From positions 1 to 44,098 of the forward strand of contig DAIRFN010000004.1 of NCBI GenBank assembly GCA_036795065.1: a stretch of DNA of 44,098 nt, given 5' to 3'. Every line of letters begins with the position of its first letter. Within the stretch, counting starts at the first letter, position 1. The notes below the pieces were generated by a model that saw only the letters and a list, made by a program, of their open reading frames with translations, was not told where the DNA came from and did no database searches. A program made the position numbers and the translations under genes. The DNA is from Vicinamibacterales bacterium (GTDB taxonomy: Bacteria; Acidobacteriota; Vicinamibacteria; Vicinamibacterales; UBA2999). Below, in pieces: positions 1 to 44,098 of the stretch.

Positions 1-368
1 CACGGCCGGCCCAGGTGGATGATGGGAAACATCGCGCCGATCATCAGCGCAAAGACGGTGATGACCTCGGCGCAGCGCGTGACCGGGCGGCGCCAGCGCG
101 CGTTCACCAGGCGCAGGATGGCCGAGATGAGCGTGCCCGCGTGGCTGATGCCGATCCAGAACACGAAGTTGGTGAGGTAGAAGCCCCAGAACACGGGCCA
201 GTTGATGCCCGCCACGCCGATGCCGTACCAGAGCTGATAGCCCCAGGCGGCCGCGCCCGCGAGCACCACCGTCGCCAGGACCAGCACGGCCCCGTAGAAC
301 CACACGGAGGTGTGGAAGAGCGGGCGGACCAGGTCGTCGGCCAGCGGGTTATTGCGCGTCCGGTTCAT
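1..368 (-). CDS. NrfD/ActC-type polytopic membrane subunit (N-terminal part; gene runs off the left edge)
   Basis: Manual minus-strand translation from ATG at 368: MNRTRNNPLADDLVRPLFHTSVWFYG...INWPVFWGFYLTNFVFWIGISHAGTLISAILRLVNARWRRP..., a hydrophobic NrfD/PsrC-like signature. Overlaps the stop of the upstream Fe-S subunit by 20 nt. Absent from the ORF track because it has no stop codon inside the window. Confidence 0.8.
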   Translation of the reverse strand, partial: MNRTRNNPLADDLVRPLFHTSVWFYGAVLVLATVVLAGAAAWGYQLWYGIGVAGINWPVFWGFYLTNFVFWIGISHAGTLISAILRLVNARWRRPVTRCAEVITVFALMIGAMFPIIHLGRP

Positions 369-1062
369 GCCACCCCTGCCGTTGGAGGTAGGTGATCTTG
401 GGTTCGGCCCCGTGCTCCTCGAGGAGCTTCGAGCCTCGTGGCGACTCCGCCAGGCGCGCCACGCGGCTCTCGGGGTCGTTCAGGTCGCCGAAGACGAGCG
501 CGCCGGCCGGGCACGCCTGGGCGCAGGCGGGCTGCAGCGCGCCATCCACCAGTTCGCGCTTCTCGGCCTTCGCGCCCGACTTGGCGGCCTTGATCCGCTG
601 CACGCAGAACGTGCACTTCTCCATCACGCCCGATTCGCGAAGCGAGACATCGGGGTTCAGCTGCAACTGCAGCGGCTTCTCCCACTGCGGGTGGAAGAAG
701 TTGAAGAACCGGACGTTGTACATGCAGGCGTTGCCGCAGTAGCGCGTGCCGATGCAGCGGTTGTAGACCTGCGCGTTCAGCCCCTCGTCCGTCTGGTGGC
801 TGGCGTAGGTGGGGCACACGGCCTCGCACGGCGCGTTGTCGCATTGCTGGCACAGCACCGGCCGGAACTTCACGCGTGCCTCGGGGAACTCGCCCTCCCA
901 ATAGCGTTCGACGCGAATCCAGTGCATGGCGCGCCCGCGCGCGGCCTCCTCGGCGCCCACGGTGGGTATGTTGTTCTCGGCGTGGCAGGCCGTCACGCAG
1001 GCCTCGCAGCCCGTGCAGCGGTCCAGATCCACGACCATGCCCCAGCGATGTGCCATCCTCAC
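349..1062 (-). CDS. 4Fe-4S ferredoxin-type subunit of a CISM/alternative-complex-III-like oxidoreductase (ActB2/PsrB-like)
   Basis: 237-aa ORF with several ferredoxin Cys clusters (CTGCEACVTAC, CQQCDNAPCEAVC, CIGTRYCGNAC, CTFC...CAQAC). Start overlaps the stop of the upstream Mo-fold subunit by 4 nt. Confidence 0.9.
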   Translation of the reverse strand: MRMAHRWGMVVDLDRCTGCEACVTACHAENNIPTVGAEEAARGRAMHWIRVERYWEGEFPEARVKFRPVLCQQCDNAPCEAVCPTYASHQTDEGLNAQVYNRCIGTRYCGNACMYNVRFFNFFHPQWEKPLQLQLNPDVSLRESGVMEKCTFCVQRIKAAKSGAKAEKRELVDGALQPACAQACPAGALVFGDLNDPESRVARLAESPRGSKLLEEHGAEPKITYLQRQGWHEPDAQ

Positions 1063-3221
1063 CCTCTTCCGTGGTGTTCGGGACGCTCGCGGGTGGCCCC
1101 GGCAAACAGCACCAGGCTGCCATCCGGACCGCCCACCTTCGCCAGCTTCACCCGCGTGGCCGACCAGGCCAGCGCGCCGGTGCCCGGCTCCTCGATGGGC
1201 GCGAGCACGCGCACGGGGTTGGTGCCGCGCCCGCTGGCGTAGCGCGTGAACGTGTCGTGCCCCTGGCCCACGGGCATCGCGACGGCGTCGGGACCGATGC
1301 CGGGAGAGAGGAGGGCCGGCGCCCGCACCGAGCCGTGCGCCGAGGTGACCTCCACCAGGTCACCCTGTGCGATGCCGAGTTGCTCGGCGGTGTGGGCGTT
1401 GATCTCGACCCACGAGCACCACATCGCGGTGGTGATGGGATCGGGCAGCTCCTGCAGCCAGGGCAGGTGCGCCAGCGATCCGTCGTAAAGCGCCTGCGAC
1501 GCGTAGGGCAGGAAGTGGAATGGGTACGTCGCCGCGTCCCCGTCGAACGTGGCATCCGTCCACTGCACGGGGGAGGCGGCGGTGGCACGCGCGGGTGGCG
1601 CCGTGTCGGCAATCTCCCTCGGCGTTTGCACCATCTCCTCGAAGGTCTGCCACGGGAGCGGCGGGTCGAGCGGGCGCTTCAACCGGCGTCCCACTTCGAG
1701 CAGCACATCGGGCATGGCGCGCGTGGTATAGAGCGGGCGCATGGCAGGCGGCGCGGTGGTCGCAACAGCCTCGGCAACACCCGATTCCGGCCACGACTCG
1801 GTCCACGATTCGAGGAACGAGTGATCGGGGAGGATGAGATCCGCGAGCGTACTGGTCTCATCGAGGAAGCACCCGAACGAGACGATGAACGGGATCCTCC
1901 GGAGCGCGTCGGCCACCTTTGCCGCCGGCGGGGTCGCGAAGACCGGATTGGCCTCGTCCAGCAGGAGCATCTGCGGTGCCGGCGACGCGCTCACCAGGTC
2001 CCGCAGCGAGCGGGCGGGCCGTGCCAGTGGGGTAGCGGTCGGGGTGAACGAGATGCCGCCGGGCGCGTCGATGCTGCCGACGAGCGCGTTGAGCGCGTTC
2101 ACCGCGAGTGCCTGCGCCGCGCCGTTGGCGTGCGCCAGCGCCGCGCCGCCAATCACCGCCACGGCTGGGCCGTGGGCGGCGAATTCCTTCGCGAGGCGCT
2201 CGAGGCGCGCGGCTCGCACGCCGGTGCGCTGCTCGACTTCGGCCGGGGCGAATGCCGGCAGGCCAGACGCCCATCCGTCCACGAGCGCGCCCGCGCGGCC
2301 TGCGGCCGTCGCAGGGCGGAGATCGTCTCGCATGATCACGTGCGCCAGGCCGAGGGCGACCACACCTTCGGTGCCGGGCTTGACGGCCACCCATTCATCC
2401 GCGCTCGCCCCGGTCTGCGACACGCGCGGTTCCACCTGCACGAACTTCGCACGCGCACCCGGCTGACCCTGACGCATGCGGCCGTAGGCCACGGTCTGCG
2501 CCACCGGCGAGTTCCACGTGCCGAGGAAGTCTGCCCCGAAACCAATCACATAACGCGTGCGTGCGAGGTCCAGCGTGGGCAGCTGGTAGCGGCCGAAGCT
2601 GAGTTCGTTGGCGTGCCTCGCCACCGCATCGTCGAACAGCTCGAACGAGACGGGCGCCGGCGCGCCGAGCCCTCGCAGGAACTCGGCGACCAGCTCCTGC
2701 CGGCGGCCGGACCGGGGACGGCCGAGAAACGCGAGGGCGCCCGCCTGGCCGCCTTCGGCCAGCGAGTCGATCCGGCCAACCAGGTCGGCCAGCGCGTCGT
2801 CCCACGAGACTTCCTGGAACGTGCCGCTGCCGCGCTCGCCCGTGCGGCGCAGCGGTGTGGCGATGCGATCGGGGTGGTAGGTCACCTGCAGCGCGGCCTG
2901 GCCGCGCACGCAGATCCGGCCCTGGCTGACGGCGTGTGCCGGATCACCTTCGAGCTTGCGGGCGAGGCCCATGCGCGTGACGCCGGGCTGGCCGTTCCTG
3001 AACACCTCGGCGTCGCCGTCCATGACGCGGGCCTGCACCCCGCAGCCCGCGCTGCAGAGGGGACACACGCTCGGCTTCCACACCGCGATGCCCGGCGTGA
3101 GCTCCTCTTCGGGCACGAAGCGGATGATCTGGTTTTCGGGGTGCCCGCAGCTGGCCAGCGCGGCGCTGGTGCCCGTGATGGCGGTGACCTTCAGGAACCG
3201 TCGGCGATCCATGGGCGTCAT
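1059..3221 (-). CDS. Molybdopterin-oxidoreductase-fold subunit with Tat signal (ActB1-like)
   Basis: 720-aa ORF. Twin-arginine leader MTPMDRRRFLKVTAITGTSAALASC. N-terminal CPLCSAGCG Fe-S motif typical of MopB-family catalytic subunits. Sits between a multiheme cytochrome and an Fe-S subunit. Confidence 0.9.
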   Translation of the reverse strand: MTPMDRRRFLKVTAITGTSAALASCGHPENQIIRFVPEEELTPGIAVWKPSVCPLCSAGCGVQARVMDGDAEVFRNGQPGVTRMGLARKLEGDPAHAVSQGRICVRGQAALQVTYHPDRIATPLRRTGERGSGTFQEVSWDDALADLVGRIDSLAEGGQAGALAFLGRPRSGRRQELVAEFLRGLGAPAPVSFELFDDAVARHANELSFGRYQLPTLDLARTRYVIGFGADFLGTWNSPVAQTVAYGRMRQGQPGARAKFVQVEPRVSQTGASADEWVAVKPGTEGVVALGLAHVIMRDDLRPATAAGRAGALVDGWASGLPAFAPAEVEQRTGVRAARLERLAKEFAAHGPAVAVIGGAALAHANGAAQALAVNALNALVGSIDAPGGISFTPTATPLARPARSLRDLVSASPAPQMLLLDEANPVFATPPAAKVADALRRIPFIVSFGCFLDETSTLADLILPDHSFLESWTESWPESGVAEAVATTAPPAMRPLYTTRAMPDVLLEVGRRLKRPLDPPLPWQTFEEMVQTPREIADTAPPARATAASPVQWTDATFDGDAATYPFHFLPYASQALYDGSLAHLPWLQELPDPITTAMWCSWVEINAHTAEQLGIAQGDLVEVTSAHGSVRAPALLSPGIGPDAVAMPVGQGHDTFTRYASGRGTNPVRVLAPIEEPGTGALAWSATRVKLAKVGGPDGSLVLFAGATRERPEHHGRG

Positions 3222-3234
3222 CGGGGGGCTGAAA

Positions 3235-3873
3235 TCAGTAGTGGCAGGTCAGGCAGTCGTTCGACGCCTGCTTGGTCTTGTGGCAGTTCACGCAGAAGGC
3301 CATGTCCATCTCCACCACGCGCCGGGCCACGGTCTGCTGCTTCATGTCGCCGTGACAGGTGGAACAGTCCACGCCGGCGCGGATGTGCGGCGCGTGCTCG
3401 AAACGCACGTGCGCCTCGCGCGTGTAGCCGTAGACTCGCGGCCACGTCAGGTCCAGTCCTTTCTCCTGCATGGCGGTGAGCGACTGGATGATGGGCCGAT
3501 CCGTGGCGATCTGCGAGTGGCAGATCATGCAGGTGTTCACGCTGGGGAGGCCCGCGACCGGCCCGCGTTCGACACCCTCGTGGCAGTCCGTGCACACGAG
3601 CTCTTTCTCGAGGTGCAATTGATGGCTGAACGCCACGGGCTGCTCGACCTCGGGCCGTACGCCGAAGAAGGCGCGAAAGGCGTCCCCGGCCGAGCGGTGG
3701 GCCGTGGTGAACACCGACGGCGTGCCCCAGCGCGACGGCTGCGCCAGGCGCTGGGCCTGCTGGTGCTCGGCACGGCCGGACGAATTGCAGGCCGCCGCGG
3801 CCGCCCAGACCGCGGCGAGCAGGACGGCGACGGCGAGCCGGCGGCCGCCGAGCTTACTTCGCGACACCGCCAA
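3235..3873 (-). CDS. Pentaheme c-type cytochrome (ActA-like)
   Basis: 212-aa ORF with N-terminal hydrophobic anchor or lipobox (AAAAC) and five CxxCH motifs: CTDCH, CMICH, CSTCH, CVNCH, CLTCH. Confidence 0.9.
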   Translation of the reverse strand: MAVSRSKLGGRRLAVAVLLAAVWAAAAACNSSGRAEHQQAQRLAQPSRWGTPSVFTTAHRSAGDAFRAFFGVRPEVEQPVAFSHQLHLEKELVCTDCHEGVERGPVAGLPSVNTCMICHSQIATDRPIIQSLTAMQEKGLDLTWPRVYGYTREAHVRFEHAPHIRAGVDCSTCHGDMKQQTVARRVVEMDMAFCVNCHKTKQASNDCLTCHY

Positions 3874-4279
3874 GACTGCGGACGTAGTTCACGAGGTGCC
3901 AGGTGTCCTGATCGCTGAGCTTGCCCTTCAGGCCCTTCATCTTGAAGTCGGGGCCCGCACCCTCCTGGATGACGACGAAGATTTCGCCGTCACTCGACCC
4001 GCGGTCCCAGGTGGTGTCGGCAAGGTTCGAGGGCTTCATGTCCTTGGGGGCCGACGGGCTGTCGCCGCGCCCCGTCGCGCCGTGGCAGAAGCGGCAGTAT
4101 TTCTGGTAGAGCTGCTGGCCGGTGGCGACCGAGGCGGCGTTCGCGGCAACCGGGTTCTTCAGCTTGGCGGCCACCGCGCGCGGTGTCTGCTGCTGCGCGG
4201 CTTGCGCCGCAAGGCCGACGGCCATCGCGGCCACCCACATGGTCGTGATTCCCCACCCCAGCGCACACCGTCGGCTCAT
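3854..4279 (-). CDS. Monoheme class-I c-type cytochrome, exported
   Basis: 141-aa ORF with a signal-like N-terminus and a single CRFCH heme motif. 3' end overlaps the start of the pentaheme gene by 20 nt (same operon). Confidence 0.85.
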   Translation of the reverse strand: MSRRCALGWGITTMWVAAMAVGLAAQAAQQQTPRAVAAKLKNPVAANAASVATGQQLYQKYCRFCHGATGRGDSPSAPKDMKPSNLADTTWDRGSSDGEIFVVIQEGAGPDFKMKGLKGKLSDQDTWHLVNYVRSLGGVAK

Positions 4280-4449
4280 TCCCCTGTCTCCCTCGCGCGT
4301 ATTGACCTATGCATTCCCCGGTGGTGATTGATGCGGGTTAGAGATGACCCTCACAGCCGAGTGTCGCATCGTCACACAGGGCCGACTGGAATGCAACCAA
4401 ATGTCACCTTAGCCCCTCGTGCTACTCTCCCGCTGAGCTTCTGATCCGC

Positions 4450-5793
4450 ATGCGTATCGTGATCGCGGGCGGCGGACAGGTCGGGTCGTCGCTCGCCAGG
4501 ACCCTCGCCGCCCACCACGAAGTCTTCGTCATCGACCACGATCCCGAGGTCGCGGACCTCTTCCATTCGATGGACGTGGAGTTCCTCCTCGGTAGCGGCA
4601 CCAGCGAAGAAGTGCTCGCCCGGGCCGGCGTGGATGCCGCCGACTTCTTCGTGGCCGCCACCGGGCTGGACGAAGTCAACATCGTGGCCTGTGCCCTGGC
4701 CAGCCGCCTGGGACGCCCCCAGACCATCTGTCTCGTTTCGCGGGCGGAGTTCCTGGGCACCTCGGAGAAGGGCGGGGGACTCGCCGCCTTCGGCATCAAC
4801 CGTGTGGTGTGGCCCGAGGCCCAGCTCGCGGCCGACATCGAGCGCATCGTCACCGTGCCGGGCGCCATCGACGCGGAGGTCTTCGCCGGCGGCATCGTCC
4901 GCCTGCTCGAGTACCGCCTCGACGAGGGCTCGCCGCTGACCGCCGCCACCCTGGGTGGGCTCCACCTGCCGCGCGGCTCGCTCATCGTGGCGGTCAAGCG
5001 CGGCGGCCGCATCTTCGTCCCGCGCGGCACCACGCGCCTGGAGGCCGGCGACAAGGTCGTGGTGATGGGGACGCCCGATGCGATGCACGCGGTCGAGACG
5101 CTGCTGCATCCGGCGCGGGGCGGCGGACGGCTGCAGGTGACGATCATCGGCGGCGGCGATGTCGGCCTGCAGCTCGCCCAGCGGCTGGAGCAGATCCCGT
5201 CGCTCGACCTCCGCGTGCTCGAGCGCGATCCGGACCGCGGCGCCATGCTGGCGGCGACGCTCGAACGGACGCTCGTGCTCAACGGCGACGGCACCGACCT
5301 GGAGTTCCTGGAGTCCGAGAACGTCGGCCGGAGCGACGTGCTGGTGTCGGTGATCGACAACGATGAGCGGAACCTGCTGGCCTCGCTCCTGGGCCGCCAG
5401 CTGGGCGTGCCCAAAGTGATTACGCGGGTCGGCCGGCCCGCGAACCTCCGCCTGTTCGAGCGCGTCGGCATCGACGTGGCCATCTCGGCACGCGGCGCCG
5501 CCGTCGCGTCGATCCTGCACCAGATCACCGGAGGCGCCAGCAGCCTGCTGGCCGTCGTCGAGCACGGGGAAGCGCGCGTGTTCGAGCTGACGGTCTCGCC
5601 CTCGTTCGTGTCGCGCCAGCTGAAGGACATGGGCACCTCCGAGGACGCCATCGTCGCCGCCATCGTGCGCGGCGACCGCGCCATCGTGCCCCGCGGCGAC
5701 GACGTGATCCAGGCGGGCGATCGCATCCTGATCTTCTCCACCGAGGACGCGTCCAATCGCGTGCGGCTGTACTTCACTCCCGAAAGCACCTGA
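4450..5793 (+). CDS. trkA: Trk potassium uptake system NAD-binding subunit TrkA (tandem RCK domains)
   Basis: 447 aa. N-terminal Rossmann motif MRIVIAGGGQVGSSLA and a second IIGGGDVGLQLA repeat. Followed directly by trkH. Confidence 0.93.
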   Translation: MRIVIAGGGQVGSSLARTLAAHHEVFVIDHDPEVADLFHSMDVEFLLGSGTSEEVLARAGVDAADFFVAATGLDEVNIVACALASRLGRPQTICLVSRAEFLGTSEKGGGLAAFGINRVVWPEAQLAADIERIVTVPGAIDAEVFAGGIVRLLEYRLDEGSPLTAATLGGLHLPRGSLIVAVKRGGRIFVPRGTTRLEAGDKVVVMGTPDAMHAVETLLHPARGGGRLQVTIIGGGDVGLQLAQRLEQIPSLDLRVLERDPDRGAMLAATLERTLVLNGDGTDLEFLESENVGRSDVLVSVIDNDERNLLASLLGRQLGVPKVITRVGRPANLRLFERVGIDVAISARGAAVASILHQITGGASSLLAVVEHGEARVFELTVSPSFVSRQLKDMGTSEDAIVAAIVRGDRAIVPRGDDVIQAGDRILIFSTEDASNRVRLYFTPEST

Positions 5794-5818
5794 CCCAGCG
5801 GCGTCCCCGCCCACACCG

Positions 5819-7366
5819 ATGCGGTACTCCCTTGTCGTCCACCTGTGCGGCGTGCTGGTCCGCCTCTTCGGCGCCATGTTCCTGGCGCCGCTGGCCGTGG
5901 CGCTCTACTACCGCGAGTTCCGCGACGCGCAGGGATTTGCCGTCGCGGCGGTGGTGACCGTGGTGCTCGGGCACCTGATGCGCCGCGCCGGAGGGACCTC
6001 AGCCGAGGAGGCCGTGGAGCGCATGCGCCGGGTGGAGGGCCTGGCCGTCGTGTCCGCCTCCTGGCTTCTCATCGCGCACCTGGCGGCCATTCCCTACGCC
6101 TGGGTGGGCGTGGGGCCCATCGACGCGCTGTTCGAGTCGATGTCGGGGCTCACCACCACCGGGGCCACCGTCTTCCGCGACTTCTCGCTCTTCGGGCGTG
6201 GCATCTTCTTCTGGCGATCGATGACCCAGTGGCTGGGCGGGATGGGGGTCATCGCGCTCTTCGTCGCCGTGCTGCCGCGCCTCGCCATCGGCGGGCGCGA
6301 GCTGTTCTTCGCCGAGGCGCCGGGGCCGAGCGAGGAGAGGGTGAGCCCGCAGATTCGCCGGACCGCCTCGCTGCTCTGGCGCCTGTATGCGGGCCTGACG
6401 CTGCTGCAGGTGCTGGCCCTGTCGATGGCCGGCCTCTCGCTGTTCGACGCCGTCTGCCACGCGATGACCACGCTCGCAGCCGGCGGGTTCTCGCCGCACC
6501 CGCAATCGGTCGGGGGCTACCAGAACCCGGCGGTGGAGTGGATCATCATCGCCTTCATGTTCGTGGCGGGCGCGAACTTCGCGCTGCAGTACCGGGCGCT
6601 CGCCAGGCGCGACTTCCGAATCCTCGCCGCCGACGACGAACTGCGCGCGTACGCGACGGTCGTGGCCGTGGCGACCGTGCTGCTCGTGCTGGCCCTCGGG
6701 AGCGGCGAAGGGATCGTGCCCACGACGCGAACGGCCCTCTTCCAGGTGCTGTCCATCCTGACGACGACCGGCTATGCCAGCGTGGACTTCCAGCTCTGGA
6801 GCGAGCAGGCCAAGATGGTGCTCCTGGTCCTGATGTTCATCGGCGGGTGCGCGGGCTCAGCCTCCGGCGGTCCGAAGGTGGTCCGGCACGTCCTGCTGGC
6901 GCGCTACACGCTCCTGAGCCTCCGCCGAACGCTGCACCCTCGTGCCATCCTGCCGGTGAAGCTGGGAGGACGGGTCGTGCCCGAGCCGATTCTCCAGGTC
7001 GTGGTGGTGTTCTTCCTCTTCTACCTGCTCGTGTTCTCCATCTGCACCGGCGTGGTCGTTGCGCTGGGCGCCGACATCGTGACCGGCCTGACCGCAACGA
7101 TTGCCTGCCTGGGCAACATCGGCCCCGGCTTCAACCAGGTGGGCCCGATGGCACACTACGCGGATCTTCATCCGGTGAGCCTCGTGACACTGACCCTCGC
7201 GATGTGGATCGGCCGCCTCGAGGTGCTCACCGTGCTGGTCGTGCTGAGGCCCGAGGTGTGGCGGTCGGGGCAGTGGTCGGCGGAACCGCGCCACGTGCGC
7301 GAGCAGGTGAGTCCCGTTGACGGTCACGTCAGCGCTCGTCCCGCGCGCACGCGATCCACGACGTGA
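5819..7366 (+). CDS. trkH: Trk potassium transporter membrane subunit TrkH
   Basis: 515-aa polytopic ORF with TrkH-type selectivity-filter segments (MSGLTTTGAT, TTLAAGGFS, ILTTTGYAS, CLGNIGPG). 25 nt downstream of trkA. Confidence 0.93.
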   Translation: MRYSLVVHLCGVLVRLFGAMFLAPLAVALYYREFRDAQGFAVAAVVTVVLGHLMRRAGGTSAEEAVERMRRVEGLAVVSASWLLIAHLAAIPYAWVGVGPIDALFESMSGLTTTGATVFRDFSLFGRGIFFWRSMTQWLGGMGVIALFVAVLPRLAIGGRELFFAEAPGPSEERVSPQIRRTASLLWRLYAGLTLLQVLALSMAGLSLFDAVCHAMTTLAAGGFSPHPQSVGGYQNPAVEWIIIAFMFVAGANFALQYRALARRDFRILAADDELRAYATVVAVATVLLVLALGSGEGIVPTTRTALFQVLSILTTTGYASVDFQLWSEQAKMVLLVLMFIGGCAGSASGGPKVVRHVLLARYTLLSLRRTLHPRAILPVKLGGRVVPEPILQVVVVFFLFYLLVFSICTGVVVALGADIVTGLTATIACLGNIGPGFNQVGPMAHYADLHPVSLVTLTLAMWIGRLEVLTVLVVLRPEVWRSGQWSAEPRHVREQVSPVDGHVSARPARTRSTT

Positions 7367-7384
7367 GGTCCTGGAGCAAGCCGC

Positions 7385-8106
7385 TCAGCGTCCCTGTCGG
7401 ACCAGTTCCACCCGCCGGTTCCTGCCTGCCCTCTGGTGACGTGTTCGATGCCACCGGGCGTGTCTCGCCGAAGCCTTCCGTCTCGAGCCGCGCCGTATCG
7501 ACCCCGTACGTGGCGACGGGAAACGCCTTCACGGCTGCCGCGCGGCGCTTCGAGAGATCGAGGTTGTGCGTGTCCTCGCCGTCGGCGTCGGTATGGCCTT
7601 CGATGCTCAGCCGCAGGTCCTTGTGCCGCGTCAGCATGTCGCCGATCGCCTTGAGCGTGGGTGTCGACTCCGGACGGATGACGTCGCTGTCGACGGCGAA
7701 GAGAATGCCCTGCGTGGCCACCCGCCCATCGCGGGCGAGCGCGTCGTACAGGTCACGTCCGCCAGCCGCAATGCGCACTGGCCCAATCATCACGGGATGC
7801 GTGTCGGACGCCGAGCTCACGCTGAAGACGAGCGCGTTCGTGCGCGCAGGCGGCGTTCGGCACGTTCGCCACCCGCTGCTCGTTCACGTACATCTTCAGG
7901 TACGCGCCATCGGCCACGATGCGGACGGTCACGAGCGAGTCGCGGTCCGTGCCCGGCGTCCGCCTGGTCATGGTCACGGGGCCCTGCTTGTGCGCGGGCA
8001 GCCCGGCCTGTGAGAATTCGAGGCTCGGCCGCGAGCCTGCGTCGGTGCGATCTCCGTGGTAGACCCCGGCGGTGCTGACCCGCACGTAGGCATTGCCATG
8101 CTGCAC
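7385..8106 (-). pseudogene. OmpA-C-like peptidoglycan-binding protein, frame-disrupted twice and lacking a signal peptide (pseudogene or assembly indels)
   Basis: Three minus-strand frames must be joined. Frame A: (GTG 8106) QHGNAYVRVSTAG...YLKMYVNEQRVANVPNA. Frame B: ARTNALVFSVSSASDTHPVMIGPVRI...ILFAVDSDVIRPES...IEGHTDADGEDTHNLDLSKRRAAAV...NTSPEGRQ. Frame C: NRRVELVRQGR then TGA at 7387-7385. The canonical OmpA_C ending GR.NRRVEL is only recovered after the second shift. Confidence 0.6.
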
Positions 8107-8117
8107 GCTCGCCGGTC

Positions 8118-9488
8118 TCACTTTCCGTTTGGGGGAATGTTCACGTTGAGGTGGAACACGTTGTCCGGGTCGTATTTCGACTTGACCGTGCGCAGCCGCG
8201 CAAGGTTCGGCCCGTAGGCGGCCGCCAGCGCTGAATCCCCGGCGTCGTCGTGGTCGAGGTAGTTCACGTAGCGGCTGGGCCCGACAAACGGCTTGAGGGC
8301 GGCGTAGGTGTCCCGCGCCCACTTCGTGTTGACTGCGTCGTCGCCCGGCGCCAGCCACTCCGACATCACCAGGACGTTGAAGCCGCTGGTCCTGAGGGCG
8401 TACGCGGTATCGGTGGGAGCGACGCGCGCGACCGCACCGTGGAAGTGCTCGATGATGACGCTCCCCAGCGGCGACGGACACGCCAGGGCGCCTTCGACGA
8501 CACCGTCGATGGCGCCGTCGGTCATCTCCGGAAAGAAATGCGACTTCCAGTAATTGCGCGCGCCCCGCGGGAACGACGCGTCGAGCATGCCGTTCAGTGC
8601 CGTGTACGGAATCGGTCCCATCGCATCCATGGCCGGCTGACCGAACGACTTGATCGGCGCGAGCGCCGCGTCCGCGCCCGCGGCGGACCCGAAGTAGCCC
8701 GCCACGATCGCCGCCAGCTTCGTGACGCCGTCAGGTCCGGTCAGGACCGCCGCGACCAGCATCAGGTCGTCTGGCGCCGTGGCGGCGAGATCGCGGTACA
8801 GGCGCAGCACGTCGTGCGCGCGGTCGGCCGTCCAGGCCACGAGGCCTCCGTGCACGACGGGCCCCACCTCATGCAGGCGGAACCCGAACGACGACGCGAC
8901 GCCGAAGTTGCCACCGCCGCCGCGGACTGCCCAGAACAGGTCGGGGTGTTGGTCGGCGCTGGTCGTGACGATGCGGCCATCCGCGAGGACCAGTTCGACG
9001 TCGAGGAGGTTGTCGAGGGCCATGCCGTGCTTCGGCATCAGCCAGCCCAGCCCGCCGCCAAGGGTGAGCCCGCCGACGCCGGTGCTCGAGACGACGCCAC
9101 CGGTGGTCGCCAGTCCGTGGGCCTGCGTCTCGAGATTGAAGTGCCCCCAGCGGGTGCCGCCGGCGACCCGGGCCGTACGGGCGGCCGGATCCACCTGCAC
9201 GTATTGCATCGGCGACAGGTCGACCATCATGCCGTCGTCGACGGTGGCGCGGCCCGACACGTTGTGGCCGCCGCCGCGCACCGCGATCTCGAGACCGTGC
9301 TCGCGCGCGAAGCGCACGGCGGCCGCGATGTCGGCACTGCCGCGGCACTGCGCGATGACCGCCGGCCGCTTGTCCACGAGCCCGTTGTGCACGCGCCGAG
9401 CGTCGTCCCACCCGGGGGTGTCGGGCTGGAGCAGCTGACCGCTGAAGGTCTTCGAAAGCTCGGCGAGGGCGGGCGACAGGCTGGCCAT
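8118..9488 (-). CDS. FAD-linked oxidase with C-terminal berberine-bridge (BBE) domain
   Basis: Only the last 456 aa of the 707-aa track ORF look real. Starts MASLSPALAEL with AGGAGG 4 nt upstream. FAD_binding_4-like RGGGHN...GGGLGW segments. C-terminal YVNYLD...YDPDNVFHLNVNI BBE signature. Confidence 0.9.
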   Translation of the reverse strand: MASLSPALAELSKTFSGQLLQPDTPGWDDARRVHNGLVDKRPAVIAQCRGSADIAAAVRFAREHGLEIAVRGGGHNVSGRATVDDGMMVDLSPMQYVQVDPAARTARVAGGTRWGHFNLETQAHGLATTGGVVSSTGVGGLTLGGGLGWLMPKHGMALDNLLDVELVLADGRIVTTSADQHPDLFWAVRGGGGNFGVASSFGFRLHEVGPVVHGGLVAWTADRAHDVLRLYRDLAATAPDDLMLVAAVLTGPDGVTKLAAIVAGYFGSAAGADAALAPIKSFGQPAMDAMGPIPYTALNGMLDASFPRGARNYWKSHFFPEMTDGAIDGVVEGALACPSPLGSVIIEHFHGAVARVAPTDTAYALRTSGFNVLVMSEWLAPGDDAVNTKWARDTYAALKPFVGPSRYVNYLDHDDAGDSALAAAYGPNLARLRTVKSKYDPDNVFHLNVNIPPNGK

Positions 9489-9581
9489 GGACGTCCTCCT
9501 TCTGGTTGGTACGGGCGGGACGAGGGACGCCGGATGATACATTGAGCGCGGGAAGAGAGCGCGTTTTCGTGGAGGTGGGCC

Positions 9582-10850
9582 ATGAACAGGGGCGCGTGGG
9601 TCGTGGGAGTGGCGGTGTTGGTCGTGCTCGGGGCGGTGCGGCCCTCGGCTCGCCAGGCGGTGGTCACGCCGCGGACGTTCACGTTCGCCGAGTCGCCGAA
9701 CGAGATGGTGCTCGAGAACGGCCAGACGCTCGGTCCCATCACCGTGGTCTACGAGACCTACGGTCGACTCGCCCCTGACGGCCGCAACGGCGTGCTCATC
9801 CTGCACGGGATGGGCGGCACCGCCCACGCGGCCGGCCGATACTCCAACAATCCGCAGGAACGCCCCGGCTGGTGGGATGCGCTCATCGGTCCGGGCCGGC
9901 CCTTCGACACGGATCGTTTCTACGTCGTCAGTCCGCAGGCCCTGGCCGGAGGGCATCGCGACAAGAAGCCGGGCACGGGCACCACCGGCCCTCATTCCAG
10001 CGACCCCCGCACGGGCAAGCCCTACGGGATGCGCTTCCCGACCTTCTCCATCCGCGACATGGTTCGCGTGCACAAGGCGCTGCTCGACCATCTGGGCGTC
10101 AAGCACCTGGTGGTGGTCTCCGGCGTGTCGATGGGGGGCTACCAGGCACTGGAGCTGATCTGCACGTTCCCCGACCTTGCCGATGGCGCCATTCCGGTGG
10201 TGGCGCGCGGGCGGTCGCCGGCGCAGCACGCGCTCGACCACTTCATCCGTCGCATGTCGATCATGAACGACGCGAACTGGCAGGACGGCGACTACGACGG
10301 CACCGGGCGGTATCCGACGCGCGGGCAGGCGCTCGCGGGCATGGCTTCGTCGCGGAGCTACAACAACGCGCCATCGTTCAACGACGACAAGCAGGCCGAT
10401 GTGCCCGGCGCGTCACCGTACGACAAGGTGACCAACAACTTCGCGTTCGAGGGTGAGCTCTGGGCCAATGCGCTGGCGAACGCCGAGCGGAACATCGACG
10501 CCAACGATTACCTGTACCAATCGCGTGCCCTGGCCAACCAGAACCTCGGCTGGAAGCGCGGCGACTACTCGCGCGGCTATCGCGCGAGCCTGGCCGATGC
10601 GCTGAAGCTGACCAGCGCCGCCGTCCTGATGATGCCGTCGAAGACAGACGATTCGGTGCGGCCGTCCTACGGTCAGGAGATCGTGGACATCATGCGGACG
10701 CTCGGCAAGCGCGCCGAGATCCACGTCATCGACTCGGAGCGCGGGCACAGCGGCTCGTCCGAGTTCTCGCAGATGATCGCGCCGATGAAGCGGTTCATCG
10801 CCAGCCTGCCCGGCGGAGCCGGCGCGCGCCGGCCGGCCGGGCAACCGTGA
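9582..10850 (+). CDS. Exported MetX (homoserine O-acetyltransferase)-family alpha/beta hydrolase
   Basis: 422 aa. GGAGG RBS. Signal-like MNRGAWVVGVAVLVVLGAVRPSARQ. MetX-family blocks VVYETYGRL, ILHGMGG, GWWDALIGPG, DTDRFYVV. Nucleophile elbow GVSMGG. Stop overlaps the GTG start of the next gene (GTGA). Confidence 0.85.
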   Translation: MNRGAWVVGVAVLVVLGAVRPSARQAVVTPRTFTFAESPNEMVLENGQTLGPITVVYETYGRLAPDGRNGVLILHGMGGTAHAAGRYSNNPQERPGWWDALIGPGRPFDTDRFYVVSPQALAGGHRDKKPGTGTTGPHSSDPRTGKPYGMRFPTFSIRDMVRVHKALLDHLGVKHLVVVSGVSMGGYQALELICTFPDLADGAIPVVARGRSPAQHALDHFIRRMSIMNDANWQDGDYDGTGRYPTRGQALAGMASSRSYNNAPSFNDDKQADVPGASPYDKVTNNFAFEGELWANALANAERNIDANDYLYQSRALANQNLGWKRGDYSRGYRASLADALKLTSAAVLMMPSKTDDSVRPSYGQEIVDIMRTLGKRAEIHVIDSERGHSGSSEFSQMIAPMKRFIASLPGGAGARRPAGQP

Positions 10851-12196
10851 GAGGCGCCCGCCTGCTCCTCGGGGGCGTGCTGGCTCTCGCGTCGGCCAGC
10901 GCGAGCGCGCAACCGGCCCACCAGCACCTGCGCCTCATCGCGCCGGCCGCGCCCGGCGGCGGGTGGGATCAGACCGCCCGCGCGATGCAGGCCGTGCTGC
11001 AGGCCGCCGGACTCGTGGGCACCTCGTCGGTCGAGAACATTCCCGGAGCCGCGGGCACCATCGGCCTGGCGCGTTTCGTCAGTGCGGAGCGCGGCAACGG
11101 CGACGTGCTCATGCTCTCCGGGCTCATCATGCTGGGGGCGGTGGTGACGCACCAGTCGCCGGTGACGCTGCGCGAGGTGACGCCCATCGCGCGGCTCCTC
11201 GGCGAGTGGGAGGTCGTCGTCGTGCCTTCCGCCTCTCCGTATCAATCGCTCGCCGATCTCACTGATGCCTTTCGCACCCGGCCCGAATCCATCTCGTGGG
11301 GTGGCGGATCCGCCGGCGGGACGGATCAAATCCTGGCCGGGCTGTTTGCCGACGCCGTGGGCGTGGCGCCCAACCGCGTCAACTACATTGCCTTCTCGGG
11401 CGGAGGCGAGTCGCTCTCGGCCATTCTCGGCGGACAGGTGTCGGTGGGCGTCAACGGACTGGCCGAACTGGCGCCCCACATCGAGGCCGGGACGGTTCGG
11501 GCGCTGGCCATCTCGAGCGGCGAGCGGCTGCCGAACCTGGACGTGCCGACGTTCCGCGAGCAGGGCGTCGACGTCGAGATCGAGAACTGGCGGTCCGTGG
11601 TTGCGCCGCCCGGGGTGAGCGCCACCGAGCGCGAACGCCTGGAGCAGACGACCGCGGCCATGGTGCGATCGCCGCAATGGCACGAGGCCCTCGCGCGGTA
11701 CCGCTGGAACGACCGGTACCTGGCCGGCGCGGCGTTCGCCCGCTTCTCGGCTGCGGAGGAGGCGCGCGTCGAGGGGATCCTGGCCCGGCTCGGCACCGGA
11801 TCGTCCGCCGGCGCCGCCTCGGTGGCCGCGGTGGGCCGCTATCCGCTGTTCGTCCTGTTCGGGCTTGCCGCCAGCGCGCTGTGGTCCGCGGGTGCGATGG
11901 TGCGCTGGCGAGCGCGAGCGGGCGAGACATCCGTCCCGGCGGCAGGCGTGGCCGACAGGTGGCGAGCGGTCATCCTGATTGCCGTGGCGGCGGGCATCGA
12001 TGTGCTGTTGCTGGACCGCGCCGGCTTCATCATCGCGTCAACGGCGCTCTTCTGGGTCACGGCGCGCGCGTTCGATGCCAGTCATCCCATCCGCGACGTG
12101 GTGTTCGCCCTCGCCATCTCGACCGCGTCGTACGTCGTGTTCGTGCGATGGCTGGACCTGGCGCTGCCGGCCGGCGTGCTCGCCGGGTGGCTCTAG
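10847..12196 (+). CDS. tctC: Tripartite tricarboxylate transporter substrate-binding protein fused to small membrane subunit (TctC::TctB)
   Basis: 449 aa. Signal peptide. Bug/TctC-like body ([38 protein letters not shown]). Then about 130 aa of hydrophobic TctB-like helices ([15 protein letters not shown]..., [31 protein letters not shown]...). Confidence 0.85.
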
Positions 12197-12224
12197 CGGG
12201 CGGCGACAAGGAACGCCGACGCTC

Positions 12225-13721
12225 ATGCTCGAGACACTGCGACTGCTTGCGGAGGGCTTTGCCAGCGCACTCACCGGGCCCCACCTGGCGTGGGCGTTCG
12301 CCGGCGTCACGTTGGGCACGGCCGTCGGTGTCCTGCCCGGCATCGGGCCCGCCCTCACCGTGGCGCTGCTCCTGCCGGTGACGTTCAGCCTGGATCCCGT
12401 GAGCGCGTTCATCATGTTCGGGGGCATCTACTACGGCGCCATGTACGGCGGATCGACCACCAGCATCCTCATCAACTCCCCGGGGGAGACCGCATCCATC
12501 GTCACCGCCATCGACGGCCACGTGATGGCGAGGAAGGGGCGCGCCTCGGCGGCGCTGACGACGGCCGCGGTGGGGTCGTTCGTGGCGGGCACGGTGGCCA
12601 CGCTCGCGCTCACGTTCTTCGCCCCGATGCTCGCCTCGGTGGCGCTCAGCTTCGGGCCCGCCGAATACTTCGCGCTGACCATGGTCGCGTTCACCACCGT
12701 TGCGGTGCTGCTCGGCGCCTCGCTGGCCCGCGGCCTGTTCAGCCTGTTCCTCGGCCTCGCGCTCGGCCTGGTGGGCATCGATCAGCTCACGGGGACGGCC
12801 CGCTTCTCGTTCGGGATTCCGCAGCTGCTCGATGGCATCGACGTGATGATCCTGGTCATCGGGCTCTTCGCGGTGGGGGAGACGCTGCACCAGGCCTGGC
12901 GACGCGGGCAGGATGAAGGCGACGTGGTGGCGCTTCACGATTTCACGGGCATGAGCCGCGACGACTGGCGGCGGTCGTGGAGGCCGTGGCTGCGGGGCAC
13001 GGCCATCGGCTTTCCCCTCGGCGTCTTGCCGTGCGGCGGCTCGGTGATTCCCACGGTCGTCTCGTACATGGTGGAGCGGCGGTTGAGCGCGCGACCCGAG
13101 GAGTTCGGTCACGGCGCCATCGAGGGCGTGGCCGGGCCGGAGGCTGCCAACAACGCCGCGGCCGCGGGGGTGCTGGTGCCGCTGCTGACCCTCGGCCTGC
13201 CCTCATCTGCCACGGCGGCGGTGCTGCTCACGGCCTTCCAGCAGTACGGGCTGCAGCCGGGGCCGCTGCTCTTCTCGACGCGGCCGGACCTCGTGTGGAC
13301 GCTCATCGCCAGCCTCTACATCGGCAACGTGATGCTGCTCGTCCTGAACCTGCCGCTGGCGCCGCTGTGGGCCCGGGTGATGCTGGTGCCGCGAAGGTTG
13401 CTGTTCGCCAGCATCCTGGTGCTGGCCTCGGTCGGCGCCTACAGCCTGAACCGATCGCTGCTCGATGTGGCGCTGCTCTACGCGGTGGGGATGATTGGCT
13501 GGGGCATGCGGGTGCTCGACATCCCGCTCGTGCCGGCGGTCCTGGGCCTCATCCTCGGGCCGCTCGCCGAGCAGCAGTTCCGCCGGGCCGTCGCCATCAG
13601 CGAGGGCGATTACTCGGTGTTCGTCACCCGTCCCATCTCCGCCGTCCTGCTGGCGTCGGCAGCGGCCGTGCTCATCGCGCCGCTCGTCTTCCGTCGCATG
13701 CGTGGAGCGGCCACGCCATGA
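12225..13721 (+). CDS. tctA: Tripartite tricarboxylate transporter large permease TctA
   Basis: Real start is ATG 12225 ([12 protein letters not shown]...) inside the longer track ORF. 498-aa polytopic protein with TctA blocks [42 protein letters not shown]. Confidence 0.9.
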
Positions 13722-15106
13722 GCGCGCAGCCGTATGACGTCGTCGTCGTCGGTGGTGGGAACGCCGCGCTGTCGGCGGCGCTGACTGCGCGGGCGTCAGG
13801 GGCGAGCGTCGTCGTGCTGGAGAGCGCGCCGCGGCACTTCCGCGGCGGCAACAGCCGCCACACCCGCAACCTCCGCGTGGCGCACGATGCGCCAACCGAC
13901 GTTCTCGCTGGCGCCTACGGCGAGGACGAGTTCTGGTCCGATCTGCTGCGCGTGAGCGGCAGCACGAATGAGACGCTGGCGCGGCTCGTGATCGGGCAGT
14001 CGAAGGGGTGTCCCGATTGGATGCGCCGGTACGGCGTCAGGTTCCAGGGGGCGCCGCGTGGCACGCTGCACCTGGGGCGCACCAACGCGTTCTTCCTGGG
14101 GGGCGGCAAGGCGCTGATGAACAGCTACTACGCTGCCGCCGACCGCATGGGTGTCGAGGTTCTCTACGACGCGCAGGTCGAGCAAATGGAGATGGAGGGC
14201 GGGCGCTTCACGGCGGCCGTGACCCGGGCGCGCGACCAGGCGCGGGTGGTGCGCGGGCGGGCGGTGGTGCTGGCCTCGGGGGGATTCGAGTCGAACATCG
14301 CCTGGCTGCGCGAGGCGTGGGGCCCCGCCGCCGATAACTTCATCATCCGCGGGACCCCGTTCAATACCGGCCGCGTGCTCAGGTTGATGCTGGATGCCGG
14401 CGCACAGCCGGTCGGCGACGCGAAGGCCTGTCATGCCGTGGCCGTCGATGCGCGCGCCCCCCGCTTCGACGGCGGCATCGTCACGCGGCTCGACTCGGTG
14501 CCGCTCGGCATCGTCGTGAATGCTCTTGGCCAGCGTTTCTCCGATGAAGGCGAGGACTTCTGGCCCCGGCGCTACGCCATCTGGGGATCCCTGATTGCCC
14601 AGCAGCCCGGGCAGATCGCGTATTCGATCATCGACAGCAAGGTGGTGGGCCGTTTCATGCCTTCCGTGTTCCCGCCGCTGGTGGCCGCGTCCATTCGTGA
14701 GCTGGCCGGCGCGATTGGTGTGCCCGCGGAGGCCCTCGACGCCACCATCGACACGCTCAATCGCGCGGTGCGGCCAGGCACGTTCGACCACCAGGCCTTG
14801 GACGATTGCCGCACCGAAGGGCTGAACCCGCCGAAGACGCACTGGGCGCAGGCGATCGACACCCCGCCGTTCCGCGCCTACCCGCTACGCCCGGGGATCA
14901 CCTTCACCTATCTCGGGCTGACGGTGAACGAACGGGCGCAGGTGATGATGTCGGACGGCGCGCCCGCGGAGAACATTTATGCCGCGGGAGAGATCATGGC
15001 GGGCAACATCCTGCGACGTGGCTACGTGGCCGGCGTGGGCATGACCATCGGCACGGTGTTCGGGCGCATCGCCGGGGAGGGAGCCGCGGGCCATGCCGAA
15101 GTCTGA
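13718..15106 (+). CDS. tcuA: FAD-dependent tricarballylate dehydrogenase TcuA
   Basis: Start ATG 13718 overlaps the tctA stop (ATGA). [22 protein letters not shown] dinucleotide fold. 462 aa, fumarate-reductase-type flavoprotein. Followed by tcuB. Confidence 0.88.
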
Positions 15107-16196
15107 ACTCCGGCGTCGCGGCGAGCACACGATGACGGTGTGCAATAGCTGCCGCTACTGCGAGCAGTACTGCCCCGTGTTTCCCGCGATGGAGCGGCGC
15201 CTGACCTTCAGCGACGCCGACCTCGCCTACCTCGCGAATCTCTGCCACAACTGCGGCGAATGCCTGTATGCCTGTCAGTACGCGCCGCCGCACGAGTTCG
15301 GCATCGACGTGCCGCGCACGCTTGCGGAGCTTCGGCTGCTGTCCTACGAGGAAGACTGCTGGCCGAGATCACTCGCGCAGGCGTTCAGGCGGCAGGGGCG
15401 CTCCACCGCAATCGCCCTGGCGCTGGGCTTCACCGCGATCCTGTTTGCCGCCAGCGCCCTGCTCAATCCGGCGGCACTGCTCTCGGGAAGGAGCGACGCC
15501 GACTTCTACGCAGTGGTGCCGCACGGCGTGATGGTGGGGCTGTTTGGCGCGGTGGGCGGCTTCGTCCTGCTGGCGCTCGGCTGGTCGGTGCGGGGATTCT
15601 GGCGACGCCTCTCCCCTGAAGGGTCACCACCGCTCACTGCGCGCGCGGTCGGTCGCGCCGTTGGCGACGCCCTGACGCTGCGCCATCTCCACGCCAGCGG
15701 CCCCGACTGCGTCTCGGCCGAAGAGGTGCGCTCGCCCTGGCGTCGCTGGTCGCATCACGCCACGCTCGGCGGCTTCTTTCTCTGCTTCGCGTCCACCTCG
15801 GTGGCGGCGATTTATCACGGCGTCTTCGGTTGGGAGGCGCCGCACGCCTACACGAGTCTGCCCGTGGTGCTCGGAACGGCGGGCGGCCTCGGCCTGGTGG
15901 CGGGACCGGCGGGGCAGTGGTGGCAGCGACGGCGGCGCGATCCCGCACTGGCCGATCCTGCGCAGCAGGGCCTGGATGAGTCGCTCCTGCTGCTCCTGTG
16001 GCTCACCAGCGTGACGGGCCTGCTGCTGCTGGTGCTGCGCACGCAGCCGATCATGGGTCCGTTGCTCCTGATCCACCTGGGTGTCGTGCTCGCGCTTTTC
16101 GTCACGCTGCCGTACGGGAAGTTCGTGCACGGGCTCTATCGCCTGGCTGCGCTGGTGAAGGACGCGGCGGAACGGGCCGCGAGCGACTCCGTCTAA
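15093..16196 (+). CDS. tcuB: Tricarballylate utilization Fe-S/membrane protein TcuB
   Basis: 367 aa. N-terminal CNSCRYCEQYCP and CHNCGECLYAC clusters followed by hydrophobic helices. GGAGGGAG RBS. Overlaps the tcuA 3' end by 14 nt. Confidence 0.88.
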   Translation: MPKSELRRRGEHTMTVCNSCRYCEQYCPVFPAMERRLTFSDADLAYLANLCHNCGECLYACQYAPPHEFGIDVPRTLAELRLLSYEEDCWPRSLAQAFRRQGRSTAIALALGFTAILFAASALLNPAALLSGRSDADFYAVVPHGVMVGLFGAVGGFVLLALGWSVRGFWRRLSPEGSPPLTARAVGRAVGDALTLRHLHASGPDCVSAEEVRSPWRRWSHHATLGGFFLCFASTSVAAIYHGVFGWEAPHAYTSLPVVLGTAGGLGLVAGPAGQWWQRRRRDPALADPAQQGLDESLLLLLWLTSVTGLLLLVLRTQPIMGPLLLIHLGVVLALFVTLPYGKFVHGLYRLAALVKDAAERAASDSV

Positions 16197-16271
16197 ACTG
16201 ATTAGGGCGTGACGGACGGCGTCGTGCCCTCGGTGTGCGTCGTGTTCCCGTGGACACCACAAGGAGCTGAC

Positions 16272-16673
16272 ATGACCAACGGCACCCGTGAACCCGACCC
16301 CTCGCTGGTCACGGTCACGCACTTCACCTACGCCCTGCACGCGCTCGGCCTGGCGATCGGCGCGTTCGGCGCTGCCAGTGTCCTGGGCTCGTTCCTCTTC
16401 GGCTGGCCGTCCATTGTCGCGGTGATCATCAACTACGTGAAGCGCGGCGACGCGCGCGGCACGTGGCTCGAGTCGCACTACACCTGGCAGATCCGCACCT
16501 TCTGGTTCGCGCTGCTCTGGGCCTGCATCGTGGGCATCGCGGGCCTGGTGCTGGCGATCGTGGTGGTGGGCATCGCCATCTGGGTGGTCGGGCTGTTCGT
16601 CCTGGGCATCTGGGCCATCTATCGCATTGCCCGCGGGTGGCTGGCGCTCAGGGATCGCCGGCCCGTGCCGTGA
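16272..16673 (+). CDS. Small integral membrane protein (about 4 TM helices), function unknown
   Basis: ATG 16272 preceded by AAGGAG at 16261-16266. 133 aa, strongly hydrophobic (LAIGAFGAASVLGSFLFGWPSIVAVIINY..., FWFALLWACIVGIAGLVLAIVVVGIAIWVV...). Confidence 0.65.
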   Translation: MTNGTREPDPSLVTVTHFTYALHALGLAIGAFGAASVLGSFLFGWPSIVAVIINYVKRGDARGTWLESHYTWQIRTFWFALLWACIVGIAGLVLAIVVVGIAIWVVGLFVLGIWAIYRIARGWLALRDRRPVP

Positions 16674-16744
16674 ACCCCAATTCGACTTCGTGCCGTATCT
16701 CGTGTCCTTCGTGTTCTTCGTGTTCCCGTGACAGGTGCGGCGCC

Positions 16745-17593
16745 TCAGTTCGGGACGCCGTCGTCCGTGGCGGCGGGCCGCGTCGCCGTGACCGCCTGCT
16801 CGATGCGCGCCAGCCGTTCGGCGATGCCCACGATCTCCACGTGCGCCTTCACGTTCACCTGGTAGTCCAGGTCGGTCCGGATGCGGTCGCGCTCCGACTG
16901 CCGGTTCTGGCTCACCAGCACGAAGATCGACAGGAAGATGGCCTCGAGGCTCACGATCAGCGTCAGCAGGCCGAACGGGTACGGATCGAAGGCGAGCGCC
17001 GCCGGCAGCAGCCCGGCGCGCGCCACCGTGTTCAGCAGGATCCAGGTACCGAACCACGCGATGTGCGTGAGGGTGAACGCCTGGCTGGCGGCCACGGTGG
17101 CGACCACATCGCTGACCCGCTGCCAGCGCGTGGTGGCCTCGGCAATCACCTGGTTGGGGTTCGGCAGGCCACGGATGGTGGCGGTGCTGGCCCGGAGCCG
17201 CGCGCCCAGCACCTGCAGCATGTCGATGGCCACGTCCGGGCGCTGGCGCAGGAAGGCATGAAGCGGCTCACGCGGCAGCGCCAGCAGCGAGCAGTCCGTG
17301 AGCGCCCGGACCGTCGCGCTGCGCGGGCCGCCGTCGATGAGCCCGAGCTCGCCAAACACGCCGCCGGGACCGAGCGTGTCGAGCCGCACGTGCCCGCCCC
17401 TGGCGTCCGGTGCGGTGACCTCGACACGGCCCTGGTCGACGATGAAGAGCGTGTCGCCCCGGTCGCCGAACCAGAAGATGGGTTCGTTGGCTTTGACGGA
17501 CTGGCGGGTCATGAGGGCGAGCAGGGCCTGCCGGCCCGCCTCGTCCAGTCGCGCGAACAGCGGGACGTGGGACAGCTGCGTCGGCGTGCTCAC
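16745..17593 (-). CDS. Cyclic-nucleotide-binding domain protein fused to DUF1003-type membrane domain
   Basis: Real start is GTG 17593 (VSTPTQLSHVPLFARLDEAG...), overlapping the upstream stop (GTGA). cNMP-binding core FGELGLIDGGPRSATV. C-terminal TM pair plus SQNRQSERDRIRTDLDYQVN, typical of DUF1003. Confidence 0.85.
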   Translation of the reverse strand: MSTPTQLSHVPLFARLDEAGRQALLALMTRQSVKANEPIFWFGDRGDTLFIVDQGRVEVTAPDARGGHVRLDTLGPGGVFGELGLIDGGPRSATVRALTDCSLLALPREPLHAFLRQRPDVAIDMLQVLGARLRASTATIRGLPNPNQVIAEATTRWQRVSDVVATVAASQAFTLTHIAWFGTWILLNTVARAGLLPAALAFDPYPFGLLTLIVSLEAIFLSIFVLVSQNRQSERDRIRTDLDYQVNVKAHVEIVGIAERLARIEQAVTATRPAATDDGVPN

Positions 17594-18429
17594 GGGCGCG
17601 GGGCCGCCTCGGCCGCCACCACCGCGATGGCTCGGAGCGGCGCCCCGCTGCCGCCCTTGATCTTCATCGGCAGGGCGATGACCTGGGCGCCGCGGCTGGG
17701 CAGGCGGTCGAGATTGGTGAGGTTCTCGAACCCCGGCACGTTCCGCTCGTACAGCACGCGGTGCGACTCGTAGAGCGACGACTGCCCATAGTCGATGCTC
17801 GCGGTGTCGATGCCGACGGCCTTGGCCTTTCGCGTTTCGGCCAGCCAGCGGGCCGCGTCGGGGTGCAGGCCGGGGAAGTGCAGCTTGGGCACGGCCGATT
17901 CGCCGCGCTCGCTGGTGCCCAGGTACTTTTCGGCATCGGGCCACCGGCGCGAGTAGTCCGTGCGGATGAGCACGATCGCCCCTTCGGCGAGCGGCCCGTG
18001 CGCCTGCTCCCAGGCGGTGAGATCGGCCACGCTCACCTGGTAGTCCGGCTGCGTGGCCGACGCCGCCGACACGTCCACGACCACGGCGTCGCCTACGAGG
18101 CGGTCGAGGGGAATCTGCTCGACCGTCCAGCGTCCCTCGGCGAAGTGCATGGGGGCGTCGAGGTGGGTCCCGCCGTGCTCGGAGGTGGCGAAGTTGTTCG
18201 CGGCGTAGTAATAGCCCTGCGCGGTCATGCCGGCGGCCAGCACGTCGAGCCGGAAGGCGTCGGCGGTGGGCCAGAAGATTGATTCGGCACTGTAGTCGTG
18301 CGAAAGATCGACGAGCGTGCCGTCGAGCACCCCGGTCGGGCGTGTGGATGGCGGAGCAGGCGAGGGCGAGCAGGCTGCAGCGGTACCGAGCAGACCCAGG
18401 AGGGACACACAAAGGAAAAGGGGGCGCAT
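17590..18429 (-). CDS. Cyclase-family protein (kynurenine-formamidase-like), lipoprotein
   Basis: 279 aa. Lipobox LLGTAAAC. Cyclase-family HGGTHLDAPMHF metal-binding block. Confidence 0.85.
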   Translation of the reverse strand: MRPLFLCVSLLGLLGTAAACSPSPAPPSTRPTGVLDGTLVDLSHDYSAESIFWPTADAFRLDVLAAGMTAQGYYYAANNFATSEHGGTHLDAPMHFAEGRWTVEQIPLDRLVGDAVVVDVSAASATQPDYQVSVADLTAWEQAHGPLAEGAIVLIRTDYSRRWPDAEKYLGTSERGESAVPKLHFPGLHPDAARWLAETRKAKAVGIDTASIDYGQSSLYESHRVLYERNVPGFENLTNLDRLPSRGAQVIALPMKIKGGSGAPLRAIAVVAAEAAPRP

Positions 18430-18456
18430 GGTGCCTCCAGTTTAACTGGAGGCACC
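18430..18456 (-). promoter_or_regulatory. Perfect 11-bp hairpin sequestering the Shine-Dalgarno sequence of the cyclase gene
   Basis: GGTGCCTCCAG-TTTAA-CTGGAGGCACC read directly from the sequence. On the minus-strand mRNA the 3' arm contains GGAGG 4 nt before the ATG at 18429, and the stem ends at the base adjacent to the start codon. Confidence 0.6.
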
Positions 18457-18532
18457 CGGACCTGGCGCGAGACGATGCATCGCCGCTCGACGAGGGTGTC
18501 CCCGCCCGGCCCCGGCCCACGGTCGCGAGCGG

Positions 18533-18646
18533 CTACGGCGTCTTCGGGCGAGCCTTGTCCTGCTTCCGCTGCTCCTCCTGCTTTTGTTTCTTCAGATGCT
18601 GCTGCTTGTTCTTTTCCTTGTCTTTCTTGCCGCCCTTGTCTCCCAT
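18533..18646 (-). CDS. 37-aa lysine-rich hydrophilic small protein
   Basis: Below the ORF-track size cut-off. Manual translation: MGDKGGKKDKEKNKQQHLKKQKQEEQRKQDKARPKTP then TAG. GAGGAG lies 5 nt upstream of the ATG. Locally AT-rich because of AAG/AAA/CAG codons. Confidence 0.6.
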   Translation of the reverse strand: MGDKGGKKDKEKNKQQHLKKQKQEEQRKQDKARPKTP

Positions 18647-18764
18647 GACTGCTCCTCTATCTCGCGCCTTCCTGAACCACTAATGGCTCGACTCGGGCGC
18701 GGCCATTTGCGAGCGACCCGCATTGTGAACGCAGGCAACGATGACGGTCTTCACGGCGCCCTGG

Positions 18765-19808
18765 CTACTTCGTGCCGAGGCTTTCCTTGAGGTACGCCAC
18801 GAGCGGCGGCAGCACCTTGTCCGGGGCCTCGAGGTGGGGGACGTGGCCGAGCCCGGGAATCAGGTGCACACGGCCGTTGCCGTTGGGGATGGCCTTGGCC
18901 AGGTCGTTCATCCGCGCCTGGAACGTCGCCGCGGTACCCAGCAGCATGTCCTCCGCGCCACCGAACGCGAGCGTGGGCACCTGGATGTGGGCCCAGTCGT
19001 AGACGACCGGGTCGGCGTACAGCATCTGGCCGATCAGGGCCTGCACCATGGCGAGACGCGGCCAGTCGGCGCTGAGCGTCCAGGAATAGCGAATGCGGGT
19101 GTAGGTTTCGAACTCGTCGTTCCACGCCTTGGGATCGTGCGCCACATAGCGGCTGAGGCCCATGCGCGTGCTCTGGTAGTCGGTCTTGAGGTTCTGTTTG
19201 TACGCCTCGTCGATCGGCGTCATCGGCCGGGAGAACCGCCCGTCGGTGAGCCCGATGGGGTTATAGATCACCACCCGCTCGACGGCCTTGGGATACTGCG
19301 TCGCGAAGCGCGCCGCGAGCATGCCGCCCATCGAGTGGCCCACGACCGCCACCCTCTCGATCTTCTCGTGCTGCAGGATGAGGTGCGTGTTCCGCGCCTG
19401 CGAATTGAAGTTGTACGGCGCGATCGGCTTCGACGACTTGCCGTAGCCGATCTGGTCGGGGACGATGACGCGGAAGCCTTCCCTGGTGAGGGCGTCGATG
19501 ATGGCTTTGAAGTAGAACCCGCCGAAGTTGTTGCCGTGCAGGAGCATCACCGTGTGACCATTCGCCGTGCCCTGCGGCGCCACGTCCATGTACGAGATGC
19601 GGACGTCCTGGCTGTAGACGCTGATGTCGAGATACGTGCTGGGATAGGGATACGGACACTCATCGCAGGTGATGCTGCCGGGCTTCACGTCCGCGGGTGT
19701 GGGGACGGGGGGCAGGACGCTGCGGCCCTGTGCGGCCGCGGACGCGGCGGCCTGGAGCAGCAAGAGCGAGAAGGTGAGCGTTCGCAGGTGTGTGTGCATA
19801 GGTCTCAA
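18765..19808 (-). CDS. Exported alpha/beta-fold hydrolase
   Basis: 347 aa. Signal peptide (LLLLQAAASAAAQ). HGNNFGG oxyanion region and GHSMGG nucleophile elbow. Confidence 0.88.
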   Translation of the reverse strand: MRPMHTHLRTLTFSLLLLQAAASAAAQGRSVLPPVPTPADVKPGSITCDECPYPYPSTYLDISVYSQDVRISYMDVAPQGTANGHTVMLLHGNNFGGFYFKAIIDALTREGFRVIVPDQIGYGKSSKPIAPYNFNSQARNTHLILQHEKIERVAVVGHSMGGMLAARFATQYPKAVERVVIYNPIGLTDGRFSRPMTPIDEAYKQNLKTDYQSTRMGLSRYVAHDPKAWNDEFETYTRIRYSWTLSADWPRLAMVQALIGQMLYADPVVYDWAHIQVPTLAFGGAEDMLLGTAATFQARMNDLAKAIPNGNGRVHLIPGLGHVPHLEAPDKVLPPLVAYLKESLGTK

Positions 19809-19886
19809 TCCCGGCCTGACCCCTCAGGTCGCTGGCGGGAATTGTATGCGAGATGACGCCCGCGGGCGACCGGCGCCTGGGCGGCC

Positions 19887-20714
19887 GTGCTATGTTCGGG
19901 CGTGCTCGACGCATTTGCCGCCTGGCCCGCCGTCTGGCAGGCCCTGGTCGCGACGCTCTTCACGTGGGGTGTCACCGCCCTGGGCGCTGGCGCCGTCTTC
20001 TTCTTCAAGGAAGTCAGCCGGGAAGCCCTCGATAGCGCCCTGGGCTTCACGGCCGGCGTGATGATCGCCGCCAGTTTCTGGTCGCTGCTCAATCCCGCCA
20101 TTGCGTTGTCCGAGGAGATGGGCATGGTGAAGTGGGTTCCCCCCCTGGTGGGGTTCCTGTCGGGCGCCATCTCGATGCGGCTCGTCGACTACATCCTGCC
20201 TCACGTCCACCTCTTCGGCACGATGACGGACGCCGAGGGCATCAAAACGTCGTGGAGGCAGACGACGCTGCTCGTGCTGGCGATCACGCTGCACAACATC
20301 CCGGAAGGACTCGCGATTGGCGTCGCGTTCGGCGCCGTGGCCGCCGGCTACGAATCGGCGACGCTGGGGGCCGCCATCGCGCTGGCGGTGGGCATCGGGA
20401 TTCAGAACGCCCCGGAGGGGACGGCGATCGCGGTACCGTTGCGGCGCGAGGGCCTGTCACGCGCCAGGGCGTGGTGGTACGGGCAGTTGTCGGCCGCCGT
20501 CGAGCCCGTCGCCGGCGTCGTCGGTGCGCTGGCGGTCACGATGATGCGACCGATCCTGCCGTATGCGCTGGCGTTTGCCGCTGGCGCCATGATCTTCGTC
20601 GTCGTCGAAGAGGTGATCCCCGAGTCGCAGTCGGGCGGTCACGGCGATCTCGCGACGCTCGGCGCGATGATCGGCTTTGCCGTGATGATGACGCTCGACG
20701 TGGCTCTCGGTTAG
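19887..20714 (+). CDS. ZIP-family divalent metal permease (ZupT/GufA-like)
   Basis: 275 aa with HNIPEGLAIGVAF and QNAPEGTAIAVPL ZIP signatures. Start uncertain (GTG 19887 or in-frame GTG 19902). Confidence 0.85.
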   Translation: MLCSGVLDAFAAWPAVWQALVATLFTWGVTALGAGAVFFFKEVSREALDSALGFTAGVMIAASFWSLLNPAIALSEEMGMVKWVPPLVGFLSGAISMRLVDYILPHVHLFGTMTDAEGIKTSWRQTTLLVLAITLHNIPEGLAIGVAFGAVAAGYESATLGAAIALAVGIGIQNAPEGTAIAVPLRREGLSRARAWWYGQLSAAVEPVAGVVGALAVTMMRPILPYALAFAAGAMIFVVVEEVIPESQSGGHGDLATLGAMIGFAVMMTLDVALG

Positions 20715-20800
20715 CCGAGCGCCTGCCCGTAGCCCATTCGGCCGCCTCGGTGCCACAAGCCGGAACGAACACGGTCAGCCGTGAGAGATGTCCCACGCGA

Positions 20801-21544
20801 TCAGGTGTGGAACACGGCTCTCGTGACGAGGATTAAGCAAACGCCCGAGACGAACGCGCCGAAATGAATGAGGTTGTTGCTCAGCTGCCGGTCGTGCTTC
20901 ACCTCCGGAATCAAGTCCGAGGCGGCGATGTACAGGAAGTTGCCGGCCGCGAACGACAGGAGGAACGTGATGTCGAAGTCCGCCGAGAGGTAATACGCCA
21001 GCAGCGCGCCAGGCACAATTGTCGCGGCTGAAATGAAGTTGGCAACCAGTGCAGGGATTTTGCCCCAACCGCCTCGGATGAGAATTCCGAAATCCCCGAG
21101 CTCCTGCGGAACCTCGTGCGCGGCTGCGGCAATCCACGTGATGACCCCCACCTCGGTGCTGACCATGAACGACGCGCCGATGGCGAGGCCGCCGATGAAG
21201 TTGTGGAGGCCGTCCGCGAGGAGGATGAGATAGGTGACGGGTTGTTTCACATCCGCTTCGACGGAATGTGCGTGGTGCCAGGAGAGAAACTGCTCCATCA
21301 GGAAGAACAGGGCGAACCCTCCGAGGGCCGGCAGGAACGTGCCGAGACCTGGCCCGCTGGCCGCGACGGCCTCGGGCAGCAGGTGCAGCAACGCCCCACC
21401 CAACAGCGACCCCGCTGCGAATGCCACCAGCGGAAGGAGGAGGGCCTTGAGCTGCGCCTCTTTCAGGGCGGCCGCGAGCAACCCGACCCACGCGATGGCG
21501 CTCATGGCCAGCGCGCTGGCGACAATCCACGTCAGCGTGGACAC
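20801..21544 (-). CDS. ZIP-family metal permease (second, diverged copy)
   Basis: 247 aa with DGLHNFIGGLAIGASF and HEVPQELGDFGIL ZIP motifs. Convergent with the first ZIP gene. Confidence 0.88.
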   Translation of the reverse strand: MSTLTWIVASALAMSAIAWVGLLAAALKEAQLKALLLPLVAFAAGSLLGGALLHLLPEAVAASGPGLGTFLPALGGFALFFLMEQFLSWHHAHSVEADVKQPVTYLILLADGLHNFIGGLAIGASFMVSTEVGVITWIAAAAHEVPQELGDFGILIRGGWGKIPALVANFISAATIVPGALLAYYLSADFDITFLLSFAAGNFLYIAASDLIPEVKHDRQLSNNLIHFGAFVSGVCLILVTRAVFHT

Positions 21545-21756
21545 GGCAACTCCTCAGGGGTCCCTCTGCGACGGGCTGCCATCATCTGGATCATGTCGTT
21601 CGTGGGAACAAGCGCCTCGGCTCCACACATGCCGGATTCCCGCCAGTTCACATCAGCACATCGCGCGCGATTGGCGGCATCAAGGGGTGACGACGGCGGA
21701 TACAACGCGCCCAACCTGAGCACGAGACTTGCATAACTGTCAAGCGGGGGTGGCCC

Positions 21757-22218
21757 ATGAAAGTCCACGACATCATGACGGGGGATGCACTCTCGTGTCA
21801 GACCGACTCGGACCTTTCGTCGGCCGCACGGATCATGCTGAATGGCCGTGTCGGGACGCTGCCGGTCGTCGACGCTCGTGGACACGTGACCGGGATGCTC
21901 ACCGATCGAGACATTGCGATGGCGACGGGTCTCCGCGTGCGGCACGCCGCGGACATCGCGGTTCACGAGGCCATGAGTGGCCGTGTCCGCGGCTGCCTTG
22001 CCTATGACGACGTTGCCGCGGCCCTCAGGCTGATGCAGGATGCACGTGTGCGCCGGCTGCCCGTTCTCGACGCGAACGGTCGTCTTGCCGGCATCCTGTC
22101 GATTGACGACATTCTCCTGCGCGCGGTCGGCGAAGAGGACGGCATTGCGCCGGCGGACTTCCTGAGCGCCATGCGCGTGATAGCTGCAGGACCGAGTGTC
22201 GAGCCCGAGGTGAGCTGA
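21757..22218 (+). CDS. CBS-pair domain protein
   Basis: 153 aa. MKVHDIMTGDALSC...LPVVDARGHVTGMLTDRDI and RRLPVLDANGRLAGILSIDDIL, two CBS repeats. Confidence 0.85.
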   Translation: MKVHDIMTGDALSCQTDSDLSSAARIMLNGRVGTLPVVDARGHVTGMLTDRDIAMATGLRVRHAADIAVHEAMSGRVRGCLAYDDVAAALRLMQDARVRRLPVLDANGRLAGILSIDDILLRAVGEEDGIAPADFLSAMRVIAAGPSVEPEVS

Positions 22219-22236
22219 AAGGACGTCACGAGGCCG

Positions 22237-22575
22237 ATGTTTCACGCGCTGCATGTGATGTTCGAGACACAGGATAGCGAGCTCGCCGTCGCGGTGGACG
22301 ACATCGCCGAGCGCGTTCGCGCGCTTGGCTTCCCAGCGCCCGGCACTTACAAGCAGTTCGCGCAGCTCTCCTCGATCAAGGACGAGGACGGGGTGCCCAA
22401 AGCGCAGGACATGATTCGGTTGCTCGTCGACGGCCACGAGACGGTGGCGCGCACCGCCCGGGAGGTCTTCAAGGTCGCGGAGGGTGTGAGCGACCAGCCG
22501 ACCTGCGACTTGCTCACCCAGCGCATGCAGGTGCACGAGAAGACGGCGTGGATGCTGCGAAGCCTGCTCGAATAG
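22237..22575 (+). CDS. Dps/ferritin-like protein, N-terminally truncated relative to canonical Dps
   Basis: 112 aa starting MFHALHVMFETQDSELAVAVDDIAERVRALG, which matches Dps helices B onward. The roughly 45-aa helix-A region has no room upstream. GAGG lies 3 nt before the ATG. Confidence 0.7.
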   Translation: MFHALHVMFETQDSELAVAVDDIAERVRALGFPAPGTYKQFAQLSSIKDEDGVPKAQDMIRLLVDGHETVARTAREVFKVAEGVSDQPTCDLLTQRMQVHEKTAWMLRSLLE

Positions 22576-22886
22576 GGCAGCATCGGGTCGCGGCCCCAGG
22601 CCGCTGAAAGGAGCCGACCGTGCGGCGAGTTCATGACCGTCCGCCTCAGGCGCCCACAGCCCGGTCCAGTGCACGGCCCCAACGGGGCACGAGCGTGGAG
22701 CACCATGCCAGCACCTGTCGATGGGCCGTTCCGACGCTATTCCTTCCGGCGCCATTCTGGTGGGAGGCAGAGGATCGTCCGTGGGCCTGCCTTCGTGAGG
22801 CGACGCCTCGCGTACTGGAGACGACGGAGGTGTGCGCCGACTGCCCGTACTGGGAGGCGCGTACCCGGAGGCGGCTGAAGGCGTCC

Positions 22887-23330
22887 GTGACAGCGACTGA
22901 AGCCCTTCGCGAGGCCCTTGAGGACACGTACCGCGTGCGCGCGACCTGCCGGAAGGTCATCGAGGCCTTCGGGCCCGTTCGGCCGTTCGTCGACATCCGG
23001 CAAGAGGAGGAACGCCATGCGAGGTCTCTGCGCGCGCTTTTCGGTCGCCTCGGCGTTGAGGCGCCGCACGACACGTGGCCACCTCGAGTATCCGTGCCAG
23101 ATACCCTCGTCGCCGCATGCGCTGCGGCCAGTCGTGCCGAGCTGGAGCGGCAGGCGATGTACGAGCGCCTGATCCCAGTCGTTCGTGATGTAGCGGCGCG
23201 CAGGATCCTGCGGCGGATCCAGCGGGCATCCTCCAGCCGTTATCTGCCCGCCTTCAGACGCTGTTTCGTGCGCGCACTGAAGCCCACCGGACGCCCACGG
23301 GGCGTGCGGCTCGGGCGTTCGACGTCGTGA
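22887..23330 (+). CDS. Ferritin-like (DUF2202-type) protein; start uncertain
   Basis: Core ALREALEDTYRVRATCRKVIEAFG..FVDIRQEEERHARSLRALFGRLG plus a second half-repeat ELERQAMYERL...RRIQRASSSRYLPAF. GTG 22887 has GAAGG 5 nt upstream. The open frame extends upstream to 22620 without recognisable content. Confidence 0.5.
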   Translation: MTATEALREALEDTYRVRATCRKVIEAFGPVRPFVDIRQEEERHARSLRALFGRLGVEAPHDTWPPRVSVPDTLVAACAAASRAELERQAMYERLIPVVRDVAARRILRRIQRASSSRYLPAFRRCFVRALKPTGRPRGVRLGRSTS

Positions 23331-23378
23331 ACGGGCTGTCGATCGGGCTCCGTGTCAAGAGACCCGAGAACTCCGGGC

Positions 23379-24191
23379 TCAGTCGAACAGCGTCTGGCCG
23401 TATCGAACGGGACCGCCACCGTGGGACCGCGTGACACTCGCGCCGACGAGCACGACCACCGTTGATCCCAGGTGGAATGTACCAATCTGGTCGCCACGAC
23501 GAACCGCGCTCGGCGGCTCGATGACGTGATCGCCTTGCGGCAGGGCTGGCGCCGGCAGCATCGGGACCGTGATGCGGCCGACGCAGAAGGCGCCAACCAG
23601 GACGACGGCGACCCTCCCGAAGTCCCTGGTATCGAGGAAGACGACGACACGCTCGTTCCGGACAAGAAGCCGCGGGACATGGCGCTCGCCGAGGGTGTTC
23701 ACGGGATACAGGTCCCCGGCAATTCGGCGGACGTGTCGAATCGCCCCATCAACCGGCGCATGGACGTGGTGATAGTCGCCGGGGGCGAGATAGACGACCG
23801 CATACGAGCCGTCAAGGTAGGCGTCCGCGGGTTCACCGATGAGCTCGTGCGCACCATACTCCTGTGCTTTGACGCGGAACCGTGCCCCGCTTTCAATGCG
23901 CCCGAGGGCGACGAGGCGACCGTCAGCAGGCGAGACGACGCGCGCCTGACTGATCTCTCGCGCGCCGGGACGCAACGAGCGGGTGAAGAACGCGTCGAAC
24001 GTCGGATAGGCATCTCGCCGAGGCGAGACGTCAGTCATGTCGACGCCGTAGACACGCACGTAGGCGCGTTCAATCGCGCGCGAGATGGAGGAAGGCAATC
24101 GCCGGTCGCACAGTCTTCCCACCCCGCGGCTGAGACGCGCCCGCGGGAGGGCGCGAAGAACCTGGGCTGACAGCCACGTACCGAGTTTCAT
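23379..24191 (-). CDS. psd: Phosphatidylserine decarboxylase proenzyme
   Basis: 270 aa. YHHVHAP block and the FHLGSTVVVL self-cleavage (LGST) site. Confidence 0.9.
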   Translation of the reverse strand: MKLGTWLSAQVLRALPRARLSRGVGRLCDRRLPSSISRAIERAYVRVYGVDMTDVSPRRDAYPTFDAFFTRSLRPGAREISQARVVSPADGRLVALGRIESGARFRVKAQEYGAHELIGEPADAYLDGSYAVVYLAPGDYHHVHAPVDGAIRHVRRIAGDLYPVNTLGERHVPRLLVRNERVVVFLDTRDFGRVAVVLVGAFCVGRITVPMLPAPALPQGDHVIEPPSAVRRGDQIGTFHLGSTVVVLVGASVTRSHGGGPVRYGQTLFD

Positions 24192-24229
24192 GCGCTATAA
24201 CTCAACGCCCATCGCGATCGCCGTCCCGC

Positions 24230-25273
24230 TCATTCGAGACAGGTGCCATGCTGTTTCGTCGGACTTGTGTGTTCGAGATCGACCCCCCGATGCAGCCGGG
24301 CGAGCGCCAGTAGCACGCGCCGCTGCAGATCGTCATCGGCTCCCGGCATGCCCTCCTCCAGCGCAACGGCTTCTTCTGCCGCATCGTACGACATCCGGCA
24401 GAGGAGGTCGGCCTTCTCCTGTTCCGTCAGGCGGGGGTCTCTGAGAATCTCTTCAGGGGTCATCGCGTCTCGATCCGCGCTCGGCTCAAGCGTACCCCAA
24501 GACGCCTGTGGTCGCTCCACAACGATCGAGTGGGCCACCTGATCCCCGGACCTCACCAGGCGCTGTGAACCGATCGGCTTCCACGATCGGCCCGGCTCGG
24601 CGCTGAGCGTGAGGCCGGGGGCGCCGTCAATGGATGGCAACGCGCATCGGCCCGCGACCACCACGACAAACGCCCCTCGCCCCGTGCCAGGACGAAGCGG
24701 CTCGATCTCGGTGATATCCGACAGGGGCCGACTCAATGTCTGCCCCCATGCTCGGACGGTGAAACCCGCTTGGCGGAGCAGCAGGTCCACGTCCGCCACC
24801 GAATAGAAGACGGCGTCCCGATAGAAGACGCTCTCAGAACGGTGGGTCACGTAGTGCTGACCGATCGGACTGTCTCGGTCCACGAAGCCAATGATCAGCG
24901 CGCCCTCGGGGCGAAGGACGCGACGCGCCTCGGCCATCATGGCCTGTGGCGAATCGACGAAGCAGATGGTCGTTACGACGAGCGCATAATCGAAGCTCTG
25001 GTCGGCGAAAGGAAGGGCTTCGGCAGTACTCGCCACAACCTCGATCCCCCGACGGGCAGCCCGGGCGAGCATCCGGATGGACGGGTCGACACCGACGCGC
25101 ACGCCGAGCGGTGCGGCAAACCGCGCCGTACCCACACCGATTTCCAGGCCGCGCCCTCCCCATGGCACGAACGGGCGCAGCGCCAGCAGTTCTGACGCGT
25201 AGGCGGCGCGGTGCTCCTCGAACCAGTCCTCGTACCGCTGGTGGTGGCTCTCAAACGGCTGCGTTCTCGGCAA
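24230..25273 (-). CDS. Class I SAM-dependent methyltransferase with about 140-aa C-terminal extension
   Basis: 347 aa, TTG start. Motif I LEIGVGTARFA. Post-I/II ALPFADQSFDYALV and RVLRPEGALIIG. The methyltransferase fold ends near FVVVVAGR. The same frame continues through a linker into MTPEEILRDPRLTEQEKADLLCRMSYDAAEEAVALEEGMPG... Confidence 0.75.
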   Translation of the reverse strand: MPRTQPFESHHQRYEDWFEEHRAAYASELLALRPFVPWGGRGLEIGVGTARFAAPLGVRVGVDPSIRMLARAARRGIEVVASTAEALPFADQSFDYALVVTTICFVDSPQAMMAEARRVLRPEGALIIGFVDRDSPIGQHYVTHRSESVFYRDAVFYSVADVDLLLRQAGFTVRAWGQTLSRPLSDITEIEPLRPGTGRGAFVVVVAGRCALPSIDGAPGLTLSAEPGRSWKPIGSQRLVRSGDQVAHSIVVERPQASWGTLEPSADRDAMTPEEILRDPRLTEQEKADLLCRMSYDAAEEAVALEEGMPGADDDLQRRVLLALARLHRGVDLEHTSPTKQHGTCLE

Positions 25274-25440
25274 ACCTCGTCCTCGTCGGATGCAAGTGCG
25301 AGGCTAGTCCTCCGGGCCGCGCGCGTCAACGTGTGCCGGGACCCTCCGGTCGCGCGAGGTAGACTCTGCTCGATGCATGGTTGCCGTTGTCCCGGCCTTG
25401 CCGGGACAGGCAGCATCACCGGCCGAGAGGAGCATCAGTC

Positions 25441-26436
25441 ATGAACGCGAGTGCCCGGAAGGATCCGCTCCCCGCTTCCGCATTGACGATCTTCGGCCCC
25501 GTGCCGTCACGTCGTCTTGGACAAAGCGTGGGGATCGGCAACGTGCCGCCGAAAACCTGCTCGTACTCCTGCGTCTATTGCCAGGTGGGCCCGACGCCTG
25601 CCACGGAGATCGAGCCCCGTTCGTTCTGGTCGCCCGGTACAGTCGCCGAAGCCGTCAGGCGTCACGTGGACAAGCTTCGCGCCCGCAACGAGCGCGTGGA
25701 CTTTCTCACCTTCGTGCCCGACGGCGAGCCGACGCTCGATCGTGATCTCGGTGCAGAAATCGACGGGCTCCGATCGCTCGACATCCCGATTGCGGTGATT
25801 TCCAATGGTTCGCTGGTCTGGCGCGCCGACGCGCGCGCGGCGCTCGGCAAGGCCGATTGGGTGTCGTTGAAGGTCGATGCGGCTGACGAGGCCACCTGGC
25901 GGAAGGTCAACCGTCCCCAGGCATCGCTCACATTCGCCACCCTACTCGAGGGCATGCTCCAGTTCGCTGCCGAGTTTCACGGCGAGCTGGCGACCGAGAC
26001 GATGCTGATCCGGGGTGTCAACGATACCGATGCGGCCATCGAGGCCGCTGCCGAGTTGGTGGAACGCCTGCGCCCCCGCATCGCCTACGTGGCGGCGCCG
26101 ACTCGCCCGCCCGCCGAGCCGTGGGTCCTGCCCGCAAGCGAGGAGTCGACGAATCGCGCGTTCCAACGCTTCGCGGAACGGCTGCCGCGTGTGGAGCTGC
26201 TCACGGGGTTCGAGGGCACCGGCTTCGGTACCACCGGTGACGCCGTGCACGACCTCCTGGCGATCACTGCGGTTCATCCCATGCGGGACGATGCGGTATT
26301 CGCGCTACTGACGAAAAACCAGGCCGACCGGGGAGTCCTCGATCGCCTGGTTGCGGACGGCTTGCTTCGCCCCGTGACATACCGGGACCGGACCTTCTAC
26401 CTTCGTCGGTTTACCGGAGTGGGGGAGCCTTCGTAG
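25441..26436 (+). CDS. Radical SAM protein
   Basis: ATG 25441 with GAGAGGAG upstream. CSYSCVYC (Cx3Cx2C) cluster near the N-terminus. 331 aa. Divergent from the methyltransferase gene. Confidence 0.85.
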   Translation: MNASARKDPLPASALTIFGPVPSRRLGQSVGIGNVPPKTCSYSCVYCQVGPTPATEIEPRSFWSPGTVAEAVRRHVDKLRARNERVDFLTFVPDGEPTLDRDLGAEIDGLRSLDIPIAVISNGSLVWRADARAALGKADWVSLKVDAADEATWRKVNRPQASLTFATLLEGMLQFAAEFHGELATETMLIRGVNDTDAAIEAAAELVERLRPRIAYVAAPTRPPAEPWVLPASEESTNRAFQRFAERLPRVELLTGFEGTGFGTTGDAVHDLLAITAVHPMRDDAVFALLTKNQADRGVLDRLVADGLLRPVTYRDRTFYLRRFTGVGEPS

Positions 26437-26523
26437 CCCACGCGTCAGCCGGAGACGGCTCGGTACGGAAGACCTGCTAGACTTCAGTGCGATGGTCCCC
26501 GCAGGGCACCCAGGGAGAAGACG

Positions 26524-26976
26524 ATGAAGATTCTGGTAGCAACCGACGGTTCGCCCTCGAGTGGAGCGGCCGTGGCCTCCGTGGCCGCGCAGCCGTGGCC
26601 CGAGGGAACCCAGATCGAAGTGCTCACGGTCATCCATACTGCCGTGCCGTTCCTTCTCGAGCCGACCTATTCCATCATTTTCATCCACATGGACCAGTTG
26701 GAGAAGGGGCGCAAGCACGCACCGGAGCTCGTCGAGAACGCGGCCGCCCGCATCAGACGCCCGGGGCTGACCGTGACGACGCAGGTTCTCGAAGGTGCCC
26801 CCAAGCATCTGATCGTCGAGGAAGCTGAGCGCTTTGGCGCCGACCTCATCGTCCTCGGCACCCACGGCCATGGTCCCGCGGGCCGCTTCCTTCTCGGATC
26901 TGTCGCTCACTCGGTCGTCCTGCACGCGCCGTGCTCGGTGGAAGTGGTTCGCACGCGCCAGCAAGCAACGGGGTAG
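26524..26976 (+). CDS. Universal stress protein (UspA family)
   Basis: 150 aa. MKILVATDGS... and LIVLGTHGHGPAGRFLLGSVAHSVVLHAPCSVEVV nucleotide-binding signature. Confidence 0.9.
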   Translation: MKILVATDGSPSSGAAVASVAAQPWPEGTQIEVLTVIHTAVPFLLEPTYSIIFIHMDQLEKGRKHAPELVENAAARIRRPGLTVTTQVLEGAPKHLIVEEAERFGADLIVLGTHGHGPAGRFLLGSVAHSVVLHAPCSVEVVRTRQQATG

Positions 26977-27156
26977 CCCCTTATGGGGTCGATGGCATCA
27001 GCGACGGTCCGGCGACTCGAACCCGTCGGACAGCAGGGGTGTCGGCGACTACCTGACGCTCGAGGCGTGAACGGATCGTGGAGTGGGTGCCGGTCTCGCG
27101 AACCGGCCGCCCCCTCCCACGCGGAGCGCGCCCACATGTGCCGGTGGCGCTGGTCC

Positions 27157-28539
27157 CTACCCGAGCGGGGTGAGGTCCTGCAGCATCGTCGGAACGAGCT
27201 CGCTGATAGTGGGATGGACGTGCACGGCGCGGGAGATCACCGTGTATGGGGCATCCGCGTACATGACGTCCACGAGTGCATGCACGATCTCGTCGCCGCC
27301 GGCTCCGAATACGACGGCACCGAGCAGCTTCCTGGAGTCGGCGTCCACCAGGGCCCGCATGAAGCCGTGGGTTTCGCTCATTTCCTTGGCGCGGCTGACC
27401 TTCGTCATCGGACGATGCGCCACGAGCACACGGCGCCCGGACTCCCGAGCCTCCCGCATCGTCATGCCGACGCGGCCGACGGGTGGGTCCATATACAGGG
27501 CGTAGCATGGAATACGGTCGCTGATGCCCCGTGGATCGCCGTCCAGCAGGTTGGCCGAGACGACCTCGTAGTCGTTGTAGGCCGTGTGCGTGAACGCGCC
27601 CCGGCCATTGCAGTCGCCGAGCGCCCAGACGCCTGTGACGTTCGTGCGGCATTGGTCATCAACGGTGATGTATCCGCGGGCGTCGGTGACGATGCCGGCC
27701 GCCTCGAGACCCAGGTCGTCCGTGTTCGGCCGCCGGCCCACGGCCAGCAGCACGTGGCTTCCTTCGACGGTTGGCGCCCCGCGCGCGCAGGCCACACCCA
27801 CAGCGACGCCGGACGGCGCAGGGGCCAGATCGATGCAGGTCGCCGAGAGGCGGAACTCGATGCCTTCACCTTCGAGGACTCCCTGAAGCGTGGTGGAGAC
27901 ATCCTCGTCCTCGCGCGCGATCAGGCGGTCAGCCTTTTCCACGACCGTGACGCGGCTGCCGAAGCGGCGGTAGATCTGCGCGAACTCCAGTCCGATATAG
28001 CTGCCGCCCACGACGATCAGGTGTTCGGGCAGGGTCTCCAGTGCCAGCAGGCTCGTGTTGGTCAGGATCGGCACGCTGGAGACGCCAGGCATCTCCGGCA
28101 CGAGAGCGCGGCCGCCCACGTTGATGAAGATCTCGTTGGCCTCGAGCACCTGGTCGTTCACCGCCACGGAGTGAGGCCCGGTGAACCGGCCATGGCCCTC
28201 GAATACCGTGAGGTTCGGCGTGTGCTTCATCCACCGTTCCACGCCCTCGTTGGACTGGCGGACGATCTCGTCCTTTCTCGCGCGCACGCGCGCCAGGTCC
28301 ACGGCGACGTCGGCGCCGACTGTGAATCCGAACTCGGCTCCGCGACGCGCCATGTGAATGGCCCGCGCGCTGGCGACGAGCGTCTTGGTCGGGATGCAGC
28401 CGGTGTTGACACACGTCCCCCCGAACCGGTGCCGTTCCATCACGGCCGTCTTGCGGCCGGCTTTGGCCAGCCTGGCGGCGAGGGAGGGGCCGGCCTGCCC
28501 GGTCCCGATGACGATGGCGTCGAAGATGTGCGTGGTCAC
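27157..28539 (-). CDS. Class I pyridine-nucleotide-disulfide oxidoreductase (MerA-core/RclA-like flavoprotein)
   Basis: 460 aa, GTG start with GAGAGGGA RBS. FDAIVIGTGQAG FAD fold. Redox-active GGTCVNTGCIPTK. C-terminal HVHPTISE dimer-interface motif. No NmerA domain and no C-terminal Cys pair. Confidence 0.88.
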   Translation of the reverse strand: MTTHIFDAIVIGTGQAGPSLAARLAKAGRKTAVMERHRFGGTCVNTGCIPTKTLVASARAIHMARRGAEFGFTVGADVAVDLARVRARKDEIVRQSNEGVERWMKHTPNLTVFEGHGRFTGPHSVAVNDQVLEANEIFINVGGRALVPEMPGVSSVPILTNTSLLALETLPEHLIVVGGSYIGLEFAQIYRRFGSRVTVVEKADRLIAREDEDVSTTLQGVLEGEGIEFRLSATCIDLAPAPSGVAVGVACARGAPTVEGSHVLLAVGRRPNTDDLGLEAAGIVTDARGYITVDDQCRTNVTGVWALGDCNGRGAFTHTAYNDYEVVSANLLDGDPRGISDRIPCYALYMDPPVGRVGMTMREARESGRRVLVAHRPMTKVSRAKEMSETHGFMRALVDADSRKLLGAVVFGAGGDEIVHALVDVMYADAPYTVISRAVHVHPTISELVPTMLQDLTPLG

Positions 28540-28791
28540 GAAGCGTCCCTCTCAGGATCGTGCGTAAGGCGCGCGCGTTACGATTCATCCTCGACGCCGA
28601 ACACCACGTGATTGTCCCTCAGGTTAGCCTCGGCCGCAGCCACGTGCTACCGGGCACATCAGCTAAGACGTGACCGCCGTTCCAAGAACACTCTCGACGT
28701 ACGCGCGATTGCGGGCGCGGAGCAAACGGCCGAGGTCGCTCAGGCAGCTCGGCTGTGCCGAGTCTGCCGCCGAGAAACTTGACATACGATC

Positions 28792-28813
28792 GTCAAGTAA
28801 TCTATTGAATACT
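28792..28813. promoter_or_regulatory. Candidate ArsR-type operator (copy 1 of a shared 22-nt motif)
   Basis: GTCAAGTAATCTATTGAATACT ends 5 nt before ATG 28819. It contains TCAA-N8-TTGA. 15 of 22 positions are identical to 34592-34613. No SD lies between the motif and the ATG. Confidence 0.45.
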
Positions 28814-28818
28814 GGCCC

Positions 28819-29586
28819 ATGAGCACGTCTCATCGCGATTTCAAGAACGGCCTCTACGAACAGCTCGCCAGAATCGGCAAGACGCTGGGGAGTCCCCGTC
28901 GGCTGGAGTTGCTCGAACTGCTGGCGCAGGGGGAGCGCACCGTGGAGTCGCTGGCCTGGGAGACCGAACTGTCGGTTGCCAACACCTCGCAGCACCTGCA
29001 GGCCCTTCGGCAGGCGTCGCTCGTGGAGAGCCGCAAACAGGGGCTCTTCGTCTACTACCGGCTGGCCGATCCCGCCATCTGCGACCTGTGCACGGCCATT
29101 CGAACCGTGGCCGAGAGGCGCCTGGCCGACCTGGAGCGCCTCGTCCGTGAGCATTTCGGCGATCGGTCAGACCCGGAGCCCGTCCGGATGAACGATCTTC
29201 TCGCGCGCGTCCGGTCCAACGACGTCATCGTGCTGGACGCGCGGCCGGTCAATGAGTACGAAGCGGGCCACATCGCCGGCGCCATTTCCATTCCGATCGA
29301 CGAGCTCCAGGACCGGCTGCGGTCCCTCCCGACGGGCAGGGAGTACGTCGCCTACTGTCGTGGGCCGTACTGCGTGTACGCCGATCGAGCGGTTGAACTG
29401 CTGAGAGCCAGCGGACGGCGAGCGCGACGGGTGCTCGAGGGATTCCCTGAGTGGCAGGCGGCAGGGTTGCCGGTCACGCGCGGACACGATGGGCCTTCCA
29501 CGACGCCTCGGTCGGGCGGCCCCCGGCGCCGTCGGTCAACGCGCACGTCTGGCAGCGCGAGGAAGGTCTCCCGGCGTACTTCGTGA
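28819..29586 (+). CDS. ArsR/SmtB-family HTH regulator fused to a rhodanese domain (paralogue 1)
   Basis: 255 aa. ArsR wHTH (LGSPRRLELLELLAQGERTVESLA...SQHLQALRQASLV) followed by rhodanese (VLDARPVNEYEAGHIAGAISIP, active-site loop YCRGPYC). Confidence 0.88.
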   Translation: MSTSHRDFKNGLYEQLARIGKTLGSPRRLELLELLAQGERTVESLAWETELSVANTSQHLQALRQASLVESRKQGLFVYYRLADPAICDLCTAIRTVAERRLADLERLVREHFGDRSDPEPVRMNDLLARVRSNDVIVLDARPVNEYEAGHIAGAISIPIDELQDRLRSLPTGREYVAYCRGPYCVYADRAVELLRASGRRARRVLEGFPEWQAAGLPVTRGHDGPSTTPRSGGPRRRRSTRTSGSARKVSRRTS

Positions 29587-29621
29587 CGTTCCGGTGATTC
29601 GAGTCCCCCTGGAGGTGGCCA

Positions 29622-30404
29622 GTGCCAGTGATGTGTCCCGTCGATCTCGATGTTGCAACCCTGCGAACGGAAGTTCAGTCCATGTACGCGCAAGTCGCTG
29701 CGGCTCCCGACGGTGCGTTTCATTTCCATCGAGGACCTCACTACGCGGCCGCGCGACTCGGTTATGACGCCGCGGAGCTGGCAGCGCTGCCCGCGGACGT
29801 GACGGCGTCGTTCGCCGGCGTGGGCAACCCGCACCGGATCGCATCGATTAGCGAGGGCGCGGTGGTGCTCGACGTCGGCTGCGGCGCCGGAACGGACCTG
29901 CTGCTGGCCGCACGACGGGTCGGGCCCCATGGTCGGGCGATTGGCGTGGATATGACGGAGGCGATGCGCCGCCGGGCGGCAGCGGGCGCCGCAACGCACG
30001 GGCTGGCCAACGTCGACGTCCGCGACGGAGACGCGACAGCCCTGCCGGTGGATGATCAGAGCATCGACGTCGTCATCTCGAACGGTGTGCTGAACCTCGT
30101 CCCCGATAAGCCGCGGGCGTTCGCAGAGATCGCCCGCGTGCTCAAGCCAGGGGGCCGGGCGCAAATTGCCGACATCGTCATCGGAGAAGTCCTGCCCGAC
30201 GATGCCCTGCGAGACATCGACCTCTGGACCGGTTGAATCGCCGGCGCTCTGCTGGAAGCAGAGATGATCGAGGCGTTTGCCTCAGCGGGATTCAGCCCGC
30301 GCATCGTGACGCGATTCGACTGTTTCGCGGGAACCACCAAGGAGCGGACCGCCCGGCGATACGGCGTCGTCGGCGTCAACGTGTTGGCCATTCGGTCGCG
30401 ATAA
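29622..30404 (+). CDS. ArsM/UbiE-type SAM-dependent methyltransferase with in-frame TGA (candidate selenocysteine at codon 205)
   Basis: GTG 29622 with GGAGG 6 nt upstream. Motif I VLDVGCGAGTD. VISNGVLNLVPDK and RVLKPGGRAQIAD. TGA at 30234-30236 interrupts LWTG-x-IAGAL. The same frame stays open for 55 more codons (IAGALLEAEMIEAFASAGFSPRIV...) to TAA at 30402-30404. The next gene starts 14 nt after that TAA. Confidence 0.7.
30247..30263 (+). promoter_or_regulatory. SECIS-like hairpin 10 nt downstream of the in-frame UGA
   Basis: CTCTGCT-GGA-AGCAGAG, a perfect 7-bp stem with a G-rich apical loop. A possible 4-bp lower helix pairs CGCC (30239-30242) with GGCG (30272-30275). Spacing resembles the E. 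coli fdhF-type bacterial SECIS. Confidence 0.55.
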
Positions 30405-30418
30405 CAGCGTCATCGACC

Positions 30419-30985
30419 ATGGCATGCTCCTGCTGCACATTCGGTGACACTGCGGACCAACAGTTCACGCGCGACAGGGTCGCCAGGGATCTGGTGCGCC
30501 TCCGCCGCAAGGGGCCTGGCCGGACGGCGCAGCTTCTGCGCGATGGCCTCGCAGCGGCGGATCTGATCGACGGCACCGTGCTCGATGTCGGAGCGGGCGT
30601 GGGCGGCCTGACATGGGCGCTGCTCGACCAGGGGATGGCACGAGCGATTGTCATCGAGGCCTCAGCGGCGTACCTCGCCGCCGCATCGGACGAAGCGACA
30701 CGGCGTGGCCGGTCAGGGATGGTGCAGTTCGTACGGGGTGACTACGTGACGATGGCACCGCAAGTGCCCCGGGCGACCGTCGTCACCCTCGACCGCGTCG
30801 TGTGCTGCTATCCATGGTTCGAGCCGCTCCTGGAGCAGGCCGGGCGGCACGCTGAACGGAGCGTCGCCCTCTCGTATCCGCGCGACCGTTGGTTCGTGCG
30901 GGTGGGACTGTGGCTCGAAAACCTGATGCGGAGATGGAAGGGGAACCCGTTTCGCACCTTCGTTCACTCTCCGACGCAGATGTAA
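30419..30985 (+). CDS. Class I SAM-dependent methyltransferase with Cys-rich N-terminus
   Basis: Real start is ATG 30419 (MACSCCTFGDTADQQF...). The upstream part of the 250-aa track ORF overlaps the Sec-MTase tail in another frame. Motif I VLDVGAGVGGLT. Internal VVCCYP. 188 aa. Confidence 0.8.
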   Translation: MACSCCTFGDTADQQFTRDRVARDLVRLRRKGPGRTAQLLRDGLAAADLIDGTVLDVGAGVGGLTWALLDQGMARAIVIEASAAYLAAASDEATRRGRSGMVQFVRGDYVTMAPQVPRATVVTLDRVVCCYPWFEPLLEQAGRHAERSVALSYPRDRWFVRVGLWLENLMRRWKGNPFRTFVHSPTQM

Positions 30986-31073
30986 CACGCGCTAGAGCGG
31001 TGCGGGTTCGAACGGGTGAGTCGCAGCCAGACACCCGCGTGGGCAGCCGACGTGTTCGAAAGGCGGCGCTGAT

Positions 31074-32225
31074 TCACGGCTTGCAGTAGAGCCACGACTT
31101 CTCGACCCAGACCTTCCCCAGGTGCCACCGCCAGCTTGGAGGACGCAAGCGCACCGCCGGCCTGGGTTCCGCGTAGAAATCTCCCCCGCCAAAGCCGGCC
31201 TTGCCACCGCCTGTCTCGATGAAGCAGTCGCCATGGCCATCGAAGCGCCCGGTCTGGACCCGATCCGCAATGGCATGCGCGATTCTCCGCCACGACCGCG
31301 GCTTCCTTGTGCGCGAACACACCAGCCTTCGGCAGCGGCTTCCCGAGCGCGAGCGGGATCGACACGACGTCGCCGATCGCGTAGACATTTGGCCACCGCG
31401 TTTGCAGCGTGTGCCGATCGACGGCCATCCACCCGCCTCGCTGGCCAAGCCGCTCTCGCGAATCACGGCTGGTGCCCGGTGAGGTGGCACGTACGCCAGC
31501 AGGTCGAAGTCGACTTCCGTACTGTTCGCGAACGTGAGTCGCTTCCGGTGGGCATCCACCGTCGTCACCTGGTGTTCCGGGTGGTATGGGATGCCTTTCG
31601 CGGCCAGCAGCTGTGTCACGGCGCCGGAGACGTGGGGCCCCGCCACCCCCATGGGCGCCGGTTCGGCGGCATAGACCTCGATCTGCACGCGATCGCGCCG
31701 ACCTCGTCTGCGGAACCAGTCGTCAATGAGCATCGCGCCTTCGTACGGCGCCGCCAGGCACTTGTAGGCCGGGGCGGCGGTGAGCACGATGATGCGACCG
31801 GCACGGAAGGCCTGGAGGGCCGGCCAGAGTGACTCGGCTCCGGCGCGGTCGTAGAAGTTGTGACCCGCCTGGGCGAGGCCGGGAATCGACTCCGGCGCCA
31901 ACTCGGCTCCCAGCGTGATCACCAGGTAGTCGGCCGTGTGTGCCTGCCCTGCCATCGTCACGATCCGTTGGTCCGGATCGATGTGCTCGACGTTGCCAAC
32001 GCGAACGTCGATGCCCTTCCGCGCCAACCGCGCCAATGGACGGGTGATCGCGTCAGCGGTACGCCGGCCGACCCACAACAGCGACGGCGCAAACACGTGA
32101 TCGCGCTCGCGATCCACCAGCACGACGCGGTGCGCTGCAGGCAGGCGCTGGCGGAGCGCACGCGCGGTCGCGACTCCGCCGACGCCGCCGCCCAGAATGA
32201 GAATCGTCTTCGCGTCAGCCACCAT
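31074..32225 (-). pseudogene. Sulfide:quinone-oxidoreductase-like flavoprotein with two compensating frameshifts
   Basis: Start MVADAKTILILGGGVGGVATA (ATG 32225, AAGGA RBS). Frame X reads to ...VIRESGLASE. The conserved GGWMAVDRHTLQTRWPNVYAIGDVVSIPLALGKPLPKAGVFAHKEAAVVAEN lies in another frame (about 31285-31437). Frame X then resumes with IAHAIADRVQTGRFDGHGDCFIETGGGKAGF...SWLYCKP. Confidence 0.7.
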
Positions 32226-32239
32226 CTCCTGGTCCTTTC

Positions 32240-32602
32240 CTAGAACACGAGCGTGCGATCCGCCCACTGCACCCAGTTGGTGAGCTCGTCGAGAGAGCTT
32301 CGATGGGAGGTGTCCGTCAGCTCGGCGTCCGTCATGCCCCTGGCGTCCATGCATGTGGCGCACACGCCAATCTCGCCACCGTGCCGCCCGACGTATCGAA
32401 GCATCACTTCGGCGTTGTAATACCCCTGCGGTACCTTCTGGCCCCGTTTTGCGCAGCTCGCCGCATCGCCCATGAGGAACACTTTCACTTCCTCACCCTC
32501 GCGTGTGGACAACGACCCCGCGAGGCGAAGGGCGTTGTAGCTACGTTCGGTGCCGTAGGGCGGGTCGTTCAGAACGAAAAGCGTCTTTGGCATGGTCTTC
32601 AT
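32240..32602 (-). CDS. DsrE/DsrF-family sulfur-relay protein
   Basis: About 120 aa. MKTMPKTLFVLNDPPYGTERSYNALRLA... and GVCATCMDARGM active-site Cys region. GGGAGG upstream. First or second ATG uncertain (32602 or 32593). Confidence 0.8.
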   Translation of the reverse strand: MKTMPKTLFVLNDPPYGTERSYNALRLAGSLSTREGEEVKVFLMGDAASCAKRGQKVPQGYYNAEVMLRYVGRHGGEIGVCATCMDARGMTDAELTDTSHRSSLDELTNWVQWADRTLVF

Positions 32603-33884
32603 CGCCTCCCGCGTCACCATTGGCGGTGACCGGTGAGAGTGTTTCACGCATGCGCGCCGCCGACACGGCTCCGGATACGAACGTGAGCGCGGCGATGAGC
32701 CACATCGCGGCCTGCAGCCCGAAGGCGTCGGCTGTCAGTCCGGCCAGGAGGGCCCCGATGGCGTACCCGAGGTCGCGCCACAGGCGATAGACACCGACCG
32801 CCGATGCGCGCCACGACGGGTGGGCGACATCGCCGATGGCGGCAAGGAGCGTGGGATACACCATGGCCGTGCCCAGTCCGAGCAACACCGCACCCACCAC
32901 GAACCCGGCAAATTCGTGCACGACGGTCACCACGGCGATGCCGACGGCCTGGATCCACATGCCCCAGACGATGAGCGGCTTCCGCCCGGTGCGGTCCGAC
33001 AGGGCTCCGGTCACCAGCTGCGCAAGACCCCACGTGGCCGGATAAATGGCGGCGAGCAGTCCCACCTGTGCCAGGTCCATCCCGGCTGCGGCAAACACCA
33101 GTGGAAACAGGCCCCAGGCCATCCCGTCGTTCAGGTTGTTGACGAGCCCCGCCTGGCTGACGCTCGACAGATCGGGGTTGAGCAGCGTGGTCCGCCAGAA
33201 GACCTCGCGAGGCGTGGGTGTGCGGTGGGGCGGCAGCGTCCCGAGAAGCGCGGATTCATGCGAGACGTGATGACGTGTCTCGCGCACGAGGAGTGCGGAG
33301 AGCGCGAGCCCGACGGCCACGAACACCACACCGAGATAGAATGGCTGCGGACGGATGCCGTAGCGTGCGGCAATCCAGCCCGTCGCCAGCGCACTGGCGG
33401 CAACCGCCACGTATCCGGCGAACTCGTTCAACCCCATGGCCAGCCCACGCTGTCTCGCGCCGACCAGGTCGATCTTCATGATGACGGTGGTCGACCAGGT
33501 GAGACCCTGGCTGACGCCGAGCAGGAGATTCGCGAACAGGATCCAGTTCCAGCTCGGCGCCCACATGAGAAGGAAGGGCACCGGGATGGCGACCAGCCAA
33601 CCGACGACCAGCACGTGCTTGCGACCGAGACGATCTGACAGGCGACCTGCGCCGTAGTTGGTGAGCGCCTTGGCGACACCGAACACCACGATGAACGACA
33701 GCATGGCGGTGCGCGCGGCGAGGTGGAACTCCTGCTCGGCCATCGCCGGCAGGATGCTGCGTTCCAGGCCGACCATGGCGCCGACGAACGCGTTGACGAC
33801 CACCAACAGGGCAAACTGCGCGAGGTTCTCGCGCAAACCCAGGCGTACGGCAGTAGCCTCGGGCTGCGGCGCGGCCGACGTCAT
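32541..33884 (-). CDS. MFS transporter
   Basis: 447 aa with 12 TM-like hydrophobic segments and the MFS loop motif GRLSDRLGRKHVL. Start overlaps the upstream regulator stop (ATGA). 3' tail overlaps the DsrE-like start by about 60 nt. Confidence 0.85.
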   Translation of the reverse strand: MTSAAPQPEATAVRLGLRENLAQFALLVVVNAFVGAMVGLERSILPAMAEQEFHLAARTAMLSFIVVFGVAKALTNYGAGRLSDRLGRKHVLVVGWLVAIPVPFLLMWAPSWNWILFANLLLGVSQGLTWSTTVIMKIDLVGARQRGLAMGLNEFAGYVAVAASALATGWIAARYGIRPQPFYLGVVFVAVGLALSALLVRETRHHVSHESALLGTLPPHRTPTPREVFWRTTLLNPDLSSVSQAGLVNNLNDGMAWGLFPLVFAAAGMDLAQVGLLAAIYPATWGLAQLVTGALSDRTGRKPLIVWGMWIQAVGIAVVTVVHEFAGFVVGAVLLGLGTAMVYPTLLAAIGDVAHPSWRASAVGVYRLWRDLGYAIGALLAGLTADAFGLQAAMWLIAALTFVSGAVSAARMRETLSPVTANGDAGGDEDHAKDAFRSERPALRHRT

Positions 33885-34582
33885 GGCCGTCCACCTGCGC
33901 GACGGTCATCACCCGTGTCCACGCGCCATCCCTGCGCCCGCCACTCGGGCACGCCGTGTTCCAGGCGGTGGGCGCGGAAGCCCTTCCGGCGGAGGAGATC
34001 GACGGCATCGAGCGCCATCACGCAGTACGGGCCCCGGCAATAGGCCACGATGTCGCGGCGTTTCGGCAACCTGCCCACGCGCTTCCCGAGGTCTGCGAGC
34101 GGCACGGAGATCGCGCCGGGAAGATGAGCCGCCACGTACTCGTCGCGGGGACGGACGTCGATGAGCGTGACCTCGCCGGCGCGGACGCGCCGCACGAGTT
34201 CGTCATTACCCACCGGCTCCAGTGCGCCACGCTTCTCCAGGTACTGGCGCGTGACGTGCTGGACCTCCACCAGTTGGGACTCCGCGAGGCGTCGCAGCTG
34301 GAGGAAGAATTCGCCGACCCGTGGGTCCGCGAGGCTGTACGTCACGTACAGGCCGGCCTTCTCAGCCTCGACCAGGCGCGCGCGTCGCAGCACCTGCAGG
34401 TGGTGCGAGGTCGTCGCGGCGCTCTGGCCCGTCTGGTGGGCGAGCGCGTCGACCGTCCGTGGCCCTTGCGACAGCAGGTCGAGCAGCTCGAGCCGGATGG
34501 GGCTGGCGGTGGCCTGGCCGACACGCGCGATCTGTTCGTAGATGACGGCCTTGAACGAAGCCGAACGGGTCTTCGCGGTCAT
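33881..34582 (-). CDS. ArsR/SmtB-family HTH regulator fused to a rhodanese domain (paralogue 2)
   Basis: 233 aa. SPIRLELLDLLSQGPRTVDALA...SHHLQVLRRARLV, then LIDVRPRDEYVAAHLPGAISVP and YCRGPYC. Same architecture as 28819-29586, with roughly 40-45% identity by eye. Confidence 0.88.
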   Translation of the reverse strand: MTAKTRSASFKAVIYEQIARVGQATASPIRLELLDLLSQGPRTVDALAHQTGQSAATTSHHLQVLRRARLVEAEKAGLYVTYSLADPRVGEFFLQLRRLAESQLVEVQHVTRQYLEKRGALEPVGNDELVRRVRAGEVTLIDVRPRDEYVAAHLPGAISVPLADLGKRVGRLPKRRDIVAYCRGPYCVMALDAVDLLRRKGFRAHRLEHGVPEWRAQGWRVDTGDDRRAGGRP

Positions 34583-34591
34583 ATTCCAATA

Positions 34592-34613
34592 GTCAAAATG
34601 TCATTTGAATAGT
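34592..34613. promoter_or_regulatory. Candidate ArsR-type operator (copy 2 of the shared 22-nt motif)
   Basis: GTCAAAATGTCATTTGAATAGT lies 9 nt upstream of the minus-strand start at 34582, in the only strongly AT-rich stretch of this intergenic region. TCAA-N8-TTGA core is identical to copy 1. Confidence 0.45.
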
Positions 34614-34759
34614 TCCAGATCGCTCACGTGGCCGTCAAGGGCGCACTTCATCTCCCGAAGACCATCCCGACGGCGGGTCTGGAGTGCATCTCGGGGTGAT
34701 ACAAAGGGGCTGGCCGAGGCCCCCGTTCGCCGGCGGAGGCACCGGCGTCGAACCACGCC

Positions 34760-35401
34760 ATGAGCAACTACATCACCAGTGACACCCTGCTGCTGACCCT
34801 GGACCTGGCAGGGACGACGGTGTTCGCCATCAGCGGCGCTGCCGTCGGCGTCAAGCATCGCCTCGACGTCTTCGGGGTGTGCGTGCTGGCGTTTGTCGCC
34901 GGCAATGCCGGAGGCATGACCCGCGATGTCCTCATCGGCGCGGTGCCTCCCGCGGCCCTCAGCGGTTGGCGATACATCATGGTCTGCCTCATGGCGGCGA
35001 TCATCACGTTCTGGTGGCACCCCCGCGTCGAACGGCTGCGGCTCCCGATTCTGCTGTTCGATGCTGCCGGCCTCGGGCTGTTCGCGGTGGCGGGCGCTCA
35101 GAAGGCCCTCGCCTCCGGACTGGACCCACTCGTGGCGGCCCTGCTCGGCATGCTGACCGGGATTGGTGGCGGCGTGCTTCGGGACATGCTCGTCAACGAG
35201 GTGCCCACGGTGCTGCGCAGCGACCTGTACGCCCTCGCGGCGCTCGCTGGAGCCTCGGTGGTCGTCACCGGAGACCTGCTCCACCTGCCACCGGTGGCGA
35301 CAACCATCGGTGGGGCCGCGCTGTGCTTCGTGATCCGTCTCGCCGCGATCAGGCGTGGCTGGTCGCTGCCGATGGCCGACGTCAACCAGGGCCGTCCCTG
35401 A
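34760..35401 (+). CDS. TRIC-family (UPF0126, YadS/YicG-like) cation channel protein
   Basis: 213 aa with two UPF0126 repeats: DLAGTTVFAISGA...GGMTRDVL and DAAGLGLFAVAGA...GGGVLRDML. Confidence 0.85.
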   Translation: MSNYITSDTLLLTLDLAGTTVFAISGAAVGVKHRLDVFGVCVLAFVAGNAGGMTRDVLIGAVPPAALSGWRYIMVCLMAAIITFWWHPRVERLRLPILLFDAAGLGLFAVAGAQKALASGLDPLVAALLGMLTGIGGGVLRDMLVNEVPTVLRSDLYALAALAGASVVVTGDLLHLPPVATTIGGAALCFVIRLAAIRRGWSLPMADVNQGRP

Positions 35402-35885
35402 GGGCGGGACTCACAGCCCACGAACGAGTCCGGCGGGAATGGCCTTCCAGGGGCGGCCAACTCGAGCACAGAAGATGCCGAAAATGCGCGAGCGGCCGTC
35501 CGCCCGAACGCCTCGTCGATGATCGCCCGCGGCGCCGGGTGCCCGCCAGACCAGCCAGTCATCCTGAGGTTGTCGCCCGGGACGTCAACCGCTGAGGCGT
35601 TGCGGCCCGGCGTGAGGAGGCCGAGACGGTGTGAATCCCGCCATCTATGGCGACGAACCAGTACGTCCCCGAAGGTGCTGTCCACAAAGAGACAGCCGAC
35701 GCGAGAGGACGCCGCTACAGTCTGGATGCCGGGCTTCGACAGCCGGCGCCACTCTCAGGACAATCACAGCGTGAACGACCTTGGCGGCTCGGAAGCGCCC
35801 AGCCGCCCGGGAGTGGTTGACACGCAGAACGATGACCACGGCTCCTGGTCCACGACTCGAGGCCAGCAGCCCAGTGCGAGGCAGC

Positions 35886-36977
35886 ATGCTCCACGAATTT
35901 GTGACGGCTAATCGCGAGGACCTGATCCGCCGCTGCCGGACGAAAGTGAAGGCGAGGTCCATGCCGGTGCCGACGCCGGCGGAACTCGAATACGGAATCC
36001 CGCGGTTCCTGGATCAACTGGTCGACGCGCTCCGGCACCGACTCGCGTCGAATGTCGAAATCGATCGAAGCGCCGCGCAGCACGGGCGCGATCTGCACGT
36101 GCAGGGCTTCACCGTGTCACAGGTGGTGCATGACTATGGGGACGTCTGCCAGTCCATCACCGACCTGGCTCTGGAGACGGGGGCACCGATCAGCGTTGAG
36201 GACTTTCGTACGCTGAACCGCTGCCTCGATGACGCGATCGCGAGCGCGGTGACCGAGTACGGCCGGGAGCGGCCGGCGTCGGGCATGGTCGATGGCGCCA
36301 CTGGCGACGAGGAGCGCTTCGGGTTTCTCGTGCACGAGATCCGGAATCTCGTCAACACGGCGACCCTGGCCTTCGAGGTGCTCAACACCGGAAACGTCGG
36401 CGTGAGAGGGAGCACCGGTGCCGTCCTCCACCGCAGCCTCGCCGGGCTGCGAGACCTCATCGACCGGTCCGTCGCCGAGGTTCGGCTGGGCTACGGCATC
36501 GGTGATCGCGCGCACATCGTCGTCGCCGAACTGGTCAAGGAACTGGCGCCGGCGGCCCTTCAGGAGGCCGCGAATCGCGATCTCCGGTTCACGGTGCAGA
36601 GTGGCGAGGCTGGCCTGGCAGTTCATGCCGACCGGCAGATTCTGGCGGCGGTTGTCGTGAATCTGCTGCAGAACGCGTTCAAGTTCACGCGCCCGGGGAC
36701 GAGCGTCGGTGTGAGCGTCTCCGCCAGCGAGGATCGCGTGCTCATCGAGGTCGCCGACGAGTGCGGCGGTCTCGCGGAGGGCGCAGCCCAGGATTTGTTC
36801 CGGCCATTCCTGCAGCGTAACGCTGACCGTACGGGACTGGGCCTCGGACTCGCCTTCTGCAGATGGGGCGTCGAATTGAACGACGGTCGTATCTCGGCGC
36901 GCAATGTCCTGCCGCGCGGGTGCGTCTTCACGGTGGACCTGCCGAGAGCGCCCACGACCGTTCTGGCCACTGCCTGA
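35886..36977 (+). CDS. Cytoplasmic sensor histidine kinase with RsbRD_N-like N-terminal domain (orphan)
   Basis: Real start is ATG 35886 (MLHEFVTANREDLIRRCRTKV...IPRFLDQLVDAL). H-box FLVHEIRNLVN, N-box VNLLQNAFKFT, G-boxes DECGG and GLGLGLA. No TM segment and no adjacent response regulator. Confidence 0.85.
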   Translation: MLHEFVTANREDLIRRCRTKVKARSMPVPTPAELEYGIPRFLDQLVDALRHRLASNVEIDRSAAQHGRDLHVQGFTVSQVVHDYGDVCQSITDLALETGAPISVEDFRTLNRCLDDAIASAVTEYGRERPASGMVDGATGDEERFGFLVHEIRNLVNTATLAFEVLNTGNVGVRGSTGAVLHRSLAGLRDLIDRSVAEVRLGYGIGDRAHIVVAELVKELAPAALQEAANRDLRFTVQSGEAGLAVHADRQILAAVVVNLLQNAFKFTRPGTSVGVSVSASEDRVLIEVADECGGLAEGAAQDLFRPFLQRNADRTGLGLGLAFCRWGVELNDGRISARNVLPRGCVFTVDLPRAPTTVLATA

Positions 36978-37039
36978 TGGGACCTGGCGTGGTAGGTCGA
37001 CGCTGGGCCAAGCGCTCCTCTGGCGAGGACCCGCTGGGG

Positions 37040-37297
37040 CTACTTCTGCGGTTCGACGACCACCCGTCCCTCGGCGTTCAAGTAGACGCGATACCGGTTG
37101 CCATCCCTGCACGTGGCGGCGTAGTCGCTTTCGGCCACGACCCTGACGTCGACGACCTGGCCGCACGGCATCCCGTGGAGCGCGATGACCGCCGTCAGAT
37201 CCTTCTTGAGCGCCTCGTCGTCCTGGGCCTGTGGCGGCACGGCGAGCCACGACACCACGACGAGCGATTGGACGAGAGCTACGGTGGGTGCATTCAT
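37040..37297 (-). CDS. Small exported protein, function unknown
   Basis: 85 aa. Signal-like MNAPTVALVQSLVVVSWLAVPPQAQ. Two Cys. Last gene of the minus-strand run that begins with the P-type ATPase. Confidence 0.6.
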   Translation of the reverse strand: MNAPTVALVQSLVVVSWLAVPPQAQDDEALKKDLTAVIALHGMPCGQVVDVRVVAESDYAATCRDGNRYRVYLNAEGRVVVEPQK

Positions 37298-37312
37298 GGG
37301 TTCTCTCCCGCG

Positions 37313-37882
37313 TCAGCCCTGCAGGGTCGCGAACTTCTTCGGGTCCGCGAGCAGGCCCCAGATCGCCTCGCGCGAGGACACGATCGCCGACGCGAGCGCC
37401 TGGTCCTCGTCCTGGAGCAGCGAGAGCACCTTCATCATCATCAGCTCGTAGGACCGACGGAGGTCGGTCAAGGTGACCTTCGCCTTGCCCTGGTGGAACG
37501 CGCGGAACTGGTCGAGGAGATCGTCGACCTGGTTCTTGAGCGTGATCTTGGTGAAGAAGCCGATGGCCTTGGTGGCCTTGAGCCGCTCTGTCAGTCCGTT
37601 CAGGTCCAGCGATGGCGCCGGGGCGGGAGCCTCCGCGACGGGCGGGGCCACCTTTGGCGCGGGCGGTTTCGACGCCGGAGTGCCCGCGCGCGTTGCAGGC
37701 AGGGGCGCCTTGGGCGGCGCGGGCCGTGGTGCCGCCGGCTCCGCTGGCGTGGGCTCAGGCTGAGGCGCCCGGGGCTGCGGCGCGGCGACCGTGGGCTCCG
37801 GGACCGTCGTCTCGGGCTTGCTGCGCGCGCAGCCTACGGCGAGCAGCAGCAGCAGCGCAGCGTGGGCGAGGCGCATGGGCAA
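37313..37882 (-). CDS. Lipoprotein with Pro/Ala-rich linker and helical C-terminal domain, function unknown
   Basis: 189 aa. Lipobox LLLAVGC. About 75 aa of PxP-rich low-complexity sequence, then LNGLTERLKATKAIGFFTKITLKNQVDDLLDQF... Confidence 0.7.
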   Translation of the reverse strand: MPMRLAHAALLLLLAVGCARSKPETTVPEPTVAAPQPRAPQPEPTPAEPAAPRPAPPKAPLPATRAGTPASKPPAPKVAPPVAEAPAPAPSLDLNGLTERLKATKAIGFFTKITLKNQVDDLLDQFRAFHQGKAKVTLTDLRRSYELMMMKVLSLLQDEDQALASAIVSSREAIWGLLADPKKFATLQG

Positions 37883-37885
37883 TCC

Positions 37886-38272
37886 TCAGCGCTCGGTCCC
37901 GAAGTGCGCCTTCACCCTGGCCGCAATCTGCTGATCCGACAGTTTGGCGGTCGTCTCGACGTCGACCACGCATCCCGCATGCACCCTGGACCCGCGGAAC
38001 CGCCGCTCGAGCTCACCCTTCGCCTCGCCAGGGCCGAAGATTAGCAGCCTCTCGGGTCCCGAGAGTTGTTCGATGACCGCATCGTAGTACTGGTCCAGAT
38101 TCTGGCCGTGCCGTTCCTCGTACTTCTTCTCGCCTCCGCCATCCCCCTGGCCACCGAAACGAGGATGCGCGCCGACTTCGGATTCCACGGTCTCGGTGGT
38201 GATGCCCTCCGCTGTCACACGCACGATGACGGCCCGCGTGTGGTCGATCCAGATGCCCACGTCGTGACCCAT
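37886..38272 (-). CDS. Hypothetical cytoplasmic protein (weak resemblance to host-attachment/eRF1-related small proteins)
   Basis: 128 aa. MGHDVGIWIDHTRAVIV...LLIFGPGEAKGELERRF...AKLSDQQIAARVKAHF. 3-nt gap to the next gene. The family assignment is from memory of the motif pattern only. Confidence 0.6.
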   Translation of the reverse strand: MGHDVGIWIDHTRAVIVRVTAEGITTETVESEVGAHPRFGGQGDGGGEKKYEERHGQNLDQYYDAVIEQLSGPERLLIFGPGEAKGELERRFRGSRVHAGCVVDVETTAKLSDQQIAARVKAHFGTER

Positions 38273-38281
38273 ACGATCTCC

Positions 38282-38392
38282 CTAGTGGCGCTCTTTCATC
38301 ATCGGGCACATGGTCAACGCGCCGGGCCCGGCTGACATCACGACCGCCGCACAACCCGCCGCCATCGCTGCCGCAATTGTGGTCATGGTCAT
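38282..38392 (-). CDS. Possible 36-aa hydrophobic Cys/Met-rich peptide
   Basis: Manual translation: MTMTTIAAAMAAGCAAVVMSAGPGALTMCPMMKERH then TAG. Lies between the ATPase stop and the next gene. No convincing SD, so this is weak. Confidence 0.3.
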   Translation of the reverse strand: MTMTTIAAAMAAGCAAVVMSAGPGALTMCPMMKERH

Positions 38393-38458
38393 GCCCAAGT
38401 GTCACATGGACAGCCGCGACGCGCTGTCTTGAACAGCACAGGGGAGGCCGCGTGTGGG

Positions 38459-41050
38459 TCAGGCTTCCGGGCTCGACTGCAGGCGGGCGCGCCACAACGG
38501 CTTCAGCAGCTCGAGTCCAACCAGCACGAGCCCACCGGCACCCGCCGTCAGCGACAGGTCGTCCAGGTGCAGAGGCCCGAAGCGGAACAGGCCGCTGGCG
38601 AGTGGCCAAAGGAGCGTCAGCGCCAGCATCGCGACCACGCCCCCAAGGACCCACGCCAGTGCCGGGTTGGGCCGCCGGAACGCCTGGACCAGCGATGTGC
38701 TGAACGCGCGGTTCACGAAGATCACGCTGACGATCGTCAAGACCAGCGAGACGAAGGTGAGCGCCCGCACTTCGTCCTCTGGCATTCCCCGCCTGGAGGC
38801 GACGATGAAGATGCCGGCGACGAGCACGAACGCGACGACCCCCTGCAGCAGGCTCCAGCCGATCAGGGCGCCCGAGAACAAGAGCTCGTCCGGATCACGC
38901 GGCGGTCGGCGCATCACGTCGTCTTCCTCCGGCTCCGCCTCGAACACGAGAGAGCACACCGGATCGATCACCATCTCCAGGAACGCGATGTGCATCGGCC
39001 CGAACAGGAGGGGAAATCCGAACACGAGCGGGAGCAGGACCAGCCCCGCGATCGGCACGTGGACCGCGAAGATGAAGCCCATGGCCTTGCGGAGATTGTC
39101 GTAGATTCTGCGGCCGAGCCGGATTGTGGCGACGATCGATCCGAAGTCATCGTCCAGCAGGACAATGGCGGACGCCTCGCGCGCCACGTCGGTCCCGCGC
39201 CCCCCCATCGCGATCCCGATGTGCGCCGCCTTGAGTGAGGGCGCGTCGTTGACGCCGTCACCGGTCATCGCCACGACATCGCCATTGGCCTTGAGGGCGT
39301 TGACGATGCGAAGCTTCTGCTCGGGCATGATGCGCGCGAAGACCGTGGCCGTGCGCCCGCGATGGGCCAGCTCCGCATCGCTCAGCGTGTCGAGCTCCTC
39401 GCCCGTCACCACGTCGGCCGCGTCTAGACCGGCCTGACGGGCGATGGCCCTTGCGGTTGCGGGATAGTCTCCGGTGATCATCACCACCCGGATGCCGGCG
39501 GTGCGGCACTCACCCACGGCCTCGGTTACGCTGGGACGCAGCGGATCGGCCAGGCCGACCAGGCCCAGGAACGCGAAAGCGAAGTCGTGCTGGGCGTCGG
39601 GCCATGCGGGGCCCGAGTACGAGGCGCGGGCGATGCCCAGCACGCGCAGGCCCTCCGCGGCCATGGCGTCGACAGACTTCGTCAGCACGACCGCCGCGGA
39701 GGGATCGAGATGGCACAGATCGGCGATGGCTTCGGGGGCGCCCTTGGCCGCGATGACGAACTCCTGACCGCCATCGGCCGCCTGCCACACCTGCGACATG
39801 GCGAGCAGATCGGGGCGAAGGCCATATCCCCGGACGAGGGTCCATGCGGCGCCGTGCAGGTGCTCGGTTCCGCCCAGCCACCGACGGCCCAGATCGTGGA
39901 GCGCCTTCTCCATGGGATCGAATGGGTCGGTCGCGCTGGCGAGGAGGCTGAACTCGACCAGGGCGTGGAACGGCTCTGGCATGCGCGCGTCCACGACGTC
40001 GAGGGGCCGAAAGACCTCGCCGCTCGTCGTCCGCAACTCGGCCACCGACATCCGGTTCTCGGTGAGCGTGCCGGTCTTGTCCGTGCAGAGCACCGTGGCG
40101 GAGCCGAGCGTTTCGATGGCGGCGGCACGTCGCGTGAGCACACGCGCCCGCGAGATTCGCCATGCCCCCATGGCCATGAACACCGTCAGCACCACTGGAA
40201 ACTCCTCGGGGAGCATCGACATGCCCAGCGCGATGCCGCCCAGAACGGCGTCGAGCCATCCACCTCGCAGGGCGCCGTAGAGCAGCACCGCCAGCACGCT
40301 CACAGAGGCGCCGGCCATGGCGAACACCCGAACCAGTCGGCGAGTTTGCGCCTGCAGGCGCGGCGGCTCCGTTTCGAGCGTGGTCAGCGACCGGCCAATC
40401 TTGCCGATCTCGCTCAGGGCGCCCGCCGCAATCACCTCGGCAATGCCCGTCCCGGCCACCACCAGCGATCCGGAGAACACGTACGGCAGGTCATCGCCGC
40501 CGGGCCGCTTCCCCGGTGACGGGTTGGCACCCGCCCTGGCCACCTTGCGCACGGGCACGGACTCGCCGGTCAGCAGCGATTCATCGGTCTGCAGGTCACG
40601 GCTGTCCACGAGCACCGCATCGGCTGGAACGCGGTCTCCCTCGGCCAGGACGAGCAGGTCCCCACGCACCACCTCCCGACCCGCGATGCGAGTACGCTGA
40701 CCATCGCGAATGACCAGCGCTCTCGGGCTGGTGAGGTCGCGGAGCGCTTCCAGGACTCGTTCGGTCCGCGTCTCCTGCACCACCGTGATCAGCACCGACA
40801 TGGTGGCGAAGGCGAGCAGGACGAGGGCTTCCTTGAGGTTGCCGAGCAACAGATAGACCACGCCGCCGCCGAGCAGTAGTCCCAGCATCGGCTCACGCAG
40901 CACCTCGACCACGATGCGAAATGGCGTGCGCCGGTCCGGCCGGGGTAGCTCGTTGTACCCCTCCGACTGCAGCCGGGCGCGAACGTCTGCGTCGCTGAGA
41001 CCACGACGGCCGCCGGTGTCGACGATGGGCACGGGATCCATCTCGAGCAT
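38459..41050 (-). CDS. Cation-transporting P-type ATPase (type II, Ca2+/Mg2+-like)
   Basis: Real start is ATG 41050 (MLEMDPVPIVD...), 863 aa. LTGESVPV, CTDKTGTLTENRM, MITGDYPATA, MTGDGVNDAPSL motifs and 10 TM-like segments. Confidence 0.92.
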   Translation of the reverse strand: MLEMDPVPIVDTGGRRGLSDADVRARLQSEGYNELPRPDRRTPFRIVVEVLREPMLGLLLGGGVVYLLLGNLKEALVLLAFATMSVLITVVQETRTERVLEALRDLTSPRALVIRDGQRTRIAGREVVRGDLLVLAEGDRVPADAVLVDSRDLQTDESLLTGESVPVRKVARAGANPSPGKRPGGDDLPYVFSGSLVVAGTGIAEVIAAGALSEIGKIGRSLTTLETEPPRLQAQTRRLVRVFAMAGASVSVLAVLLYGALRGGWLDAVLGGIALGMSMLPEEFPVVLTVFMAMGAWRISRARVLTRRAAAIETLGSATVLCTDKTGTLTENRMSVAELRTTSGEVFRPLDVVDARMPEPFHALVEFSLLASATDPFDPMEKALHDLGRRWLGGTEHLHGAAWTLVRGYGLRPDLLAMSQVWQAADGGQEFVIAAKGAPEAIADLCHLDPSAAVVLTKSVDAMAAEGLRVLGIARASYSGPAWPDAQHDFAFAFLGLVGLADPLRPSVTEAVGECRTAGIRVVMITGDYPATARAIARQAGLDAADVVTGEELDTLSDAELAHRGRTATVFARIMPEQKLRIVNALKANGDVVAMTGDGVNDAPSLKAAHIGIAMGGRGTDVAREASAIVLLDDDFGSIVATIRLGRRIYDNLRKAMGFIFAVHVPIAGLVLLPLVFGFPLLFGPMHIAFLEMVIDPVCSLVFEAEPEEDDVMRRPPRDPDELLFSGALIGWSLLQGVVAFVLVAGIFIVASRRGMPEDEVRALTFVSLVLTIVSVIFVNRAFSTSLVQAFRRPNPALAWVLGGVVAMLALTLLWPLASGLFRFGPLHLDDLSLTAGAGGLVLVGLELLKPLWRARLQSSPEA

Positions 41051-41140
41051 CGTGGCAGCGCCCGACGTCCGGACGTTGTCTTGTTTGGTACATCCCTGCC
41101 AGCGTGAACTCTTTATAGTGAGGGTTGAAAGAGAGGCCTT

Positions 41141-41344
41141 ATGAATCGCGATGAACTCGAAGGCAAGACGGAAGTCCTCAAGGGCAAGCTCAAGCAGGCG
41201 ACCGGGGATCTCACGAACAATCCCGCCCTTCACGACGAAGGCGTCTCGGACGAGGTCGCGGGACGGACACAGGATGCCGTAGGCCACGCCAGACGAAAAG
41301 TCGGCGAGGCCATCGAAGACGTCGGCAACGCCCTCAAGAAATAG
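41141..41344 (+). CDS. CsbD-family general stress protein
   Basis: 67 aa. MNRDELEGKTEVLKGKLKQATGDLTNNPALHDEG...GEAIEDVGNALKK. GAGAGG RBS. Confidence 0.88.
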   Translation: MNRDELEGKTEVLKGKLKQATGDLTNNPALHDEGVSDEVAGRTQDAVGHARRKVGEAIEDVGNALKK

Positions 41345-41364
41345 TCATTCACATGGAGATCGCA

Positions 41365-41901
41365 ATGAGAACGGAACAATTGTCACGCCTCGTCGGGGCC
41401 TTGGCCCTGGTCCTCGTCTTCGCCGGCGTGGCGAGCACGGCGGACATCCCGGATGCGTGGGTGACCATGAAGACGAAGGTGTCACTCATGACGACCGAGG
41501 GGCTCAGCACGATGGACCTCAACGTGGATACGGTCAAGGGCGTCGTGACGCTGCATGGAAAGGTCGCGACCGAGGCAGAGAAGGCCAAGGCCGAGACGGT
41601 CGCGCGCGGCATCGACGGCGCCAAAGAGGTCAAGAACCTGCTGCAGGTGGTGCCGAGCGCTCAACGCGAGGTCGTGGAACGCTCGGACGACCTCATCAAG
41701 AAGGGCATCGATGACGCCTTCGAAGCCAACCGTCGCGTCAGCACCAGCGGTATCAAAGTCGCGTCGGTGAACAAGGGCGTCGTCCTTCTCTCCGGGAAGA
41801 CGAAATCGCTCGAAGCGCATCTGGAAGCGGTCGAGGTCGCGAATGCGGTTCGCGGCGTGCGACGTGTCGCCACCGAAGTCGAAGTGATGCCCCCGTCGTA
41901 G
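41365..41901 (+). CDS. Exported tandem BON-domain protein (OsmY-like)
   Basis: The second ATG (41365) has GGAG 6 nt upstream; the first in-frame ATG is 41353. Signal peptide. Two BON repeats (VDTVKGVVTLHGKVATEAEKAKAE..., VASVNKGVVLLSGKTKSLEAHLEA...). Confidence 0.85.
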   Translation: MRTEQLSRLVGALALVLVFAGVASTADIPDAWVTMKTKVSLMTTEGLSTMDLNVDTVKGVVTLHGKVATEAEKAKAETVARGIDGAKEVKNLLQVVPSAQREVVERSDDLIKKGIDDAFEANRRVSTSGIKVASVNKGVVLLSGKTKSLEAHLEAVEVANAVRGVRRVATEVEVMPPS

Positions 41902-41915
41902 GTCACTCAGCGCCA

Positions 41916-41951
41916 GGAGGGCCGGCTCCGTCGAACCTGCGGCGGCCCTCC
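41916..41951. terminator. Candidate bidirectional stem-loop between the convergent BON and crp-like genes
   Basis: GGAGGGCCG (41916-41924) pairs perfectly with CGGCCCTCC (41943-41951), with an 18-nt loop. No U-tract on either side, so function is uncertain. Confidence 0.3.
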
Positions 41952-41960
41952 TCGCGCCCG

Positions 41961-42641
41961 TCAGTCGCGCAGCACGACGCCCAGCAGCGAGTTGCGGACC
42001 GTGATCCCGTCGGTCCCGCCCTGGTACTCGATGAATCCCAGCCTCCGGAACTTGGTCATGAAGAAGTTGACGCGCGAGCGGGTCGTGCCCACCATTTCGG
42101 CCAGCACTTCCTGTGAAACCCTGGGAAGCTCCCGGTGCGTGGTGGGTTGCCCGTAGTGCGCCAGCAGGAGGAGCGCCCGTGCCAGCCGCTTCTCGGTCGA
42201 GTTCAGCAGCTGATCGACCAGGTCCTCCTCGATGCGGATGTTGCGCGTCAACATGTGGGTGAGGAAGTGATCCGCGAACGCGGGCTCCGCGTGGATCTGC
42301 CGCATCATCTCGTCCCGTTCCACGGCCAGGACCGTGCAGGGGGTCATCGCGGTCGCGGTGGCGATCCGGTGGGACTGGCCCGCCAGGCATCCTTCTCCGA
42401 AGAAGTGCCCGGCCTCGATCAGGGCCACCACCACTTCCTTCCCCGCGTGCGACAGGACCGACAGCCGCACCACACCCGTCTCGACATACATGACGCGGCT
42501 GGCCGGGTCGCCCTGCACGAAGATCTTCGCCTTCGGCGCGTACACGAGACGATTGGCCTGCATCGTGCTCCAATCGAGGACCGCCGCAGGCGCCTGGGGC
42601 GCAGGGCGGTTCGCCATGGGGCGTACCGTTCGTTTCGCCAT
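41961..42641 (-). CDS. Crp/Fnr-family transcriptional regulator
   Basis: 226 aa. cNMP-binding beta-roll (FFGEGCLAG...RIATATAMT) and C-terminal HTH (SQEVLAEMVGTTRSRVNFFMTKFRRLGFI). No N-terminal FNR Cys cluster. Confidence 0.88.
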   Translation of the reverse strand: MAKRTVRPMANRPAPQAPAAVLDWSTMQANRLVYAPKAKIFVQGDPASRVMYVETGVVRLSVLSHAGKEVVVALIEAGHFFGEGCLAGQSHRIATATAMTPCTVLAVERDEMMRQIHAEPAFADHFLTHMLTRNIRIEEDLVDQLLNSTEKRLARALLLLAHYGQPTTHRELPRVSQEVLAEMVGTTRSRVNFFMTKFRRLGFIEYQGGTDGITVRNSLLGVVLRD

Positions 42642-42786
42642 AGAAGATCAGGTTGATGATAGCACTGCCGCCGGGCGTATTGGCCGCTCTGGCCTGCGGG
42701 CGGGCGGGGTGTGCGAAACACGACAGACGCGACACGTGCGCCTTGCGAAGATTGGGCACAGGAGCTCCGCGACGCGGAGAAAAACC

Positions 42787-42936
42787 ATGCTGTATACCCT
42801 TGCCGTCGTCCTGTTGATCCTCTGGCTGCTCGGCCTGGTGAGCGGCTACACAGTCGGCGCGTTCATCCACGTGCTGCTGGTCATCGCGGTGGTGCTGTTC
42901 CTGGTCGGCCTGGTGAGCGGCCGCCGCATCGCCTGA
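42787..42936 (+). CDS. lmo0937-family small membrane protein (49 aa)
   Basis: MLYTLAVVLLILWLLGLVSGYTVGAFIHVLLVIAVVLFLVGLVSGRRIA. GGAGA lies 7 nt upstream of ATG 42787. Hidden inside a 200-aa track ORF. Confidence 0.75.
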   Translation: MLYTLAVVLLILWLLGLVSGYTVGAFIHVLLVIAVVLFLVGLVSGRRIA

Positions 42937-43023
42937 GCGTCTCGGTGCCGTCATCGTGTCCCTTATAGTGGGCTGGGGACACCGTCCCCGCCCCACCCCA
43001 CCGCGGCGTGTGAGACTGGGTCC

Positions 43024-44098
43024 ATGTCGCAGACTCCCCAGAGTCGACACGAAGGGAGCAGGTACCTGGACGACACCATCGCATTCGTGAAGCCCTGGGT
43101 GAGGTTCGCCGGCTGGGTGCTGGTGATCGCGGTCCTGTACTGGGCGCAGGCCGTCGTGGTGCCGCTTGCGCTTGCCGTCCTGGTCACGTTCGTTCTCACG
43201 CCCCCCGTCACCTGGCTGCAACGATGGGTCGGTCGGATCCCTGCCGTGCTGCTGGCCGTTACGCTGGCGTTCGCGTCACTCGGCCTCGCCGGCTGGGGCC
43301 TGACCTGGCAACTGAACCACCTGGCCGAAGACCTGCCCGGCTACCGGGCCAACATCCGCACGAAGATAGCCGACGTGCGCCTGGCGGGCAAGGGCGGCGC
43401 CGTCGAGAAGCTGCAGGAGATGCTGCAGGGCATCAAGGCCGATCTGGAACGTCAGGAGGCCCCGACAGGCACCGTGTCGCAGCCGCTCGTGGTGGCCACC
43501 AACCAGGTGACCGGGTTCCTCGGCTTCGCGTGGCTCGGGCCCGTCGTCGGGCCGCTGAGCACCGCGGGGCTCGTGGCGGCGATGGTCATCTTCATGCTGC
43601 TCGAACGCCGCGACCTGCGGGATCGCCTCATCGGGCTCATCGGGTCCGGACAACTCGCTACGACCACGAAGGCGTTCGACGAGGCCGGCAGTCGCGTCAG
43701 CCGTCAACTCTTGATGCAGTCGCTCGTGAGCCTGCTGTACGGCATCGCGGTCTTCGTCGGGCTATATGCGCTCGGTGTCCCGTATCCCCTCGTGTGGGCG
43801 ACACTCGGTGCGGCATTTCGATTCGTCCCGTACCTCGGTCCCGTCCTCGCGGCCGGCTTTCCGATCCTCGTCAGCCTCGCGGCCCTGGAGGGGTGGACGG
43901 GCCCGCTGACCGTGCTCGCCTTGTTCGTGGTCCTCGAACTGTTCACGAATCTCGTGCTCGAAACGGTGCTGTATGCCGGAGCGGTTGGCGTGTCGCAGGT
44001 GGTGCTGCTGGTGTCGGTCGCGTTCTGGACGTGGCTGTGGGGACCGCTCGGGTTGCTGATGGCCTCGCCGCTGACGGTGTGCCTCGTCGTGATCGGCA
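43024..44098 (+). CDS. AI-2E family (PerM/UPF0118) transporter, 5' part; runs off the right edge
   Basis: Manual translation from ATG 43024: MSQTPQSRHEGSRYLDDTIAFVKPWVRFAGWVLVIAVLYWAQAVVVPLALAVLVTFVLTP...FRFVPYLGPVLAAGFPILVSL...WTWLWGPLGLLMASPLTVCLVVIG. Typical AI-2E topology and C-terminal motif. No stop codon inside the window. Confidence 0.85.
   Translation, partial: MSQTPQSRHEGSRYLDDTIAFVKPWVRFAGWVLVIAVLYWAQAVVVPLALAVLVTFVLTPPVTWLQRWVGRIPAVLLAVTLAFASLGLAGWGLTWQLNHLAEDLPGYRANIRTKIADVRLAGKGGAVEKLQEMLQGIKADLERQEAPTGTVSQPLVVATNQVTGFLGFAWLGPVVGPLSTAGLVAAMVIFMLLERRDLRDRLIGLIGSGQLATTTKAFDEAGSRVSRQLLMQSLVSLLYGIAVFVGLYALGVPYPLVWATLGAAFRFVPYLGPVLAAGFPILVSLAALEGWTGPLTVLALFVVLELFTNLVLETVLYAGAVGVSQVVLLVSVAFWTWLWGPLGLLMASPLTVCLVVIG

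Follow-up and report, generated by a model that had tools for sequence, protein, structure and literature searches.

An in-frame UGA as the putative selenocysteine codon of an ArsM-like methyltransferase gene in a Vicinamibacterales bacterium

The gene starting with the GTG codon at position 29622 in the window (i.e., the whole stretch of 44,098 nucleotides analyzed here) is interrupted by a TGA codon beyond which the same frame remains open, which raises the question as to whether this codon terminates a methyltransferase or specifies a selenocysteine (Sec) residue. Since TGA and Cys codons alternate at this position in the related loci, the codons located downstream of it are conserved, and the hairpin following it shows covariation, the region 29622-30404 is very probably a single gene encoding a 260-residue ArsM-like selenoprotein in which the UGA is read as Sec205. 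This degree of confidence applies to the selenoprotein and its recoding only, and not to the substrate. The features of the locus are listed in Table 1.

Table 1. Coordinates of the methyltransferase gene, its sequence elements, and the neighboring genes in the window.
Feature	Position	Strand	Evidence
ArsR/SmtB-family HTH regulator fused to rhodanese (loop CRGPYC)	28819-29586	+	Pfam HTH_5/HTH_20 + Rhodanese; NCBIfam HTH_metalloreg
Shine-Dalgarno-like GGAGG	29611-29615	+	Direct sequence reading; 6-nt spacer to GTG
Full CDS, putative ArsM-like SAM-dependent methyltransferase selenoprotein, 260 residues	29622-30404	+	Pfam, NCBIfam, tblastn, GC3, pN/pS
In-frame UGA, predicted Sec205, motif DLWTG-U-IAGAL (UxxG)	30234-30236	+	Codon alignment + PDB alignments
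Putative bacterial SECIS-type hairpin	30246-30264	+	Covariation, conserved loop G, reduced synonymous rate
Second small class I methyltransferase, CC motifs (N-terminal M-x-CC; DRVxCCYP)	30419-31072	+	Pfam Methyltransf_25
MFS transporter	32541-33884	-	Pfam MFS_1
Second ArsR-HTH/rhodanese regulator, paired with the MFS gene	33881-34582	-	Pfam HTH_5/HTH_20 + Rhodanese; NCBIfam HTH_metalloreg

The TGA codon comes directly after ...ALRDIDLWTG, and the frame then runs through 55 open codons (IAGALLEAEMIEAFASAGFSPRIVTRFDCFAGTTKERTARRYGVVGVNVLAIRSR) up to the TAA codon at 30402-30404, giving 204 residues, Sec205, and 55 further residues. The next gene starts with the ATG at 30419, 14 nt past this TAA. 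All these positions, as well as those of the GTG codon and the GGAGG preceding it by 6 nt, had been given in an earlier sequence-only reading of this DNA and are exact, as is the perfect 7-bp hairpin which it located 10 nt after the UGA. The GTG start yields an N-terminus of the M-x-x-x-C-P type, which is common to the orthologs, and the protein, which belongs to class I of the SAM-dependent methyltransferases, matches the Pfam families Methyltransf_31, Methyltransf_25, and Methyltransf_11. According to the translation, a tryptic peptide spanning residue 205 would read DIDLWTG-U-IAGALLEAEMIEAFASAGFSPR.

In this GC-rich window, at least 55 open codons follow 50 of the 98 TGA stops (51%) closing frames of at least 150 codons. 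When each is taken without its homologs, the TGA, the open frame 3' of it, and the hairpin are within what can be expected by chance, and are therefore not significant. They rise above chance because the in-frame GC3 persists past the TGA (0.78, vs. 0.62 and 0.55 when the frame is shifted) and because of the comparative evidence, which is decisive. Of the 18 confident genes of the window, 13 end with TGA as their ordinary stop codon. The genetic code has therefore not been reassigned, and a global reassignment of TGA was discarded. The region 29622-30404 was the only true case detected on scanning the window for TGA-interrupted coding frames; two other matches were rejected, as they consist of adjacent genes lying in one common frame.

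The codon aligned with the UGA was identified by performing tblastn searches in 84 related loci: it is TGA in 69 of them, a Cys codon in 14 (TGC in 12 and TGT in 2), and an Arg codon (CGC) in one. The loci carrying TGA or Cys are distributed among Acidobacteriota, Myxococcota, Gemmatimonadota, Thermodesulfobacteriota, Binatia, Chthonomonadales, Verrucomicrobiia, and Proteobacteria, and the TGA persists in several phyla down to about 54% identity. The Cys forms include that of the isolate Plasticicumulans lactativorans, and the homolog from Sulfurifustis variabilis (P0126) also carries Cys in the aligned motif. The TGA form is also carried by the MAG with the 4.2-Mb contig CAVRVT010000004.1; other candidate carriers are the MAGs with the contigs CAVVST010000005.1 and CAWIYH010000002.1 and the assemblies GCA_003222675.1 and GCA_020853475.1. 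The proposal that the TGA replaces a conserved Cys is therefore borne out by these 14 loci, where Cys occupies exactly this position, and by the solved ArsM structures. The presence of Arg at the Sec position in two homologs (AGA in P0019 and CGC in L076) is odd, and counts against a strictly essential residue.

The tblastn matches in the 84 loci cross the TGA and extend to about residues 256-260. The approximately 55 codons following it are kept in frame throughout the family, including the FDCF motif and a GT(S/T)KE-like motif, which agrees with the similarity previously expected in the last 55 residues. In the family comparison, these codons show a pN of 0.36, which is lower than the pS of 0.66, indicating that purifying selection acts on the same frame. 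In the annotation of about 118 of the 120 nearest homologs in the databases, down to 75% identity, the protein stops at the same residue.

The stem CUCUGCU-GGA-AGCAGAG (30247-30263), with its apical loop GGA at 30254-30256, is part of an 8-bp stem in the family as a whole (positions 13-20 paired with 24-31, numbered from the U of UGA). This 8-bp hairpin is present 10 nt past the UGA in every TGA form, and the first base of the loop is always G. Among the 62 distinct TGA-form sequences, 96% of the cells are paired, four of the eight stem pairs show compensatory changes on both sides (pair 20:24, for example, occurs as CG in 35 sequences, UA in 21, and AU in 3), and the covariation score was not matched by any of 500 shuffles. 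When the pairing partner was shifted as a sliding control, only 28-52% of the cells were paired. The pairing is broken in the 15 Cys/Arg forms, and the Cys forms lack the hairpin, so that its expected conservation in the orthologs carrying TGA was found along with its loss in the others. The synonymous rate is halved in the 10 codons of the hairpin (pS 0.28, vs. about 0.6). The local folding energy is not exceptional on its own (z = -1.39, 17 of 200 shuffles being equally stable), and no Rfam family was matched either by the whole window at the gathering threshold or by 30180-30340 at E-values of up to 10.

A model for bacterial SECIS elements, bSECIS, was reportedly developed by Zhang and Gladyshev in 2005. 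The geometry of the Escherichia coli fdhF element, to which the hairpin had been likened, is found here in part: the hairpin lies within the coding sequence directly 3' of the UGA, its loop begins with G and is located 17 nt from the UGA, and the upper stem has 7-8 bp, whereas the apical loop (GGA) is only 3 nt long and there is no evident counterpart of the bulged U17. Based on this comparative evidence, the UGA would be passed over as a stop signal during translation, the hairpin would be expected to recruit SelB and Sec-tRNA(Sec), and the Sec delivered by SelB would be inserted at residue 205 before the 55 remaining codons are translated. The candidate selenoenzyme announced by the sequence-only reading is thus supported by the Cys-aligned homologs, the conserved C-terminus, and the covarying hairpin.

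Neither selA, selB, selD, nor a tRNA-Sec gene was found within the 44-kb window. No selA, selB, or selD genes were found in about 684 kb of flanking DNA from related loci, and no tRNA-Sec was detected by ARAGORN in the window and 60 related loci. When the SelA, SelB, and SelD proteins of E. coli were compared by tblastn with the window and the 684 kb of flanks, only one weak match, with a GTPase, was obtained, and there were no sel genes among the genes called in three further stretches of ±10 kb (L088-L090). An all-against-all scan of the loci for Sec/Cys pairs was dominated by shadow-frame matches, the genomes having a high GC content, and only one pair was credible: a peroxiredoxin-like candidate with a TGA at the peroxidatic Cys and a hairpin of its own, which, in two related MAGs (L011 and L019), shares its contig with the methyltransferase locus. 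The presence of this second candidate suggests that these two lineages may decode Sec. Sec decoding has been recorded in some Acidobacteria (PMC1794560).

If the TGA were a true stop, the gene would encode a 204-residue methyltransferase that is truncated (a pseudogene or a shortened form), or would be split, the C-terminal lobe being translated from the ATG at 30264 as a 46-aa ORF. In many contigs, the gene callers do give a 204-aa protein followed by a 43-46-aa ORF; genes here usually end with TGA, and an open frame past this codon is common in the window. This explanation is nevertheless extremely improbable: the TGA is retained in the 69 loci and replaced by Cys in the rest, purifying selection acts on the downstream codons in the same frame, and the covarying hairpin is restricted to the forms with the TGA codon. 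The internal ATG exists in only 10 of the 62 distinct sequences, the codon being mostly CTT or CTC, and a protein ending at the TGA would have its Rossmann-like fold cut and would lose the equivalent of the catalytic Cys. The UGA might also be recoded, by the SECIS/SelB pathway or by a suppressor tRNA, as a residue other than Sec, such as Cys inserted by a selC*-type tRNA(Cys), or a residue carried by an allo-tRNA. A tRNA(Cys) mimicking tRNA-Sec may read UGA in deltaproteobacteria, and unusual allo-tRNAs, which are possible nonsense suppressors, occur in Acidobacteria (PMC5389517). The sister clade functions with Cys at this position, and the identity of the aminoacyl-tRNA delivered by SelB cannot be read from the sequence alone. 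However, neither a selC*-type tRNA nor an allo-tRNA was detected in the window or the 60 scanned loci, and selC* has been reported in anaerobic Firmicutes, Thermodesulfobacteria, Nitrospirae, and Proteobacteria, but not in Acidobacteria (PMC5389517). The combination of a UGA, a SECIS element, and Cys-containing homologs normally means Sec, and the family is already included in selenoprotein catalogs; TGC would moreover provide Cys without any costly recoding. A residue other than Sec is therefore very unlikely. The fact that the TGA and the SECIS have been kept in the long term across phyla, although TGC would suffice for Cys, suggests that Sec confers a specific benefit.

Sequence matches with the PDB entries for CmArsM, CrArsM, and human AS3MT align Sec205 with the Cys of the geCLgGAL motif which binds As(III), i.e., Cys224 of CmArsM and Cys206 of the human enzyme, a position at which the sister clade has Cys. 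The AlphaFold model (pLDDT 91.8) was made for a Cys-form member; its best Foldseek matches are ArsM/AS3MT structures (TM 0.75-0.77, rmsd 2.1-2.3 Å), with which the identity is 31-36%. The SAM-binding core and the loop bearing the As-binding Cys are shared with the canonical enzymes (CmArsM 4FR0/6CX6, CrArsM 5EVJ, and human AS3MT 8XT7). In contrast to these enzymes, Sec stands here in place of Cys224. Val, in FAGVGNPH, occupies throughout the family the position of the Cys of GCG (Cys72 in CmArsM and Cys61 in the human enzyme), which is the third As ligand, and Gly, in VISNGVLNL, that of the Cys of SNCV (CmArsM Cys174, human Cys156). In 66 Sec forms, VISNGVLNL is the consensus at the ≥90% level, and the Gly is invariant at the Cys174 column in a 45-sequence alignment consisting almost entirely of Cys forms. 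Human Cys156 is required for all the methylation steps (PMC3877260). The protein is also shorter, about 260 residues as compared with 320-390, since the extra C-terminal domain is missing.

The best NCBIfam matches are arsenite methyltransferase models, all of whose cutoffs are missed: the PRK11873 model (NF008823) gives 223.8 bits, as compared with a curated cutoff of 263, and 203-223 bits in the case of Cys-form members and other Sec-form members. As two of the three As-binding Cys residues are absent and the cutoffs are missed, the enzyme can be called ArsM-like but does not qualify as a canonical ArsM; what holds in the previous assignment to the ArsM type is the fold and the Cys224 position, and what fails is the equivalents of Cys72 and Cys174 and the model cutoff. 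Sec205, taking the place of the arsenic-binding and catalytically essential Cys, would face the methyl group of SAM, and its selenolate might bind a soft, thiophilic substrate and offer it for methyl transfer. Cys5 and Cys234 (in FDCF), which are conserved specifically in this family, are likely to be the partner ligands or redox partners replacing Cys72 and Cys174.

The regulator gene located 36 nt upstream and the Sec-methyltransferase gene probably belong to the same operon. This regulator weakly resembles TsoR and BigR, the latter of which senses sulfite. In 16 other Sec-type loci, as well as in L004 and L090, a homolog of this regulator precedes the Sec-methyltransferase. The second methyltransferase gene is broken by an in-frame TAA (30983-30985), which replaces a Gln codon and is followed by 28 conserved codons in frame; in 11 Sec-type loci, a homolog of this gene immediately follows the Sec-methyltransferase. 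In 17 Sec-type loci, an MFS homolog is no more than 4 kb away from the Sec-methyltransferase, mostly between the latter and the regulator. An ArsR-HTH/rhodanese regulator, an MFS transporter, the Sec-methyltransferase, and a second CC-motif methyltransferase therefore form a recurrent module in related genomes, which points to the sensing, methylation, and export of toxic metalloids or chalcogens. Judging from this gene context, the module would sense such species, methylate them, and export them. The neighboring genes also have a sulfur flavor, as they include rhodanese, SQR-like oxidoreductase, DsrE-like, metallo-beta-lactamase-fold, TauE, DoxX, and methyltransferase-rhodanese fusion proteins, and a search of the 44 kb for ars transport and reductase genes, such as arsB, acr3, and arsC, gave no match.

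The substrate can be assigned only roughly from sequence data: trivalent arsenicals would come first, with somewhat less than an even chance, sulfide-, persulfide-, and selenide-type chalcogens would follow not far behind, and a smaller share would be left for other compounds. The enzyme might not act on arsenic at all, and might use its Sec to methylate reactive forms of sulfur or selenium (sulfide, persulfide, and selenide) or another soft electrophile, in a chalcogen detoxification operon where the rhodanese-ArsR protein would sense persulfide or selenide. This explanation has a sizable but minority probability. It fits the family-wide loss of the equivalents of Cys72 and Cys174, the human counterpart of the latter, Cys156, being essential to arsenic methylation (PMC3877260), as well as the rhodanese-fused and weakly BigR/TsoR-like regulator, which lacks a classical As-sensing context, the sulfur-related neighbors listed above, and the lack of ars transport and reductase genes. 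On the other hand, arsenite methyltransferases are the nearest relatives whether judged by sequence, profile, or fold, Sec is located exactly at the As-binding Cys, the missing ligands could be provided by Cys5 and Cys234, and an ArsR-family regulator combined with MFS efflux and a methyltransferase is also plausible as an arsenical module. It is a tentative and rather doubtful proposal that the clade might constitute a distinct Sec-dependent methyltransferase, not an arsenite methyltransferase, whose active site, Cys5/Sec205/Cys234, would be new and whose substrates, under the control of the rhodanese-ArsR sensor, might be reactive sulfur or selenium species or another soft toxicant. If this is so, abundant soil Acidobacteriota would have an uncharacterized route for chalcogen volatilization or detoxification.

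The Sec-containing ArsM-like enzymes are common in soil Acidobacteriota and are routinely misannotated. In the public gene calls (NCBI and JGI), these genes are broken into a 204-residue "methyltransferase" and an orphan ORF of about 46 residues. Because the genes are split in this way and no NCBIfam model covers the subfamily, the selenoprotein has been missed in many Acidobacteriota MAGs. In soil metagenomes, members of the clade are tallied as "arsM" or "SAM-dependent methyltransferase". The fragments are often labeled "arsenite methyltransferase", and since the subfamily lacks two cysteines needed by canonical ArsM, the arsM-based estimates of the arsenic methylation potential of soils may be inflated or distorted. 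The family also provides a natural Sec/Cys pair at a metalloid-binding position, with other partner cysteines, with which selenolate and thiolate can be compared in metalloid or chalcogen methylation. The finding of the Sec205 gene does not overturn current knowledge.

Sec-containing methyltransferases had been said to figure in metagenomic selenoproteome surveys, and rightly so: the GOS survey (2008; PMC2398784) gives "Arsenite S-adenosylmethyltransferase (PRK11873)" among its selenoprotein families, and an arsenite methyltransferase family with the motif UxxG is described in a 2026 review (PMC13188914). In later papers, the Sec-containing arsenite methyltransferase is credited to Fomenko et al. 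(2007, Science). Enzymes of this kind have therefore been known since 2007 and are modeled in NCBIfam; since those with UxxG were published in 2007 and 2008, the product of 29622-30404 belongs to a known kind, and the kind is not new. The ArsM/AhpD (NF041537), ArsM/DUF2284 (NF041536), and methyltransferase/UXPK-star (NF047649) models, for all of which the review gives UxxG as the Sec motif, align with the methyltransferase domain almost from end to end (from residues 9-10 to about 233-249), scoring 194-217 bits as compared with cutoffs of 460-575. Unlike these fused proteins, the present one is devoid of AhpD and DUF2284 domains, contains a single Sec, and lacks a UXPK tail, and the TAA occurs after the 55 residues. 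The C-terminally extended clade (L055-L068) was considered as a possible group of UXPK-star double selenoproteins and rejected, as it has no UXPK tail. The protein resembles the Sec arsenite methyltransferase family (NF008823/PRK11873; published representative WP_011987699.1) in its fold family, the position of its Sec, its U-I-A-G sequence, which corresponds to UxxG, and its similar length (the model has 272 positions). It differs from this family in its score, which is below the cutoff, in having GVGN instead of GCG and SNGV instead of SNCV, these differences in the Cys positions being read from alignments with the solved ArsM structures, and in its own conserved residues Cys5 and Cys234.

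The ArsM-like methyltransferase gene at 29622-30404 (+) is very probably a selenoprotein gene, in which the in-frame UGA is read as Sec205. The start, the TGA, the 55-codon open frame, the start of the next gene and the hairpin described in the sequence-only reading all match the sequence at the positions claimed. Taken singly, the TGA, the open frame and the hairpin are weak evidence, since at least 55 open codons follow 50 of the 98 TGAs ending long frames in the window (about 67% GC) and the local fold at the hairpin is unexceptional (z = -1.39). A first hint of coding function downstream of the TGA comes from the GC3, which is 0.78 in the frame of the gene vs 0.62 and 0.55 in the other two. 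Global reassignment of TGA was also considered and rejected: TGA is the normal stop of 13 of the 18 confident genes in the window, and the genetic code is therefore not globally reassigned.

Positions of the features of the Sec-methyltransferase gene in the window and of two features at locus L090 (Acidobacteria MAG)
Feature	Position	Detail
Shine-Dalgarno-like GGAGG	29611-29615	6-nt spacer to GTG 29622
TGA	30234-30236	directly after ...ALRDIDLWTG
Hairpin CUCUGCU-GGA-AGCAGAG	30247-30263	perfect, 7 bp
Terminal TAA	30402-30404	end of the 55 open codons in the frame of the TGA
Nearest downstream ATG	30419	
Methyltransferase-rhodanese fusion (L090)	16094-17047	
Region of the metallo-beta-lactamase-fold gene insertion (L090)	10841-13539	

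We compared 84 related loci, 80 of which came from a scan covering a single genome for each GTDB species and 4 from look-ups; among the 84, four (L001-L003 and L006) are identical or almost identical in sequence. In tblastn alignments, residue 205 stands opposite TGA in 69 loci, TGC in 12, TGT in 2, and CGC in 1, and the alignments reach residue ~256-260 in essentially all the loci: Cys homologues thus do occur opposite the UGA, and similarity does span the last 55 residues, as had been anticipated. The TGA forms are distributed among the Acidobacteriota, Myxococcota, Gemmatimonadota, Thermodesulfobacteriota, Binatia, Chthonomonadales, Verrucomicrobiia, Eisenbacteria, and some Proteobacteria, while the Cys forms make up a single, mostly proteobacterial clade including isolates. 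Over the 45 codons past the hairpin, the fact that pN (0.36) is lower than pS (0.66; 22 orthologues) points to purifying selection in the downstream frame.

Two homologues carry Arg at the Sec/Cys position: P0019, encoded at locus L087 (1241-1243, AGA, one base from TGA), which lies on a single 1.5-kb contig and has a weakened hairpin, and that of L076 (4610-4612, CGC), from a gammaproteobacterial MAG, which has an additional Cys about 15 residues upstream of the Arg. These forms may be errors or products of decay, or the catalytic residue may have moved. At locus L029 (4613-4680), on a 1.58-Mb contig, a 1-nt insertion just past the hairpin (GAGCTGCATCGACGT vs GAGCTCATCGACGTG in close orthologues) disrupts the downstream frame after 20 codons and probably reflects either an indel introduced in assembly or a pseudogene.

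Numbering from the U of the UGA, the hairpin stem pairs positions 13-20 with 24-31 around a 3-nt loop. The core pairs 14:30 to 20:24 are each formed in 58-60 of the 60 distinct TGA-form sequences, in which G is always the first loop base and the loop is GGA in 52. Among 62 sequences, 96% of cells are paired overall, and compensatory changes were detected at 20:24 (CG 35, UA 21, AU 3), 19:25 (CG 57, UA 4), 18:26 (GC 57, CG 3), and also 15:29; none of 500 column shuffles reached the observed covariation score, and shifting the 3' partner by 1-3 columns lowered pairing to 28-52%. In the 15 Cys/Arg forms, the encoded peptide is similar but the stem cannot form (pairing in 0/15 at 15:29 and 2/15 at 19:25), which bears out the proposal of a SECIS-like hairpin. 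Synonymous change is approximately halved in the ten hairpin codons (pS 0.28 vs about 0.6), as should be expected from an RNA-structure constraint laid over coding sequence. The stem starting 9-10 nt past the UGA, the apical loop at 17 nt and the leading G agree with the geometry of bacterial SECIS elements. The hairpin is accordingly a conserved SECIS-type element, to which SelB would bind.

Of the 120 database proteins nearest in sequence, which are 75-100% identical and originate mostly from Acidobacteriota/Vicinamibacterales MAGs, about 118 are annotated with the same C-terminal residue (184-208 aa), and gene callers place a separate 43-46-aa ORF just downstream. That the UGA is a genuine stop, the C-terminal peptide being translated separately, is very unlikely: an internal ATG occurs in only 10 of 62 sequences, the presence of the hairpin follows the TGA state, and the break would deprive the protein of its counterpart of the catalytic Cys. 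An unusual tRNA might otherwise insert Cys or another residue at the UGA; tRNA-Sec-like tRNA(Cys), and allo-tRNAs in Acidobacteria, have been described (PMC5389517), and the present data give no positive evidence of such decoding.

As regards Sec insertion, the reading preferred here, the window contains no tRNA and no sel genes, no Sec machinery was found in ~684 kb of DNA flanking related loci (60 of which were covered by the tRNA scan), and no sel genes were present among those called within ±10 kb on three further long contigs. Some Acidobacteria are on record as Sec decoders (PMC1794560). In two related MAGs (L011, ~8120, and L019, ~5152, both on the minus strand), a secreted BCP/PrxQ-type peroxiredoxin-like gene lies within a few kb of the Sec-methyltransferase gene on the same contig. 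In it, TGA occupies the position of the peroxidatic Cys (…FAKAFSPA-U-TAEC… and …FTSG-U-TAEC…), followed by ~110 conserved codons and, 17 nt after the UGA, the hairpin CACUC-CGUGA-GAGUG. This gene is a second selenoprotein candidate on those contigs and, together with the acidobacterial Sec decoders, provides indirect support for Sec decoding.

An ArsR-HTH/rhodanese regulator ends 36 nt upstream of the Sec-methyltransferase, and a second small methyltransferase with CC motifs lies directly downstream; also nearby are genes for an MFS transporter, accompanied by a second ArsR-rhodanese regulator, and for two oxidoreductases, one SQR-like and the other a MerA-like FAD enzyme. Homologues of the regulator, the MFS transporter and the second methyltransferase recur beside Sec-type genes at 16, 17 and 11 loci, respectively, most commonly in the order regulator, MFS, Sec-methyltransferase, second methyltransferase. 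Other contigs also carry a metallo-beta-lactamase-fold gene, TauE, DoxX, a methyltransferase-rhodanese fusion and a DsrE-like gene; at L090, the fusion is ~6 kb from the Sec-methyltransferase, and the metallo-beta-lactamase-fold gene separates the latter from the MFS/second-methyltransferase pair. No arsB, acr3 or arsC was seen in the neighbourhoods examined (the window and the other contigs). This context fits a system that senses, methylates and exports a soft toxicant, either an arsenical or a sulfur/selenium species.

Several other features of the window were recorded. The second methyltransferase (30419-30985, +) has an in-frame TAA where homologues carry Gln, and the 28 codons past it (HALERCGFERVSRSQTPAWAADVFERRR; 30983-31072, +) are conserved in frame to TGA 31070-31072; this suggests either a sequencing error or a nonsense mutation that arose recently. 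The uninterrupted pyridine-nucleotide-disulfide oxidoreductase ORF at 31074-32363 (-) has as its top NCBIfam match the "type III sulfide quinone reductase, selenoprotein subtype" (179.7 bits, cutoff 525), the match being confined to profile positions 1-266 of 406. The cluster at 3-4306 (-), encoding an NrfD-like membrane subunit, a 4Fe-4S protein, a molybdopterin-oxidoreductase-like subunit (best match QrcB, below cutoff) and two c-type cytochromes, resembles a Qrc/alternative-complex-III-type quinone-interacting module. A CBS-domain ORF (21691-22218) and a ferritin-like ORF (22219-22575) share one frame and are divided by TGA 22216-22218, the ferritin match beginning at position 27 of the 142 in the profile; in all likelihood they are simply neighbouring genes.

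The 260-residue product, searched with Cys in place of the stop, matches Pfam Methyltransf_31/25/11. Its top NCBIfam match is the arsenite methyltransferase PRK11873 (223.8 bits, cutoff 263), followed below cutoff by the selenoprotein models ArsM/AhpD, ArsM/DUF2284 and methyltransferase/UXPK-star, three curated models sharing its methyltransferase domain; in the family as a whole, neither Sec nor Cys forms attain any NCBIfam cutoff. The solved structures closest in sequence are those of CrArsM, CmArsM and human AS3MT, and a confident AlphaFold model of a Cys-form member (pLDDT 91.8) superposes best on ArsM/AS3MT structures (TM 0.75-0.77, rmsd 2.1-2.3 A). The UGA aligns exactly with the Cys of geCLgGAL, the As(III)-binding Cys224 of CmArsM, and does replace the conserved Cys of the ArsM-type motif, as proposed. 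Canonical ArsM has Cys in GCG and SNCV, whereas the present protein has GvG and SNGV, so that the other two As-binding cysteines are absent; GVGN and SNGV occur in both Sec and Cys forms, in which Cys5 (95%), Sec/Cys205 (100%) and Cys234 in FDCF (88%) are conserved. In human AS3MT, Cys156 and Cys206 are each needed in every methylation step (PMC3877260), whereas the ArsM-like family retains only the Cys206 equivalent. The subfamily departs from canonical ArsM in its set of cysteines.

These results are of value for correcting annotation, for reading soil arsM surveys and for the question of the substrate; their novelty is modest. The recognition of arsenite methyltransferase as a selenoprotein family dates from Fomenko et al. 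(2007) (as cited in PMC13188914 and PMC3877260). It is listed in the GOS selenoproteome (PMC2398784), in line with the remark in the sequence-only reading that metagenomic surveys mention such methyltransferases, and a 2026 review gives it the motif UxxG along with three fused variants having NCBIfam models (PMC13188914). Since U-I-A-G occupies the same site as this published motif, the gene is a new and so far unannotated representative of an already known kind of selenoprotein.
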